Shown here: piece by piece, positions 1-64,000 of the stretch
Position numbering within the stretch: position 1 is the stretch's first letter
Layout: each line of letters starts with the position of its first letter
Source: Nitrosopumilus sp.
GTDB lineage: Archaea; Thermoproteota; Nitrososphaeria; Nitrososphaerales; Nitrosopumilaceae
DNA length: 64,000 bases
Reading direction: 5' to 3'
Assembly (NCBI GenBank): GCA_965205215.1
Contig: OZ242041.1
Location: 1,088,001 to 1,152,000, forward strand
Position numbers and translations under genes: made by a program
Notes under the pieces: generated by a model
What the model was told of the DNA's origin: nothing
Databases searched by the model: none
Seen by the model: only the letters and a program-made list of their open reading frames with translations

Positions 1-799
1 CCTCGGCAGAAAGGACGGCATACTGTGCCACACGTACGATGTCGACGAGGGCAGGCTGGACTCCATGATAAGGGGGACCGTAGTTGAGAACTACAGGAGG
101 GTGGACGCGTCGGAGCTGGCGCAGGTGGTGGACGCGCTGCCTCCACTGGCCGGGGACCCTTCAGCAGGCTCAGAGGGGGCGCACGGGCGGCCCGCCGAGG
201 TTGAGGTAGACCACTCGTTTGACGTAAAGGGGGTGGGGGCGGTAATACTCGGCAGGGTGACATCCGGCTCCGTAAACCAATATGACACGCTGACGCTGCA
301 TCCGTCCGGCTCCGAGGCGCTGGTAAAGTCCATACAGATGCACGATGATCCCGTCGGCACTGCGTCATGCCCCGCACGCGTGGGGCTGGCAGTAAAGGGC
401 CCAAAGCCCGAGGACGTGCGGCGCGGCGACATCCTGTCGGCGGCCGGCAACGACGCGATTGTAGACTCTACGGATCTGGTGCTGGACTACACGCCGAACC
501 GGTTCTACAAGGCCGGGCTGTCCGAAAAGCAGGGGTGCATAGTGTCGGTGGGCCTGCAGGCAAGGGCCGCGACGGTCTCGAGCATATCGCGTGATGGCGG
601 TTCTAGCGGCCATGCGGGTGACGGCGGCGGTGACGGCGGCGGCGACGGCGGCGGCGGCCGCAACCACCAGGGCCCCTGCAGGATCTCCCTGAGCCTTGCA
701 AAGCCGGTCACGTACCACCATGGCGACACGGCAGTCATCCTCAGGCCGGAGGCCGAGCCCATCCGCATTGCCGGCTCGGGGCGCATAGTCCCCCGGTGA
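1..799 (+). CDS. SelB-like / EF-Tu domain II-III protein (5' end outside window)
   Basis: Frame open from window start; VDHSFDVKGVGAVILGRVTSG...VKSIQMHD...RVGLAVKG is the EF-Tu/SelB domain II pattern; Gly/Asp-rich insertion near the C-terminus. Confidence 0.75.
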   Translation, partial: LGRKDGILCHTYDVDEGRLDSMIRGTVVENYRRVDASELAQVVDALPPLAGDPSAGSEGAHGRPAEVEVDHSFDVKGVGAVILGRVTSGSVNQYDTLTLHPSGSEALVKSIQMHDDPVGTASCPARVGLAVKGPKPEDVRRGDILSAAGNDAIVDSTDLVLDYTPNRFYKAGLSEKQGCIVSVGLQARAATVSSISRDGGSSGHAGDGGGDGGGDGGGGRNHQGPCRISLSLAKPVTYHHGDTAVILRPEAEPIRIAGSGRIVPR

Positions 800-820
800 C
801 CGGCCGCGCGGCCGCTTGCA

Positions 821-1438
821 ATGCCTAAAATAGCATGTATCCTTATCATACCCATGGGAGGCATGCAGCCCCGCAGGCTTACAGTCGGCATGACCGGAAG
901 CACGGGCGCCATATACGGAATCAGGCTGCTGGAGGTGCTCCGGGATCTCGGGGTTGAGACGCACCTCGTAATGTCCGAGTGGGCCTCCAAGTGCGTCTCG
1001 ATGGAGACTGATTATTCAACATCTGATGTAAAGGCCCTTGCCACCGCCACGTCCGATGACGCCAACATGGCATCTGCGATATCAAGCGGGACGCACATTA
1101 CAGACGGCATGATAGTGGCCCCGTGCAGCATGAAGACCGCGTCTGCAGTCGCGCACGGGTATGACGACACCCTGATTGCAAGGGCGGCCGGCGTCACGAT
1201 AAAGGAGTGCCGGAAGCTGGTACTGGTTGCAAGGGAGGCGCCACTGTCGGCCATCCACCTTGAGAACCTGCTAAAGCTGGCGCGGCTCGGGGTTGTGATT
1301 CTCCCGCCCGTCACGGAGTTCTACACCAAGCCCGGCGCCATTCAGGACATGGTAGACCATACGGTCGGCAAGTGCTTGGACCAGTTCGGGATAGAGCACG
1401 AGCTGTATGTCAGGTGGGGGACGCCACCGCGGGTGTGA
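821..1438 (+). CDS. ubiX: Flavin prenyltransferase UbiX (start may be 854 or 863)
   Basis: VGMTGSTGAIYG, ISSGT, IVAPCSMKT, RAAGVTIKECRKLVLVAREAPL, FYTKP motifs. Confidence 0.93.
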   Translation: MPKIACILIIPMGGMQPRRLTVGMTGSTGAIYGIRLLEVLRDLGVETHLVMSEWASKCVSMETDYSTSDVKALATATSDDANMASAISSGTHITDGMIVAPCSMKTASAVAHGYDDTLIARAAGVTIKECRKLVLVAREAPLSAIHLENLLKLARLGVVILPPVTEFYTKPGAIQDMVDHTVGKCLDQFGIEHELYVRWGTPPRV

Positions 1439-1442
1439 CGGC

Positions 1443-1961
1443 ATGCCGCGGTTCTCGCTGACCACCGTTGCAAGTGCCGGGCTCGAGTCCACGTATGCGA
1501 CGGTCTGCAACCCGGGGTCGTACCAGGACCTGATACCGCACCACTATCCGTCGGTCCGTGTAATGTCGGTCCGGGGCGACACCTCGGTTGCCGAGGAGCA
1601 CGTCGTGCTGGACGGGCGTGAGCTGGTGCTGATGGCAAAGCACGTGGCGACGCCGCCGTACAGGCACGAGACGTTCGTGATCGGGGGCGACGCCAAGGGC
1701 TCGCACATCGTACACGAGCTTGCAGGCGCGGCGAGGCACGCAGAGTCCGACCCGGGCGCATCGGCCGCGCACCTCACAAGGCCCCGTACTGTAATCACCA
1801 CCGCAGTCGAACTGAGGACGGGCCGCCTCGGCATGCCCTCGTGGCTGAGGGGCGGCCGTGACTCGCTTGAGGAGTCCTTTGCGCAGATGATGGCGGAGCT
1901 CGCGCGGGCCGCAGAGGAGGAAGAAGACAGCGGCAGCAGCAGTAGCAGCGACAGCTCATGA
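1443..1961 (+). CDS. SRPBCC/polyketide cyclase-like protein
   Basis: START-like pattern (YQDLIPHHYPSVRV, HETFVIGGDAKGS); ATG follows the ubiX stop. Confidence 0.6.
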   Translation: MPRFSLTTVASAGLESTYATVCNPGSYQDLIPHHYPSVRVMSVRGDTSVAEEHVVLDGRELVLMAKHVATPPYRHETFVIGGDAKGSHIVHELAGAARHAESDPGASAAHLTRPRTVITTAVELRTGRLGMPSWLRGGRDSLEESFAQMMAELARAAEEEEDSGSSSSSDSS

Positions 1962-2127
1962 TCCCTGCCTACTCACCCTCTGTCCGTGGGTTCCATGTCG
2001 CGCAGTCTTTTGGAATGCCGCGTCGGACTATAATTCCAGTTTGATCCGATGCCGCCCACGGCCGACTATAACGACTCGATACTGAAGCGATAACGGCAGA
2101 GTGGCAATGGTGGCGATGGCGGCAGGA

Positions 2128-2343
2128 TTACTGCTTTTGTTCCTTGTCCTTGAAGTCGTTTAGCTCCTTTTCGCCCTCTATCTTGCCCTTTTCAAACTCG
2201 CCCTTGGCTCTTCCCATAGTCTTTGCAAGCTCCGGTATCTTCTTTGCCCCAAAGATGAGCACCACCACGACGATGACCAGTATTATCCACTCTTGTCCTG
2301 CTATGAATCCGGCGAGGCCTGCCAGTACCGACATGCAATACAT
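2128..2343 (-). CDS. tatA: Twin-arginine translocase subunit TatA
   Basis: GQEWIILVIVVVVLIFGAKKIPELAKTMGRAKGEFEKG: TM helix, FG hinge, amphipathic helix. Confidence 0.93.
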   Translation of the reverse strand: MYCMSVLAGLAGFIAGQEWIILVIVVVVLIFGAKKIPELAKTMGRAKGEFEKGKIEGEKELNDFKDKEQKQ

Positions 2344-2481
2344 TGGCAGTTTTTGGATTTAAGTGTTCGATTTTTGGGTCCGGGGGGCCGTGCCTGCGGT
2401 GCCGCCGGCCGCCGCGCGGCCGGGGCAGACAGGCCGACGCAGGCTTGTCCCTCACCGGAGCCGCTGCACGTGCACGCGCGG

Positions 2482-3306
2482 TCATACTGCCGCGTCTGGG
2501 CTGGCGCTCTGTGTCCTTGCCCTGCGCATGATGAACGCGGTTCCGGCCGCGTACAGCGCTATCATCGGGGCCGCGATGAACCACATAGTAACGCCGCTGC
2601 CGTCGGGCGTGATTACGGCCCCGAATACGACGATGGCCACTATGGCATACCTTGCATTGCGCTTCCAAAAGTCCGGCGAGACCATCCCCGACATCGTGGC
2701 CGCGTACATCGCAAGCGGGAGCTGGAACGATATGCCAAAGGCGATCAGGAACTGCAACACAAACGTCACAAAGTCTATCACGTTCAGGAACGTGACCAGC
2801 CCGGCCGACTCGCCGTACCTGTACAGAAAGTCCAGTATGTACGGCACCACCATATAGTACGAGAATATGCAGCCCGTCGCAAACAGTCCTATTGCGGGAA
2901 GCGATATCGCCCTGCTGACGTGTATCTCCCTCTCCTCCAGGGCGGGTCTTATGAACGCGGCCGCCTCGCGCACTATGAGGGGCATGGAGGCCGCGACCCC
3001 GACGAGCGCAGCTATGTATATCTGGGCAAAGAACGCCTCGCCCGGGGCCGTCTGTATGAGCTGGACCGTATCGGGTACCAGGGCGTCCCTCAGGTGCCCG
3101 GTAATCTGGGCCGCGATGTTGTCAAGCGGCTGCGGCGCGGGGTAATACAGTGTTATCGTGCCGCCGTCCGCGCCGACGGCGGCCTGGTACGGCTCGATGT
3201 GAAACGTGAGTATGAACGTCGTGATTATCGCCACCGCCAGCACGGCGCGGACGGCGCGCTTGCGCAGCTCCTCTGCGTGTTCCCCGAACCCCTCAAGGCC
3301 TGACAT
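2482..3306 (-). CDS. tatC: Twin-arginine translocase subunit TatC
   Basis: EHAEELRKR, FIRPAL..E, FGISFQLP, AVITPDGSGVTM; multi-pass TM; next to tatA. Confidence 0.93.
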   Translation of the reverse strand: MSGLEGFGEHAEELRKRAVRAVLAVAIITTFILTFHIEPYQAAVGADGGTITLYYPAPQPLDNIAAQITGHLRDALVPDTVQLIQTAPGEAFFAQIYIAALVGVAASMPLIVREAAAFIRPALEEREIHVSRAISLPAIGLFATGCIFSYYMVVPYILDFLYRYGESAGLVTFLNVIDFVTFVLQFLIAFGISFQLPLAMYAATMSGMVSPDFWKRNARYAIVAIVVFGAVITPDGSGVTMWFIAAPMIALYAAGTAFIMRRARTQSASPDAAV

Positions 3307-3340
3307 GATCGTGACTATACTCGCACCAGAGTAATAATGA

Positions 3341-3763
3341 TTATGTGGGAACCGGCAGCAGCTTTGCCTCTGGCAGACCCGCGTCCTTCAGCTCCTCCTG
3401 GCTGGGCCCCTCAAACTCGAGCGATATGACTGCCTTTGCATTAAACTCCGACTCCATGTCGGACGCCAGCCGCCCAATCTCTGACGGCGCGTACGTCTCG
3501 TCTGAGCCCGACAGGAATATCCTCTCGCTCTTCTCCATGGGCTTGCCGCCGAACCTCTTTTGCAGGAACGACGTGATGGACTGCAGCTCGTCCCTCCCTA
3601 TGTTGTTGTGGTAATAGCAGACTCCCTTTATGGACTCATAGTCATACGGCGTCCCGTTCCTGTACTGAAAGACGCCGATGAACCTGGCCTCGTCTTCTGG
3701 CTGCCTCACGCATTTGATCTCCCAGTTGAGCAGCTTGGACTCGTCGTACTTGAACTCGGACAT
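3341..3763 (-). CDS. Hypothetical protein (MSEFKYDESKLLNWEIK...)
   Basis: Host-like codon usage, globular composition; TTTATA-type box upstream near 3831-3836. Confidence 0.7.
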   Translation of the reverse strand: MSEFKYDESKLLNWEIKCVRQPEDEARFIGVFQYRNGTPYDYESIKGVCYYHNNIGRDELQSITSFLQKRFGGKPMEKSERIFLSGSDETYAPSEIGRLASDMESEFNAKAVISLEFEGPSQEELKDAGLPEAKLLPVPT

Positions 3764-4042
3764 CTCGCCTGCCTCGAGCTTCCAGTACCTTGATCTGTTC
3801 CTTGCCATTGCCGTGGGGGCGCGGTGCCCGTATAAATTCCAACTTGATGGGCGTGCGTAAGAGTTACCCACTCCCCCTCCCGGTACGCGCCTCGACTGGC
3901 AGGTTTCTTATTCAGACGTACACGATTCTAGTAGGGGGTGTCATACGTCGGCATTCCAATTCGTGAACGTGCCTCTTCCGTGCTCCTACATGCCCCGTCC
4001 CGGTGAACTGCTGCCATGTCCTACGGATATCATATAGAAGGA

Positions 4043-4318
4043 TCAGTCTTTGCCGTAGACTGACTTGTGATCTCCTACCACCACCAGCAGGATTATCTTT
4101 TGCCAGTTGATGACCTTGTAGATCAGCCGGTACGAGCGCCCAAGCTCATATGCAAGGTATCCCTTGAACCTGCCTTTTTTTGGAATGCCTGCCTCTGCGG
4201 GATTTTCCGATTTTGCAAGGTGTAGTATGGCCTCGTCTACCCTGCTTTGTAGCTGGGACGGCAGTTTTCTGTAGCTGCTGACAAACAGGCCAGTTCGCTC
4301 TATGCGCCACAATGTCAT
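4043..4318 (-). CDS. RelE/ParE-family toxin
   Basis: 91 aa, basic; F..SYRKLP, GRFKGYLAYELGRSYRLIYKV, VGDHKSVY fit RelE/StbE-type mRNA interferases. Confidence 0.8.
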   Translation of the reverse strand: MTLWRIERTGLFVSSYRKLPSQLQSRVDEAILHLAKSENPAEAGIPKKGRFKGYLAYELGRSYRLIYKVINWQKIILLVVVGDHKSVYGKD

Positions 4319-4458
4319 TCAGACCTGTGAAGATCTTTGATCAGCGCTTCGGCCGTTTCAAATGACTTTGGCCGGTCCTTCCCGGATTCGTATTGTTCTA
4401 TTGCATGTTCTTCGTTTGGCCACAAGCTGTCATCTGATGCCTGTTTTGTCTCTGACAT
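4315..4458 (-). CDS. Putative antitoxin, 47 aa (MSETKQASDDSLWPNEEHAIEQYESGKDRPKSFETAEALIKDLHRSE)
   Basis: Not in ORF track; acidic; stop overlaps toxin start (ATGA 4315-4318); GGAGGT upstream; C-terminal F.T.E.LI.DL typical of RelE-associated antitoxins. Confidence 0.7.
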   Translation of the reverse strand: MSETKQASDDSLWPNEEHAIEQYESGKDRPKSFETAEALIKDLHRSE

Positions 4459-5058
4459 GCATTACGATACCTCCAATTGTTTTTAAAACTGTCTGTGCCT
4501 TCGGTGCATGAATTCGCGTTCTCCTAAAGTCCGGCGTTGATTCTGCTCGTGACATTGCACGCAGTGCATCTGAACCCATCCTTCAATCGGGGTCACTACC
4601 CGGCATGGCATCGGGTTCAAAATAGTCTGCCAGGACCCCCTTGTCGACGCGGGCATGAAGGCCTGCGGCATATTCATGGCACGCCTGCTGGCCTGGGACG
4701 GCTGGGGGCACAATCTGACAGAAATGACTGCAAGACAGTCATGCCCGGCTAGGCTGGGTGCCATCTACGGTCGTAGGATCTGTATGTTACGGGGGTGGGG
4801 GAGAGAGGGGGAGGGCGTTGCCTGTTACGCGCACGCAAGCGGGCGCAGGATGCTAGACGGCCGGTTGGTGAACGTCCCCGGTGTGCCGTCATGCTGTGCC
4901 GTCATGCTGTGCTTGCGCGGAGCCTTCCAGTTTTGCGCCACGGGGCCTGGATGCTGCAGCATTTTCTTGAATTTTTCCGCGGCACGCTGTCGTCACACTG
5001 GCCCAACTGCCGCGCGCCGCCTCGATAGGTAGATAATAGACAAGTTCCGCGCCGTGCC

Positions 5059-5385
5059 ATGCGGAGGTTCACCGTTACGGTCGTAATTGAGAACAAGCGG
5101 GGCCTCAGCGACCCTGAGGGCGAGACCATACTCCGGGATCTGGTACTCAAGGAGGGGCGGGACGAAGCGAGCGGAGGCGGCGCCAGCAGCAGTAATGGCA
5201 ACAACGAAAGCGGAAACAACGGCTGCCGCATATCCGAAATCAGGACCGCGAAGATGCTGCGCATGACAGTCGATTCCCGGGATGCCGAGTCTGCCGTACG
5301 GGACGTCCGCAAGGTGTGCGACGCGCTGCACCTGTACAACCCCATTGTCAGTATGGTGGACGTAACGGCCGAGCCAATCCCGTGA
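5059..5385 (+). CDS. purS: FGAM synthase subunit PurS
   Basis: VIENKRGLSDPEGETI...LYNPIVS; precedes purQ/purL. Confidence 0.88.
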   Translation: MRRFTVTVVIENKRGLSDPEGETILRDLVLKEGRDEASGGGASSSNGNNESGNNGCRISEIRTAKMLRMTVDSRDAESAVRDVRKVCDALHLYNPIVSMVDVTAEPIP

Positions 5386-5457
5386 GCAGGCCGAGCCGCC
5401 GCCGTGTACTGTGATCCTCTGCACGCGCCTGCGACAGAATAAATACGCCTCTGACGT

Positions 5458-6207
5458 TTGCGCCTCGTGAAGGTCGGAATCGTGGTATTCCCTGGCAGCA
5501 ACTGCGATCGCGACATGCATCACGTACTGCGCGACGTATTCGGGTTCGACGTGCAGTACATCTGGCACACAAAGACCGTTCCTGCCGGGACGGATGCCGT
5601 GGTACTGCCCGGCGGATTCTCGTACGGCGACCGCCTGCGCGCGGGGGCGATTGCGGCGCACAGCCCCGTAATGTCTGATGTCCGGAGGCTGGCATCCGAA
5701 GGCACCCCGGTACTGGGCGTATGCAACGGCTTTCAGATCCTGACAGAGTGCGGCATACTGCCCGGGGCCCTCCTGGTAAACGAGTCGCTTGGGTTCATGT
5801 GCCAGTGGACCAACCTGGTTGTGGAGAATGCATCGACCCCGTTTACGTCGATGCTGTACATGGGGCAGCGGATCCCGATACCGATTGCAAACGGCGAGGG
5901 CCGGTACTATGCGGACGAGGACACCGTGAGGGACCTGCAGAAGGGCGGCCGCGTCGTATTCCGGTATGCCGACGGTTCCGTAAACGGCTCCGTAGGCGGA
6001 ATAGCGGGCATATGCAGCGACGACGGCAACGTGGTGGGGATGATGCCGCACCCGGAGCGGGCCGCAGAGTACGAGACGAACCCCGTGGACTGCGGGCCCG
6101 CGCGCATGATATTCGAGTCACTTGCAGGCTGCATACCCGCGCAGCAGATCGATCACGCCGGGTACGTAGGCAGGGGAATGGAAGAGGAGGAGGCAAGATC
6201 GCAATGA
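5458..6207 (+). CDS. purQ: FGAM synthase glutaminase subunit PurQ
   Basis: VVFPGSNCDRD, PGGFSYGD.LRAG, GVCNGFQIL, GMMPHPER. Confidence 0.96.
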   Translation: MRLVKVGIVVFPGSNCDRDMHHVLRDVFGFDVQYIWHTKTVPAGTDAVVLPGGFSYGDRLRAGAIAAHSPVMSDVRRLASEGTPVLGVCNGFQILTECGILPGALLVNESLGFMCQWTNLVVENASTPFTSMLYMGQRIPIPIANGEGRYYADEDTVRDLQKGGRVVFRYADGSVNGSVGGIAGICSDDGNVVGMMPHPERAAEYETNPVDCGPARMIFESLAGCIPAQQIDHAGYVGRGMEEEEARSQ

Positions 6208-6277
6208 GGGATACCCTGGACGCCGCGGCCGCCAGTGGGGCCACGCCTGCAGCCATGCCGGAGGATGCGTTCCGGCG

Positions 6278-8599
6278 TTGATCCTCGAGCAGTCCGAGCT
6301 GGACTATCTGACGTCCCGGCTGGGCCGGATCCCGCGCCCGGCGGAGCTCCACATAGTGGCCGCCGAGTGGTCGGAGCACTGCTCGTACAAGTCCTCCAAG
6401 AGGCACCTGCGCATGCTTCCAACCGACGGGCCGCTGGTCATCTCGGAGAAGGGGTACGACTCGGGCGTGCTTGACGTGGGGGGCGGCTACGTGGTGACGG
6501 CCCACATAGAGAGCCATAACCACCCGTCGGCAGTCGAGCCGTACGGCGGGGCCGCCACCGGCGTGGGCGGGGTGATACGCGACATACTCTCGGCCGGCAC
6601 CAGGCCGATCGCCATACTGGACGGGCTGCGCTTTGGCAACCCCCGCACGGACCCCAAGGCACTATGGCTCTTCAAGAACGCCGTGTCCGGGATCGCGGAC
6701 TATGGAAACTGCATTGGAATTCCCACGGTCGGCGGCGAGCTGGAATTTGACGACTCGTATGCCGGATACGCCATGGTCGACGTCGCGGCAATCGGGTTTG
6801 GCAAGAGGGACAGGCTGGTGAGAAACCACGCCGAGCCGGGCGACGTGGTCGTGCTGCTCGGGGGCCCCACGGGCCGCGACGGCATCGGCGGCTCGCAGTT
6901 CGCATCGGACTCGCTGGAGACCGAGGACAGGTCCGCAGTCCAGATACCGGATCCGTTCATTGAAAAGCTGCTGATAGAGGCGGTGCTCGAGGCCCGTAGC
7001 ACCGGCGCGATACACGCCATGAAGGACCTGGGCGGCGGAGGCCTGTCGTGCGCCGTATCTGAGACTGCCGACGCGCTCGGGGTCGGAATCACCATAAATG
7101 CGGACGCCGTGCATGCCCGGGAGGGCGGCATGTCCGTCGAGGAGATAATGACGTCCGAGTCCCAGGAGCGCATGCTGATAATTACGGATGGCGTCCGGGG
7201 CCTGCAGACCATAAGGGAGATCTGCTCCAAGTTTGGCGTGTCACACTCCGTCATTGGGGTGGTAAAACGCGACGGCATGATGCGCGTGACGTCTGGGGGG
7301 AGAAGAACAGAAGGCGGGGAAGAAGAAGACGTAGCAGCAGAGATGCCCGCCGAGGTGGTTGCAAACGCGCGCCTCCTTGACCTGCCGCGCCAGAGACCGG
7401 CATACCTTGACGGGATAGAGGGCGTGTCGTGCGCGCCGCACGCGCAGGGGGGCGGGGGCGCCGCGGACTACACCGACATACTGCGCAGGCTTATGACGTC
7501 GCCCAACATTGCCAGCCGCAGCTGGGTGTACTCCCAGTATGATCACGAGGTCGGCATACGCACGGTGGTGCGGCCGGGGGCCGACGCGTCGGTCCTGCGG
7601 CTTGACAACGGCAGGTACCTGGCCGTATCCATGGACGGAAACCCAAAGCACTGCTACGTCAACCCGCGGCAGGGCGCCATCGGATGCTTTGAGGAGGCCT
7701 GCCGCAACGTGGTGTGCACGGGCGCCGCCCCGATAGGGATGCTTGACCACCTGCAGTTCGGGGATCCCACGGATCCCGGCGTGTTCTGGACGTTCGTCGA
7801 GTCGGTCCGGGGCATCTCGGACTTTGCAAGGGAGATGGGCATCCCGTGCGTGGGGGGCAAGGTCAGCCTGTACAATGAGACGCCGTCGGGGCCGATAAAG
7901 CCCACGCCGGTGATAGCCGTCTTGGGGCTGGTGTCGGGCGACGGCAGCAAAGACGGCGGCGGGCGCGCCGATGATTCCGCAATGCAGCGCATGCGCGCGA
8001 GACCCGCGGACGGCGACCACATCATCGTGGTGGGGTCGACCAAGGACGAGATGGGGGGTTCCGAATACTACGAGTACATACGGGGCGTGGTGGGCGGCAG
8101 GTGCCCCGCCGTGAGCGCCGCGGAGTCGCGGCGCAACTCTGGCGCCATACTGGACATTACGAGGAGGACGGGGCTCTCCCACATGGTGCACGACTGCTCA
8201 AAGGGCGGGCTGGCCGCCGCGGTATCCGAGATGTGCCTCGGTGCGGGACTGGGCTGCGACGTGGACATTGCAAGGGTTCCACGCGCGCACGATGCCGGCA
8301 CCGCGGCTGACGGCACCGCCGGCGCGCCGGCGCGCGAAATGCCCGACGACGTGACGCTGTTCTCCGAAAGCCACTCCCGGTATGTGGTGCTGGTTCCCGA
8401 CGTGTCCCTGCAGGAAGTGGAGGATCTGCTGGCCCGCTCTGGCGCCGCGCACGCGCGCATAGGGCGCGTCACGCGGGGCGCACAGGACGGGCGCATCATA
8501 TTTCGCAGCGGCGGCGACAGAACCGTTGCAGACCTAAGCGTTGATAAGACTCGCGGGGAGTGGTCAGGTGTGTTGGGGGGGATGGTACACGGAGCTTGA
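6278..8599 (+). CDS. purL: FGAM synthase subunit PurL
   Basis: WSEHCSYKSS, ESHNHPSAVEPYGGAATGVGGVIRDI, DLGGGG, SESQERM, QYDHEVG, GGKVSLYNE. Confidence 0.97.
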   Translation: MILEQSELDYLTSRLGRIPRPAELHIVAAEWSEHCSYKSSKRHLRMLPTDGPLVISEKGYDSGVLDVGGGYVVTAHIESHNHPSAVEPYGGAATGVGGVIRDILSAGTRPIAILDGLRFGNPRTDPKALWLFKNAVSGIADYGNCIGIPTVGGELEFDDSYAGYAMVDVAAIGFGKRDRLVRNHAEPGDVVVLLGGPTGRDGIGGSQFASDSLETEDRSAVQIPDPFIEKLLIEAVLEARSTGAIHAMKDLGGGGLSCAVSETADALGVGITINADAVHAREGGMSVEEIMTSESQERMLIITDGVRGLQTIREICSKFGVSHSVIGVVKRDGMMRVTSGGRRTEGGEEEDVAAEMPAEVVANARLLDLPRQRPAYLDGIEGVSCAPHAQGGGGAADYTDILRRLMTSPNIASRSWVYSQYDHEVGIRTVVRPGADASVLRLDNGRYLAVSMDGNPKHCYVNPRQGAIGCFEEACRNVVCTGAAPIGMLDHLQFGDPTDPGVFWTFVESVRGISDFAREMGIPCVGGKVSLYNETPSGPIKPTPVIAVLGLVSGDGSKDGGGRADDSAMQRMRARPADGDHIIVVGSTKDEMGGSEYYEYIRGVVGGRCPAVSAAESRRNSGAILDITRRTGLSHMVHDCSKGGLAAAVSEMCLGAGLGCDVDIARVPRAHDAGTAADGTAGAPAREMPDDVTLFSESHSRYVVLVPDVSLQEVEDLLARSGAAHARIGRVTRGAQDGRIIFRSGGDRTVADLSVDKTRGEWSGVLGGMVHGA

Positions 8600-10106
8600 C
8601 GACAGGCCCCATGAGAACTGCGGGGTTGTGGCCATATTCAGCGTACGGGGGGCCAACGTCGTCCCCATGTGCATAGACACGCTGAGGGCCCTCCAGCACC
8701 GGGGGCAGGAGGCGTGGGGCATCGCGGTCCCCGGCAAGGCGCCCCTCAAGAGGATGGGGCTGGTCTCCGGCTCGTCGTCTGACTTCAGGAGGCTTGCGCA
8801 CGAGTACGCGTCCCCCGCCGTAATAGGGCACGTCCGCTACTCTACCGTGGGAGGGGGCGGGCTCGAGCACGCCCAGCCCCTCAAGGTGGGGGACATGTGC
8901 GTGGCCCACAACGGCACGATAGCAAACGCCCAGGAGATCTCAAACATGGTCGGCGGATGCACGTTCACGCCGCAGAGCGCGACTGACACGCTGGTGGCGG
9001 CCCACAGGCTGGTCTCCCTGATGTCCGACAACAGCGGGCTCGGGCAGGCCCTCTCCGTCCTGAAGAACGAGATGGTCGGCTCGTTCTGCTTCACCTTCAT
9101 ATCCGACGACGGCTCCGTGTACGCGGCGCGGGACCCAAAGGGCTTCAGGCCTATGGTACTGGGCCACAAAAAGGACGACGACGTGTACATCGTGGCATCC
9201 GAGTCCTCGGCGCTCTCCGCCGTGGGCGCCGAACTGGTCCGTAACGTGGAGCCCGGCGAGCTCTTGCGCATAAGCGGGGACGGCCTCGAGTCCGAGCGGT
9301 TCTCTGACGACGCGTCAAGGGCGCACTGCTCCTTTGAATTCACATACTTTGCGCACCCCTCAAGCAACATGGAGGGCACCAACATCTACGTCGCAAGAAA
9401 GAACATCGGGCGGCTCTTGGCGCGCAAGTTTCCCATACGGGACGCGGACCTCGTCGTGCCGGTCCCTGACTCTGCAAGGCCCGCGGCGCTTGGGTACGCG
9501 CAGCAGCTCGGGCTCTCGTTTGACGAGGGGCTGCTCAAGGACCGCTACAGCAAGAAGGGGCCGCTGCGGAGCTTTATCGAGCCGCACCAGACGGAGCGCG
9601 TCGAGATAAACAGGTGGATAATGCCCATAAGGGAGATCATACAGGGGAGGCACGTGGTCGTAGTCGACGACAGCCTGGTCCGGGGCACCAGCTCCAAGTC
9701 GATAGTAAAGGCCCTCCGGCGCGCCGGCGCGCGGAGGATCAGCATGCTGATAACGTACCCGCCCGTAACGCATCCCTGCTATGCCGGCATCGACTTTCCG
9801 TCGCAGGAGGAGCTCGCGACCCACGCGGGGGGCATAAGGCCGGACATGACCCGGGAGGAGATGACCGAGAGGGTCCGCCGCGACATTGGCGCCGACTTTC
9901 TGGGATACAACGACGCGGAGAACCTGGCCGAGGCAGTCGGGATGCCTGCGGACTCGATGTGCTTTGCGTGCTCCACTGGGAACTACGATGCGCTGGGGGT
10001 GACCCCGCAGTTCCGCTCCAGGAGGGAGATGAAGGGGGAGATGCACGGGATGGCAGAAGAGGGGAAGGAAGAGGAAAAGGAAGAAAAGGGGCCCGGCGGC
10101 GCGTGA
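8541..10106 (+). CDS. purF: Amidophosphoribosyltransferase PurF (start uncertain; possibly ACG at 8589)
   Basis: ENCGVV, LQHRGQEA, GHVRYST, HNGTI, CSFEFTYFAHP, VVVDDSLVRGTS, PCYAGIDF. Confidence 0.96.
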   Translation: MIRLAGSGQVCWGGWYTELDDRPHENCGVVAIFSVRGANVVPMCIDTLRALQHRGQEAWGIAVPGKAPLKRMGLVSGSSSDFRRLAHEYASPAVIGHVRYSTVGGGGLEHAQPLKVGDMCVAHNGTIANAQEISNMVGGCTFTPQSATDTLVAAHRLVSLMSDNSGLGQALSVLKNEMVGSFCFTFISDDGSVYAARDPKGFRPMVLGHKKDDDVYIVASESSALSAVGAELVRNVEPGELLRISGDGLESERFSDDASRAHCSFEFTYFAHPSSNMEGTNIYVARKNIGRLLARKFPIRDADLVVPVPDSARPAALGYAQQLGLSFDEGLLKDRYSKKGPLRSFIEPHQTERVEINRWIMPIREIIQGRHVVVVDDSLVRGTSSKSIVKALRRAGARRISMLITYPPVTHPCYAGIDFPSQEELATHAGGIRPDMTREEMTERVRRDIGADFLGYNDAENLAEAVGMPADSMCFACSTGNYDALGVTPQFRSRREMKGEMHGMAEEGKEEEKEEKGPGGA

Positions 10107-10110
10107 TTCC

Positions 10111-10398
10111 ATGGTCAGGGCAGTCTGGAACGACACCGTACTGGCCGAGAGCGACGATACGGTCATAGTCGAGGGCAACCACTACTTTCCGGCAGATTCG
10201 GTCAGGATGGAGATGATGCGGCCCAGCGACACCACGAGCTTTTGCGGCTGGAAGGGGACGGCAAGCTACTATACGGCGGTGGCGGGTGACCGCACCAACG
10301 AGGACTGCGCCTGGTGCTATGCGGACCCGAGCCCCGATGCCGCGCACATCCGCGGCATGGTTGCGTTCTGGAAGGGCGTCAGGGTGGTGGCCGACTGA
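10111..10398 (+). CDS. DUF427 family protein
   Basis: AVWNDTVLAESD, VEGNHYFP, C.WKGTASYY, AW.Y..P, VAFWKGV. Confidence 0.88.
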   Translation: MVRAVWNDTVLAESDDTVIVEGNHYFPADSVRMEMMRPSDTTSFCGWKGTASYYTAVAGDRTNEDCAWCYADPSPDAAHIRGMVAFWKGVRVVAD

Positions 10399-10507
10399 CG
10401 CCGCAGCCGACGCTGCTGGTGGCCGCCCCGCCGCGGGCCGGCGCAAGCAGTTTTGCCGCCCGCGATGCTCCGCGTGAGAAACCCTAGACATTAATGTATG
10501 ATTGGCG

Positions 10508-11143
10508 ATGTATGCAACGATGAAAAAGCGTGGACTCTATACGGCCTGCGCGGGGACGGTACTGTTCGGCGTGGCGCTCCTGGCCGCAAACTCGGTTGCC
10601 GAATCCTCCTTTATGGGGCCGGCGGGGTTTGACGTGCCGTCCATCTTTGATGGCATGTTCAGCACGATTACAGACGAGATGACGATCATACCGGGCGCCA
10701 CCGAGCGCGTGTCCTTTGCGGTGGAGTCAGACGGCGTTCCCGTCATATGGGCGGTCCATGTGACAGACTATGAGCCCGGCGACTCTCTGTCTATTGCGGC
10801 GTACGGACCCTCGGGGGAGACGTACGGCCGGTCCTCCCAGGTCGATGAGATAGCGTTTGAGGCCGTGGAGCAGGCCAGCGCGGGCCCCATGGACGTTGAG
10901 ATAACAAACACCGGCCCCGAGCCGGTTACGGTAACCGTAATGTTCTCCGAGGATCCGGAGAACTCGGATATGTTTATGGATCCCGACTCGCCGCTGAACA
11001 AGCTGATCTTTCCGCTCGTTATAGCGGGCGCGTCACTAATAGCGGGACTGATCGTGATGGTTGCGGGAATCGTCATCTTTCTTGTAGACATGAGGCGGCA
11101 GCAGAGAATCAACAAGTTTGATGACTGGTCGTCCGGCCGCTGA
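10508..11143 (+). CDS. Membrane-anchored hypothetical protein
   Basis: N-terminal signal/TM and C-terminal TM around an acidic ectodomain. Confidence 0.7.
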   Translation: MYATMKKRGLYTACAGTVLFGVALLAANSVAESSFMGPAGFDVPSIFDGMFSTITDEMTIIPGATERVSFAVESDGVPVIWAVHVTDYEPGDSLSIAAYGPSGETYGRSSQVDEIAFEAVEQASAGPMDVEITNTGPEPVTVTVMFSEDPENSDMFMDPDSPLNKLIFPLVIAGASLIAGLIVMVAGIVIFLVDMRRQQRINKFDDWSSGR

Positions 11144-11256
11144 TCTCGACGCGCCGCCTGCTTCTGGTGCCGCCTAATCCGCCGCGTACGCGCGTGGAGC
11201 CGGCATCCGAGGCGCAGGATGTCAGACTTTTTAAGCGGACCCTTGGGACACAGCTT

Positions 11257-11985
11257 GTGTCTGACAACAACCACGACGACCACGACCATGGCAACGCCGC
11301 GCCCGACCCCTCGCAGCCGGCAGCCGACCAGCACTATTTCGGATTCTCGTTTTACAAGCTTGATGCCAAGTGGCGGTGGATGGCGGACCTGGCAAAGGAT
11401 GAGTCCGCAAAGGAGGTCAAGAACATACTGGACTATACGGGCGTGTCATACCGCTCGTACTCGACCGTCGGGCTCCGCGACGACGCGGACTTTCTGCTGT
11501 GGTTTGCCGCCCGCACGGTAGACGAGATCCAGACGACGACAGAGCGCCTGTACGGCACGGTCTTTGGCAAGTACATAATACCGTCTCGGACGTACCTGTC
11601 GTGCACCCGGCCCTCCGTGTACGCGCCAGGCGCGGAGCCGCAGGGCTTTGTGGCCGGCGACCCGCCCAAAAAATACGTCGTGGTGTACCCGTTTACGAAG
11701 ACCCGCGAGTGGTACCTGTTGCCGCAGGCAAAGCGCCAGGAGATAATGGACGAGCACATTGCAGTCAGCCGCAGGTATCCGCAGGTCGTGCTGAACACCA
11801 CGTACTCGTTTGGAATCCACGACCATGACTTTATGCTGGCCTTTGAGGTGGACGACGTACGGGACTTTCAGGACCTGATAATGGACCTGCGTGAGACGCA
11901 GGTCTCCTCGTACGTAAAGAACGACGTTCCCATGATAGTGTGCGTCAGAAAGGAGATCCTTCCGCTGATCTCCAGTCTGGGATAA
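11257..11985 (+). CDS. Chlorite dismutase / coproheme decarboxylase (ChdC/HemQ) family protein
   Basis: YSTVGLRDDADFLLW, VYPFTKTREWYLL...R..IMDEHI, TTYSFGI.D.DF; GTG 11257 after TTTTTAAG. Confidence 0.85.
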   Translation: MSDNNHDDHDHGNAAPDPSQPAADQHYFGFSFYKLDAKWRWMADLAKDESAKEVKNILDYTGVSYRSYSTVGLRDDADFLLWFAARTVDEIQTTTERLYGTVFGKYIIPSRTYLSCTRPSVYAPGAEPQGFVAGDPPKKYVVVYPFTKTREWYLLPQAKRQEIMDEHIAVSRRYPQVVLNTTYSFGIHDHDFMLAFEVDDVRDFQDLIMDLRETQVSSYVKNDVPMIVCVRKEILPLISSLG

Positions 11986-12135
11986 CGCGGCTTTGCACCT
12001 TTTGCGCCTGTGGGCGGATCCGCCTGCGCGTGCCAAGATTCTGTGGCATGCGCAGTCACGCGCCGGGGTGGTGTCGATGGCGGCAAAGACGGCGGCGGGT
12101 TAGACATAAATTTTCTAGCCCGCCGGCCCATCATC

Positions 12136-13143
12136 ATGAGATACAACAGGCTCGGCAGATCAGGCATCAAGGTCTCCGAGCTGGGATTCGGCGCGTGGGC
12201 AATCGCGCTCGACTGGTGGGGCAAGAAGATAGAGGAGGACGAGGCCCTGAGGATGCTCAAGAAGGCGTACGACGTGGGGATCAACTTTTTTGAGACCGGC
12301 GACATGTACGGCAAGGGCAAGAGCGAGAGGCTGCTCGGCCAAGCGTTTGCGGGCATGCGGGACGAGGTTGTAATATCCACAAAGTTCGGCTACGACTTTG
12401 CAGGCGTAGAGCAGATCGGACACTCCGAGCTGCCGCAGTGCTTTGAGGCGGACTTTGCCAGGCGCGCGCTAAGGGCGAGCCTGGAGAGGCTGCAGACGGA
12501 TCACGTGGACATGTACGGCTTGCACAACCCAAAGCTGCACCACATCCGCGACGACTCTATCTTTGAGACGCTCGAGTCCATGGTATCCGACGGCCTGGCC
12601 AGGACGTGCCAGGTGGCTCTGGGGCCCGCCATAGGCTGGACTGCCGAGGGGCTGGAGGCCATGGAGCGCCCGTGCGTATCTGCGGTCCAGACCGTATACA
12701 ACGTGCTGGAGCAGACCCCCGGAAACGAGCTGATGCGGCGCGCAGAGGAGGCCGACGTGGGCGTCCTGGTAAGGGTGCCCGAGGCCTCCGGCATACTGAC
12801 AGGCAAGGTAAATGCGGACACCAAGATAGACGAAAAGGACCACCGCTCGGTGCGCAAGGGCCAGTGGATAAAGGCGTCGCTCCGGAAGGTAGAGCAGCTC
12901 AGGCCCATTGCCGACCGGAACGGTCTGACAATCACGGAGCTTGCAATGAAGTTTATAATGAGCAAGCGCGGGTTTGCGTCCGTCCTGCCCACGATGACCG
13001 AGCTTGACGAGATTGACGCGTACGCGGGCATGGCCGACGGCAGGTATGTCCCGGAATCTGACATGCGCGCCATCGGCGCGCTGTACGACACGTGGCCAGA
13101 GTACGAGCTAAAGGCAACCATACCTGCGGCAGGCGCGGACTGA
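12136..13143 (+). CDS. Aldo/keto reductase
   Basis: LGRSGIKVSELGFGAW, GINFFETGDMYG.G.SE, STKFG, SLERLQTDHVD.Y.LH. Confidence 0.92.
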   Translation: MRYNRLGRSGIKVSELGFGAWAIALDWWGKKIEEDEALRMLKKAYDVGINFFETGDMYGKGKSERLLGQAFAGMRDEVVISTKFGYDFAGVEQIGHSELPQCFEADFARRALRASLERLQTDHVDMYGLHNPKLHHIRDDSIFETLESMVSDGLARTCQVALGPAIGWTAEGLEAMERPCVSAVQTVYNVLEQTPGNELMRRAEEADVGVLVRVPEASGILTGKVNADTKIDEKDHRSVRKGQWIKASLRKVEQLRPIADRNGLTITELAMKFIMSKRGFASVLPTMTELDEIDAYAGMADGRYVPESDMRAIGALYDTWPEYELKATIPAAGAD

Positions 13144-13149
13144 GGGGAC

Positions 13150-13584
13150 ATGGCTGACCGGATGCGGCGGCGGCGACGACAGCGGCAGCCGCAGCAGGGA
13201 CGCGGGCCGCAGCAGCAGAGGCCGCCGTCATCGTCACCCTTGCCGTCATCCCCGTCCACGCCGAGGCGCGATGCAATGCTTGGCGCCATAAGGCAGCTGG
13301 ACGGCGCCCGCATAGGCCGCCCAAAAAAATGGGACAAGATTGCAAGAAAGGTGCGCGCAGACGAGCCGCTCAGTGCCGCGGAGGCCGAGTACTATGCAAG
13401 GCTGACGCGCATATACAGGCGGCCCGCGACAGGGGCGCCGCGCAAGAGCTACCATACCGCGCTGTCGGGCGCGGATCAGAGGCCCCGGTGCGCCGCATGC
13501 AGTGATCCTTCTGACTTTTACTGCCACATGAACGACCAGTACCTGTGCCGAGTGCACGTGGTGGGGCACGACCCAAACGAGTAG
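13150..13584 (+). CDS. Hypothetical protein with C-terminal Cys/His zinc-binding motif
   Basis: CAAC...YC.MNDQYLC.VH; follows AKR stop by 6 nt. Confidence 0.6.
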   Translation: MADRMRRRRRQRQPQQGRGPQQQRPPSSSPLPSSPSTPRRDAMLGAIRQLDGARIGRPKKWDKIARKVRADEPLSAAEAEYYARLTRIYRRPATGAPRKSYHTALSGADQRPRCAACSDPSDFYCHMNDQYLCRVHVVGHDPNE

Positions 13585-13614
13585 CCCTAGTGTGTGGGGG
13601 GCTGCCAACAGCCC

Positions 13615-14673
13615 TCAGGGCCGCGGTGCGCTGAGCATCTCTTCTTTCCGCTCTCCTGCACGCGCCGCATCCGCCGCATCCGGCCTGAACTCGTGCTCTA
13701 CAAAGTACTCTACGCGCGTCTTTTTGAACTCCCTTGAGCTGAACAGTATGGTGTACTCGTCGACCCCTACCTGGCCCTGTATCTGCCGCGCCATGTCGCG
13801 CGCCTCGGACTCTGTCTTGCAGTGTATCATGGAAAACACGTTGTAGGGCCAGTCCTTGTAGGTGGGCCTCTCATAGCAGTGGCTGACCTGCGGAAACGCG
13901 CCCAGCTTTGCGCCGACCTCTTCTATGCGCCCTTCTGGAACCTTCCACACGATCATGCCGTTTGCGGAGAACCCCGCCTGCCTGTGCCTGAGTATTGCCG
14001 CAAACCTCCTCATAACGCCAATCTCCTCGTACCATCTCATCTTCTCGAACAGCTCGTCCTCCGTCACGCCCAAGTTTTCCGCGGCTCTGGCAAACGGCTC
14101 GTCGATTATCTCCATGTCCTTTTGAAGCTCCCTGACAAACTCCTTGTCGCGCTCAGTAGGCTCAAATTCGACGCTTCTGATCTCCTTCTTTTTCTCGGTG
14201 GGGGCGACCTCGTGCTTTTTGTCGTCCACCATGTCGAGCTTTACGCCGATCTTGAAGAGCTGCAGGGTGGGCAGCATCCTGACCCTGCGGATGCCGTCGA
14301 GGCCCGCAAACTTGTCAAGCTCGTCCTTGAGGCTCGAGCCGGGGGGGACTGCCAGCGTAAACCACAGGTTGAACTCGTGGTCCCGCTCGTAGTTGTGGCT
14401 CACGCCCGGGTGGCGGTTTATCTGCCGCGCCACATGCTCGAGGCGCCCGGGCTCTATGTCCATGGCCACAAGCGAGCTTGTGTATCCGAGCCGTCGGGTG
14501 TCGAATATGGCGCTCAGCTGCCTCAGTACGCCGGACTTTTTGAGGCCGGTGAGCCTGTCCTTTATGGCGTCAGGAGTGACGCCAAACTTTTCTGCCATGG
14601 CGTCAAACGGGCGGCTCACAAGCGGGAACGTCCACTGGATCTCGTTTAGCAGCTCCATGTCAAGGCTGTCCAT
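13615..14673 (-). CDS. ahbAB: Siroheme decarboxylase AhbA/AhbB (NirDL-like fused Lrp/AsnC-type) protein
   Basis: Two repeats with FPLVSRPF, HPGVSHNYER.H.FNLWFT and FPQVSHCYERP...WPYNVFSMIH; divergent from sirC-hemA-hemB. Confidence 0.88.
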   Translation of the reverse strand: MDSLDMELLNEIQWTFPLVSRPFDAMAEKFGVTPDAIKDRLTGLKKSGVLRQLSAIFDTRRLGYTSSLVAMDIEPGRLEHVARQINRHPGVSHNYERDHEFNLWFTLAVPPGSSLKDELDKFAGLDGIRRVRMLPTLQLFKIGVKLDMVDDKKHEVAPTEKKKEIRSVEFEPTERDKEFVRELQKDMEIIDEPFARAAENLGVTEDELFEKMRWYEEIGVMRRFAAILRHRQAGFSANGMIVWKVPEGRIEEVGAKLGAFPQVSHCYERPTYKDWPYNVFSMIHCKTESEARDMARQIQGQVGVDEYTILFSSREFKKTRVEYFVEHEFRPDAADAARAGERKEEMLSAPRP

Positions 14674-14879
14674 CGCGTCTCCTGCCAACGGGCGCCGTTG
14701 CATGATATTGATTAAAAATGTAGTTATGACGCATGCCCTGCCTACACGCGGACGGCTGTGTCCGCACGCGTACAGGCACCGGACGGCAGACGCGGCGCAG
14801 TGCGCATGCCGGCGGCGCACTAGCCGTGCCGGCACGCCGTCCGGCTGTAAATAAATAACTCTGGCGCACCACCATACGC

Positions 14880-15539
14880 GTGATAATAGATCTTGACATG
14901 ACGGACAGGACGGTGGTGGTGATAGGAGGCGGGGCCCAGGCAGAGCGGCGGGTCAACGCGCTCTTGCAGGAGGGCTGCCGCCGCATCGTGGTGCTGTCGG
15001 CCTCCGCGTCAGGCGCGATCAGGAAATGGTCCGCGGACGGCGCCGTCACCCTGGAGGAGCGCGACGTGGAGGACAGCTCGTTTCTTGACCGGCACGGGCC
15101 GTCAGTCGTGGTCGCCGCAACGGATGATCCAAAGGTCAACGGCATGGCGGTCTCCGCTGCCCGCTCGAGGGGCATCCTCGGATACCGGTCCGATGACTCT
15201 GCCCTGAGCGACTTTTCCCACCCGTCGGTCATGCGGGTTGAGGGGGGGATAACCGTCGCAGTGTCCACGGGGGGCCGGAGCCCCGCCGTCTCAAAGCAGA
15301 TATGTCAGAAGGCCGAGTCCGTACTCCGCGGCGTGATCACCCCCCGCGAGGTGGCGCACATGCGCATACAGGACGCGGTGCGGCGCGCCGCCAAGACTGC
15401 CATAAAGACGCAGGCCGAGCGCAGACGCCTGCTGGAGGCCGTGATGGCCGACGGGACAGTTGATCGGTTAATAAGAGACGGGCGGTTTGGTGAGGCCGAA
15501 GAGCGCGCCATGTCCATGCTGCGGGGTGACAAAACATGA
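14880..15539 (+). CDS. sirC: Precorrin-2 dehydrogenase / sirohydrochlorin ferrochelatase
   Basis: VVVIGGG...ERR, VVAATDD..VN, DF..PS, VAVSTGGRSP. Confidence 0.87.
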   Translation: MIIDLDMTDRTVVVIGGGAQAERRVNALLQEGCRRIVVLSASASGAIRKWSADGAVTLEERDVEDSSFLDRHGPSVVVAATDDPKVNGMAVSAARSRGILGYRSDDSALSDFSHPSVMRVEGGITVAVSTGGRSPAVSKQICQKAESVLRGVITPREVAHMRIQDAVRRAAKTAIKTQAERRRLLEAVMADGTVDRLIRDGRFGEAEERAMSMLRGDKT

Positions 15540-16930
15540 GGCAAAGGATCATCAACGCGCGCGTCACGTTCCACAACTCGCCCATACACGTTCTTGAGCG
15601 GTTCGCCATACGGGACGTGGACGACGCGTACGAGCAGTTCCGGCGGCACTCTGGTCTGGACGAGTGCGTGATAATACAGACGTGCAACAGGGTGGAGCTC
15701 TTTGCGCGTACGGGCCCCGGGGGAACCGAGCGGCTGAAGCGGACGTGGGCCTCCCTTACGGGGCTCGACGAGGTTGCGTTTGATGAGAACCTCGAGATGT
15801 CCGAGGACGACGAGGCGCTGCGCCACCTCCTCAAGCTCACGTCGGGACTGGACTCGATGGTGCTCGGGGAGGAGCAGATACTGGGCCAGATAAAGAGCTC
15901 CATTGCCGAGGCGCGCAAGACGCGCTCGTCGGGCCGCTACCTGAACACGATATTTGACAAGGCGATACGGATCGGCACCCGGATACGCGGCAGCACGGGG
16001 ATCGGCAGGGGGGGCGTATCCGTCGGCTCCATGGCCGTCCGGCTTGCCGAGGAGAACATCGACGACATGAAGTCAAAGAGGATACTGCTTATCGGAACGG
16101 GCGAGGTCTCGACCCTCGTTGCAAAGTCGCTCCTGCGCAGGGGGTACGCGTTTGACGTCACGAGCAGGACCCTGGGCCGCGCAAGGGCGTTCTGCGAGTC
16201 GCTGGGGGGCTCCCCGGTGCGCTTTGAGGAGGTCCTGTCCAAGTTTACCGGGTACGACGCGATGTTCGTCGCCACCACCGCCCCGTACTCTCTTGTGACG
16301 TTTGAGAAGATATCGCAGGCGGTCTCGGCCGGGCGTGCCGGCGGTAACAGCGGTCACGGCGGCGGCTGCAGTGGCGAACCGGACGGCGGCCACCGCCGCG
16401 GCATGATGATCCTCGACCTCTCAAACCCGCGCACGGTCGACGAGCGGGTCGCGACGCTGCCCGGCGTCAAGCTGATGAACCTGGACCAGATATCTGAGAT
16501 GGTGGAAAAGAACCTGACGGCCAGGGCCGGCAAGGCCAGGGCCATCGAGGATGCAATAAAGGAGGAGGTCGGCGTACTGGAGGCGTCTGTGAGGCGCCTT
16601 GCAGCGGAGCCCATAGCCGAGCACGTGTTCAAGAAGATCGACGCCCTGCGGGAGAAGGAACTCGAAAAGGCGGTACGCGCGCTCGACGAGACAGATGCTA
16701 GGCGCATAGGTATAATCGACAGCCTGACGCGCGAGATAGTGGAGAGCATCGTATCACCCCCGATCAACAACCTGCGCAAGGCCTCCGAGCGCGGCGACTC
16801 TGGCGTGATTGCGCTTGCAGGCAGGCTGTTTGACTATGGGGATGACAGTGACGGTGCGGCCGATGCCGGCGCCGCCCCTTCGGCCGGCGCCCACGCTCCC
16901 GCCCCAGAAGACCCCGCCCCGAAAAACTGA
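15536..16930 (+). CDS. hemA: Glutamyl-tRNA reductase
   Basis: IQTCNRVE, SGLDSMVLGEEQILGQ, LLIGTGE, DLSNPR.VD. Confidence 0.96.
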   Translation: MRQRIINARVTFHNSPIHVLERFAIRDVDDAYEQFRRHSGLDECVIIQTCNRVELFARTGPGGTERLKRTWASLTGLDEVAFDENLEMSEDDEALRHLLKLTSGLDSMVLGEEQILGQIKSSIAEARKTRSSGRYLNTIFDKAIRIGTRIRGSTGIGRGGVSVGSMAVRLAEENIDDMKSKRILLIGTGEVSTLVAKSLLRRGYAFDVTSRTLGRARAFCESLGGSPVRFEEVLSKFTGYDAMFVATTAPYSLVTFEKISQAVSAGRAGGNSGHGGGCSGEPDGGHRRGMMILDLSNPRTVDERVATLPGVKLMNLDQISEMVEKNLTARAGKARAIEDAIKEEVGVLEASVRRLAAEPIAEHVFKKIDALREKELEKAVRALDETDARRIGIIDSLTREIVESIVSPPINNLRKASERGDSGVIALAGRLFDYGDDSDGAADAGAAPSAGAHAPAPEDPAPKN

Positions 16931-17151
16931 CGCGGATGCTTCCGATGCGCGCGGCACGAACCCCCATAGTAGAATCCTGCCGCACCCGGCAGCCCCAAAG
17001 GCAGACGGCGCACAAATGTGATCATGCGCTTGCGGCATGGGCGCGGCCTGCCCGCCGTCCCGCATGACATGCGGGAGCCGTCAAGGCATGCCCTCTCACC
17101 ACCCTCGATTCTCACTAGGATTATATCTTGTCGATCATACCATAATACATA

Positions 17152-18165
17152 ATGCAGTTTCCCACACGGCGGTTGCGCAGGTTGCGAAAAACCGCAAAGA
17201 TGCGCAGCCTGGTCAGGGAGACCACGCTCCTGCCGTCTGACCTGGTATGCCCCGTGTTCGTCCAGGAGGGAATTAACGAGCGTGTAACGGTGAAATCGAT
17301 GCCCGGCATGCAGCGCCTGCCGCTGTCGGACGTAACCGGGGAGGTCGAGTCAATCAAAAGCGCCGGCATCCCCGCCATCATGCTGTTTGGACTCCCCTCG
17401 TCAAAGGACGATGCAGGAAGCTCCGCGTTTGACAGGGACGGAATCGTGCAGCGGGCCGCCTCTGAGGTGCGCCAGGCCTTTGGAGACGACATCGTGATAA
17501 TGTCCGACGTCTGCCTGTGCCAGTATACACTGTCTGGACACTGCGGCGTCATACGTGACGGCCACGGCAGAGGTGGGGGAGGAGGCAGCAGCCCCGTCAT
17601 AGACAACGATTCGAGCCTGGAGGTGCTTGCCAAGATCGCCGTCAGCCAGGCGGAATCCGGCGCCGACGTCGTCGCGCCATCGGCAATGATGGACGGGCAG
17701 GTGTCTGCAATCCGGACGGCCCTTGACGACTCGGGGTTCTCCGACGTGCTGGTCATGTCGCACTCTGCAAAGCACCGCTCCGGATTCTACTCGCCGTTCC
17801 GTGACGCGGCCGAGTGCGCCCCGCAGTTTGGCGACAGGTCGACGTACCAGATGCCATACACCAACGCCCGCGAGGCCATGATGGAGGTAGAGGCCGACGT
17901 GGAGGAGGGCGCGGACATTGTAATGATCAAGCCCGCCCTTGCGTACCTCGACTTGGTGGCCGAGGCGCGCAGGCGCCTTGATCTGCCGGTCGCCGCATAC
18001 AGCACCTCCGGCGAGTACGCGCTTGTCCGGGCGGCGGCCGCCGCCGGATACGTGGACGGTACTCAGATTGCCCTCGAGATGCTCACTTCCATAAAGAGGG
18101 CGGGCGCCGACATAATAGTCACATACTTTGCAAAGGACGTGGCAGGATCGCTTCTGGCAGAATGA
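17152..18165 (+). CDS. hemB: Porphobilinogen synthase
   Basis: RLRRLR, DVCLCQYT..GHCG, APSAMMDG, FYSPFRDAA, MIKPALAYLD, IKRAGADII.TY. Confidence 0.97.
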   Translation: MQFPTRRLRRLRKTAKMRSLVRETTLLPSDLVCPVFVQEGINERVTVKSMPGMQRLPLSDVTGEVESIKSAGIPAIMLFGLPSSKDDAGSSAFDRDGIVQRAASEVRQAFGDDIVIMSDVCLCQYTLSGHCGVIRDGHGRGGGGGSSPVIDNDSSLEVLAKIAVSQAESGADVVAPSAMMDGQVSAIRTALDDSGFSDVLVMSHSAKHRSGFYSPFRDAAECAPQFGDRSTYQMPYTNAREAMMEVEADVEEGADIVMIKPALAYLDLVAEARRRLDLPVAAYSTSGEYALVRAAAAAGYVDGTQIALEMLTSIKRAGADIIVTYFAKDVAGSLLAE

Positions 18166-18473
18166 GAAACGACGAGCGGTTTGAGATTGAGAGGGCGTTT
18201 GATCTGGTGCCGCACGTGCTCGGCTCCAGCTGGGCCGCCGTGTGGTTCAGGATGAGGCGCGAGCGCAGCCCCACCCGCGCCGAGTACCGCGCCAAGGCGC
18301 TGGAGTACCTGAGGATGGCCGAGCCGCTCTTTGACTCCTTCCCGGACACGCCGGAGTTTGCCGACATACGCCGGTACATTGCGGCGCGCCGCGACCGGGA
18401 GTATGAGAGGATAGTGTCTGGCCGCAACAACGAGATAGAGAAGAGGTACGATCGCTACATCGACTACGGGTAG
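18162..18473 (+). CDS. Hypothetical protein
   Basis: ATGA overlap with hemB; host-like codon usage. Confidence 0.75.
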   Translation: MRNDERFEIERAFDLVPHVLGSSWAAVWFRMRRERSPTRAEYRAKALEYLRMAEPLFDSFPDTPEFADIRRYIAARRDREYERIVSGRNNEIEKRYDRYIDYG

Positions 18474-18509
18474 CAGCGGCGCCCCGCATGCCTCGGGACC
18501 GCGGGCTCG

Positions 18510-19136
18510 TCAGATCCTCCAGATCCTGGGCCTCGTAAACCTCAGCCTCTTTTTCGTGATCAGGAGCGTCCAGTCTATGAACGCGAATACAGCTACCACG
18601 CAGAGTCCGATGCCGTCGACTACCAGTATCCCCACCAGCCTGTCCTCGAATATCCCGACAAAGGGGCGCAGCACTATGTCCCCCAAGTGTATCATTATCA
18701 CATACGATATCATCCTGCCGGCCCAGAAGCCGGCGTATATCCCAGCGCTCTTTGCATGCATGAGCCCGTATGCGATAAACAGCATGTTGCTTGGCAGCGG
18801 AGTCGCGCCAAACAGGAACGACGCAAGCACGTACCCGTACCTCTTGCCGTTGAGGTACCTGCCTACCGTGTCAAGGTTTTCACGCTGCTCGGGCCCCACA
18901 AACCGCCTGAAGCGTATGCTGACGCGCTTTAGGAGAAACCTGCCTGCAGTGGCCCCCGTGGCCCCCACGGCCGCAAGCAGTATGACGTCCAGGGTCGGGT
19001 CAAGCAGGTGGAACGAGGCCAGTATCACCCAGCTTGGCGGCATCAGTATGGGCGACGCGTTGACGCCGACTAGCAGCAGGAATATCCCGGCATACGAGAG
19101 TCCCCCCACCGCATCAAACAGGGGATCCGCCTCCAT
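18510..19136 (-). CDS. DedA/VTT-like membrane protein
   Basis: PILMPPSW, GATGATAG, ATPLPSN.LF motifs; several TM helices. Confidence 0.7.
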   Translation of the reverse strand: MEADPLFDAVGGLSYAGIFLLLVGVNASPILMPPSWVILASFHLLDPTLDVILLAAVGATGATAGRFLLKRVSIRFRRFVGPEQRENLDTVGRYLNGKRYGYVLASFLFGATPLPSNMLFIAYGLMHAKSAGIYAGFWAGRMISYVIMIHLGDIVLRPFVGIFEDRLVGILVVDGIGLCVVAVFAFIDWTLLITKKRLRFTRPRIWRI

Positions 19137-19399
19137 CTTACAGTCATTATTCGAGGAGTCCCTTGCCGTAAATCCCTTTTTGTCGTGGGCTGCCGGCGGA
19201 CGGCTCCGGCGTGGGTTCGTGGGATTTGCGCGTGGCCGTCCGGCCCCGCCCCGCCTGCCGCCAACCGCCCGCAAGATATTGCATTACATTGTACAAAATT
19301 TGGAAATAATTTCATCTTTTCAATATATGACGTCATATATCATAAAAAATGAACAAAATATCCAATACTCTTATAAGCAATCACGCCTGCTTTTTGCAC

Positions 19400-19534
19400 A
19401 TGACCGAGGTTGTCTCCAAGTGCTTTAGGTGCAACCTAATATTCAGGGACGAGAGCCTTGCCGCGATCCACAGGGAGATCATGAACCATTCGACTACGAA
19501 GGTCCGCGTGCAGGCCACACCCGCTTCACAATAG
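19400..19534 (+). CDS. Small C2H2-type zinc-finger protein (44 aa)
   Basis: KCFRCNLIF...AAIHREIMNH; TTATAA at ~19371; stop abuts the island boundary. Confidence 0.65.
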   Translation: MTEVVSKCFRCNLIFRDESLAAIHREIMNHSTTKVRVQATPASQ

Positions 19535-19550
19535 GTGCAGAGAGTGGGAT
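19535..19550. repeat. att core, distal copy of tRNA-Leu 3' end
   Basis: Identical to 42113-42128. Confidence 0.9.
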
Positions 19551-19793
19551 CTAAAGTGTACATGTAGGGAAAACCACCCGTTCAGTTCTCATAAGATCGT
19601 TCAGCCCTTGCAAGCGTAATTATTGCAAGGCGCCTGCATAATATGCAGATGCATATTTTATTAAGGTTTTGAAAAATGGTTCCGTTGCTAATTCGTGTCT
19701 CCTTTCAAAAAACAATCAGGTTTCCATCCTTGCCGACGGAGGTCACAAATTCACAACGGAACCCCGACCCATAACTGTAAAATAGCATCCTCC

Positions 19794-20435
19794 ATGTCCC
19801 GTATTGTGAAAAACCGCAACGGCGCGAACCGATCAATATATCTGATCATCTCGATATCTTCCATAGTGCTTGTTGCGCTCTCCTTCTGGCCGTACATGTG
19901 GGAAGGGGAGATTCTGGGCAAGTGGGCGTCCATTGTAACCATTCTCTCGCTGGCGGGCGCGCCCATCGCGTATTTCGTAAAGCAGCACGACAAGGAAAGG
20001 GAGGCCGAACAGGCAGAGACTATGGAAAGGAGGCGCGCGTCAAAAAACCTGTACGGCGAGATGCGGGACACGCTACAGGCCATAAGGGGGGACACGTTCC
20101 CGGAGGACTTTTTTGATCTAAAAGTCGACGGCAAAACCGTTACATTTACGAATCGATTCCTTAACCATGGCATATATGACAGCCTGGTGTTTTCCGGCGG
20201 CATAAAGTTCCTCGATTACGACATACAGCAGAAAATTCAAAACGTGTTTAATATGATTAAATATCACAATCGATATCTGGGGATAATCTTGGAAAACGCA
20301 GACGGTGGCGAGATTCCGAAAGACGCGATAGCGTATTACGAGGTGCTGGACAAGTACGAACGACGCCTGCTGAAGGAGATTCCAGACATGCTGGAATCCT
20401 TGGAGAAAAAGTTTGGATTCAAGCCGCCTAGCTAG
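19794..20435 (+). CDS. Hypothetical membrane protein (island cargo)
   Basis: Two N-terminal TM helices and a helical soluble domain; visibly AT-richer than host genes. Confidence 0.7.
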   Translation: MSRIVKNRNGANRSIYLIISISSIVLVALSFWPYMWEGEILGKWASIVTILSLAGAPIAYFVKQHDKEREAEQAETMERRRASKNLYGEMRDTLQAIRGDTFPEDFFDLKVDGKTVTFTNRFLNHGIYDSLVFSGGIKFLDYDIQQKIQNVFNMIKYHNRYLGIILENADGGEIPKDAIAYYEVLDKYERRLLKEIPDMLESLEKKFGFKPPS

Positions 20436-20668
20436 GGGGAGAGCGCCCCTTGGACAGGGTGAGGCGGGGATCATTGATGGCAGGCGCGTCCTGACTGCCC
20501 GTCAGTGGATCCGAGTCCTCTATGATTTCCAGAGGTAGTTCGGGGGCGTCCCTGTCGTGCTTTGCATTGCTCATGCGCTTCTTACGTCTGCCTGCAATTT
20601 AAGAGTTTGAGAGTCGATGGCTAGAAGGATCGGAGAACACGCCATCTTGAACGCAAGCTAGGGAGCTA

Positions 20669-21070
20669 GTGGATACGATGACTCAAGCACAAATGGTAAC
20701 GTATAATCAGGACGGTTCGCGCGCAGCTAACATGTCAAGACGGCGGCACAAGACCGCCGGCTTTGCACAAGTGCTGGAGGGGCTGCGCAAGACGGCAGGC
20801 AGCAACGGCGCCACGAAGGGCAGACTGTTTGAGAGGCTGATCCAGTCGTTCCTGCAGGAGTATGACCTGTACCGCAGGAGGTTCCGCCAAGTGTGGCTGT
20901 GGGACGAGTACCCCGACAGGGACGGCAGGACGGACTTTGGCGTTGTTCTGGTGGCAGAGGAACACGACGGTATGAGGTGCGCCATACAGTGCAAGTTCTA
21001 TGCAAAAAAGACGCTAGCAAAGTCTGACATTGACAGCTTTTTGGAGGCCGCATCAAGAAGCGGGATCTAA
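20669..21070 (+). pseudogene. N-terminal Mrr-like nuclease fragment of a type ISP-like restriction-modification/helicase enzyme
   Basis: KGRLFE.L...VWLW.EYP...D.G..LVA.....AIQCKFY....L.KSDIDSFL matches LlaGI/LlaBIII-type N-termini; canonical GIDLV reads GVVLV; ends abruptly at a copy of the island-end sequence. Confidence 0.75.
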
Positions 21071-21089
21071 TGTGTACATGTAGGGAAAA
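21062..21089. repeat. Second copy of the island left-end (att arm) sequence
   Basis: GGGATCTAATGTGTACATGTAGGGAAAA vs 19546-19573 GGGATCTAAAGTGTACATGTAGGGAAAA (27/28 identical). Confidence 0.88.
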
Positions 21090-21245
21090 TGTGGCATCTG
21101 ATCGCATGACGTCAAAATTTGAGGCGGCCGGCATCCTGATCGCTAAGGCTTAGTGGTGGCGGTAGTGCGACCATGTCGAGGTATCGAGTGGTACTGCTGC
21201 AAATTCGGTTGCTAGGCGTGTGTCGAGGGCGGACTGGGGCATCTG

Positions 21246-21440
21246 TCAGGGCTTCTGCTTGCGCAGGCGCCGCCACTCGTCGACAGCCTGTTTGGCCTTC
21301 TCCACGGGGCGCACGCCGCCGAACGAGTACGGCCCACATGCCATGTCCCTGCAGAGCTCGTCCTCCTGCGCGTTGATCGCCTTGCCGGTTCTGTACAGGT
21401 TGCCGAGCATCTCCATTATCTCGTATTGGCTCTGCGTCAT
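21246..21440 (-). CDS. Small hypothetical protein (MTQSQYEIMEMLG...)
   Basis: 64-aa ORF with GC3-biased codons; no recognised family. Confidence 0.45.
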   Translation of the reverse strand: MTQSQYEIMEMLGNLYRTGKAINAQEDELCRDMACGPYSFGGVRPVEKAKQAVDEWRRLRKQKP

Positions 21441-21714
21441 TGTTGCCCAACCACGCACCACTTGAACGCCGGCGTGCCCTCCGGTATGCCGGGCGGCATG
21501 GTCCGAGTTCCATCAAAGTCTGGGCTTCACGGCTGGGCAGGGGACCCTGCAGGCAGGATCGATACGGTGATCGCGCTGCTGGGCGCCCAGGCCGGGGGAT
21601 CGCGGGTTGCTACCCATTCTGCAGTCCCACGGCAGCCACCTACCCTTTGACGTATGGGTGGCGGCAGTGCCCATCTCCCGAACCCGCAACGGGACCAAAT
21701 TTTACACTATTTTG

Positions 21715-21876
21715 CCGGCATAAGGATCATTATACCGCATAGTTACAGGGTCACGTGCCGCAATACTTATTTAAGATTTCCAATGGCGGGATTTTCCCGC
21801 GCGTTATGCCGGCAAGTTTTCCGGCATAACGATCCAAATATTTGCAAAAATGCCGAAAACTTCCGGCATAATGATC
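21715..21876. promoter_or_regulatory. CCGGCATAAnGATC direct repeats plus 11-bp inverted repeat in an AT-rich patch
   Basis: Copies at 21715, 21821, 21863; CGTTATGCCGG(21802)-8 nt-CCGGCATAACG(21831). Confidence 0.5.
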
Positions 21877-22130
21877 CTTATACAGGCAATATACGGCGCA
21901 CAAGGGGCCCTGACGGGGGGAGGGCGCCCTATGCACCTCGGATCTCGCACTGTGGGACGCCCGGGTTCCCGACGATCGCCCCTTCGGGGGCCGTAGGCGT
22001 CGCGCCCGCGGTGGACGTGGATGCCGCCGGGAACGCCAGTCGGCACGCCCGGCTCCTCAGCGGCGGCCTCCGCCCCCCCCGGGGGGGGGGGGGGTGGCGT
22101 CCGGCCCCTGGAGCGGTAGGTGCGCCTGAT

Positions 22131-22742
<612 letters not shown>

Positions 22743-22743
22743 T

Positions 22744-25700
22744 GTGAGGCTCCGCACGGCAGCAGCCTGCCTGGCATGCGTCCTTGCCGCCGCGGCCGTT
22801 GCGTGGGGGGTCCCGCCCGGTACCCTCGCAGAGCCCGCCTTTGCGCAGCCGGGAGAGCTGACCATCATCCGGCCGGTGGGCCACATCTCCGACAACAGCA
22901 CCCTCCTGCTTGACCGTTCCTACGACATCGCCGCCTTCGAGCACGGCGGCCATGCGTACGCCGCGGTCACCGCGTTCCGCGACCACGGCCTCCAGATAGT
23001 CAGCCTCGCAGACCCCCACAGCCCGCGGGCGGCGGGCCAGCTTAACGACACGGAATCCACCCTGCTTAAAACACCCTTCGCCGTCGCCGCCTTCGAGCAC
23101 GGCGGCCACGCGTACGCCGCGGTCATCTCGTCCCCGTCTTCAGGCGAGCGCGGCCTCCAGGTAATCAGCCTCGCAGACCCCGACAACCCGCGGGCGGCGG
23201 GCCGGCTCAACGACACCGGGGACACCCTGCTCCGCGACGCCCTGGACATGGCCACCTTTGAGCACAACGGCGCCACGTACGCGGCAGTCGCCTCGTTTGG
23301 CGAGCACGGCGTCCAGATTGTGGACCTGTCGGACCCCGCAGACCCGCGGGCGGCGGGCCGGATCGGCGACGACGACGGCGCCCTCGAGCTCAGGGGCGCC
23401 ACGGCCATTGCCACATTCGAGCACAACGGCGCCACGTACGCGGCCGTCGCCTCGCAGGACGACGACGGCGTCCAGATAATCAACATGTCAAACCCCGCAG
23501 ACCCGCGGGCGGCGGGCCGGATCGGCGACGGCGACGGCGGAGCCTATCTCAGCGGCGCCGCCGGCATCGCCACGTTCGGGCACGGCAACCGCACGTACGC
23601 GGCCGTCACCGCGGCCGACGACGCCGCCGTCCAGCTGATAGATTTGTCGGATCCGCAGAACCCGCGGGCGGCGGGCAGCATAATCGACGGGGACTTTGGG
23701 GACTCGGAGGAGCACCACGTCCTTCTTGAGGGCGCCGCGGCCATCGCCACCTTCGAGGCCGGCGGCCATACGTACGCGGCAGTCACCTCGACCGCCGAGC
23801 CCGGCGTCCAGTTCGTCGACCTGTCCGACCCCGCAGACCCGCGGGCGGCGGGCCGCATACGGGACACCGGCTCCACCCTGCTCTTCGGCGCCATCAGCAT
23901 CGCCGTCTTCGAGGCCGGGACCGCCACGTACGCGGCCTTCGCCTCGGCCGAGGAAGACGGCGTCCAGGTGATCCTGCTTGACGGCGGCAACCGCACCTAC
24001 GCCGACGCCGGGCCCGACCTGGAGGCGTCCGCTGGCGGCACGGTCGCGCTCGACGGCTCCGGCTCGACGGGCCGCGATATAGACTACTCCTGGGAGCAGA
24101 CCGGGGGCACCCCGGCCGTCCCGCTTGCGGGCGCCGGCACGCCGTCACCCTCCTTTGAGGCGCCCGGCGAGTCCGCCGTCCTCAGGTTCACCCTCACCGT
24201 CACGGACGGGGCGAACCGGACGGACACGGACACCGTCACAGTGAGGGTGCACGCGGCCACGCGGGCGGACGCCGGACCCGACCTGTACGTGGAGCCCGGC
24301 GCCACGGTCGCGCTCGACGGCTCGAACTCGGCGGGCCGCGGCATCGACTACTCCTGGGAGCAGACCGCGGGCACCCCGGCCGTACCGCTCTCGGGCGCCG
24401 CCACGCCGTCACCCTCCTTTGAGGCGCCCGGCGCGGCGGCCACCCTCGAGTTCACCCTCACCGTCACGGACGCGTCATCCCAAAGCGACACGGACGCCGT
24501 CACCGTCTTCGTCCGCACGCCACAGGGCCAGGCCTTTGGGCCGGCGGGCCACTACGTCACTTTCGATGACGACGGCGACCCGATCCGCGTCGCCGACCTC
24601 GCCGTCTTTGAGGTGTCAGGCAGCCCCTACGCCGTGGCCGCCATACCACTTGGTAGTTCCCTCCAGATAGTCGACCTCTCCAACCCCGCAAGCCCGCGGG
24701 CGGCGGGCCAGATACGGGACACCGGCTCCACCCTGCTTGGCGCCGCCGCAGCCGTCGCCACCTTCGAGGCCGGGTCGGGCGCCGCCACCCGGCCCTACGC
24801 CGTGGCATCCTCGTCTGCCGATAGAGGCCTCCAGATAGTCGACCTCTCCAACCCCGCAAGCCCGCGGGCGGCGGGCCAGATACGGGACACCAACTCCACC
24901 CTGCTTGGCGGCCACCGTGCCATCGCCACCTTCGAGGTGTCGGGATCCCCCTTCGCCGTGGCATTATCGTCCTCCTCATCAGGGGAGCTAGGCCTCCAGA
25001 TAGTCAACCTCACAGACCCGCAGAAACCGCGGGCGGCAGGCCAGCTTTCAGCCGACGACAGCCTCATCCTGCAGACTAGACTAGACGACGTCACCACCTT
25101 CGAGCTGGACGGCGCCCCCTTCGCCGCGGTCACCTCGCTACGTACAGACGGCATGGTCCTGATGATCAACCTTACAGACCCCTACAGCCCGCGGATGGCG
25201 GGCCAGCTGCGCGACACGGGCTCCACCCTGCTTGAGGGCGCCACCGCCATCGCCGCCTTCGAGCACGGCGGCACCGTATACGCGGCCGCCGCCTCGTCCG
25301 ACGACGACGGCGTCCAGCTGATCAACATGTCAAACCCCGCAGACCCGCGGGCGGCGGGCCAGATACGGGACACCGGCTCCACAAGTCTTGGGGCTCCAGA
25401 AGACATCGCCATCTTCGAGCTGGACGGCGCCCCCTACGCCGCCGTCATCTCGAAAGACGAGCACGCCGTCCAGACAATCGACCTGTCCGACCCGCAGCGC
25501 CCCATACCGCTAGACCGCCTTGCCGACGACGGCTCCACCCTGCTTTTACTCCCCGAAAACATAGCCACCTTTACGGTCGATACCGCCACCTACGCCGCGG
25601 TCACCTCGGGTATAGAGGGCGGAGTCCAGATAGTCCGGCTTGACGCGGGCGGCAAGGGCATAGCCGTCGCGGGGCCCGACCAGACGGTCACATCAGGCCA

Positions 25701-28700
25701 GACGGTCACCCTCGACGGCACGGGCTCCGCCGGAGACGGCATAACCTACAACTGGAACCAGGTATCGGGCCCCGACTCAGGGGTCGATCGCCGCGGTTCC
25801 GCGCGAACCACCTTTGCCGCCCCGGAGGGCCCCGCGACCCTCGTGTTCGAGCTTACCGTATCTGGGAGGGGGCAGAATGTCGATGATGACGATATCGATC
25901 CTGAGCGGGTGGACACCGTCACGGTCACAGTCCTGGCGCCCGCCAAGGCCGACGCGGGGCCCGACCTGGACGTGCTCCCGGGCGACACGGTAACCCTCGA
26001 CGGCTCAAACTCGACGGGCGACGGCCTCACCTTTTCCTGGGAGCAGACGGGCGGCGGCGCAGACGTCGTCCTGAACCCTGTAAGGCTCGCGCCGGCGGGC
26101 GGCCTGCCGTCTGATGACCCCGACCACGCGGCCGCCCCAGCTGACCCGTCCGACATCGCCATCTACGCGCCGACGTCGGCGTCCGCCGCCGGCCGCACAC
26201 ACGCCGTGGTCCCCTCGTTCTCCGGCGACGCCGTCCACGTGATCGACCTGTCGGACCCCGCCGCGCCCGCAGCCACCGACTTGATCGACGCCAAGAGCGG
26301 CATCCTGCTCAACGGCGCCACGGACGTCGCCGTCTTCCACATAGACGGCCACCCCTACGCCGCCGTCGCCTCGTTCTTTGACAACGCCGTCCAGATACTC
26401 TACATCAGCGATCCCGACAGCATAACACACGGGGGCAACATACGAGACGGCACGTCCCTCAAGCTTGAGGGCGCCAGCGGCATCGCCACCTTCGAGGCCG
26501 GCGGCCTCCCCTACGCCGCCGTCGCCTCGTCCATAGACAACGGCGTCCAGCTGATAGACCTGACCAGTCCCGAGGGCCCAGCGGCGGAGGGCAGTATCGC
26601 CGACACGGGCTCCACCCTGCTTGAGGGCGCCACCGCCATCGCCACCTTCGAGCACGGCGGCCGTACGTACGCCGCCGTCGCCTCGTACATAGACAACGGC
26701 GTCCAGCTGATAGACGTGTCCGACCCCTCAAGACCGCGGGCGGCGGGCCATCTTGCCGACGGCGGCTCCACCCTGCTCGGCGGCGCCAGCGGCATCGCCA
26801 CCTTTGACATATCGGGTACCGCATACGCCGCCGTCGCCTCGTACATAGACAACGGCGTCCAGCTGGTAGACGTGTCCGACCCCGGAAACCCGCGGGCGGC
26901 GGGCCGGCTCGCCGACAACGGCACCCTCCTGCTCGACGGCGCCAGCGACATAGCCGTCTTCGAGGCCGGCGGCCGCACCTACGCCGCCGTCGCCTCGTCC
27001 GAGGACGACGGCGTCCAGATGATCGACCTTACGGACCCCCAGAACCCGAGGCCGGTGCGCGGCCTTCCCAACGCGGGGTCACTCCTGCTTGACGTCGCGA
27101 GAAACATAGCGGTCTTCGGCGCGGGGACGGGCACCTACGCGGCCGTCGCCTCGCCGGACGGCGTCCAGATCATCGACGTCCTGGATTTTGCCGCCCCCTA
27201 CTTCACCGCCCCCGCCACCCCGGGCACCCTGAACTTTACGCTCACCGTGACGGATCCGCTGTCCCAGACGGACGAGGACGCGGTGACCGTAACGGTATTC
27301 GAGCCCCCGCGGGCCGACGCCGGCACGGACAGGCTGGTCGCCCCGGGTGACACCGTCGCGCTGGACGGCTCGAACTCCACGGGGGGCGGCCGCCTCTCCT
27401 TTTCGTGGGAGCAGACCGGCGGCGGCTCGGACGTCGACCTGGACCTTGAGACCCTCCTTGCGGCGGGCCGCGTACCGGACGGCCGCACCCTCGAGCTTGA
27501 CGGCGCCCGCGCCGTCGACATATTCAGGGCCGGGTCGGGCGGTGACGCCCGCACGTACGCCGCCGTCGCCTCGTTCAACGACGACGGCGTCCAGCTCCTA
27601 GACATTACGGACCCCGCAGACCCGCGGCCGGCCGGCCGCGTACCGGACGGCGCCTCCACCCAGCTCAACGGCGCCCGCGGCATAACAGCCTTCGAGCGCG
27701 GCGGCCACACGTACGCGGCAGTCACCTCGCTGTATAGCGACGGCCTCCAGATAGTCAACATGTCCGACCCCGACGACCCGCGGGGTGTGGGCCGCCTCCG
27801 AGACACGGGCGCCACCCTGCTTGACGACCCCTACGGCGTCGCCACATTCGAGCGCGGCGGCCGCACGTACGCCGCGGTCGCCTCCCAGTTCGCAGACGGC
27901 GTCCAGATAGTCGATTTGTCCGACCCCTCAAGACCGCGGGCGGCGGGCCAGATAGAAGACGACGCCTCCACCCTGCTCGACGGCGCCAGCGGCATCGCCG
28001 CCTTCGAGCGCGGCGGCCGCACGTACGCGGCCGTCACCTCGTTGCATAATGCCGGCCTCCAGCTGATAGACGTGTCCGATCCCTCAGACCCGCGGGCGGC
28101 GGGCCAGATACGGGACAACAGCACCCTCCTGCTCGCCGGCGCGTACGGCATCGCTACCTTCGACATATCGGGCACCACCTACGCCGCCGCCGCCTCGTTC
28201 TCTGACAACGGCGTCCAGCTCATAGACGTGTCGGATCCCTCAGACCCGCGGGCGGCGGGCCACATACGGGACGGCGGCACCCTAGAGCTCAGGGGCGCCC
28301 AGGACATCACCGTCTTCGAGCACGGCGGCCGCACGTACGCGGCCGTCGCCTCGTTCCACGACGACGGCGTCCAGCTCATAGACGTGTCAGACCCCGCAGA
28401 CCCGCGGGCGGCGGGCCGGATAAAGGACGCCGGCCCCACCCTGCTTGACGGCGCCGCCGGCATCGCCGCCTTCGAGCACGGCGGCACCGTATACGCGGCC
28501 GTCGCCTCGGAACGCGACGACGGCGTCCAGCTGGTTCCGCTCTTCTCCCCGGCCGCCGCCCATTTCACCGCCCCGGAGCCAGGGCCGGAGGTCCTCGAGT
28601 TTACGCTTACCGTCACCGACTCGGTATCACAGGAGGACGCCGACACGGTGGCCATAACAGTCCAGGCCCCCCCGACGGCCGACGCCGGCGCCGACCGGCT

Positions 28701-31062
28701 GGCGGGCCCGGGCCAGACGGTGGTCTTGGACGCGTCCGGCTCGGAGGGCACCGGCATCACCCACTCGTGGGAGCAGACGGGGGGCGAAGCCGGCGTGACG
28801 CTGGGTTTGGGCCCCCCCGAGCCGGCGGGCCGGCTCGCCGGTCTGGGCCCCCACACGATCGACGGCGCGTACGAGGCCGCCCTCTTCGAGCATAACGGCG
28901 CCACGTACGCCGCCGCCACCGCGTCGTACGGCGACGCAGTCTGGATCGCCGACCTCTCCGACCCCGACAGCCCGCGGGCCGCCGGCCTCCTGGCAGACAA
29001 CAGCACACTCCTGCTTGACAACGCCCGCGGCATCGCCGCCTTCGAGCACAACGGTACAACGTACGCCGCCGTCGCCTCACGCACAGACCACGGCGTCCAG
29101 CTGATAGACCTCTCAAACCCCTCAGACCCGCGGGCGGCGGGCCGTATCGCCGACAACGGCACCCTCCTGCTCTACGGCGCGTTTGACATCGCCCTCTTCG
29201 AGCATAACGGCGACACCTACGCCGCCGTCGCCTCACGCGTAGACTACGGCGTCCAGCTGATAGACCTCTCCGACCCCTACCATCCGCGGGCGGCGGGCCA
29301 CATACGCGACACGGACTCCACACTGCTCCGCGGCGCGTGGGGCATCGCCACCTTCCACATATCGGGCGCCCCCTACGCCGCCGTCACCTCAGAATTTGAC
29401 CACGGCGTCCAGCTGATAGACCTCTCCGACCCCGACAGCCCGCGGACGGCGGGCCGGATAGGGGACAACGGCACCCTCCTGCTCCACGGCGCGTTTGATG
29501 TAGCCCCCTTCGAGCACGGCGGCGCCACGTACGCCGCGGTCACCACGTTCAACGAAGGCGGCGTCCAGCTGATAGACCTCTCCGACCCCGACAGCCCGCG
29601 GGCGGCGGGCCAGATACGGGACAGCGGCTCCACCCTGCTTGACACACCCAACGGCATCGCCGTCTTCGGGCATGGCGGCCGCACCTACGCCGCGGTGGCC
29701 GAATTTGACGGCCACGGCGTCCAGCTGATAGACCTCTCCGACCCCGACAACCCGCGGGCGGCGGGCCAGATACGGGACAGCGGCTCCACCCTGCTCCGCG
29801 GCGCCCAGGGCGTCGCCACATTCGAGTCCGGCGGCGCCACGCACCTCGTCGTCACCGGGTTTCATGACGATGCCGTCCAGCTCCTCCGCATCCCGGGCAC
29901 GGCGTTCACCGCCCCGGGCTCCCCCGGCCCCCTCGAGTTTACGCTCACCGTGACGGACTCGCAGAACCAGACGGACACCGACACGGTGACAGTGACGGTC
30001 CCGCACCCGCCGACGGCCGACGCCGGGGGGGACCGGACGGCCGCCCCGGGCCAGACGGTCACGCTGGACGGCTCGAAATCCGCGGGGACGGGCCTCGCCT
30101 ACTCATGGAACCAGACGGGGGGCGCCCCGGTGGCCCTGGAGACCGTCCGCCCCCGGACGGCGGGCGGCCTGCAGGGCGGCGACTTTTCGGCGAGATTCGG
30201 CAACAGCTACGTCGACACCTTCGAGGCGTCCGGCTCCACGTACGGCGCGGTCGCCTCGGCCTTCGGCGAGGGCGTCCAGCTGATAGACCTGTCCGACCCG
30301 CACAACCTGACGGCCGCGGGCCGCCTGATGGACGGGGACGCCCCCGCCGGCGAGCTCCTGCTTACAGGGACGTACGGCCTGGACGTGTTCGAGGCCCGCG
30401 CCCCGGGCGCCGCCGCTAAAACCTACGCGGCCGTCGCCTCGGAGCGCGAGGACGGCGTCCAGCTCATCGATTTGTCCGACCCCGACAACCCGAGGGCGGC
30501 GGGCCGGATCGGGGACAACAGCACGCTCGAGCTCGACGGCGCCCGCAGCGTCGCCGCCTTTTACATATCGGGCGCGGCGTACGTCGCCGTCGCCTCGCCT
30601 AACGACGACGGCCTCCAGCTCATAGACATGTCGGATCCCGGTAGCCCGCGGGCGGCGGGCCGGATCGCGGACACCGAGCCTGACGGCGCGGCCGTCCCCC
30701 CCATAACGGTCAACAACGAGCTCCTGCTTGACGGCGCCAGCGGCGTCGCCGTCTTCGAGGCAGGCGGCCGCACCTACGCCGCGGTCGCCTCGTTCCACGA
30801 CGACGGCGTCCAGCTGGTAGACGTGTCGGACCCCGCAAACCCGCGGCCGGCGGGCCGCATCGGGGACACCGAGCCTGACGGCGCGGCCGTCCCCCCCATA
30901 ACGGCAGAAAGCGAGCTCCTGCTCAACGGCGCCTACGGCATCGACGTCTTCGGGGCGGGGTCCGGGGTATACGCGGCCGTCGCCTCGCAATTAGACCACG
31001 GCGTCCAGCTCATAGACGTGTCGGACCCCTCAGAACCCGAGGGCCGCCGGCATGATATCTGA
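22744..31062 (+). CDS. Giant secreted LVIVD-repeat/PKD-domain surface protein, 5' part (frameshift at ~31030)
   Basis: Signal peptide; dozens of ~48-aa repeats ATFEHGG.TYAAVAS..DDGVQLIDLSDP..PRAAG; PKD-like modules ADAG.D..V..G.TVTLDGS.S...YSWEQTGG...FTLTVTD. Confidence 0.88.
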   Translation: MRLRTAAACLACVLAAAAVAWGVPPGTLAEPAFAQPGELTIIRPVGHISDNSTLLLDRSYDIAAFEHGGHAYAAVTAFRDHGLQIVSLADPHSPRAAGQLNDTESTLLKTPFAVAAFEHGGHAYAAVISSPSSGERGLQVISLADPDNPRAAGRLNDTGDTLLRDALDMATFEHNGATYAAVASFGEHGVQIVDLSDPADPRAAGRIGDDDGALELRGATAIATFEHNGATYAAVASQDDDGVQIINMSNPADPRAAGRIGDGDGGAYLSGAAGIATFGHGNRTYAAVTAADDAAVQLIDLSDPQNPRAAGSIIDGDFGDSEEHHVLLEGAAAIATFEAGGHTYAAVTSTAEPGVQFVDLSDPADPRAAGRIRDTGSTLLFGAISIAVFEAGTATYAAFASAEEDGVQVILLDGGNRTYADAGPDLEASAGGTVALDGSGSTGRDIDYSWEQTGGTPAVPLAGAGTPSPSFEAPGESAVLRFTLTVTDGANRTDTDTVTVRVHAATRADAGPDLYVEPGATVALDGSNSAGRGIDYSWEQTAGTPAVPLSGAATPSPSFEAPGAAATLEFTLTVTDASSQSDTDAVTVFVRTPQGQAFGPAGHYVTFDDDGDPIRVADLAVFEVSGSPYAVAAIPLGSSLQIVDLSNPASPRAAGQIRDTGSTLLGAAAAVATFEAGSGAATRPYAVASSSADRGLQIVDLSNPASPRAAGQIRDTNSTLLGGHRAIATFEVSGSPFAVALSSSSSGELGLQIVNLTDPQKPRAAGQLSADDSLILQTRLDDVTTFELDGAPFAAVTSLRTDGMVLMINLTDPYSPRMAGQLRDTGSTLLEGATAIAAFEHGGTVYAAAASSDDDGVQLINMSNPADPRAAGQIRDTGSTSLGAPEDIAIFELDGAPYAAVISKDEHAVQTIDLSDPQRPIPLDRLADDGSTLLLLPENIATFTVDTATYAAVTSGIEGGVQIVRLDAGGKGIAVAGPDQTVTSGQTVTLDGTGSAGDGITYNWNQVSGPDSGVDRRGSARTTFAAPEGPATLVFELTVSGRGQNVDDDDIDPERVDTVTVTVLAPAKADAGPDLDVLPGDTVTLDGSNSTGDGLTFSWEQTGGGADVVLNPVRLAPAGGLPSDDPDHAAAPADPSDIAIYAPTSASAAGRTHAVVPSFSGDAVHVIDLSDPAAPAATDLIDAKSGILLNGATDVAVFHIDGHPYAAVASFFDNAVQILYISDPDSITHGGNIRDGTSLKLEGASGIATFEAGGLPYAAVASSIDNGVQLIDLTSPEGPAAEGSIADTGSTLLEGATAIATFEHGGRTYAAVASYIDNGVQLIDVSDPSRPRAAGHLADGGSTLLGGASGIATFDISGTAYAAVASYIDNGVQLVDVSDPGNPRAAGRLADNGTLLLDGASDIAVFEAGGRTYAAVASSEDDGVQMIDLTDPQNPRPVRGLPNAGSLLLDVARNIAVFGAGTGTYAAVASPDGVQIIDVLDFAAPYFTAPATPGTLNFTLTVTDPLSQTDEDAVTVTVFEPPRADAGTDRLVAPGDTVALDGSNSTGGGRLSFSWEQTGGGSDVDLDLETLLAAGRVPDGRTLELDGARAVDIFRAGSGGDARTYAAVASFNDDGVQLLDITDPADPRPAGRVPDGASTQLNGARGITAFERGGHTYAAVTSLYSDGLQIVNMSDPDDPRGVGRLRDTGATLLDDPYGVATFERGGRTYAAVASQFADGVQIVDLSDPSRPRAAGQIEDDASTLLDGASGIAAFERGGRTYAAVTSLHNAGLQLIDVSDPSDPRAAGQIRDNSTLLLAGAYGIATFDISGTTYAAAASFSDNGVQLIDVSDPSDPRAAGHIRDGGTLELRGAQDITVFEHGGRTYAAVASFHDDGVQLIDVSDPADPRAAGRIKDAGPTLLDGAAGIAAFEHGGTVYAAVASERDDGVQLVPLFSPAAAHFTAPEPGPEVLEFTLTVTDSVSQEDADTVAITVQAPPTADAGADRLAGPGQTVVLDASGSEGTGITHSWEQTGGEAGVTLGLGPPEPAGRLAGLGPHTIDGAYEAALFEHNGATYAAATASYGDAVWIADLSDPDSPRAAGLLADNSTLLLDNARGIAAFEHNGTTYAAVASRTDHGVQLIDLSNPSDPRAAGRIADNGTLLLYGAFDIALFEHNGDTYAAVASRVDYGVQLIDLSDPYHPRAAGHIRDTDSTLLRGAWGIATFHISGAPYAAVTSEFDHGVQLIDLSDPDSPRTAGRIGDNGTLLLHGAFDVAPFEHGGATYAAVTTFNEGGVQLIDLSDPDSPRAAGQIRDSGSTLLDTPNGIAVFGHGGRTYAAVAEFDGHGVQLIDLSDPDNPRAAGQIRDSGSTLLRGAQGVATFESGGATHLVVTGFHDDAVQLLRIPGTAFTAPGSPGPLEFTLTVTDSQNQTDTDTVTVTVPHPPTADAGGDRTAAPGQTVTLDGSKSAGTGLAYSWNQTGGAPVALETVRPRTAGGLQGGDFSARFGNSYVDTFEASGSTYGAVASAFGEGVQLIDLSDPHNLTAAGRLMDGDAPAGELLLTGTYGLDVFEARAPGAAAKTYAAVASEREDGVQLIDLSDPDNPRAAGRIGDNSTLELDGARSVAAFYISGAAYVAVASPNDDGLQLIDMSDPGSPRAAGRIADTEPDGAAVPPITVNNELLLDGASGVAVFEAGGRTYAAVASFHDDGVQLVDVSDPANPRPAGRIGDTEPDGAAVPPITAESELLLNGAYGIDVFGAGSGVYAAVASQLDHGVQLIDVSDPSEPEGRRHDI

Positions 31063-34000
31063 CGGCGGCGCCCTCGCGCTCTACGGCGCCAGCCGCATCG
31101 CCGCCTTTGAGATCAACGGCTCCCCGTACGCCGCCGCCATGGGGCTCGACGGCGGCGTCCAGCTGATCGACTTGTCCGACCCGCAGAACCCGCGGGCGGC
31201 CGGCGTGGTAAGCGATCTCCCCCTGATAGCCAAGACCGGGAATGCCGCCGTCTTCGGGATTGGCACCGCCCTGTACGCAGCGGTCGCCGGCGGCGACGCG
31301 GTCCAGACCGTGTTCGTGGCGGACCCGGCCGCCCCCGCCTTTGACGTGCCCGACGACGCCGAACACGGCGGCACCCTCAACTTTACGCTCACCGTCACCG
31401 ACGCGGTGTCCCAGGAGTCCGCCGCGGATGAGGTCACCGTGACGGTCCTGGCGCCGCCGCGGGCCGACGCGGGGCCCGACGCGGTGACGGCCCGGAACCT
31501 GCTCGTCACCCTGGACGGCTCGAACTCGACGGGCTACAACATCGCCTACTCGTGGGAGCAGACGGCGGGCGCCCCTACGGTGACGCTCGCGGGGGCAGAC
31601 ACGGCCTCGCCCTCCTTCCAGGCGCCCGGCACCACCGCAACCCTCGAGTTCACCCTCACCGTCACGGACTCGGAGAACCGGACCGCGACGGACGCAGTCA
31701 ACGTGACCGTCCTGCCCCCGGCCCCCGCGGCCGACGCCGGGGAAAACGTGACGGTGGCCCCCGGCCATACGGTCGCGCTGGACGGCTCGGGCTCCACGGG
31801 CTCCGGCATCACCTTTTCGTGGGAGCAGACGGGGGGCGCCCCGGCCGTGCAGCTCACGGGCGCCGACACGGCCTCGCCCTCCTTCCGGGCGCCCGGCACC
31901 GCCGCAATCCTCGAGTTCACCCTCACCGTCACGGACTCGGCGAACCGGACCGCCGCGGCCGCCGTCCGGGTGACGGTCCCGCCGCCCCCCGTAGCCGACG
32001 CGGGGCCCGACCAGGCGGCGGCCCCCGGCGGCACGGTCACGCTGGACGGCTCGGGCTCCACGGGCCTCGACATCACCTTTTCGTGGGAGCAGACGGGGGG
32101 CGCCCCGGCAGTCCGCCTTGACATAGTCGACCCCCGGCCGGCGGGGCATCTCGCCGACACGGACTCCCTCCTGCTTGGCGGCGCCGAGAACGTCGCCACC
32201 TTCGAGCACGGCGGTACAACGTACGCCGCGGTCGTCGCGCTGTACGACGACGGCGTCCAGCTGATCAATTTGTCCGACCCCTCAATCCCGCGTGCGGCGG
32301 GCCAGCTTAGCGACACGGAATCCCTCGCGCTCGACGACCCGACTGACATAGCCGTCTTCGAGCACTCCGGGATACCGTACGCCGCGGTCACCTCGTTTGG
32401 CGAGGACGGCGTCCAGATAGTCAACATGTCCGACCCCGACAACCCGCGGGCGGCGGGCCATCTTATGCACGGGTCCTCGACCTTGCTCGAGTCCCCCACG
32501 TACATCGCCGCATTCGAGCGCAACGGCACCGCGTACGCGGTGGTCACCTCGTCATACGACGACGGCGTCCAGATAGTCAACATGTCCGACCCCGCAGACC
32601 CGCGGGCGGCGGGCCGAATCGGGGACAACGGCACCCTCCTGCTCGGCGACGCGAGCGACATAGCCACCTTCGAGTCCGGCGGCGCCACGTACGCGGCAGT
32701 CGCCTCGTTTGGCGAGCACGGCGTCCAGCTGATTGACGTGTCCGACCCCGCTGACCCGCGTGCGGCGGGCAGCATCGCCGACACCACCGGCACCCTGCTC
32801 AACAATACGTCCGGCATCGCCGCCTTCGAGCACGGCGGCACCGCGTACGCGGCCGTCGCCTCGCAGGACGACGCCGGCGTCCAGATAATCAACATGTCAA
32901 ACCCCGCAGACCCGCGGGCGGCGGGCCAGCTCGCCGGCACCGCCGGCACCCTGCTTGCCGAAGCCCAGAACATCGCCACCTTCGAGGCGGGCGGCCTTAC
33001 CTACGCCGCCGTCACCTCGCTTGAAGGCGGCGTCCAGATCATCGACCTCTCGAACCCCGAGAAGCCGCGGCCCGCCGGCCGGCTCGCCGCCACTGCCGCC
33101 GGCACCCTGCTCGCCGAAACCTACGGCATCGCCGTCTTCGAGGCGGGCGGCAGCACCTACGCCGCGGTCGGCTCTGTGCCCCAGTCACCCCGCGCCGTCC
33201 AAGGCGTCCAGATAATCGACCTCCTTGACCGCTCGGCCCCGACGTTCACCGCCCCGGCCGCCACCCCCGCGGCCCTCGAGTTCACCCTCACCGTCACGGA
33301 CGCGGGGAACCGGACCGCCGCAGATGCAGTCACGGTGACGGTCCGGGATGCGGCGTCCACTAACAGAGCGCCCGTCGCGGACGCCGGGGACGACCAGACT
33401 GTCAATGAGGGGGCCGCCGTGATCCTTGACGGCTCCGGCTCGTCGGACCTCGACGCGGGTGACACCATCGCGTACTCTTGGCGCCAGACTGCGGGCAGCC
33501 CTACGGTGTCGCTCTCAAACGCCACCGTGCAGCGCCCCGCGTTCACGGCCCCCGAGGTGTCGTCGGACACCGTCCTCGCATTCGAGCTTACCGTATCCGA
33601 CGGGTCCCTGTCGGACACCGATACCGTCAACGTCACCGTAAGGCACGTCAACCGCGCACCCGCCGCGGACGCCGGCGACGACCAGACGGTCACGCAGGGC
33701 GCCGCCGTGACCCTTGACGGCTCCGGCTCGTCGGACCCCGACGCGGGCGACACCATCGCGTACTCTTGGCGCCAGACGGCCGGAACGACGGTCACGCTCA
33801 CGGGCGCGGACACCGCAGCACCGTCGTTCACCGCCCCCGCGGGCCCCGCCACCCTCGTATTCAACCTTACAGTAACCGACTCGGCGTCCCTGGCCGCCCA
33901 CGACGCCGTTACGGTCGCCGTACCGGAGATGACGGTGGATGCCGGGCCCAACCAGTCGGCAACCGTAGGCGACGCGGTCACGCTCACGGGCACTGTGCAG

Positions 34001-36850
34001 AACGCGGGCAGCGGGGCCGCGTACCGGTGGACCCAGGACTCCCCGGCGGCCCCGGTCATACCCATAGCCAACAACGACACGCGCGTTGCCACCTTCACGG
34101 CCCCCGCCGTCACGGCGGACACCGCGTTCACGTTCCGGCTGTCTGTCACCGCCGGCACCGTCACCAAGAGCGACACCATTGCAGTCACCGTCCGGGACTC
34201 GACGCCCGCAAACAGCAAGCCCGCCGCGGACGCCGGAGCGGACCAGGCGGTCGACGAGAGGGGGGCCGTGACGCTTGACGGCTCCGGCTCGTCGGATCCC
34301 GACGGTGACCCCATAACGTACTCTTGGCGCCAGACGGCGGGAACTCAGGTCACGCTCTCGAACGCCACCATACAGCGCCCCGCGTTCACCGCCCCCGAGG
34401 TCACAACGGACGCCGTTCTCACCTTTGCGCTTGCGGTATCCGACGGCTCCCTGTCAGATACGGACGCCGTCAACGTCACCGTAAGGCACGTCAACCGCGC
34501 GCCCGTAGCCGACGCGGGGGACGACCGGACGGTAAGCGGGGGCGCCGTTGTGACGCTTGACGGCTCCGGCTCGTCTGACCCCGACGCGGGCGACACTATC
34601 GCGTACTCGTGGGCAAGCAATGAAACGACCCAGAGGACGCTGACCGGCCAAAACCCGGCGTTTACGGCGCCAAGCGTCACGTCCGCCACGGCCATCACGT
34701 TCACCCTCACGGTATCCGACGGCTCCCTGTCAGACACGGACACGGTCGTCATAACGGTGCAGGACGTTCCGCAGCCGCCGCCATCACCGCCGCCATCACC
34801 GCCGCCATCACCGCCGCCATCACCGCCGCCATCACCGCCGCCATCACCACCACCACCCGCGCCCGCAAACATGGCGCCCGACGCGGACGCCGGGGACGAC
34901 CGGACGGTGGACGAGGGCGCCCCCGTAACGCTCGACGGCTCGGGCTCGTCGGACCCCGACGGCGACCCCGTCACGTACTCGTGGCGCCAGACGGCGGGCA
35001 GCCTGGCGGTCACGCTGTCCGACACCACCGTACAGCGCCCGACGTTCACGGCCCCCGAGGTGTCGTCGGACACCGCCCTCACCTTTGCGCTCACCGTATC
35101 CGACGGGTCCCTGTCGGATACCGACACGGTCACGATAACGGTAAGGGACGCCACCTCCCCCGCGCCGCCGCCCGCAAACATGGCGCCCGACGCGGACGCC
35201 GGGGACGACCGGACGGTGGACGAGGGCGCCCCCGTAACGCTCGACGGCTCGGGCTCGTCGGACCCCGACGGCGACCCCGTCACGTACTCGTGGCGCCAGA
35301 CGGCGGGCAGCCTGGCGGTCACGCTGTCCGATGCCACCGTGCAGCGCCCGACGTTCACGGCCCCCGAGGTGTCGTCGGACACCGCCCTCACCTTTGCGCT
35401 CACCGTATCCGACGGGTCCCTGTCGGATACCGACACGGTCACGATAACGGTAAGGGACGCCACCTCCCCCGCGCCGCCGCCCGCAAACATGGCGCCCGAC
35501 GCGGACGCCGGGGACGACCGGACGGTGGACGAGGGCGCCCCCGTAACGCTCGACGGCTCGGGCTCGTCGGACCCCGACGGCGACCCCGTCACGTACTCGT
35601 GGCGCCAGACGGCGGGCAGCCTGGCGGTCACGCTGTCCGATGCCACCGTGCAGCGCCCGACGTTCACGGCCCCCGAGGTGTCGTCGGACACCGCCCTCAC
35701 CTTTGCGCTCACCGTATCCGACGGCTCCCTGTCCGACACGGCCACCGTTGTCATAACTGTCCGGGACGCGCCGCCGCCGCCCCCGGGCGCGGGACTGGGT
35801 CCGGAAAACGTCACCATAGTCACTTTATACAACGCCGCCATAACGGACGCGGCCGTGTCATCCGACGGCTCCGTCCTGATCGTGACCGCCACCACCCCCA
35901 ACGGCACCGGTACCATACTCTCGTACGACCTGCCCGTGCGCCACGACCCGGCGTCCGCAGTTCCGCGCAACGGCACGGTGGGGATCCCGGCAGAGTACGG
36001 GCAGCCCACCAGCGTTACCGTATCGCCGGACGGCACGAGGATGTTAGTTACCACGGAGGCGTCCGCTGGGGGCTCTTCCTCCCCCGCGTCCGCGCTGCCG
36101 CCGGCCCCGCCGGCCCCGGCCCTCCTCGGACGCGGCGGCCACGCGCCCGCGTTCCTGCCACTGTCGCCCTCCTCCCCGGCCGCCGGCATCGCGCCCCCGC
36201 ATACGGCGTCTTTCCACGACGGAGCCACCGCCACGTACATGCTCGGGTATTCGCTCTCCTCGCCCTTTGACATCTCGACTGCCGTCCTCTCAGATCCAGA
36301 CCTGCTCTCCCCCGGCCGGCTCTCCTCCCCCCCCGCCGGCGCGGCGTTCTCCGGCAACGGCACCATGATGTACGTCGCCGTCCCCTCGCCTGCAGGAGGC
36401 GGCTTCGTACGCTCGTACACCCTGGCGGCCCCGTTCGACCCGTCGTCCCGCGCCCCCGCGGCCGCCCTTCAGGTGCCGCCCTCGCGCGGCGCCATATCGG
36501 ACGTGGCCGTGTCCGCGGACGGTACGGTCATGCTCGTGACGGCCTCCGCCCCCGCCCCCGCCCCCGGCGGCGGCGCCATGCTCTCGTACGCCCTGCCCGC
36601 GCCCTTTGACCTCTCGACCGCGTCCCCGGCCCCGGCCGCGTCCGTGGACGTCCCGGCCGCGCGCGGCGCGCCCGTGGGTATAGCGTTCTTTGGCGACAAC
36701 GGCAGGGCCGCCCTGGTGGCGGCCGCTCTCGCCCCTTCCGGCGGCCAGCCCCCCTCGGCCGACGCCCCGCGCGCGGTGCCGCTGCCCGCCCATCCGGCGG
36801 CCGCGCCGCCCGCGATCCCGGATCTGCTCCCCCTGCTGGTCTGCAGGTGA
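31052..36850 (+). CDS. Giant LVIVD/PKD surface protein, 3' part (continuation in shifted frame)
   Basis: Begins mid-repeat with no signal peptide; same repeat families, PKD stack, (PPPS)n linker, divergent C-terminal domain. Confidence 0.85.
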   Translation: MISDGGALALYGASRIAAFEINGSPYAAAMGLDGGVQLIDLSDPQNPRAAGVVSDLPLIAKTGNAAVFGIGTALYAAVAGGDAVQTVFVADPAAPAFDVPDDAEHGGTLNFTLTVTDAVSQESAADEVTVTVLAPPRADAGPDAVTARNLLVTLDGSNSTGYNIAYSWEQTAGAPTVTLAGADTASPSFQAPGTTATLEFTLTVTDSENRTATDAVNVTVLPPAPAADAGENVTVAPGHTVALDGSGSTGSGITFSWEQTGGAPAVQLTGADTASPSFRAPGTAAILEFTLTVTDSANRTAAAAVRVTVPPPPVADAGPDQAAAPGGTVTLDGSGSTGLDITFSWEQTGGAPAVRLDIVDPRPAGHLADTDSLLLGGAENVATFEHGGTTYAAVVALYDDGVQLINLSDPSIPRAAGQLSDTESLALDDPTDIAVFEHSGIPYAAVTSFGEDGVQIVNMSDPDNPRAAGHLMHGSSTLLESPTYIAAFERNGTAYAVVTSSYDDGVQIVNMSDPADPRAAGRIGDNGTLLLGDASDIATFESGGATYAAVASFGEHGVQLIDVSDPADPRAAGSIADTTGTLLNNTSGIAAFEHGGTAYAAVASQDDAGVQIINMSNPADPRAAGQLAGTAGTLLAEAQNIATFEAGGLTYAAVTSLEGGVQIIDLSNPEKPRPAGRLAATAAGTLLAETYGIAVFEAGGSTYAAVGSVPQSPRAVQGVQIIDLLDRSAPTFTAPAATPAALEFTLTVTDAGNRTAADAVTVTVRDAASTNRAPVADAGDDQTVNEGAAVILDGSGSSDLDAGDTIAYSWRQTAGSPTVSLSNATVQRPAFTAPEVSSDTVLAFELTVSDGSLSDTDTVNVTVRHVNRAPAADAGDDQTVTQGAAVTLDGSGSSDPDAGDTIAYSWRQTAGTTVTLTGADTAAPSFTAPAGPATLVFNLTVTDSASLAAHDAVTVAVPEMTVDAGPNQSATVGDAVTLTGTVQNAGSGAAYRWTQDSPAAPVIPIANNDTRVATFTAPAVTADTAFTFRLSVTAGTVTKSDTIAVTVRDSTPANSKPAADAGADQAVDERGAVTLDGSGSSDPDGDPITYSWRQTAGTQVTLSNATIQRPAFTAPEVTTDAVLTFALAVSDGSLSDTDAVNVTVRHVNRAPVADAGDDRTVSGGAVVTLDGSGSSDPDAGDTIAYSWASNETTQRTLTGQNPAFTAPSVTSATAITFTLTVSDGSLSDTDTVVITVQDVPQPPPSPPPSPPPSPPPSPPPSPPPSPPPPAPANMAPDADAGDDRTVDEGAPVTLDGSGSSDPDGDPVTYSWRQTAGSLAVTLSDTTVQRPTFTAPEVSSDTALTFALTVSDGSLSDTDTVTITVRDATSPAPPPANMAPDADAGDDRTVDEGAPVTLDGSGSSDPDGDPVTYSWRQTAGSLAVTLSDATVQRPTFTAPEVSSDTALTFALTVSDGSLSDTDTVTITVRDATSPAPPPANMAPDADAGDDRTVDEGAPVTLDGSGSSDPDGDPVTYSWRQTAGSLAVTLSDATVQRPTFTAPEVSSDTALTFALTVSDGSLSDTATVVITVRDAPPPPPGAGLGPENVTIVTLYNAAITDAAVSSDGSVLIVTATTPNGTGTILSYDLPVRHDPASAVPRNGTVGIPAEYGQPTSVTVSPDGTRMLVTTEASAGGSSSPASALPPAPPAPALLGRGGHAPAFLPLSPSSPAAGIAPPHTASFHDGATATYMLGYSLSSPFDISTAVLSDPDLLSPGRLSSPPAGAAFSGNGTMMYVAVPSPAGGGFVRSYTLAAPFDPSSRAPAAALQVPPSRGAISDVAVSADGTVMLVTASAPAPAPGGGAMLSYALPAPFDLSTASPAPAASVDVPAARGAPVGIAFFGDNGRAALVAAALAPSGGQPPSADAPRAVPLPAHPAAAPPAIPDLLPLLVCR
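34775..34846 (+). repeat. 12-bp tandem repeat (CCGCCGCCATCA)x6 encoding (PPPS)n linker
   Basis: Read directly. Confidence 0.92.
34861..35745 (+). repeat. 309-bp tandem repeat x~3 (near-identical PKD domains)
   Basis: GCCCGCAAACATGGCGCCCGAC recurs at 34861, 35170, 35479. Confidence 0.92.
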
Positions 36851-37019
36851 TCCCTCCCGGCCGTACACAGCCGGCCAAATGGCCGCGCTTTTTACAAGTC
36901 GTCCAAAGGAGCCATCAGTCAAATGTGGGAGCTCGACGGTATGACGGAGACGTGTGTGGGGCCGCGGCGCCTGCCGCTTCTCCCGCCCACGCTCCCGGTG
37001 TTGTACCCTATGCCCCGTC

Positions 37020-37091
37020 CCCGTCCTAGTGCTGGTGCCCGTCCTAGTGCTGGTGCCCGTCCTAGTGCTGGTGCCCGTCCTAGTGCTGGTG
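37020..37091. repeat. 18-bp tandem repeat (CCCGTCCTAGTGCTGGTG)x4
   Basis: Four perfect head-to-tail copies, intergenic. Confidence 0.92.
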
Positions 37092-37653
37092 CCCGGCGTC
37101 TGTCAAAGTCTAAAGTCTACAAAGTCGAAGACATTGACGACACCCGTACCCGGATGCCCAGAGAGTCTACAAGACGCCTCATGTGGGAGCGCGGAGAAGG
37201 GGCACAAACGTGATGTGCTCTGGGCGCCAAGACATGTTGCGCGGTTGGTACGTGTGGCGGAGGCCGGCGGCGCGCCGCTGGCCGGACGTGCCTTTCGCGG
37301 GAAGCCGGGCCGCCAGGCCCGGCTGTAGTGGGAGGGGGCCGCCGCCAGGCGGCCCCCGGTTGTTTCGGGATCGTCGCGCGTGGGGAACGTTCGTTTTTCT
37401 ATATCTGTGGGTAAATGCGAGTCCTGGCGCCTGCCTGCCCGATGCGGCGTGCCGGGCCGGAGCGTTGCCCGGATGCATGTTCTGCACGTGTACGGTGCAT
37501 ATCATGCGTCTGGGATGTGCGGATTGTGCATGCCGGAAAGTCCCGGAAATGCAGATTGTGTACCGTACGCGTGCAGATTGTGCACGCGGGGGACGCCTTG
37601 CGGGCCGCGCTCGTGCACATTGGGCCTTTTATGCATACGGGAGCCTGCGGCGC

Positions 37654-37977
37654 GTGGAGCTTGAAGATGTCCAGAGAAAGGTCCAGTTCCGGCAGGGATC
37701 CTATGTCGTGACCATACCGCTCCGGATAGTACACGCGCTGGGAATCCGCAAGAGTCAGTACGTCAGGTTCGCCGTCTCAAAGAACAAGATCATCATAAAG
37801 CCCGTCGAGTCCAACATTACGAAAAAGGACGTGGCCGAGGCAGACCGGGACTCTGCCGCGCTCGACAGGTACGGGGAGCGGGAGGACGCCGGCTACATGG
37901 GGGACCTCGCCGAGGCCCTGGCGCGCAGGCCGGATGATGCGGGGTTCGGCCGAATCGAGAAGCTCAGGATGAAGTGA
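37654..37977 (+). CDS. AbrB/MazE/SpoVT-family DNA-binding protein
   Basis: RKVQFRQGSYVVTIPLRIVHALGIRKSQYVRF...IIIKP swapped-hairpin pattern; TTTTAT at ~37627 before GTG. Confidence 0.82.
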   Translation: MELEDVQRKVQFRQGSYVVTIPLRIVHALGIRKSQYVRFAVSKNKIIIKPVESNITKKDVAEADRDSAALDRYGEREDAGYMGDLAEALARRPDDAGFGRIEKLRMK

Positions 37978-38894
37978 TAGCCGAAGGCCTCTTTTTCTGC
38001 CCCCTCGTCCGGCCGCCCCCCGATTCCTTGTCCGGGGGCTCTCGGCCCATACGTGACACTCTGCCAAGTCCTGCTTGGTGTACGCTTTATCATGCTGTAC
38101 GTGACGTGTTCCGGGCGGTTCCGAGTCCAGCTTGCGGGTTACATCGCGGCGCTTACCGAGACCTCCCGGGAAGTCACAGGCCGCCAAGTCGGCCCGGTCC
38201 CTGCCCTTTTAGATCCGCTGGGTGGCCGTGCCGCGAACAGCCCTTACCTGAGATGTGCCCGGACCGTCTTTGTCGCCGGACCTGCTGGTGCCCGTGCTGG
38301 TGCCTGCCTGCCTGCCTGCCAGAGTCGACAAAGTCGCGCCCGGAGCCTGTTGTTGGAGGGAACAGCTGGCTTCGCTGAGGCGGAATCGACAGGATGGGTG
38401 TAACACGCCGACACGGCGGGCAATCTAATGCCAGTGGCCCGGCCGCTTGATTCGTCCGCGTCCGATGAAAATGGGAGCGCAGGCGCGAAGAGCCCCCACG
38501 ATACGGCCCTCTCGTGCAGGATCGGCGACGGGCGTCCGACCATCCCGGGACGGGAAAGACCCTGAGACTAGAGTTGCTGGATGGCCTGACCCACATCGGG
38601 GACGGCCGTGACGGAACGCGCCCAGGAGCGTGACATCGTGGACGGGACAGCCGCGCCAGATCTTGGGCCGCGTGACGTCGCGCGCGATGTTCTGACCCTG
38701 CTGCCCTGAAGTTGCCCGGGGCGGACTCGCGCCTGCCCGGTGGACTCCCGGCCCTGCCGGAGGGGCGCCGGCTTGGCGGCGCCCCGTATGTGAAACGTGT
38801 CGGGGGATCTCCGGTTGTCGTCTGGGTGACGTGCCAGTATGCGAGTGGTGTGTTCGACTCGTGCCGTCAAATTATGAGCGCGCTCTGGGAGCTT

Positions 38895-39072
38895 TGCGCG
38901 CCCGCCAGAAGCGCCAAAAGCGCCATCTGCGCGCCCGCCAGAAGCGCCAAAAGCGCCATCTGCGCGCCCGCCAGAAGCGCCAAAAGCGCCATCTGCGCGC
39001 CCGCCAGAAGCGCCAAAAGCGCCATTCGCGCCCTTTGCGCGCCCGCCAGAAGCGCCCTTTGCGCGCCCTTTT
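38895..39072. repeat. 33-bp tandem repeat (TGCGCGCCCGCCAGAAGCGCCAAAAGCGCCATC)x4 plus degenerate copies
   Basis: Units start 38895, 38928, 38961, 38994; ends just before the TTAAA box of the next gene. Confidence 0.92.
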
Positions 39073-39103
39073 CTCCTTAAACGGATCTGGAATGTCACCG
39101 ACC

Positions 39104-39415
39104 ATGGATGGAGGGAAGACGCTGGAGCGGAGGATTCAGCTGAGGGGGCGCTCCTTTGTGCTGACGATCCCGCGGGACGTGATGGAAAAGATGAAGATCC
39201 GCAACGGGCAGAGCGTAAGATTCCTGGTTGGGGATGGGGAGGTCGTGCTCAGGCCCATGAGCGCGGGGGCGGGCGACAGTGCCGCGGACTCCGCCGAACC
39301 CGACAAGTACGCGAAGGCCATAGAGGAGATGATGGCCAAGAACGAATCCGAAAGGTCCGGCGGCCGGAGTGCGGCACCCCGGAGGAGCAAGCTGGAAAGG
39401 CTCCAGATCAAGTGA
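39104..39415 (+). CDS. AbrB/MazE/SpoVT-family DNA-binding protein (paralog)
   Basis: RRIQLRGRSFVLTIPRDVMEKMKIRNGQSVRF...VVLRP; C-terminus SKLERLQIK resembles GRIEKLRMK of the first copy. Confidence 0.82.
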   Translation: MDGGKTLERRIQLRGRSFVLTIPRDVMEKMKIRNGQSVRFLVGDGEVVLRPMSAGAGDSAADSAEPDKYAKAIEEMMAKNESERSGGRSAAPRRSKLERLQIK

Positions 39416-39630
39416 CCGTGCCCGTCCCCCGCGTTTGCCGAAAACAGCCGAACCTGTCGGATCCTTGGGCCCTGAAACCGCACGCGGCCCCGCCCGGCCC
39501 CGCCCATGTGCCGCCGGATCGTCCCGCCGCGCCCCTGTCGTCTCCCGTGACGCCGCTGTACAGGCTGCCCGGCGCGCAGGCGGCCGGCCCGGGGCCGGCG
39601 GCATCCTACGGCCGCTGCCCGGCGCCGCTT

Positions 39631-40385
39631 CTGCCCCCGTGCCGGCAGATGCCCGGACTGTGCGGAGGGAGGAGCTGGCTGTAGCGTGACGGCAGCGACA
39701 GATCGTGATAATGGCGGTGCGGAAGGCGGCATACGCCGGGAGGCGCCATGGACGGCGCAGTACCCAAAAAGAATCACAGAGCTCTATGATTCTTTCTGGG
39801 TATCTGCCGCGGCCCGTTCCTGCCCCCGTGCCGGCCAGATGCCCGGATTGTATGGTGGGGGGGGGGGCGGAGCCGGTTAGCGTGACGGCAGCGGCAGGGG
39901 CGGACCATAGCATGCGGTGCGGAAAGCGGCATACGCCGGGAGGCGGCCCAGACGACGCAGTTACCCGGTAACAATCACGGAGCTTGTTGATCGTTTCCGG
40001 GTAACCGCCGCGGCCCGTTCCTGCACCCATGCCGGCCAGATGCCTAGATTGTGCGGGGGGCGGAGCCCATCATAGCGTGACGGCAGCGGCAGATCATGAT
40101 AATGACGGTGCGGAAGGCGGCATACGCCGGGAGGCGGCCCAGACGACGCAGTTACCCGGTAACAATCATAGTGCTCTATGATTGTTACCGGGTAACCGCC
40201 GCGGCCCGTTCCTGCACCCATGCCGGCCAGATGCCTGGATTGTGCGGGGGGCGGAGCCCATCATAGCGTGACGGCAGCGGCAGATCATGATAATGACGGT
40301 GCGGAAGGCGGCATACGCCGGGAGGCGGCCCAGACGATGTAGTACGCGGTAACAATCATAGAGCTCTATGATTCTTTCCGCGTAC
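39631..40385. repeat. Non-coding array of four ~190-bp units, each with a 42-46-bp palindrome
   Basis: Units start 39631, 39820, 40021, 40212; palindromes at 39761-39802, 39960-40005, 40151-40196, 40342-40385. Confidence 0.9.
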
Positions 40386-40529
40386 CCTCCTCCGCTCTTT
40401 TCCTCCACAGGCACTGCCACTCCGCAGGCCGGGCTGCACGCTCCACGCGTACGAGGTACCGGGGACATCAGCGGAAGAGTCCCCCGCCGGCGCCTCGTTG
40501 GAAAGTGGAATGCGCGTCCGCGCGCACGA

Positions 40530-40712
40530 TCAGGAACCGTTCTCCGTCCCGTCGCGCTCGTCTCCAAGGCCCAGGAGCGCCGCCCGCACGCGGGCCTGGT
40601 GGGCCCCCAGCGCCGCCCTGAGATCCGCAATCTGGACCCCCATGGACGCCATCTTGGATCTGATCAGCGCGATCTCGTCAGTGGAAATTGAGATTGAAAT
40701 CCTGTGCTTCAC
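40530..40712 (-). CDS. Ribbon-helix-helix (CopG-like) protein, 60 aa
   Basis: (M)KHRISISISTDEIALIRSKMASMGVQIADLRAAL = alternating beta strand, helix, G turn, helix; TTTAAA at 40735-40740 upstream of GTG. Confidence 0.55.
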   Translation of the reverse strand: MKHRISISISTDEIALIRSKMASMGVQIADLRAALGAHQARVRAALLGLGDERDGTENGS

Positions 40713-40887
40713 TATGCGTAGGCGCGCCTTTGCTTTTAAACACGGCATGCTTGCTTTTGCTTATAGCATGAAAAAACACGGCCGGCGGGTGCGGCAGGCC
40801 CTGCGCCGGTTCTGTCATGTGGTACGCGCCCCGGTCTCGGGGCGTGCGGGCGCGGGACGGGAAAACCGCGCGGCGGCTCCGCGCGGC

Positions 40888-42063
40888 CTATCGGCCGTCC
40901 CTCTTTGAGATCAGGACGTTCTCGAGTATCTCCCGCACCGACGCGTAGCTGCTCTCGAGCCTGGCAATGCGCTCGTGCAGGTCCTCGTTCTCCCGCTCGA
41001 TCACCCCCACCTTCTTGTCGCTTGCCTCGGCCTGCCTCTCGATGGCGCTCCGCAGTTCGGCCTCCTCTGATATGGTCAGGTTCGGCACCGCCGCCGCGTA
41101 CTGCTCCAGCAGGTACTCTTCGGGCGGCTTGTAGTAGTTCTCGGCGTGCCCCATCAGCTTTTCCACGTCGATGGTCTTCATGGTCCGCTCAGCGTTGGTC
41201 TTGAAGTACTTGCGGAACCCGTGGATCTGCTTGAACTCGTGCCCCGCCGCGCGCGCTCGCGTCTTGTTGCGCATGTTGAGCGTCTTGAGGAACCTTCCCA
41301 TCATGTTTGATATGGTCTTGGAGGCAAGGGGCGTGGCGGTGCCCGGATCCTTTCTCCGGCCCTTGCGGTACGGGTGGGTGTCCCAGGCGTCCCTTATGAG
41401 CGGCGAGTCGTCCGTCACTCTTTCGCCCGCCTCCTCGCGCATAGTCCTGTACCTGAGCAGCGCCTCGTGGCACTCGGGGCTCACAAACGTGACATACTCC
41501 TCTGCAGAGTCCCTGTACACCAGGAGGCGCGCCGCGCTAACGCCGCTGCCCTCCTTTGCGGGCACCGGCGTCACGTCTCCCCACCGCATGCCGTCAAACG
41601 CGCCCACCCTTATCCCGGAGCTTGCGCACACCAGGATGATGCACCTTGTGCGCGCGTCGGCCGCGTCCACCATGAGCCGTATCTCCTGTATGGTGGGGGC
41701 GCGGTCGCTTCCCGTCTTGCGGACGCGCGGCATTATCTTTGTGATTTTCTTCCACGATATCGCGTCCTCGGCATCGTTCATCTCAAAAAAGTGCTTGAGG
41801 GACACGACGGTCTGGTTTATCGTCGAGCCGGAGACCTCGTTTCTGCGCTCCTCCACAAAGTCTATGATGCGCCGCCGCACCCGCACCGGGTTTCTGCGCG
41901 CCTCCTCCAGCAGGTCGTCGGGCGCAATCCCGTTGGCATCCAGGAACTGGCACAGCTTGCGCGAATACCCGACCCTCGTCTCCTCGCTTTTGAACCCCTT
42001 GAGGAACTGTTGGACGGACTCTGACTTTACGTCGAGGGCCCTTGGCAGCGGCTGCCGGTACAT
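40888..42063 (-). CDS. int: Tyrosine recombinase / integrase
   Basis: SSGIRVGA, HGFRKYF, LMGH and ENYYKP catalytic motifs; C-terminal coiled coil; abuts tRNA 3' end. Confidence 0.93.
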   Translation of the reverse strand: MYRQPLPRALDVKSESVQQFLKGFKSEETRVGYSRKLCQFLDANGIAPDDLLEEARRNPVRVRRRIIDFVEERRNEVSGSTINQTVVSLKHFFEMNDAEDAISWKKITKIMPRVRKTGSDRAPTIQEIRLMVDAADARTRCIILVCASSGIRVGAFDGMRWGDVTPVPAKEGSGVSAARLLVYRDSAEEYVTFVSPECHEALLRYRTMREEAGERVTDDSPLIRDAWDTHPYRKGRRKDPGTATPLASKTISNMMGRFLKTLNMRNKTRARAAGHEFKQIHGFRKYFKTNAERTMKTIDVEKLMGHAENYYKPPEEYLLEQYAAAVPNLTISEEAELRSAIERQAEASDKKVGVIERENEDLHERIARLESSYASVREILENVLISKRDGR

Positions 42064-42113
42064 CACAACTAGTACGCATGCCCTGATTTTAAGCATTTCC
42101 GAATCATTTGTAG

Positions 42114-42209
42114 TGCAGAGAGTGGGATTTGAACCCACGAACTCCTAAGAGAAGGGATCACTTACGGATCTTGAGTCCCTCTCGGTTGACCGGGCTTCGA
42201 TATCTCTGC
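42114..42209 (-). tRNA. tRNA-Leu(CAA) with 11-nt intron at 37/38 (42159-42169)
   Basis: Acceptor GCAGAGA/TCTCTGC-A, anticodon stem AGGGA/TCCCT, long variable arm, T-arm GTGGG-TTCAAAT-CCCAC; 85 nt after intron removal. Confidence 0.93.
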
Positions 42210-42283
42210 GACTATGCGCCCGTACAGTCGCTATTTTTCAATTTCGATCCGCCCTGCTGCCCGTACCCGCCCGCAACAAAGGC

Positions 42284-42292
42284 TTATAATTA
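42284..42292 (+). promoter_or_regulatory. TATA box upstream of ssb
   Basis: AACAAAGGC-TTATAATTA ~25 nt before ATG 42313 (leaderless spacing). Confidence 0.55.
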
Positions 42293-42312
42293 CTTGCATG
42301 AAACGGGGCAGT

Positions 42313-42621
42313 ATGACAGACTACGTAACGGTCGAGCAGGCCAAAAAGATGCGCGGCGGGATTAACATCAAGACTTCCGTCAAGAGGCTGGGCGATCGAA
42401 GGACGGTGACCCTAAGGTCCGGCGAGCCCAAGGACGTGTGCGACCACATACTTGCCGACGACTCCGGCGAGATAAAGCTGACGCTCTGGGGTGACGACAT
42501 CTCCAAGGTCAAGGAGGGCGACATTGTCGAGATCATCAACGGGTACACCAAAGAGTTCCGGGGCGAGATATCGATATCTTCTGGCAAGTACGGCGAGATG
42601 AAGGTCAACCCCAGCGACTGA
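42313..42621 (+). CDS. ssb: Single OB-fold ssDNA-binding protein (SSB/RPA-like)
   Basis: LADDSGEIKLTLWG, GDIVEIINGYTKEFRGEISIS.GKYG. Confidence 0.88.
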   Translation: MTDYVTVEQAKKMRGGINIKTSVKRLGDRRTVTLRSGEPKDVCDHILADDSGEIKLTLWGDDISKVKEGDIVEIINGYTKEFRGEISISSGKYGEMKVNPSD

Positions 42622-42776
42622 CGCCTTTCTCTTCGTTCTCACATGATACCGCATGCATTCCTTCGGCCCTGGAGGGCGCCGCACGGATGCTATTGTCCAT
42701 ACGCGCGCGTACTGGAAAACGCTGCCTTGTTGTTGTTATTATTATTGCTCTGCGGCCGCCCTGCCGTCTCTGTATG

Positions 42777-43559
42777 TTATTGGGCGACCTGTTGCTGCTC
42801 TTCTACCACCCAGTCGTACCCGTCTTTTTCGAGCTTGTCTGCAAGAGCAGAGTCTCCAGTCTTTAGGATCTTGCCGTTTGCAAAGACGTGCACATAGTCG
42901 AGCTTGTCAAGGAACCTGAGTATCCTTGCATAGTGGGTTATGACTACTATGGTGGACTCGGTGCCTGACACCTGGCTTATGGCCTTTGCGACTGCCTGGA
43001 CTGCGTCGATGTCAAGTCCAGAGTCGGGCTCATCGAGTATCGATATCTTGGGCTTTAGCACGGCCATCTGCAGTACCTCGGCGCGCTTCTTCTCGCCCCC
43101 CGAGAATCCCTCGTTGAGGTATCTTGAGAGAAACTCCTCCTTTAGTCCGACCTTTTCGAGGTTCTCCCTGAGGTACTTTTGGAACTCGCGTACCGTGATG
43201 AAGACCTCGCGGTCGTCCCCCTCGAGCGCCTTGCTCAGCGAGTTGTACGCGGTGCGCAGAAAGTGCGAGAACCCGACGCCGGACACCTCCGTTGGGTATT
43301 GGAATCCCAGAAACAGTCCGCGTCTTGCACGCTCGTCGGCCTTCATGTCCAGTATGCTCTGGCCGTCAAGCAGTATGTCGCCCTGCGTCACCTCGTACTT
43401 TGGGTGCGCAAGCAGCGTGTATGCAAGCGTGCTCTTGCCGGAGCCGTTTGGGCCCATTATGGCATGGACCTGGCCCGCGCCCGTCTTGAGGTTGACCCCC
43501 TTGAGTATCTCCTTGCCGTCCCTGCTGACGTGCAGATCCTTTATCTCGAGAACCGCCAT
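42777..43559 (-). CDS. sufC: Fe-S cluster assembly ATPase SufC
   Basis: HAIMGPNGSGKST, FQYP.E, R.LNEGFSGGEKKR.E, LDEPDSGLDIDA, ITHY. Confidence 0.96.
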   Translation of the reverse strand: MAVLEIKDLHVSRDGKEILKGVNLKTGAGQVHAIMGPNGSGKSTLAYTLLAHPKYEVTQGDILLDGQSILDMKADERARRGLFLGFQYPTEVSGVGFSHFLRTAYNSLSKALEGDDREVFITVREFQKYLRENLEKVGLKEEFLSRYLNEGFSGGEKKRAEVLQMAVLKPKISILDEPDSGLDIDAVQAVAKAISQVSGTESTIVVITHYARILRFLDKLDYVHVFANGKILKTGDSALADKLEKDGYDWVVEEQQQVAQ

Positions 43560-43704
43560 TGCCGCGCGTCCTTCGCCTCGATATATAATGCAGACGGTAT
43601 TTAGCTGATCCTAATGGCGGGGGCCGGCCCTGCAGGGGGCGGCGACTGCGGCAAATCCCCCATAATGTAATAAAAAATAAAAAGTCTAGAGGTCGTATGC
43701 GCAC

Positions 43705-44679
43705 TCATCTGGTCAGCATGGCGCGCGCCGCCGTGTTTGTGGGGCGCAGGGCCACTGTGAGCTCGTAGCTTGTCAGTATCTCTCTGCAGCGGTTGCGTAT
43801 GGTGACCTCTGTCACCTCGGCCACGGTTGATATCTCCCTCTGCGGGATCCCGTACCCGAGCAGTATGGACGCCATGTACAGGTATGCTGCGGCTATCCCG
43901 CTTGGCGACTTGCCGTCCGTTATGGACGCGTTCTTGGTCTTGCCTGCCATGTCGAGGGCAAGCCTCTCCACCTTGGTATCGACCTGCGCCATGTTTGCAA
44001 ACTTTGAGATGTACTTGTCCGTGGTGACAGTCGGCGTGTTTATCTGGCCAACACCCATCACCAGGTTGCGGTAGTACTTTGCCGCCAGCCTCGTCTTGGG
44101 CTTCTTTGAGGGGCTCGTGCCGCGCGCAATCTCGTCAATGGAGCGCACGACGCCGCACTGCTTGCATGCCATGTAAAGGATGGCAGATGCAATCGCCTCT
44201 ACTGACTTGCCCTTGATGTTGGTCTGGCCGTCGATGTTCCTGTACAGTATGGACGCCGTCTCAAGCACGGTCTTTGGGAGGCCGAGGCATTCGGCCGCGG
44301 ATCCCATTACCGTCAGGGCCGCGACAAGCCTCCTCTCCTGGGGGCTTGAGACCCTGATCCGCTTCTGCCAGTTCCTGAGGTTGTTCATCTGGCTTGCGAT
44401 GCGCCTGTCTATGGCCTTGCCGCTAAAGTCCTTTGCCGACGGGCCGATTGCAGTGGTCACCCCCAGGTCGTGCTGGGCGTAGGTGTTCAGTCCGGAGGCC
44501 CTGGCGAGCCTGATCTTCTCCTCGTGCTCGGCATTGGCGTTCTCCGGCCCATAGTCTACCATGTGGCTGTCTGTTACGATACCGCATCCGGTACAGATGG
44601 TCTCGCCGTTCTGCATGTCGTCCACTAGCGGGGACCTGCATTCCCGGCAGACTTGCTGTTCTTCTCCTAGCATCTTCAT
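43705..44679 (-). CDS. tfb: Transcription initiation factor TFB
   Basis: Zn ribbon C..C...GETICTGCG, two cyclin repeats, GKSPSGIAAA, VTEVTIRNR. Confidence 0.93.
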   Translation of the reverse strand: MKMLGEEQQVCRECRSPLVDDMQNGETICTGCGIVTDSHMVDYGPENANAEHEEKIRLARASGLNTYAQHDLGVTTAIGPSAKDFSGKAIDRRIASQMNNLRNWQKRIRVSSPQERRLVAALTVMGSAAECLGLPKTVLETASILYRNIDGQTNIKGKSVEAIASAILYMACKQCGVVRSIDEIARGTSPSKKPKTRLAAKYYRNLVMGVGQINTPTVTTDKYISKFANMAQVDTKVERLALDMAGKTKNASITDGKSPSGIAAAYLYMASILLGYGIPQREISTVAEVTEVTIRNRCREILTSYELTVALRPTNTAARAMLTR

Positions 44680-44963
44680 CTTGTTCTTCTTCTCCTAGTC
44701 TTTTGCGCAAATGCCTGGGACTCGCGCTTTTCGTACTGCTCTTGGCCCGCAAAGACCGCCCTGCCGACGTACTTTTTGATGCTGTTGGTAAGGACTGCTG
44801 CTGAGGCAAACGGGCTACTGACGGGGCCGATAAGCTCCATCACCCTTGCCACGCGCGTGCCACCCTTGTCGCAGAGTATCTGGCCCTCGGGCAGAGGTTC
44901 GGATATCTGTATGATGACCCTGCCGCTGCCTGCCACGTGCAATATCTTGCCGATCTCACGCAT
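44676..44963 (-). CDS. gar1: H/ACA RNP protein Gar1/Naf1
   Basis: IGKILH...V.ELIGPVSSPF; coupled to tfb. Confidence 0.85.
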   Translation of the reverse strand: MREIGKILHVAGSGRVIIQISEPLPEGQILCDKGGTRVARVMELIGPVSSPFASAAVLTNSIKKYVGRAVFAGQEQYEKRESQAFAQKTRRRRTR

Positions 44964-45037
44964 TGCAATCGTACTGAGTGCGGCTCATTTAAGATATGGG
45001 TCGATCAAATTTGTTAGATCTAATAGCTAGTTTTGAA

Positions 45038-45370
45038 TCAGGGTTTCTGGTCGCCGGACTTTTTCTTCCTCTTTGACTTTGCGGCCCTCTTGGCGACCAG
45101 TTTCTTTGATATCATGTCAAGTATGACGCCCTTGGTTTTTCCCGCCTTTGGGAGGGATATGTATCCGGATCTAAGGTAGGGCCTCTTTGGAAGACGGGCC
45201 CTCTCATTGGTCTCTGCTATGTCCAGCCCGGCCTCTGTTGCCGCGTCGGACAGCTCCTTGAGGGATGGATCAAAGACGCACCTTGCAAGGCCCAGCTTGC
45301 GGCCCTTTGATTTTTTGAGGTTCTTGTTGAAATAGTCCAGCCACACTATGACCTGGTCGTAGTCCTTCAT
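45038..45370 (-). CDS. srp19: Signal recognition particle protein SRP19
   Basis: IVWLDYFNKNL.KSKGRK...DPSLKEL..A. Confidence 0.87.
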   Translation of the reverse strand: MKDYDQVIVWLDYFNKNLKKSKGRKLGLARCVFDPSLKELSDAATEAGLDIAETNERARLPKRPYLRSGYISLPKAGKTKGVILDMISKKLVAKRAAKSKRKKKSGDQKP

Positions 45371-47563
45371 TTCTATCCTGTATTCGGCTCCAACTTGGCG
45401 GCAAATATTTGTTTTGCAATTAACCGCTGCTTGGCGCGCTGCCCCATCGTGTGGGTTGGGGCCGGCCGTGACGGCAGGAAGATGCCGGCGGCAATTATGG
45501 CGCAGATGCCGTGGGAACTTCATATGCGGTAATATAGCGATGACGATGGCGACACCGACTGCAATAATAAAATACGTTGCCGACCGCGACGGCGATCGCG
45601 TGGAATTGGCGCTTCAGTTCTGTGACTGCCATTTCGTGGCCGCGTCCTGCACCCCCGCTCCTCGAATCGGGCCGCGCCATCCTCGACAATTATTACGCGG
45701 CCAGCCGGCCGCGTGGTGCCCTTTATTGTCACACCGAGGACAGTAAGCGGCAGTACGGCGCGGCGCATCCCGTAATTGGGGCCGGAGCCGCGCGCGAAGA
45801 ACCCCAATCATTTTTCCAAGCACCGCGCGTTAAAGGAGTTTTGAAGAGAAACCGCCTAAGAGGAACCGTCTAAGGAACCGTGCGGGCTTGGAATGTGTTT
45901 TTGATGGCGGCTGGGGAGGGGGAGGGGGAGGGAAAGGAGCAGCGGGGTGGGGGAGGGTAGAGAGAGTGGCATCTACTTCAGGACGGTCACGTCGGCTTGG
46001 TGGGCGCCTGCCGCGGCGCCGTGCCCTATCTGCCGCGGGCCTTGCCGCCTGAAAGCCGCCAAAACGCATGAAATCCGTGCGTGTTGGGCATGACTAGCAC
46101 AGTTGCTCGTGCGGCATGCCTGTTGGACTGCCGGAGGGCGGCCTGACTGGGCATGCGGGCCCCTGCAGGCCTCCGCCGTTCTTGGGAGGGCAGCCCTCTG
46201 CCGTGGATGCGGGATGGGCTGCCCTGTCATGGGATGGCGTGAGGGGCAGCCGTCCGGCCCCCAGCTCGCCGCATGCGTAACTGGACTGACGGACGTCAAG
46301 TCGGCGCAAGGGGTCTGTACTCCGTCTGCCCCCTCTTCTGGGTGAGTTCCATGACGGCTGTTATCTGGATCTGCGAACTGCAAGGCCGCGCGGCGCGTTT
46401 TTTTCAGAGATTGGTTGTAAAGAATCAGGAGGATGGAGATTATTCAAGCGCACCTGCAACCGCCATAAAAGATCCCGGCGTCTCTTCGGGCCTTTTCTGC
46501 CCTGCTTGCTGCCGTTTACAGGATCTCGTGCATCTTGTCAGATGCGGTGATCCAGCAACTGTTCCATTGATTGGCGTGATTTTCGCCGTAACGTTGCGGC
46601 CCGGATACAGCATCGTCTGTTTTTTGGATGGCGGGTATGGCATATTTTTATGATCTGCATTTGTAATTAGGTATCCGCGTGTCTGATTGTATTTTATTGA
46701 CATGGAATATTTTTAATTTGTGCAAAAGCAACGCAAGGGCCAAAATCAGCATCCGAGAAAAGACATGGTGGCATATGCGTGCGTGAATACGGAGGGAAGT
46801 CGAAGCGCTCTGCCTTGCAAGATCGTGCAGCCTGCATGCGCGCGTCTGTCCTCTATACGTGCAAGCATGAAAAATGCTCCCCGCCTGCAACAATTAGCGT
46901 CCGAGCAAAACCGTAACACGCGTGATCCGCCGATATTGTTTTGCCCACGCATTTCATATTTTTTGGACTCGCCGGATCCGAAACCGGATACTCATTCGTC
47001 TTCAAACGTGTATTTGCAAAATTTTAACCATGGATAAATTCCCGTTATGATTATTGGATACTGCCTGTTGAATCCCAAGGGCAGCTCGGCCTTGCCCGTT
47101 AATCTTGGCCTTTTTTTGATATTCGGCTTGGTGCCTTAGTCATTTGTCGGCGCATTCGTGACTACTGTCCTGCGGATGTCGCGTTTTGGCGAATTCTGCC
47201 GTATTTAGCTCCAAGCGCGGATCGTTGGCATTCCATGCCGGCCTCCTGCCTGTCTGGCAGGCGCGGACTCTTATGCTCCGCCTGCCGGCATCGGCGCAAG
47301 CATCAGAAGCTGCGCTGTGGGCGCAGTTTTGCCGTACGCGTTGCCGTACGCGTTGCCGTTGTTGTCGCTGTTGAATGAGTGATGCCGTCATGTCTAACGC
47401 GCCGTTGGGTTACGGCGTGCCTCCGGCATGGGGCAGATCCCTGTGCAGGAATGCGGGGTGCGTCCATGTCCACCCCCCTCACTCCTCCGCCCACCCACGC
47501 CCAGATTCATTCCCGCCCGCCAGCCTGCAACGTTTTTATTTTCAAACCCCGACAAGAGGCCTG

Positions 47564-47731
47564 ATGAGTAGCAAAAAGAGGTCCGCCCCACTTCCTGCGT
47601 CTAGCGGGGGGCTCATGAGATTCTTTGAGGATGAAACCAAGGGATTCAAGATAGATCCGCGAATAGTGGTGTCGATTCCCATCAGCCTTATTGTGGTGTC
47701 GTGGGCAATCGAGCTCTTTTTGGCGCCGTGA
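47564..47731 (+). CDS. secG: Preprotein translocase subunit Sec61beta
   Basis: GGLMRFFEDE...KIDP followed by one TM helix. Confidence 0.9.
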   Translation: MSSKKRSAPLPASSGGLMRFFEDETKGFKIDPRIVVSIPISLIVVSWAIELFLAP

Positions 47732-47736
47732 GCAAC

Positions 47737-49494
47737 ATGGACACACACGACCGCCCGGACGGCGAAGACGGCGTCTCTGTCATACATAACAGGTTCTCGC
47801 TTACCCTGCTGAATCCCGCATCGCATTACTTTTCGCTGGCCGCGTCGCTCGGCATCGCCGCGGCGATATCTGCGATCATACACGTGTTTTACCTGCCCGA
47901 CTCTGGAAACATCGCGGCCGTCGTATTCGCATCGGTGGCAGTCCTGTTTCTGACCCAGCTGCTCGACACCCGGTTTACGAGAAAGAAGGAGTATTCCAAG
48001 TCCCTGCACTCGTCGCTGTTTGCGAACCTGCTGTGGCTTGCGTCCCTCCTTGCCGGCGTCGCCGCCGGACTCGTGCTGGCAAAGGAGCTGACGCCGTTTT
48101 TTGTCACGCTCGGGATGTTCCTGTTTGCAAGCTTTAGAATCGGCATATACACCACCACGCTCGGCGTCTCGCTGAGGCGCGCGTGGGCCATCTCAATGGT
48201 GCAGCCCCTCGCGATGTTCCTTGTAATCGTGCCGTATGACGCGTGGGCCGACGTGCTCGGCGACCTGCTTGCGCTGGGATACGGCGTGTCGTTCATGGTC
48301 ATCGCCACCGTGTGGTCGCACCTCACCGACGTGGCCGGCCGCCCCGGCATGGAGAGCACGCACAAGACCATCCAGGCGTATCTGGCCTCGCAGGTCGACG
48401 ACTACGAGGATGCCGAGAAGATAATGGAGCAGCGCTCAAGCGAGGCCCGGGTCTCCACTGCGCAGATCCGGCTCTCGTCAAAGGACTCCGACGGCCAGTT
48501 CCACATAGTGCTGCCGGAAATCCACCCAGGCCCGTACCATCCGGTGGGCGGAAGCAACATTCCGTACCTGATATACAAGAACCTGGACTCGTCTGCCATG
48601 GTGATGCACAGCGTGTCGGACCACGCGCTGAACCTGCCGTCCAGGGCCGAGGTCGCAAACTACCTGAGGACAATCGAGGAGTGCAGCGTGACGGAGGAGG
48701 GGCTCCGTTGCACCGAGCCGGTCACGGTCACCATAAACCGCGCCCGCGTGATGTGCATCCTGTTTGGGCGGCGCCCGATACTGTTCCTGTCCCTGTCACC
48801 GCACGGAATGGAAGACGTGCCGAGCTACGTAAAGACTGAGATTGTGCAGTATGCCGAGAACCGGGATTATTCGGGGGCGATGATCGTGGACTGCCACAAC
48901 GCGATGGGCGCCACCCTCTCCGAGGACGACGGCAGGGACATGCTGGAGGCCGCAAAGTCGTGCCTTGACAACCTGGTTGCAAAGGATACCCATCCCATAG
49001 AGTTCGGCTATGCAAACTCTGATGCCATGGACATACGCGCCAACGACATGGGGCTGGGCGGCTTGGGGGTGGTCTGCCTGAAGATAAACGGCAGGAAGTT
49101 CCACATTGGATGGGCCGACGCCAACAACATGGAGAACGGGGTGCGCGAAAAGATAATCGAGCACCTCGCCTCAAAGGGGCATGAGATGCTTGAGATATGC
49201 ACGTCTGACACTCACTTTTCGCGCGTAAAGGTCAGGAACCGCAACGGGTACTACCATCTGGGGCTAGTGACCCCCGCCGAGAAGCTGTCCGGGTGGTTCG
49301 AGGAGCTGGCCTCGGCGGCCGAGCGCGACACGTCGGCGGCCTCCTACGAGATACTGGAAAACGAGGCCGTGATCCGTGTGATGGGAAGCGGCATATTTGA
49401 CGACTATTCAAAGGCGCTCGAGAACTCGCTGCGGATCACAAAGTATTTTGCTCTCGGCGGCGTAATCCTCTTTGTAACCGGGCTGTTCCTCTAG
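47737..49494 (+). CDS. DUF2070 family membrane protein
   Basis: N-terminal TMs; IHPGP...VGGSN.P, DCHN, DANNM, TSDTH. Confidence 0.87.
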   Translation: MDTHDRPDGEDGVSVIHNRFSLTLLNPASHYFSLAASLGIAAAISAIIHVFYLPDSGNIAAVVFASVAVLFLTQLLDTRFTRKKEYSKSLHSSLFANLLWLASLLAGVAAGLVLAKELTPFFVTLGMFLFASFRIGIYTTTLGVSLRRAWAISMVQPLAMFLVIVPYDAWADVLGDLLALGYGVSFMVIATVWSHLTDVAGRPGMESTHKTIQAYLASQVDDYEDAEKIMEQRSSEARVSTAQIRLSSKDSDGQFHIVLPEIHPGPYHPVGGSNIPYLIYKNLDSSAMVMHSVSDHALNLPSRAEVANYLRTIEECSVTEEGLRCTEPVTVTINRARVMCILFGRRPILFLSLSPHGMEDVPSYVKTEIVQYAENRDYSGAMIVDCHNAMGATLSEDDGRDMLEAAKSCLDNLVAKDTHPIEFGYANSDAMDIRANDMGLGGLGVVCLKINGRKFHIGWADANNMENGVREKIIEHLASKGHEMLEICTSDTHFSRVKVRNRNGYYHLGLVTPAEKLSGWFEELASAAERDTSAASYEILENEAVIRVMGSGIFDDYSKALENSLRITKYFALGGVILFVTGLFL

Positions 49495-49654
49495 GTGCAC
49501 TGCCATCTTTTTCGAATCGGCTGCAACTGGAACATTGCCGTTCGATTCGTGCCTATCGGTGTACAGATTCAGGGAAAAGTGAAATTTGGCCGGGTTGTGC
49601 GACAGAACAGGTCCTCCTGCGTCACTTATTATCTAGCGACACTGCAGACGTTAC

Positions 49655-51043
49655 GTGGCTGAAGACTACCTTCCGGCACTGCTGCTGGTTGCCGCGCTTG
49701 CGGCGGGCGCGTCATTTGTCCCGCTGTCGTATTCGGACTATCCCCCACCACTGCAGCAGATCAGGGACGACGGCGTGGATCCCGAGGACGTGCAGTGCAA
49801 CGCCGGCCTCGTACACGCGGTCCGCGCAAACGGGGCCCATGTCTGCGTGAAGGAAACTACTGCCGGGAGGCTGGGCTGGGAGATCTTCGTGACGGAGGAC
49901 GCGCAGCAAGACGGGGCGGCGCCGTCGCCAGTGGACATGCAGGCTGCTAACAACGGGTTTGCAGTCGAGTTCTACAAGAGGCTGCCCGTAGATGAAAACG
50001 CGTTCTTCTCACCCACGAGCATGTACGTTGCCTTTTCCGCCCTTTACGAGGGCGCAAAAGGCGACACTGCTGCACAGATGCAGGGCGTGTTCGGACTCGA
50101 TCCTAACGACGAGACGCGCCACAGCTCCGCGGCACACGCGATGGCATCGATAAACCGTGACGATCCGGGCGCCACGCTTGAGATGGCAAACGCCCTGTGG
50201 GTCGCCGACTGGTTCACGCTATCGCAGCCGTATCTGGATGCGGCGCGCGGAACATACCTTGCCGACGTCGAAACGGTCAACTTTGTTGCAGACGCAGCCG
50301 ACAGGATAAACCAGTGGGCGTCAGACAAGACGCACGGCAAGGTCAAAGATGTGGTCACTCGCGAGACCGTGGACTCGTTGACCGCGATGATAATAAGCAA
50401 TGCCATATACTTCAAGGGAACATGGGTAAACCAGTTCCCCGAAGATGCGACCCGTGAGTTGGATTTTTGGACAAGCGACACGGAGAACTCAAAAACCGAC
50501 TTTATGAACGTCGAGGGATCGTTTGAGTATGCGAGCTCTGATGGCGCCCACGTCCTAAAGATGCCCTATGATGGCGACAGGCTCTCAATGCTGGTCATCC
50601 TGCCGGATGAACGCAGCGGGCTGGCAGACCTGACGGAGACGTTGTCTGCAGAGCAGATATCAAAATGGTCAGAGGGACTGCAAAATAGTTCTGTGTCTGT
50701 GTCGATGCCAAAATTTGAAGTGCGCAAATCCTACGCATTAAATCCAATCCTTGTGGGCATGGGCATGACAGACGCATTCAACCCGGAACTTGCCAACCTA
50801 GGCGGCATCGGATCTGCGCCGGATGGCAAAAACTTGTACGTAGACAGCGCAGCGCAGCACACATACATCAATGTCGATGAAGAGGGAACCGAGGCAGCTG
50901 CCGTCACTACCATTGAAGTTGGAGTTACGTCGGCGCAGCCCCCAATCCCGCACTTTGCGGCCGACCACCCGTTCCTCTTTGTAATACAGGACGACGAGAC
51001 CGGCATGATACTGTTCATGGGCAGCGTTGTAGATCCAACGTAA
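49655..51043 (+). CDS. Secreted serpin
   Basis: Signal peptide; N.FFSP.S, NAIYFKG.W, MPKF, VDEEGTEAAAVT hinge, F.ADHPFLF. Confidence 0.95.
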   Translation: MAEDYLPALLLVAALAAGASFVPLSYSDYPPPLQQIRDDGVDPEDVQCNAGLVHAVRANGAHVCVKETTAGRLGWEIFVTEDAQQDGAAPSPVDMQAANNGFAVEFYKRLPVDENAFFSPTSMYVAFSALYEGAKGDTAAQMQGVFGLDPNDETRHSSAAHAMASINRDDPGATLEMANALWVADWFTLSQPYLDAARGTYLADVETVNFVADAADRINQWASDKTHGKVKDVVTRETVDSLTAMIISNAIYFKGTWVNQFPEDATRELDFWTSDTENSKTDFMNVEGSFEYASSDGAHVLKMPYDGDRLSMLVILPDERSGLADLTETLSAEQISKWSEGLQNSSVSVSMPKFEVRKSYALNPILVGMGMTDAFNPELANLGGIGSAPDGKNLYVDSAAQHTYINVDEEGTEAAAVTTIEVGVTSAQPPIPHFAADHPFLFVIQDDETGMILFMGSVVDPT

Positions 51044-51074
51044 CATATCCATGATCCAGTTTATCCTGGCAGCT

Positions 51075-51731
51075 CTATCCCGGCGGAGCGCCGCCGTCGA
51101 CCCCTGTTATAGTCCTCATCCTGTCCAGATGCCCGTGGAACTCGTCTACGAACGACGAGAATCCGGCTATGGGCACTATGGGCACGTTGCCTACGAACTC
51201 TGTCTCGTGCCGGTACAGCGTCACTATGACCGGGGCCGCCACTGCGCCCGGCGTCTCGGCCACGTACCTGCGCGTGCGCTCGATCTGCTTTGAGACCGCG
51301 TCGGAGACGGCCGACGGGGTTGTGCGCTTCCAGTGCTTGCAGTCTACAAGCATCGCGACCCCCATGCGTATGCCCACCACGTCTATCTCGACCACGGGCT
51401 TTTTGAACCTCAGGTTCTTCATCACCGCAAAGTTTCTCGAGGCCAGTATCTCGCCGGCCAAGCCCTCAAAGTCCCTCCAGTCCATCTCTTCGGCTATCTC
51501 GTCTAGCCGCGCGGCCCCCTCCTCCAGCATCATTATCGCGGCCCGCAGGCGGTCCCCCTGCTCAAAGTGATACGCGCCGCCTACGGAGCGGCCGATCCCT
51601 GACTGCTCGAACCGGTCCAGTATCCTCCGCGCGTCTTGTACACCGACGCCGGTCACGGCGCTGTAATCCTTGGGGGACACGCCCCCCTGTATCATCCCGC
51701 GCAGTCCGCGTGCGGTCATCATGCCGGCCAT
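51075..51731 (-). CDS. PD-(D/E)XK restriction-endonuclease-like protein
   Basis: DWRDFE.L, EIDVVG, VDCKHW. Confidence 0.75.
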   Translation of the reverse strand: MAGMMTARGLRGMIQGGVSPKDYSAVTGVGVQDARRILDRFEQSGIGRSVGGAYHFEQGDRLRAAIMMLEEGAARLDEIAEEMDWRDFEGLAGEILASRNFAVMKNLRFKKPVVEIDVVGIRMGVAMLVDCKHWKRTTPSAVSDAVSKQIERTRRYVAETPGAVAAPVIVTLYRHETEFVGNVPIVPIAGFSSFVDEFHGHLDRMRTITGVDGGAPPG

Positions 51732-51889
51732 GGCCGTCGGGCGCGCCCTTGAGATATAATGGTTGATCGGTGTCTGCGCGGCATGCCCTCGGCGCTACGG
51801 CGGCCGGCCTGCACTGCCGCGTGGCGCGGCAGCGGAAAAAGGGAAGCTGCCGGGGGCGGGATCGTGTTCAATAGTTTTATTACAACAGG

Positions 51890-54694
51890 GTGGAATCGAC
51901 GCGCATGAATGGCGCGGCGCGCGGCAGTGACGGCTTGACTGGCGGCACCCCCCGCTCTGGGCTCTTTATCCCGTGCGCGGCCGCGCTGCTGTTAGCGCTG
52001 GCAGTCCAGGCCTCGCCGTGCGACGGTTTCTGCGAGGCCCGCGCCGACGGCGGCGCCACGTACGTGGACTCTGTGAGGTTCGTGCAGTACCTCGATGAGA
52101 ACACCGCGCTCGAGGAGGTGCGGGGCGGCGGCCTTGACATGTATTACTACCACGTCTCGTCTGACCAGCTCGAGTCGCACCAGTCGCGGCAGGGACTAAA
52201 CGTGCACGAGTCGACGGGCGGCTCTTACAGCATACTTGTAAACCCCGCAGTCTCCGAGTCCGCGTTCAACCCGTTCCAGGACAGGGACGTCCGCTTTGCG
52301 CTAAACTACCTGATAGACCGGCGCCTGGTCGTAAACGAGCTGATGGGCGGTTACGGCGTGCCGACAATATCCCACTACGGGCCCTACGATCCCGAGTACC
52401 TCACGGTCATCGGACGGCTTGCGGCCTTTGAGTTTGGGTACAATCCGGCGCTTGCCGAGCGGATGATATCCGACCGGATGCATGCGATGGGCGCGACCAG
52501 GGACGCGGGCAGCGGCGCGTGGATGGCAGGCTCCGAGCCCGTCTCCGTTTCGTTCTTCATACGGAGCGACGATCCCGTGCGAAAGTCGATAGGGGAGATA
52601 CTCGCGTCCGAGCTTGAGCGTATGGGATTCGCCGTACAGAAGGAGTTCGGCGACCTCAACAAGGCCTTCGTGGTGGTGTACGGCTCGGATCCGGCGGACC
52701 TGAAGTGGAGCCTGTACACGGAGGGGTGGGCAAAGTCCGCGTTCGTAAGGTATGACTCGACGGGACTCAGCCAGATGTACTCGCCGTGGTTCTCAAACAT
52801 GCCCGGGTTCAACGATCCCTCGTACTGGAACTACGAGAACGAGATGCTTGACAACGCGACCCAGCGCATCTACACGGGGGACTTTGAGGAGGAGGAGGAG
52901 CGCGCAGAGCTCATCCGGTCCGCCATCGCCGAGGGAGTCTCCGAGTCCGTCCGGATATTCATCGCGGGCAAGAACGTCCTGTACGTGACGCACGAGTCCG
53001 TCAGCGGGGTGGTAAACGACTTTGGCGCCGGGCTCCCGAGCCGGTTCACCCCGATAAACGCCAGGGTGGACTCGCCCGCGCCCGGGTCGCATGACGGTAG
53101 CGGCAGCAGCAGTGGCGGCGCCGCCGAAGGCGAGCTCCGCATAGGCGTCAAGCAGATCTACCAGGGATCGTGGAACCCCGTGATGGGGTTCAGGGACGCG
53201 TACAGCAGCCAGATCGGGACGCTCCTGTCGGATCCGGCAGTTTTTCTGCACCCGTATACGGGCAGCGTGATCCCGCTCCGCGCGGAGTGGAACGTCACTA
53301 CCGCGGGTCCCACGGGCGCCCTCGGCGTGGCCAGTGACGCCATCCTCTGGGATCCCGTGCAGCAGCAGTGGCGGGAGGTGGGCCCCGGGGTCAACGCGAC
53401 CAGCGTGGTGACGTTCCGTTACGCGCTGGGCAACTGGCACAGCGGCGCCGCGATGGACATGCTTGACATCGTCCACTCGCTGTACTTTGCAAAGGAGTGG
53501 GGGACGCATACGGGCCCCGACGACGCCACGTTTGACACGGAGTTTACGTCAGTCGCGGCCCCCAGCGTGCAGACCATAAAGGGGATCAGGCCGACCGGCC
53601 CTGACACCGTCGAGGTATACGTGGATTACTGGCACTTTGATGAGGGGCAGATCGCGCAGTGGGCGTCGCCGGGGGTCAGCATGCCCTGGGAGATGATTGC
53701 CGCAATGGAGGGCGTGGTGACCGACGGCAAGGCCTCGTTTTCGCGGTCCGGGGCCGCAAGCAAGGGCATCGGATGGCTCTCCGTAATCGTGCCCAACGAC
53801 TCTGCCATGATACGCGACGAGCTGGAGTCGATGAGGGACGCCAGGCATGTGCCTGCCGCGCTCGCGGACGCGGGGCCGCTTGCGGGGCTGGTCGGAGGCC
53901 CTGGCGGCGGTGGCGACGGCGGCGGCCAGCACTACTTCCAGTCGCGGTACGATTCTGCCATATCGTGGATCGACGATATGGGGCACGCCATGGTGGGCAA
54001 CGGGCCGTTCTATCTTGACTCGTATTCGCCGGAGTCCCGCAGCATCAGACTGATATCCTTTGGTGACGAGACGTACCCGTTTGAGCGCGGCAGCTGGTCG
54101 GGGTTTGAGCGCGCGGCGTTCCCGGAGATTGCGGGGGTGGATATCCGCGCAAGGCCCGTCGTGGCCGGGGGCGAGATGCGCGTGGATGTGTCCACCCGGG
54201 GGGCGGACTCCGTTCTGTATTTCGTGACAAGCGGGCGCGGCGAGGTCGTGTCGTCCGGGACGCTGCCTGTCACTGTTGCTGCCGCCGCTACCGACACAGG
54301 CGCCGCCGACGTGACCTCCGTCGTGATTGATTCTGGAGACACGAGACTCCTAAGCGAGGGGGCAAACACGGTGCGCATATTCGCCCTGTCAGAGACTGTC
54401 CTGAGGCCCGACATCTACGAGGCCGGGTTTCTGGCAGTATCGTCAGGCGGCGCGGATTCTGGTGCGGGAGGCGGCGGCGGTGACACCGACGCCGCTGTCT
54501 CCGGTATCGGCTCCCCTGATGTCCCGTCATTAGTGACACCGCTGCCGCCGCCGGATGTGGCCGCCGACGAGTCCTCCGTGCCGTATGCGGTTGCAGCCGG
54601 CCTGGCGCTGGCAGCACTCGTGGCCGCGGCGTACTGGGTGCGCAAAAGAAAGACGCAGGCCTCGGATGTGATGGCCGCCGCCTCCGGAAAATGA
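51890..54694 (+). CDS. ABC transporter substrate-binding protein, family 5 (start may be 51905)
   Basis: FNPF...VRFALNYLIDR, WHSG.....DI, GNGPFYL.SY; signal peptide and C-terminal TM with basic tail. Confidence 0.88.
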   Translation: MESTRMNGAARGSDGLTGGTPRSGLFIPCAAALLLALAVQASPCDGFCEARADGGATYVDSVRFVQYLDENTALEEVRGGGLDMYYYHVSSDQLESHQSRQGLNVHESTGGSYSILVNPAVSESAFNPFQDRDVRFALNYLIDRRLVVNELMGGYGVPTISHYGPYDPEYLTVIGRLAAFEFGYNPALAERMISDRMHAMGATRDAGSGAWMAGSEPVSVSFFIRSDDPVRKSIGEILASELERMGFAVQKEFGDLNKAFVVVYGSDPADLKWSLYTEGWAKSAFVRYDSTGLSQMYSPWFSNMPGFNDPSYWNYENEMLDNATQRIYTGDFEEEEERAELIRSAIAEGVSESVRIFIAGKNVLYVTHESVSGVVNDFGAGLPSRFTPINARVDSPAPGSHDGSGSSSGGAAEGELRIGVKQIYQGSWNPVMGFRDAYSSQIGTLLSDPAVFLHPYTGSVIPLRAEWNVTTAGPTGALGVASDAILWDPVQQQWREVGPGVNATSVVTFRYALGNWHSGAAMDMLDIVHSLYFAKEWGTHTGPDDATFDTEFTSVAAPSVQTIKGIRPTGPDTVEVYVDYWHFDEGQIAQWASPGVSMPWEMIAAMEGVVTDGKASFSRSGAASKGIGWLSVIVPNDSAMIRDELESMRDARHVPAALADAGPLAGLVGGPGGGGDGGGQHYFQSRYDSAISWIDDMGHAMVGNGPFYLDSYSPESRSIRLISFGDETYPFERGSWSGFERAAFPEIAGVDIRARPVVAGGEMRVDVSTRGADSVLYFVTSGRGEVVSSGTLPVTVAAAATDTGAADVTSVVIDSGDTRLLSEGANTVRIFALSETVLRPDIYEAGFLAVSSGGADSGAGGGGGDTDAAVSGIGSPDVPSLVTPLPPPDVAADESSVPYAVAAGLALAALVAAAYWVRKRKTQASDVMAAASGK

Positions 54695-54778
54695 CGCCCG
54701 CGCATGCCCGTGCAGCTGATGTCTGCCGGCTCCGATGCTCGCGTCCCCCCAAGGACGTTCACGCAGCGGCGTTCCCAC

Positions 54779-55336
54779 TCATGCCAGCCCGTACCCTGCC
54801 GCTATCTCCGACGCGTCATCCTGTTTTGTCATTGCTGCATACTCTGCCAGAATGTTGCGGTTCAGGTCGTAAAACGTGTGGCCCCACCTGAACCTGCCAA
54901 GCACGTCGTGGGCCATATCGTCGTATCCCATGATGAACAGCGAGGCCGCTATGGCCTCTGCAGTCGTCAGCATGCCTACCTTTGCATAGTTTACGGGGTT
55001 TCCCGCAAGGAGCGGCGGTAGGCGCCTTGAGGATCCCGCGTCGTACCGCCGCGTCGCGCCGCCGGCTCCTCTTTCTCTTTTGCGCACTCCTTCCGCATCG
55101 TGGGGCGCGCCAAACTCCCCTCCTGCAAGCCTCCATGAGCAGTCCACTCCGACTACCGCCCCTGCTGTTCGTCCGTCAGACGGCATCAGTATGGTGTCGC
55201 TGTAGGGGTTCAGTATTATGGCCCTGCGGCCGTGCGGCACCCCCCTGATCTTGCGCGCAATGCCCGCCTTGAGTAGGCGCGCCGCGGTGCACTTTTTGGG
55301 ATCATCCTGGTATCTCATCAGGACATCTACTCTCAT
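54779..55336 (-). CDS. tsr3: rRNA aminocarboxypropyltransferase Tsr3 (DUF367)
   Basis: QDDPKKCTA, DCSW, R.LPPLLAGNPVNY...L.TAEA, FRWGHTF.DLN. Confidence 0.93.
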   Translation of the reverse strand: MRVDVLMRYQDDPKKCTAARLLKAGIARKIRGVPHGRRAIILNPYSDTILMPSDGRTAGAVVGVDCSWRLAGGEFGAPHDAEGVRKRERGAGGATRRYDAGSSRRLPPLLAGNPVNYAKVGMLTTAEAIAASLFIMGYDDMAHDVLGRFRWGHTFYDLNRNILAEYAAMTKQDDASEIAAGYGLA

Positions 55337-55615
55337 CGCGCGGCGTGGGCCGCCTTCATATTTGATGCTTTTCTGGGTTCTACTGCGAATTCATGAGCTG
55401 CTGACCGGCAGGCGTCCGTATGAGTTTTTGTCTACACGCGTGAGGGTTGCGGCGGCCGTATCATACGTGTGGAGAAGCGCGAGTGTGGTTTTGCAGTCGG
55501 GGTTAATGAACACTGGGGGTGTGACTAGGATATGATGGTAATTGTCCGCGCCACATAATCGCAACTATGGTTGCCCGCCATATTTAAACAAAAATAAAAA
55601 ATGAAGAGAATTGAA

Positions 55616-55942
55616 CTAGTCGTACTGCTGAGAGAGGTTTCGTATTGTATTCTCTATGTCCGCGGGGGTGGCATCGCCCAAGAAACCTGACTTGAGCGAC
55701 GTGCCGTCATGTTTCAAGAACCCGTAGTGGCCGTCTAGAACGTCTTCTCCATCGATCTTATCTATGAAGAATATGCCCGATTCATCACCTTCGTAGGAAA
55801 TGGAGTTGTCATACCGCACCTGTATCCTCTCGCCATTTTCGGTCACTATGGAATCTAGATTGTCCCTGACCTGCACGGTTCCGTACAAGTTGCCCTTGAT
55901 GAATTCGCTCACCTGACTTGCTGTGCGATGTTGGAATCTCAC
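55616..55942 (-). CDS. Hypothetical protein, possibly a 5'-truncated fragment
   Basis: 108-aa ORF overlapping the upstream stop (GTGA); AT-richer; T-rich tract downstream. Confidence 0.45.
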   Translation of the reverse strand: MRFQHRTASQVSEFIKGNLYGTVQVRDNLDSIVTENGERIQVRYDNSISYEGDESGIFFIDKIDGEDVLDGHYGFLKHDGTSLKSGFLGDATPADIENTIRNLSQQYD

Positions 55943-57693
55943 CTGCTTATGATGCCTTCCATTATCAGGTACTGTATGCCTGACACGAATGACCCATCGT
56001 CAATCTGGCCGTCGGCCCACCATCCGGCGTTGGTCTTTATCCATGGCGGTATGGTCGCAGCACTGGCCTCCGCGCTGCTGCTGTCGTCAACGGATGGCAC
56101 CACCAGTATACCGTTCTGCATCAGGTATTCCAGCGCCGTCACGAACGTGGCATCGTCAATCTGGCCGTCGGCCCACCATCCGGCGTTGGCCTTTATCCAT
56201 GGCGGAATCTCTGCCGCCATATCGGCTGTGGGGTCTGGGGTTCCAGCGTTTGGCGCCGTGATGATTGTGCCCAGCTGCTGCTGACTGGGCCCGATCTCTA
56301 CAAGTCCCGAACCTATGCCCGAGTACGTTGGGTCGTAGTCCAGTCCAGTCCCGTACGCTATGACGTCTATCCTGATCAGGCCCTCTGACGGGATTCTGAT
56401 GGTCTGGACGTCTATGCCCTCTGTGGAGAGTATGCCCGTGTTGAGGGGGTCGTCTCCGGAGAACCTTGCGATCTCATTGCCTGACTCGTCGCTTACGATA
56501 TACCCGTACCACACGTCCTTGATCAACTGCCCGTCCTGGTCAAGAAAAGTGAATTCAAACGGTACGTCGTCACCGGCGCCGTACTTGACATCCCACGATA
56601 CTTTCACGGTAGTCTGGGTGGGGCTGCTCATGGTCTCAAGGTCCACCAGATAAAACTCCGTAGATCTGGTGGTGGTCTCTTCGAGCGGAACCAGCTTCAG
56701 GTTCATATTCTTGCTCTCAAACCTGTCGTGTTCCATGTTCGCACTGATCCTTTGCAGCTCACTGTTGGTTATCAAGAAATGCACCACGTTGGTGTCACTG
56801 TATGAGTATGGATCATTTAGCAGCGTGCCCTGTTTTATCTCGACCCCGTTTACGTAGCCGCGAAACTGCTTGCCCTCCGCGTACGGCGCAAAACCCTTGG
56901 GGAACCTGACCTCTTCGTGCACCATCGGCACCAGATCCACGTACTCCGGGGTCCAGTCAAAGGCCATGTCAAACTCGATCGAGTCGTCCGCCGGATCAAA
57001 TGCAAAGTTCCGGACATCGTCATAGTACGTCTTGATTACGACCGGGATCTCCTCGGCGTGGGCGGCCTGCATGACAAAGTCCTGCTCTTGCGCGATGCTC
57101 ACAAACGTGTCGTAGCTCAGCCTCTCTGCAATCTGCACCTTGGGGCTTGTTGCCCCCTCTATGTCGACGCGTACGTGGTACAGGCCGCCTTTTTCTAATA
57201 CGGGCCCTGTTATGGTGGGCCTGGCGCATATGTCATAGTTGTCGCCATTGCACGGTTCGCCGTACACGGACAGCGCGCCGGGCGAGCCTGCACTCTTCGA
57301 TCCGCCATACACGCTGCATCGCCACAACTTCTCCTGGTCGCAGTCTGGGTTGGGGCGTATCTCCACGTCCAGTTGTCCGTCGGGGTCGTAAAACAGGCTT
57401 CTTGCCAGCAGATCCCCTCCGCGCGATATCGACACCCTGTATGTAACTTTTTCAAGCGTGGTGTCCGTCAGCGTGTCAAAGAACCTGATCTTCATGTTGA
57501 TGTCGTCTATGTCCCCTATCGTGATGTCAGACGGCGTGATGTCTGTTCGAACCGTCACATTCATGCCCGCAAAACTGATCGGAGGCGCCTGGTCGCCGCC
57601 CGGTCCGTGTCCGGATGCTGGCTGGGACGCCATTGGAATGACAAGCATGGTTGCGGCTACTGCCGTTATAGCCACAAAACGCAAGCGCAACAA
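55939..57693 (-). CDS. Secreted thaumarchaeal protein with two C-terminal IPPWIK.NAGWWADGQIDD modules
   Basis: Signal peptide; tandem C-terminal module typical of Nitrosopumilaceae exported proteins. Confidence 0.82.
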   Translation of the reverse strand: MLRLRFVAITAVAATMLVIPMASQPASGHGPGGDQAPPISFAGMNVTVRTDITPSDITIGDIDDINMKIRFFDTLTDTTLEKVTYRVSISRGGDLLARSLFYDPDGQLDVEIRPNPDCDQEKLWRCSVYGGSKSAGSPGALSVYGEPCNGDNYDICARPTITGPVLEKGGLYHVRVDIEGATSPKVQIAERLSYDTFVSIAQEQDFVMQAAHAEEIPVVIKTYYDDVRNFAFDPADDSIEFDMAFDWTPEYVDLVPMVHEEVRFPKGFAPYAEGKQFRGYVNGVEIKQGTLLNDPYSYSDTNVVHFLITNSELQRISANMEHDRFESKNMNLKLVPLEETTTRSTEFYLVDLETMSSPTQTTVKVSWDVKYGAGDDVPFEFTFLDQDGQLIKDVWYGYIVSDESGNEIARFSGDDPLNTGILSTEGIDVQTIRIPSEGLIRIDVIAYGTGLDYDPTYSGIGSGLVEIGPSQQQLGTIITAPNAGTPDPTADMAAEIPPWIKANAGWWADGQIDDATFVTALEYLMQNGILVVPSVDDSSSAEASAATIPPWIKTNAGWWADGQIDDGSFVSGIQYLIMEGIISR

Positions 57694-57750
57694 TGTGCAT
57701 TTAGTAGTTCCAAATTGTATTTAAACAAAGGCCGCGCCGCCGCTACTGGC

Positions 57751-57990
57751 TAGAGTGACGATCATTGAAAATTCCACTTCATACGTAGCGGTACAGAAAT
57801 TTGTGGATGTCGAGCATGATTGAACACGTCCTGAAATATTCGGACACCGCGCGTGCCAAGTCCTCCGGTGCCTCATAGTGTTCGGAAGTGACAAGCCTAT
57901 TTTGCATCACTCCAGACGGACTCGACTGCGCCGGGCGGGTACGGGATCTCCATTCTAGGTACTGTTTTCAATTCGTGGTATGTTGCTGTC
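57751..57990 (-). mobile_element. IS630-family transposase 3' remnant with one probable terminal repeat
   Basis: MEIPYPP..AVESVWSDAK / frameshift / RLVTSEHYEAPEDLARAVSEYFRTCSIMLDIHKFLYRYV* (stop 57779-57781) resembles the IS630 YLP..P.L..VE..W C-terminus; flank ends at TA (57751). Confidence 0.6.
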
Positions 57991-58200
57991 ATGGACTGGG
58001 TCACAAATTGGAAGAAGAATTCTTTTCTTTTGGGCTGTGCCGCGCGGCCCCGTGACGCCGGCTGCGCCCTCAACAAAATACAGCACCTGTTCGTAACAAG
58101 CCCGCCCCTGCGAGGTCCGCAGGGCAAGGAATCCTGACTGGGAACTGACAATGCGCCGGGAGGATCATTAGGACTGATGCCGCGCGGCCGCGCCCGGCCG

Positions 58201-59541
58201 CTACACTGCCGCAAACGGGTCGGCTGACTGGTCGCGTGACGTGTACGTGCGGCCCCGCCATGAAAGCGACGGGTTGGGGCGCACGAGGCCCGCGAGGAAC
58301 CCCGCCGCGACTACGAGGCCGCCTACCGGCGCAAGCAGCCCGTACGGCACGCCTATGTCCAGGCCCGTCCTCGACTCCAGGACGGCCCCCGCCCAGACCA
58401 GGGCGGATGCCACCGCGCTGGCGGACGCGGCCAGGACTGCGGGGACGAGGCCCGCCCACGGCCCGCCCGATGCGGCGGCGACGGCGGCGGGAATGACGGT
58501 ACCTGGGAGAGCCAGAAACGGCGCAAACAGCAGGAACGTGACCGCGGCCGCAATGCCGGCCGCGGTGCGCAGCCCGTACTGCGTGCGCAATGGAATCATC
58601 AGCCTCTTTAGCGCATTCCACAGCGTGTGCCCGTCCCGGGCCCAGACGGCCTCGATCAGGTGCTCGCCCCGTAGCATCAGCATGCGGTGCCCCGCCTCCT
58701 TTGTGCGGCGGCCCAGCGCGCCGTCCTCTATCATCTCGCCCCTGACGCCCTCGTGCGCGCCGACTGACAGGTACGTTTCGCGCCTTATGATGAAAAAGCT
58801 CCCAAAAAAGTAGCCGGTCTTGCTGTCCGGACTGTTGACGTTGAGTGCAGAGAACCGCGTGTGGAGAAAGACCGATATCATGGGCAGCGTGGCCCTGGTC
58901 CAGAACTCGGGTGCAAGCATCCGCGGCATCACCGTCAGCGCGTCGAGCCGGCCCCCGAGCAGGCGGCGCACGGCGAGGCCGATCATCCCCTTTGTGTGGC
59001 GCGTGTCGGCGTCCGTGAACAGCAGCAGGCCGCCCTTGGCCCTGCGGTACCCCTCCATGCAGGCCCAGTTCTTTCCCATCCAGCCGTCAGGCTTTGGCTT
59101 GGCAGAGACGGGCACGATCACGCCGGGGTGGCGTCGGGCGCACCGCTTGATTATGTTCATGGTATCGTCACCAGACGAGTCGTCGATTGCGACGATCTCG
59201 TAGTTTGGATAGTCTTGGACGGCGAGCGACTCGAGGCAGCGCTCTATGTAACCCTCCTCGTTGCGGGCCGGGAGTATGACAGACACCATCGGGCTGTCGG
59301 CGGGGCCGGGGGCGGTGGTGGTGGGTTTGGCACTGTCTTTGCCGCCACTATTACCACTACCACTACCACCATCATACTCACCGTCACTCTCATCATAATC
59401 GTCATCAAGGTACGGGACCAGCCTGAACGTGGCCGACATCGAGCGTATCAGGTACACCCAGGCGCCTGCCACGCATGTCATGATGGCCGCAACGGCGCAG
59501 AGCGCCACGTCTGCCGCAAGGGTCTCAGACATTGCGCGCAT
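58201..59541 (-). CDS. Glycosyltransferase family 2 (membrane-bound)
   Basis: VSVILPARNEE, DDSSGD.T, GWMGKNWAC, LFTDAD, EDGALG; TM helices at both ends. Confidence 0.9.
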   Translation of the reverse strand: MRAMSETLAADVALCAVAAIMTCVAGAWVYLIRSMSATFRLVPYLDDDYDESDGEYDGGSGSGNSGGKDSAKPTTTAPGPADSPMVSVILPARNEEGYIERCLESLAVQDYPNYEIVAIDDSSGDDTMNIIKRCARRHPGVIVPVSAKPKPDGWMGKNWACMEGYRRAKGGLLLFTDADTRHTKGMIGLAVRRLLGGRLDALTVMPRMLAPEFWTRATLPMISVFLHTRFSALNVNSPDSKTGYFFGSFFIIRRETYLSVGAHEGVRGEMIEDGALGRRTKEAGHRMLMLRGEHLIEAVWARDGHTLWNALKRLMIPLRTQYGLRTAAGIAAAVTFLLFAPFLALPGTVIPAAVAAASGGPWAGLVPAVLAASASAVASALVWAGAVLESRTGLDIGVPYGLLAPVGGLVVAAGFLAGLVRPNPSLSWRGRTYTSRDQSADPFAAV

Positions 59542-59969
59542 CACACCGACTTTTCCGCGGCCTCCTTGATGGACTGCATGGCCATCTCGGTGCCGTTTCT
59601 GATGTGTCCCTTTAGCATGCCCGTAAACATGCCCATCATGCCGGTCATCTTGACGTCCCATACGGTGCGGAGCAGCACAGAGCCGTCGCCGCCGCGCTGC
59701 TCCATGCTGACTGTCTTTGTGCCCTTTATGATCCCGTCCGTGAAGACCGCCTCGATCTTTTCTTCCGGGTACAGGATCACGTCCTGCATGCACTTTTGGT
59801 CCCGGAACGCAATCGTAATCTCGCGGCGAATTGTGTTTTCCTGCCTTGAGATATTGCGGACGGACTTTGTGCCCTTCCAGTACGTGGGCTCGTTGTCGAC
59901 GTCGGATATGATCTTCCAGACCGTGCCGGGCGGCGCCCGTATCTCGACGTCCACTACGATCTCTGCCAT
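59541..59969 (-). CDS. SRPBCC family protein
   Basis: VEIRAP...VWKIISDVDNEP.YW START-fold pattern. Confidence 0.82.
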   Translation of the reverse strand: MAEIVVDVEIRAPPGTVWKIISDVDNEPTYWKGTKSVRNISRQENTIRREITIAFRDQKCMQDVILYPEEKIEAVFTDGIIKGTKTVSMEQRGGDGSVLLRTVWDVKMTGMMGMFTGMLKGHIRNGTEMAMQSIKEAAEKSV

Positions 59970-60135
59970 GGTGGTACGGTAAACCGCATTAAATATATTA
60001 GATTCCGCCACTGCACATGCAGGCTGTGATGGGCACCACGCCTAAAATCCAGAACAGTAACTCCGGTTCTAACGGCGTGTGCCATTCTTCCGTCACAGCC
60101 ATCACTTAAAATGACCCCTTGCCGCGGCACCCAAC

Positions 60136-60363
60136 GTGGCGCCAAGGGGCAGAAGCGGCAGAAAAAAGATACGCACGTTTGACGGCCCCTCGTTCTGGAA
60201 GAACGCGTACGCGCACCAGAGGGCGGCGCTGCTGCGCATGGTCGGCGTGCCGGAGGACAAGGTTGCAGAGATGTCGAGCTCCGCGTATCTGGACCTCCCG
60301 GTTGACGCCAGATACGACATAGAGACCTCGCCGGACGTGGACGTGCGCGGAATACTGGACTGA
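60136..60363 (+). CDS. Hypothetical protein
   Basis: 75-aa ORF with host-like codons; TTAAAA box at ~60106. Confidence 0.65.
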   Translation: MAPRGRSGRKKIRTFDGPSFWKNAYAHQRAALLRMVGVPEDKVAEMSSSAYLDLPVDARYDIETSPDVDVRGILD

Positions 60364-60485
60364 GTGCCGCGCGCAGATGCGGGCAGTGCGGGTCCTGCTA
60401 CTGCTGTTGCTGCCGCCTCCTCCACCACCGTCCTATGCAGGCGCGCAAGCGAAATTCATTTTAAGGCACCTGCGTGCCGCAACAC

Positions 60486-60815
60486 ATGGAGCTTGCAAGT
60501 TATGGGGATTTTGCAAAGTTGGACATACGGGTGGCAAAAGTGACTGACGCCAAGCCCATAGAGGGAAAGACGCGCATAATGGAGGGGCGCGTCGACCTGG
60601 GCGGCGGCGACGAGCGCAGTGTGATAATCGGAGGCGCCCAGTACCATACCCCGGAGGACATGATCGGGAAGACCGTTATCGTAATAGCCAACTTGGAGCC
60701 AAAGAGGGTGGCAGGCATCGAGTCGGACGCCATGCTTCTTGCCGCAGACGTGGATGACAGGCCGGTCTGGCTGACGCCGTCCGGCGAGGCCCCTGTCGGG
60801 GCGCCGGTCAAGTAA
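60486..60815 (+). CDS. tRNA-binding OB-fold protein (Trbp111/CsaA/MetRS C-terminal-like)
   Basis: DFAKLDIRVAKV, ANLEPK.VAGIES..MLLAA. Confidence 0.9.
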   Translation: MELASYGDFAKLDIRVAKVTDAKPIEGKTRIMEGRVDLGGGDERSVIIGGAQYHTPEDMIGKTVIVIANLEPKRVAGIESDAMLLAADVDDRPVWLTPSGEAPVGAPVK

Positions 60816-60850
60816 CTGCGGCGGTAGGATCCGCACTCGCAACGCGCACC

Positions 60851-61411
60851 CTACTCGTACGCCATCAGATCGTACTCCTCCAGCATGGAGTGGAGGTTGT
60901 TGACCGAGCGGTCGACGTCGGCCTCTTTTTTTGCGCCCGTGCAGACCAGCTTGCCGGAGGAGAACAGCAGTATGACGGTCTTCGGGTCTAGCGTGCGGTG
61001 GATCAGCCCCGGGAATTGCTCTGGCTCGTACATGCTGCGGGGCAGCGAGCGCGCGGCCTGCTCCAGGTGGATCCGCCCGCCCAGGTTTATCGAGGCTACT
61101 ATGTTCTGAATCTCCACCGTGGCCTCGTTTTTGACGCTTATGCCCCCCTTGCGCAGCCTCTGCACCACGGTCTTGACGGCCTTTCTTGCCAGCTTCTCGG
61201 ACTTGGAGCCGGTGCATACCATCTTGCCGGAGGTGAATATCAGGGTGGCAGTCTTCGGGGTCCGGAGCCGGAACACCAGCCCGGGAAACTGGTCGGGATG
61301 GTACTCGACGTCCGGAAAGGTGCGCGTAATCTCGTTGAGGTCCATCGGCTGGTCTACTGAGGCGGATGCGACCACGTTCTCCACGCGGATTACGGGCTTG
61401 GTCTGCGGCAT
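60851..61411 (-). CDS. tbp: TATA-box binding protein
   Basis: ENVVAS, Y.PDQFPGLVFR, LIF.SGKMVCTG; QNIVAS, YEPEQFPGLI.R, LLFSSGKLVCTG. Confidence 0.97.
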   Translation of the reverse strand: MPQTKPVIRVENVVASASVDQPMDLNEITRTFPDVEYHPDQFPGLVFRLRTPKTATLIFTSGKMVCTGSKSEKLARKAVKTVVQRLRKGGISVKNEATVEIQNIVASINLGGRIHLEQAARSLPRSMYEPEQFPGLIHRTLDPKTVILLFSSGKLVCTGAKKEADVDRSVNNLHSMLEEYDLMAYE

Positions 61412-61580
61412 GCCATGTGTGCACAAACCGCATAATAAAAGGACTCGCCGACCCCGGATGCAGTAATCCCGGTGGCGGAAGGAGGGGGGGGGGCAGAAGA
61501 GGTGGACGGCCGCCATGTCATGGCGGCGCAGGTCCGCCCTTTCGAATCATTTATGTTGAAAACGGTCCCTGCGCACTCCA

Positions 61581-62750
61581 GTGAATTTTACGGGATTTGA
61601 ACTGGACCAGCTGCTCGGGATGGGAGAGGAGTCAAACCCGCTGATGATGCTCGTGTGGATACTTCCCGTAATACTCTTCGTGTTTTATGGCCAGAGAATA
61701 CAGCTCTATGTGACGTCAGGCGAGATCAAAAAGGCGATAAAGAAACTTGACGCGTACAGGTCAGAGTCAAGGGATGAGCTGCTCGGGCACCTCAGGGATG
61801 TCACGGGCAGTCAGCAGCAGCAGCAGCAGCGCCGGCCGCCTGACCAGGCCAAACCAGACGAGCTTGCAGGCAAGGTATCCAGGTTCATAGACTATATCAC
61901 GATAATGCCGGTGGACATGGATCCGTCGGGAATAGTGCCAAAGGTAAAGCACGTGATGCGCACAAGGGAGGACGTGACGAGGAGGCAGGTCAGGGCCCTT
62001 GCCCCGGGCGTGGCAGACGAGCTGCAGGCGGCAAGGGTGCAGGTTCTGCTTGAGATTGCGTCCTCGCTGCACATGATACACAAGACAGTCAACCACATGT
62101 TCCTCACCGCAAAAAGGCAGAACAACTATCCGCTCATCCTGCCGCTGCAGATGGCGCTGCCCTTCGTAATGGAGCAGGCCGAGGCCCTCAGGAACGCCAC
62201 CGGGGCGTTCAGGAAGGGGCATCCCGTAGGCGACGGAATCGGGCCCATGATAGTCGGGAGGATGATGCGCGGGCTCAAAAAGGAGGAGGCCGCCCTACAC
62301 ACGGTGCTTGCAAGGGACTCGTACGAGGGGCGCAGCCTGCTGCTGCTAAAGGCGCGCGGCCCCGCCCCCGTGGTCGGAAGGCCCGCAGACGCCATATCCT
62401 ACATCGCGGAGTCGGGGCAGGAGATACATGCCATCATAATGATAGACGCGGCCCTCAAGATGGAGGGTGAGGATTCGGCAAGCGTATCGCACGGGTTTGG
62501 CGCCGCGATAGGGGGGATCGGCACGGAGAGGTACGAGATCGAGGAGTACGCGCTGGGGGCCGGGATACCGATCTTTTCGATAGTGGTAAAAGAGTCCGTA
62601 GAGGAGGCCGTTACCATAATGACAGAGGAGATAGCGCAAAGGGCCGACGAGATTGCAGTCCAGGTGCGCGAGATGATACTCGAGAACGCCGATGAGGGCC
62701 AGACAGTGCTGGTCATCGGGGTCGGAAACACGGCGGGTGTCGCGCAGTGA
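61581..62750 (+). CDS. DUF1512 family protein
   Basis: PVDMDPSGIV, PVGDGIGP, IDAALKMEGE, GAAIGGIG.E, IGVGNT.GVAQ. Confidence 0.85.
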   Translation: MNFTGFELDQLLGMGEESNPLMMLVWILPVILFVFYGQRIQLYVTSGEIKKAIKKLDAYRSESRDELLGHLRDVTGSQQQQQQRRPPDQAKPDELAGKVSRFIDYITIMPVDMDPSGIVPKVKHVMRTREDVTRRQVRALAPGVADELQAARVQVLLEIASSLHMIHKTVNHMFLTAKRQNNYPLILPLQMALPFVMEQAEALRNATGAFRKGHPVGDGIGPMIVGRMMRGLKKEEAALHTVLARDSYEGRSLLLLKARGPAPVVGRPADAISYIAESGQEIHAIIMIDAALKMEGEDSASVSHGFGAAIGGIGTERYEIEEYALGAGIPIFSIVVKESVEEAVTIMTEEIAQRADEIAVQVREMILENADEGQTVLVIGVGNTAGVAQ

Positions 62751-62941
62751 CATCTGAGCGCGACAGGAAAAAGAAGAGGCTCGTGACGGAGTACACCATA
62801 ACCATATGCCACGGGTGCGGGGCCTCTGGCAAGAGGAGGTTCAGGCACGGCGACGTCGTATTTGAAGACGCGCCCGAGCCCTGCCTCGAATGCGGTGGTG
62901 CCGTAATGATAGACAAGATCTTCGGAGAGATTCTGGAGTGA
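62747..62941 (+). CDS. Small zinc-ribbon protein
   Basis: CHGCG...R.F..GD.VF...CLECG...I.KIFGE; GTGA overlap. Confidence 0.75.
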   Translation: MTSERDRKKKRLVTEYTITICHGCGASGKRRFRHGDVVFEDAPEPCLECGGAVMIDKIFGEILE

Positions 62942-63021
62942 TGCGGGGCCGGCTGCAAGCCGGGTGCAGTGGCAGCAGCAACAGCGGCATCTACAACCGC
63001 GTCAAGGGTGCGGCACCGTGC

Positions 63022-63918
63022 TCAGGGCGCCGCGGTCACCAGCGTCACGCCCTCGTCGGTTGGAATGAACGTGTGCTCTGCCTGCGCCACCCGCTGCCCC
63101 TCGGCCTCTACAAGCACGGGATAGGCCTGGACGGCCTTTTTCTTTACGAGCAGCTCTAGCAGCTTCCTGGCCTCCCCCTCCTCCCATTCGGACGTAAGCC
63201 ACCTGAGCGCGAATGGCAGCGTGTTGAACCTCTCCCAGATGCGGTCAAGCATCCGGTCGGCCTCCTCGCTCTTTGTCCTCTTGCGCGACACGAGCGCAAA
63301 GATGTTCTTTATGCTGCCGTTGCGCACAAAGCCGCCGCCGTCACGCGTCGTGACAAACGGCTCGCACGCGTACGCGGACTGGTCCGACAGCGAGAATCCG
63401 CCGATCGACCATATGTTCGGGATGGTTTTGCCGGCGTGTATCGTATACTGGTCAAGGGAGTGTCCGCTCAGGTTGGCGATGGGCTTGAACCCCATGTCCC
63501 TGATCGACGACTCGATGGTGCGGCCTATGTCGCGCGCCTTTACCCCCGCCTTCATCATGGAGAGGGCCTTTGCGAGGGCCTTTTCGGCCGCACCGACAAG
63601 CGGGTCGTACTCGGGATCATAGCACACGGATACGGCCGTGTCGGCAATGTAGCCGTTGACGTGGGCCCCGAGATCAATCTTTACCAGATCATCGTCCTTT
63701 ATCTCGAGGTCGTCGCCGGGCTCGGCCGTATAATGGGCCGCAATCTCGTTGATGCTGACATTGACTGGAAAGGCGCAGTCCGCGCCGCGTTTTCTGATCT
63801 CGGATTCGACGTACTCGCACAGGTCGTATGCGGTCCGGCCCACCCAGTCGGTGCTGCGCGCAATCTCCCTGACCTCGCCTGCGATCCGGCCCGCCTTTAG
63901 ATAATCCTCGACCTGCAC
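63022..63918 (-). CDS. map: Type II methionine aminopeptidase
   Basis: AFPVNVSINEIAAHYT, KIDLGAHVNGYIADTA, NLSGHSL....IHAG, EPF, AQAEHT. Confidence 0.96.
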   Translation of the reverse strand: MQVEDYLKAGRIAGEVREIARSTDWVGRTAYDLCEYVESEIRKRGADCAFPVNVSINEIAAHYTAEPGDDLEIKDDDLVKIDLGAHVNGYIADTAVSVCYDPEYDPLVGAAEKALAKALSMMKAGVKARDIGRTIESSIRDMGFKPIANLSGHSLDQYTIHAGKTIPNIWSIGGFSLSDQSAYACEPFVTTRDGGGFVRNGSIKNIFALVSRKRTKSEEADRMLDRIWERFNTLPFALRWLTSEWEEGEARKLLELLVKKKAVQAYPVLVEAEGQRVAQAEHTFIPTDEGVTLVTAAP

Positions 63919-64000
63919 AGCGCGACGGACGGGACGCGCACTTAAAACGATTGGCAATGGGGCCGCCTGCGTCCGGCGCGGCCGCGGTGCGCGCGGCGTG

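Follow-up and report, generated by a model that had tools for sequence, protein, structure and literature searches.

What is the tandem array at positions 39631..40385 of the window (the whole stretch of 64,000 nucleotides of Nitrosopumilus sp. DNA analysed here), and what makes use of it? The array, to which no strand is assigned, lies between convergent gene ends: it is flanked by the 3' ends of an AbrB gene on the forward strand (AbrB1) and of an RHH-like gene on the reverse strand, and reading of 39416-40530 places it upstream of no gene. Tandem Repeats Finder, run on the window, gives a period of 191 and 3.9 copies for 39631-40384. The four head-to-tail units described in a sequence-only reading of this DNA were recovered with spacings of 189, 201 and 191 bp and with the shared blocks as written; in unit 3 the two arms of 21 bp match perfectly and occupy 40151-40171 and 40176-40196. 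Stops in all six frames bear out that no reading frame is kept across the units. The array is not a CRISPR array, as that reading had also held, given that the would-be spacers (the parts outside the palindromes) are 82–98% identical and the repeats vary. A 42-bp palindrome, hereafter PAL, closes every unit, with starts at 39761, 39962, 40153 and 40343.

The four palindromes are different alleles of one site, each without an assigned strand. Allele 1 (39761..39802) has 2 differences from a site in front of the pilin operon of an ICE in another genome, G100 (an A site, see below), and allele 3 (40153..40194) has 1 difference from a site beside the TFB-ParB genes in the same genome (a B site); the two have 9 differences between them. 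Allele 2 (39962..40003) is the most degenerate, with 8 differences from the nearest ICE site, and allele 4 (40343..40384) is a mosaic. The flanks of units 3 and 4 are 98.4% identical, yet their PALs differ at 5/42 positions. The 190-bp unit may have arisen by local tandem duplication of one PAL site with its flanks, followed by replacement of alleles. As a whole the unit has one further copy only in its own genome (G000), and a blastn search with unit 3 matched 0 of 60 relatives and likewise no plasmid. Units and flanks of the array were found piecemeal in contigs of four sequencing runs from three studies, the best of which is possibly the source sample itself. In another sample (record 27 of run X4), 1470 nt are inserted where a PAL begins on its left (window 39963/40153), possibly an insertion sequence that has entered at the TA end.

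The array is thus real, as had been claimed, but the palindrome is not confined to it. Its own genome holds 21 full sites at 11 loci, plus one half site. For 20 of the 21, an integrase, AbrB or pilin gene is no more than 3 kb away; such surroundings make up 6.3% of the genome, and their marker genes were partly chosen from the PAL loci themselves. Matching short att repeats were seen for tandem elements at tRNA-Met and tRNA-Ile, to which some of the clusters belong. Among 151 genomes of the genus (the own genome and 150 others) PAL occurs in five of the others, with 9, 5, 10, 14 and 1 sites. A sequence-only covariance model searched against 150 genus genomes gave strong matches in the same 6 genomes only and partial matches in 18 other genomes at E 0.002 or worse. 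The PAL pattern had 0 matches in viral contigs, and no spread into core genes was seen in the own genome. The sequence-only reading had set its functional proposals against a generic MITE or satellite scattered over many unlinked loci; the loci are indeed many and unlinked, but they are mobile elements and not random MITE-like positions.

A multi-unit structured RNA was one of the functions proposed for the array, on the strength of arms that differ between units and keep pairing. Arm covariation extends far beyond the window array: over 60 distinct sites, with kinship among them ignored, 90.1% of cells pair versus 79.9% in shuffles, none of 500 shuffles reaching as high. Unit 3 as a whole also folds well relative to shuffles (z -4.48). 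Both observations speak for a PAL that works as a folded single strand, be it an RNA hairpin, a cruciform or a single-strand origin. The signal, however, does not leave the palindrome. Unit 3 without its palindrome has a z of +1.22, worse than the shuffle mean, with 181 of 200 shuffles as good, and in an RNAalifold alignment of five units (the four window units and the one other genomic copy) two-sided changes occur at 4 pairs, all within the stem of the palindrome or at the foot of that stem; a weaker second stem, said to covary as well, has none. Rfam brought only the tRNA to gathering score within 36800-42300, and on the palindrome itself only sub-threshold miRNA hairpin matches, which leaves the unit with neither an Rfam match nor a covarying structure over its length. 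Neither strand of 39416-40530 has a TATA-like box, whereas the AbrB and RHH genes do have one. With no fold signal outside the palindrome, no such box and unrelated flanks around the palindrome elsewhere, the multi-unit RNA is not supported.

The geometry of the palindrome points in the same direction. From 64 pattern matches 63 sites were kept (52 distinct), one being left out for poor symmetry, and these give the half-site consensus TACCCGCAAA-nnn-TCA-tagag. C5 and TCA show no variation in 104 half-sites, that is, they are invariant instead of compensated. Agreement between arms is far above that of shuffled halves at positions 4, 7, 8, 11-13 and 20 (kinship again ignored), while positions 11-13 are each discordant in 11-14 of the 52 sites and the centre is often unpaired too; the central 6-mer has 16 variants among the 52 sites. 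A search for half-sites with no fixed spacing placed 38 of 40 matches in full sites, all pairs 26 nt apart, the remaining two being one lone half and one likely chance match. Because the spacing is rigid and bases are invariant, we infer that a dimeric protein on duplex DNA fits the palindrome better than a hairpin. A loop that never varies in length and frequent mismatches in the stem and centre make a folded strand of any kind quite improbable. That PAL is an ICE-specific protein-recognition element at all is likely. The sequence-only reading holds in so far as the palindrome acts in cis, is under selection and forms part of mobile DNA, with no named archaeal precedent found.

The array belongs to a 22.6-kb island. 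Its left border is a 16-bp attachment repeat (19535..19550, + strand) equal to the 3' end of tRNA-Leu(CAA) (42113..42209, - strand), of which 42113-42128 form the right attachment repeat. Cargo on the forward strand consists of a 209-aa ORF with no Pfam match together with an Mrr-like endonuclease fragment (19806..21070), and of two giant repeat-rich proteins of 2790 and 1932 aa (22690..36850), which are probably at the cell surface judging by their hydrophobic N-terminus. These giants are the main cargo and are built of 156-nt repeat units and Ig-like repeats. They are followed by an 18-bp repeat in four tandem copies (37020..37095, no strand assigned), common to other islands of the genome, and by two genes for AbrB/MazE-fold proteins, both on the forward strand. 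Type 2 (37654..37977), the type that follows a fused DUF8128-VirD4 in related islands, has a TGCA-core iteron region (37470..37635, +) immediately 5' of its TATA box, and type 1 (39104..39415), the type that follows VirD4 in ICEs, has a four-copy array of 33-bp iterons (38862..39070, +) in the same place. Beyond the PAL array, on the reverse strand, lie the small RHH-like protein (40530..40712; weak CcdA match, E 0.06), which is always found behind this type of integrase, and a tyrosine recombinase (40888..42063) with an XerA-like match below cut-off (E 3.7e-10), whose R, HxxR, H and Y motifs were read by eye as intact.

Between the attachment repeats there is neither VirB4 nor VirD4, the 2 VirD4 matches of the own genome lying elsewhere. 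With an integrase beside a tRNA gene, a duplicated attachment core and no transfer genes, the island matches the cryptic integrated elements that have been suggested to be ICE derivatives by loss of transfer genes (Krupovic et al. 2019, PMC6563490). A contig from run X5 joins the left flank straight to the tRNA end (of 14 loose letters 13 match), and from this empty site the island is mobile at population level. No excised-circle junction was present in the run contigs examined, and contigs drop rare forms. In G155 the same tRNA-Leu site is occupied by a 66-kb ICE with an integrase 93% identical to that of the window, of which the window island is the transfer-less counterpart.

The other function proposed was use of the palindromes by the proteins encoded beside them. 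Proximity favours this, an AbrB or integrase gene being near most clusters. The 66-kb ICE, however, carries no PAL1 (as we call PAL where it must be told from the palindrome of that ICE) together with the 93%-identical integrase and an RHH protein 74% identical, and therefore the neighbouring integrase and RHH are not the partners of PAL. The 16-bp attachment sequence differs from PAL, and PAL stands beside at least four integrase types. As for AbrB, its type is independent of the type of palindrome, AbrB variants occur in PAL-free relatives, and each has an iteron array of its own: by eye, a repeat array lies directly 5' of the TATA box in 18 of 19 AbrB genes, and its unit changes along with residues of the AbrB beta-hairpin. 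That PAL serves proteins which the island itself encodes (integrase, RHH or AbrB) is accordingly the least probable reading of all that we weighed.

Several classes of recombination site were also tried and rejected. A tyrosine-recombinase core site (dif, lox or att) does not agree with several integrase types, a PAL1-free element with the same integrase and 16 spacer variants. For a serine resolvase res site there is no enzyme, PF00239 having 0 matches in G000 with 12 of 14 control genomes positive. Protelomerase and integron attC sites find no such Pfam match on the recombinases scanned; an element with arrays of them would be broken up, and the polarity of the GTT/AAC ends is the opposite one. 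A palindrome array of another kind, near an ICE integrase of G144, has no further copy in that genome or in 4 others. Near the ends of two distant ICEs there is an array of a different, short palindrome with a TGTGTACTTT core (L168:9054-9180 in G144 and L173:9430-9660 in G203).

The AbrB genes form a pattern of their own. In intact modules they converge on VirD4, and they share a conserved LERLRxK tail and an upstream iteron array of 150-300 bp; besides the two window loci (38862-39070 and 37470-37635), AbrB-iteron loci were noted at L035, L036, L031, L058, L062, L069, L104, L084, L088 and L090. By analogy, AbrB, iterons and actin-like ATPase together recall the ParMRC or TraM systems, a protein of AbrB fold taking the place of the adaptor. 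Four islands (L060, L061, L064 and L108) encode an integrase, an actin-like ATPase, a fused DUF8128-VirD4 and AbrB2 and have no mating-pore genes; judged by gene content, this is an archaeal mobilisable-element type. PAL1 is absent from the last of them, L108.

Three complete PAL1 ICEs are available, two in the own genome and ICE1 of G155, and each has one PAL at each of two places: site A, before the genes for pilin, actin-like protein, DUF8128 and VirD4, and site B, beside AbrB3, TFB, ParB and a protein that we call Orf211. The two are 40-80 kb apart, their flanks are unrelated, and their orientation relative to each other is the same in all three elements. Among 7 A sites there are 5 whose closest B allele belongs to the same ICE or genome; these matched pairs have 0, 1, 3, 3 and 4 differences, against a mean of 8.3 over all A x B combinations. 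The exceptions are ICE2 of the own genome (8 differences) and one G100 site. In tRNA-anchored islands that lack mating-pore genes, PAL1 sites form clusters of 2-5 with mixed alleles. The gene content of the ICEs is of the thaumarchaeal type described in the main text of PMC6563490, with VirB4, VirD4, TFB beside ParB, and relaxase absent: Pfam and NCBIfam scans of the ICE genes found no relaxase, and the same general scans, as distinct from a dedicated ParA-family search, found no ParA.

The second ICE of G155, the 66-kb element at tRNA-Leu, provides a natural exchange of the site. A covariance-model search found no PAL1 in it; an unrelated palindrome of 30-40 bp, PAL2, is instead present once at A and twice at B. 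PAL2 occurs in 1 of 151 genomes, in 6 copies, 3 of them in this ICE and 2 inside PAL1 clusters of islands in the same genome. The presence of PAL2 at both A and B of one ICE implies that the site belongs to the identity of the ICE, and its copies within PAL1 clusters imply that islands collect sites of both resident ICE types. A lone further copy (L148, G155:C2:573172) has surroundings resembling the end of an ICE and is probably a remnant.

PAL2 also bears on whether PAL might be a self-spreading or neutral miniature repeat, its symmetry produced by template switching and not by selection. Presence in only 6 of 151 genus genomes would suit such a repeat, as would tandem amplification with unit lengths that differ between islands. 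The positions A and B are nevertheless fixed in every complete ICE and their alleles match, core genes are free of PAL, target duplications were not seen by eye, and an unrelated palindrome has replaced PAL at both positions of another ICE. Given PAL2, a neutral miniature repeat is unlikely, and taking everything together we hold it to be improbable, if a little less so than the folded strand.

For 34 proteins of the PAL2 ICE we counted changes at residues otherwise invariant in the PAL1 orthologues, 4 truncated or fragment rows being left out. Orf211 has 23% of such residues changed (8 PAL1 orthologues) against a leave-one-out control maximum of 7%, in comparison to 8% for ParB, 5% for TFB, 2% each for VirD4 and RHH128 and 0-4% for AbrB. 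A ParE-like toxin was also an outlier, at 22% versus a control of 5% with n=3, and two small proteins were close to their own controls. Homologues of Orf211 fall into three subtypes, and the subtype of the PAL2 ICE has a 24-aa deletion in the first (N-terminal) domain; the link between subtype and palindrome is drawn from this one PAL2 ICE only. Type I is represented by G000:C1:672334-672969 and type II by L105:172-765 of G155:C2. Within PAL1 ICEs, whole-domain distances of Orf211 do not follow allele distances significantly (Mantel r 0.30, p 0.10, n=8), and at the centre positions of PAL the ParB-like protein tracks as well as Orf211 does. The best candidate for the PAL binder, on these sequence comparisons, is the ICE-encoded Orf211, a predicted tandem winged-helix protein encoded after ParB. 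Two proteins, P0026 and P0027, represent the third subtype; for the ICE that encodes them a third palindrome is predicted.

Orf211 is predicted to consist of two winged helices, with a sequence match to IdeR/DtxR at E 0.004. Its structural model (pLDDT 72) gave Z of 6-8.8 to Cdc6/Orc, JetB, RepA-WH1 and PadR/MarR, Z values that are generic for the fold, and the best ESM Atlas score, 0.88, is taken as a lead only. The family is present in 45 of 301 genomes of the wider family; scans for the locus found 7 loci in genome contigs, 1 short metagenome contig and none in viral contigs, and none of these placed the type-II and type-III proteins P0021-P0027 on DNA. Its ParB-like neighbour lacks the GxxRxxA arginine patch, which we take to be the CTP-binding motif of ParB.

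Outside the PAL lineage, palindromes accompany Orf211 in another way. A palindrome of 38-52 bp lies at the Orf211 stop codon in 11 of 28 loci, 10 of these from one distant subfamily, with outer arms conserved, inner arms variable and a score above the maximum of 30 shuffles each; in G144, all 4 matches to the palindrome pattern are at Orf211 genes. These palindromes (L095, L097, L099, L100, L169, L170, L172-L174, L177, L178) occur once per element with element-specific inner arms. Their length varies by a few bases, and they could be terminators. A long stop-codon palindrome is missing in 13 of 24 Orf211 loci outside the PAL lineage (including G031, G081, G156, G157, G159 and G163), and no palindrome was seen near actin or TFB genes in the stretches read at such loci. 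In the four PAL-lineage loci of this test the genes overlap and the palindrome is missing.

The account that we favour, tentatively and at somewhat short of even odds, is that PAL is a centromere-like docking site for the Orf211-ParB complex of a helper ICE, collected by hitchhiker islands. Orf211 would bind PAL as duplex DNA, as one dimer with two winged helices per arm, which would recognise its outer 10 bp and its inner TCA, and the ParB-like neighbour would be recruited as its predicted partner. After excision, a transfer-less island might use the Orf211 and ParB of a helper in trans; docking would let it be segregated, or passed on to the machinery of transfer, and so gain in maintenance or transfer, and several alleles on one island would make several helper ICEs usable. 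The AbrB-iteron pairs beside VirD4 count against docking through Orf211, since the handle for transfer may equally be sought in them.

At both of its ICE sites PAL precedes the promoter of a transfer operon, and Orf211 resembles winged-helix repressors. PAL could for these reasons be the operator of a master regulator of the ICE, probably Orf211 with the TFB of the ICE, and the island arrays decoys that titrate the regulator of two transfer operons, with the helper ICE switched on or jammed as the outcome. The window array controls no gene, as expected of a decoy. The distance from PAL to promoter, however, ranges from 50 to 298 bp at A and from 76 to 190 bp at B, and in G112 an inversion has kept PAL with the TFB-ParB-Orf211 operon and moved it 5.8 kb from the promoter that usually lies downstream of it. 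In the distant subfamily the operon itself contains the palindrome, at the stop codon of Orf211. The variable promoter distance, the G112 inversion and an array upstream of no gene speak for a docking site that tolerates changes of position rather than for an operator at a set place, and we regard operator and decoys as unlikely, albeit second among the explanations.

Slightly less probable again is a cut site of the ICE transfer machine, nicked in the manner of an oriT or used for site-specific crossover, in which case islands would carry oriT mimics and the mosaic arms and flank swaps would be products of cleavage and rejoining. Flank types around PAL are variously combined, with a B site of G100 joined to an island-type flank; unit 4 is a mosaic, PALs diverge faster than their flanks, and multi-allele arrays match the staphylococcal oriT mimics described in PMC4652767. 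The G100 junctions sit near contig ends, however, and ordinary recombination within a shared 42-bp repeat can produce the same picture. Two symmetric sites per ICE, in constant orientation in the three complete elements, are not what a nick site predicts; a conserved asymmetric nick core was not seen, relaxase is absent among the scanned ICE genes and serine resolvase from the genome, and the central 6-mer is highly variable. Ordered by our own judgement, the centromere-like handle thus comes first, followed by operator decoy, cut site, neutral repeat, folded strand and own-protein site.

Known systems offer partial parallels to docking at a helper's site. In the staphylococcal pWBG749 family, non-conjugative elements carry 2-3 subtypes of the helper's inverted-repeat site (PMC4652767), and SmpO, a small helper-encoded DNA-binding specificity factor, is most diverged at its N-terminus (PMC8136818). 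PAL islands are similar in carrying mixed site subtypes, and the candidate factor likewise diverges N-terminally. Unlike that system, ours concerns archaeal chromosomal islands, a tandem winged helix in place of the RHH protein SmpO, a helper with two sites, up to 6 sites per cluster, and no relaxase or nick core found. Integrative islands carrying only an oriT, iOriTs (bioRxiv 10.64898/2026.01.13.699239), are alike in having an integrase, neither relaxase nor mating pore, and a cis-site in common with co-resident ICEs; they are unlike the window island in that the latter is related to the family of its helper (same integrase, AbrB remnants) and in that PAL is a putative oriT only. The word 'archaea' has 0 occurrences in the iOriT text. 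By analogy, PAL arrays may work like iOriT or oriT-mimic hitchhiking, with the same reservation as to oriT.

On the side of segregation, the AspA-ParB-ParA system of the Sulfolobus plasmid pNOB8, as presented in PMC5120986, has a winged-helix protein beside ParB and a palindromic centromere near the operon. Orf211 is similarly a winged-helix protein beside a ParB-like gene in an archaeal conjugative element, yet the site is of 42 rather than 23 bp, the protein has two winged helices, the gene order is TFB-parB-orf211, and an actin-like ATPase is in the module with no ParA found; the likeness of Orf211 to AspA is drawn at the level of description. Long-range silencing by KorB at OB sites on RK2 (PMC11790492) also involves a ParB-family protein and palindromic sites at varying distance from promoters, as here. 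The ICE ParB, unlike KorB, does not follow changes of the site and is without the arginine patch.

For thaumarchaeal ICEs, PMC6563490 lists VirB4, VirD4, pilins, prepilin peptidase and a TFB-ParB pair with no relaxase detected, and describes most integrated elements as 'cryptic'. The words 'oriT', 'AbrB' and 'actin' do not occur in its main text, which describes no cis-acting palindrome either; Orf211-like genes may be annotated in its supplements. In the main texts of the literature searched, no description of PAL was found. The present analysis supplies a site that is defined, a protein that may bind it and a naturally occurring swap of specificity within one genome (PAL1 with type I versus PAL2 with type II), so that DNA recognition can be put to the test with one pair of small proteins and one pair of oligonucleotides. 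If correct, the docking account would extend site-mimicry hitchhiking to archaea and would explain the movement of giant surface-protein and defence cargo among sponge-associated ammonia oxidisers (the habitat being taken from run labels). More speculatively, and with less confidence than in docking itself, these palindromes may be the first visible cis-handles of relaxase-less archaeal conjugation: each ICE would set its own 30-50-bp palindrome via a tandem winged-helix protein, and islands would assemble multi-allele key rings, along with two AbrB-iteron cassettes for two types of coupling protein, and be carried by whichever helper ICE is present.

Two further observations come from the own genome. 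Two elements stand in tandem at tRNA-Lys(CTT) (G000:C1:605449-703704), one an island of 24 kb that carries five PALs, the other an ICE of 74 kb. Giant proteins similar to those of 22690-36850 end beside PAL sites at G000:C1:996522 and 1222967.
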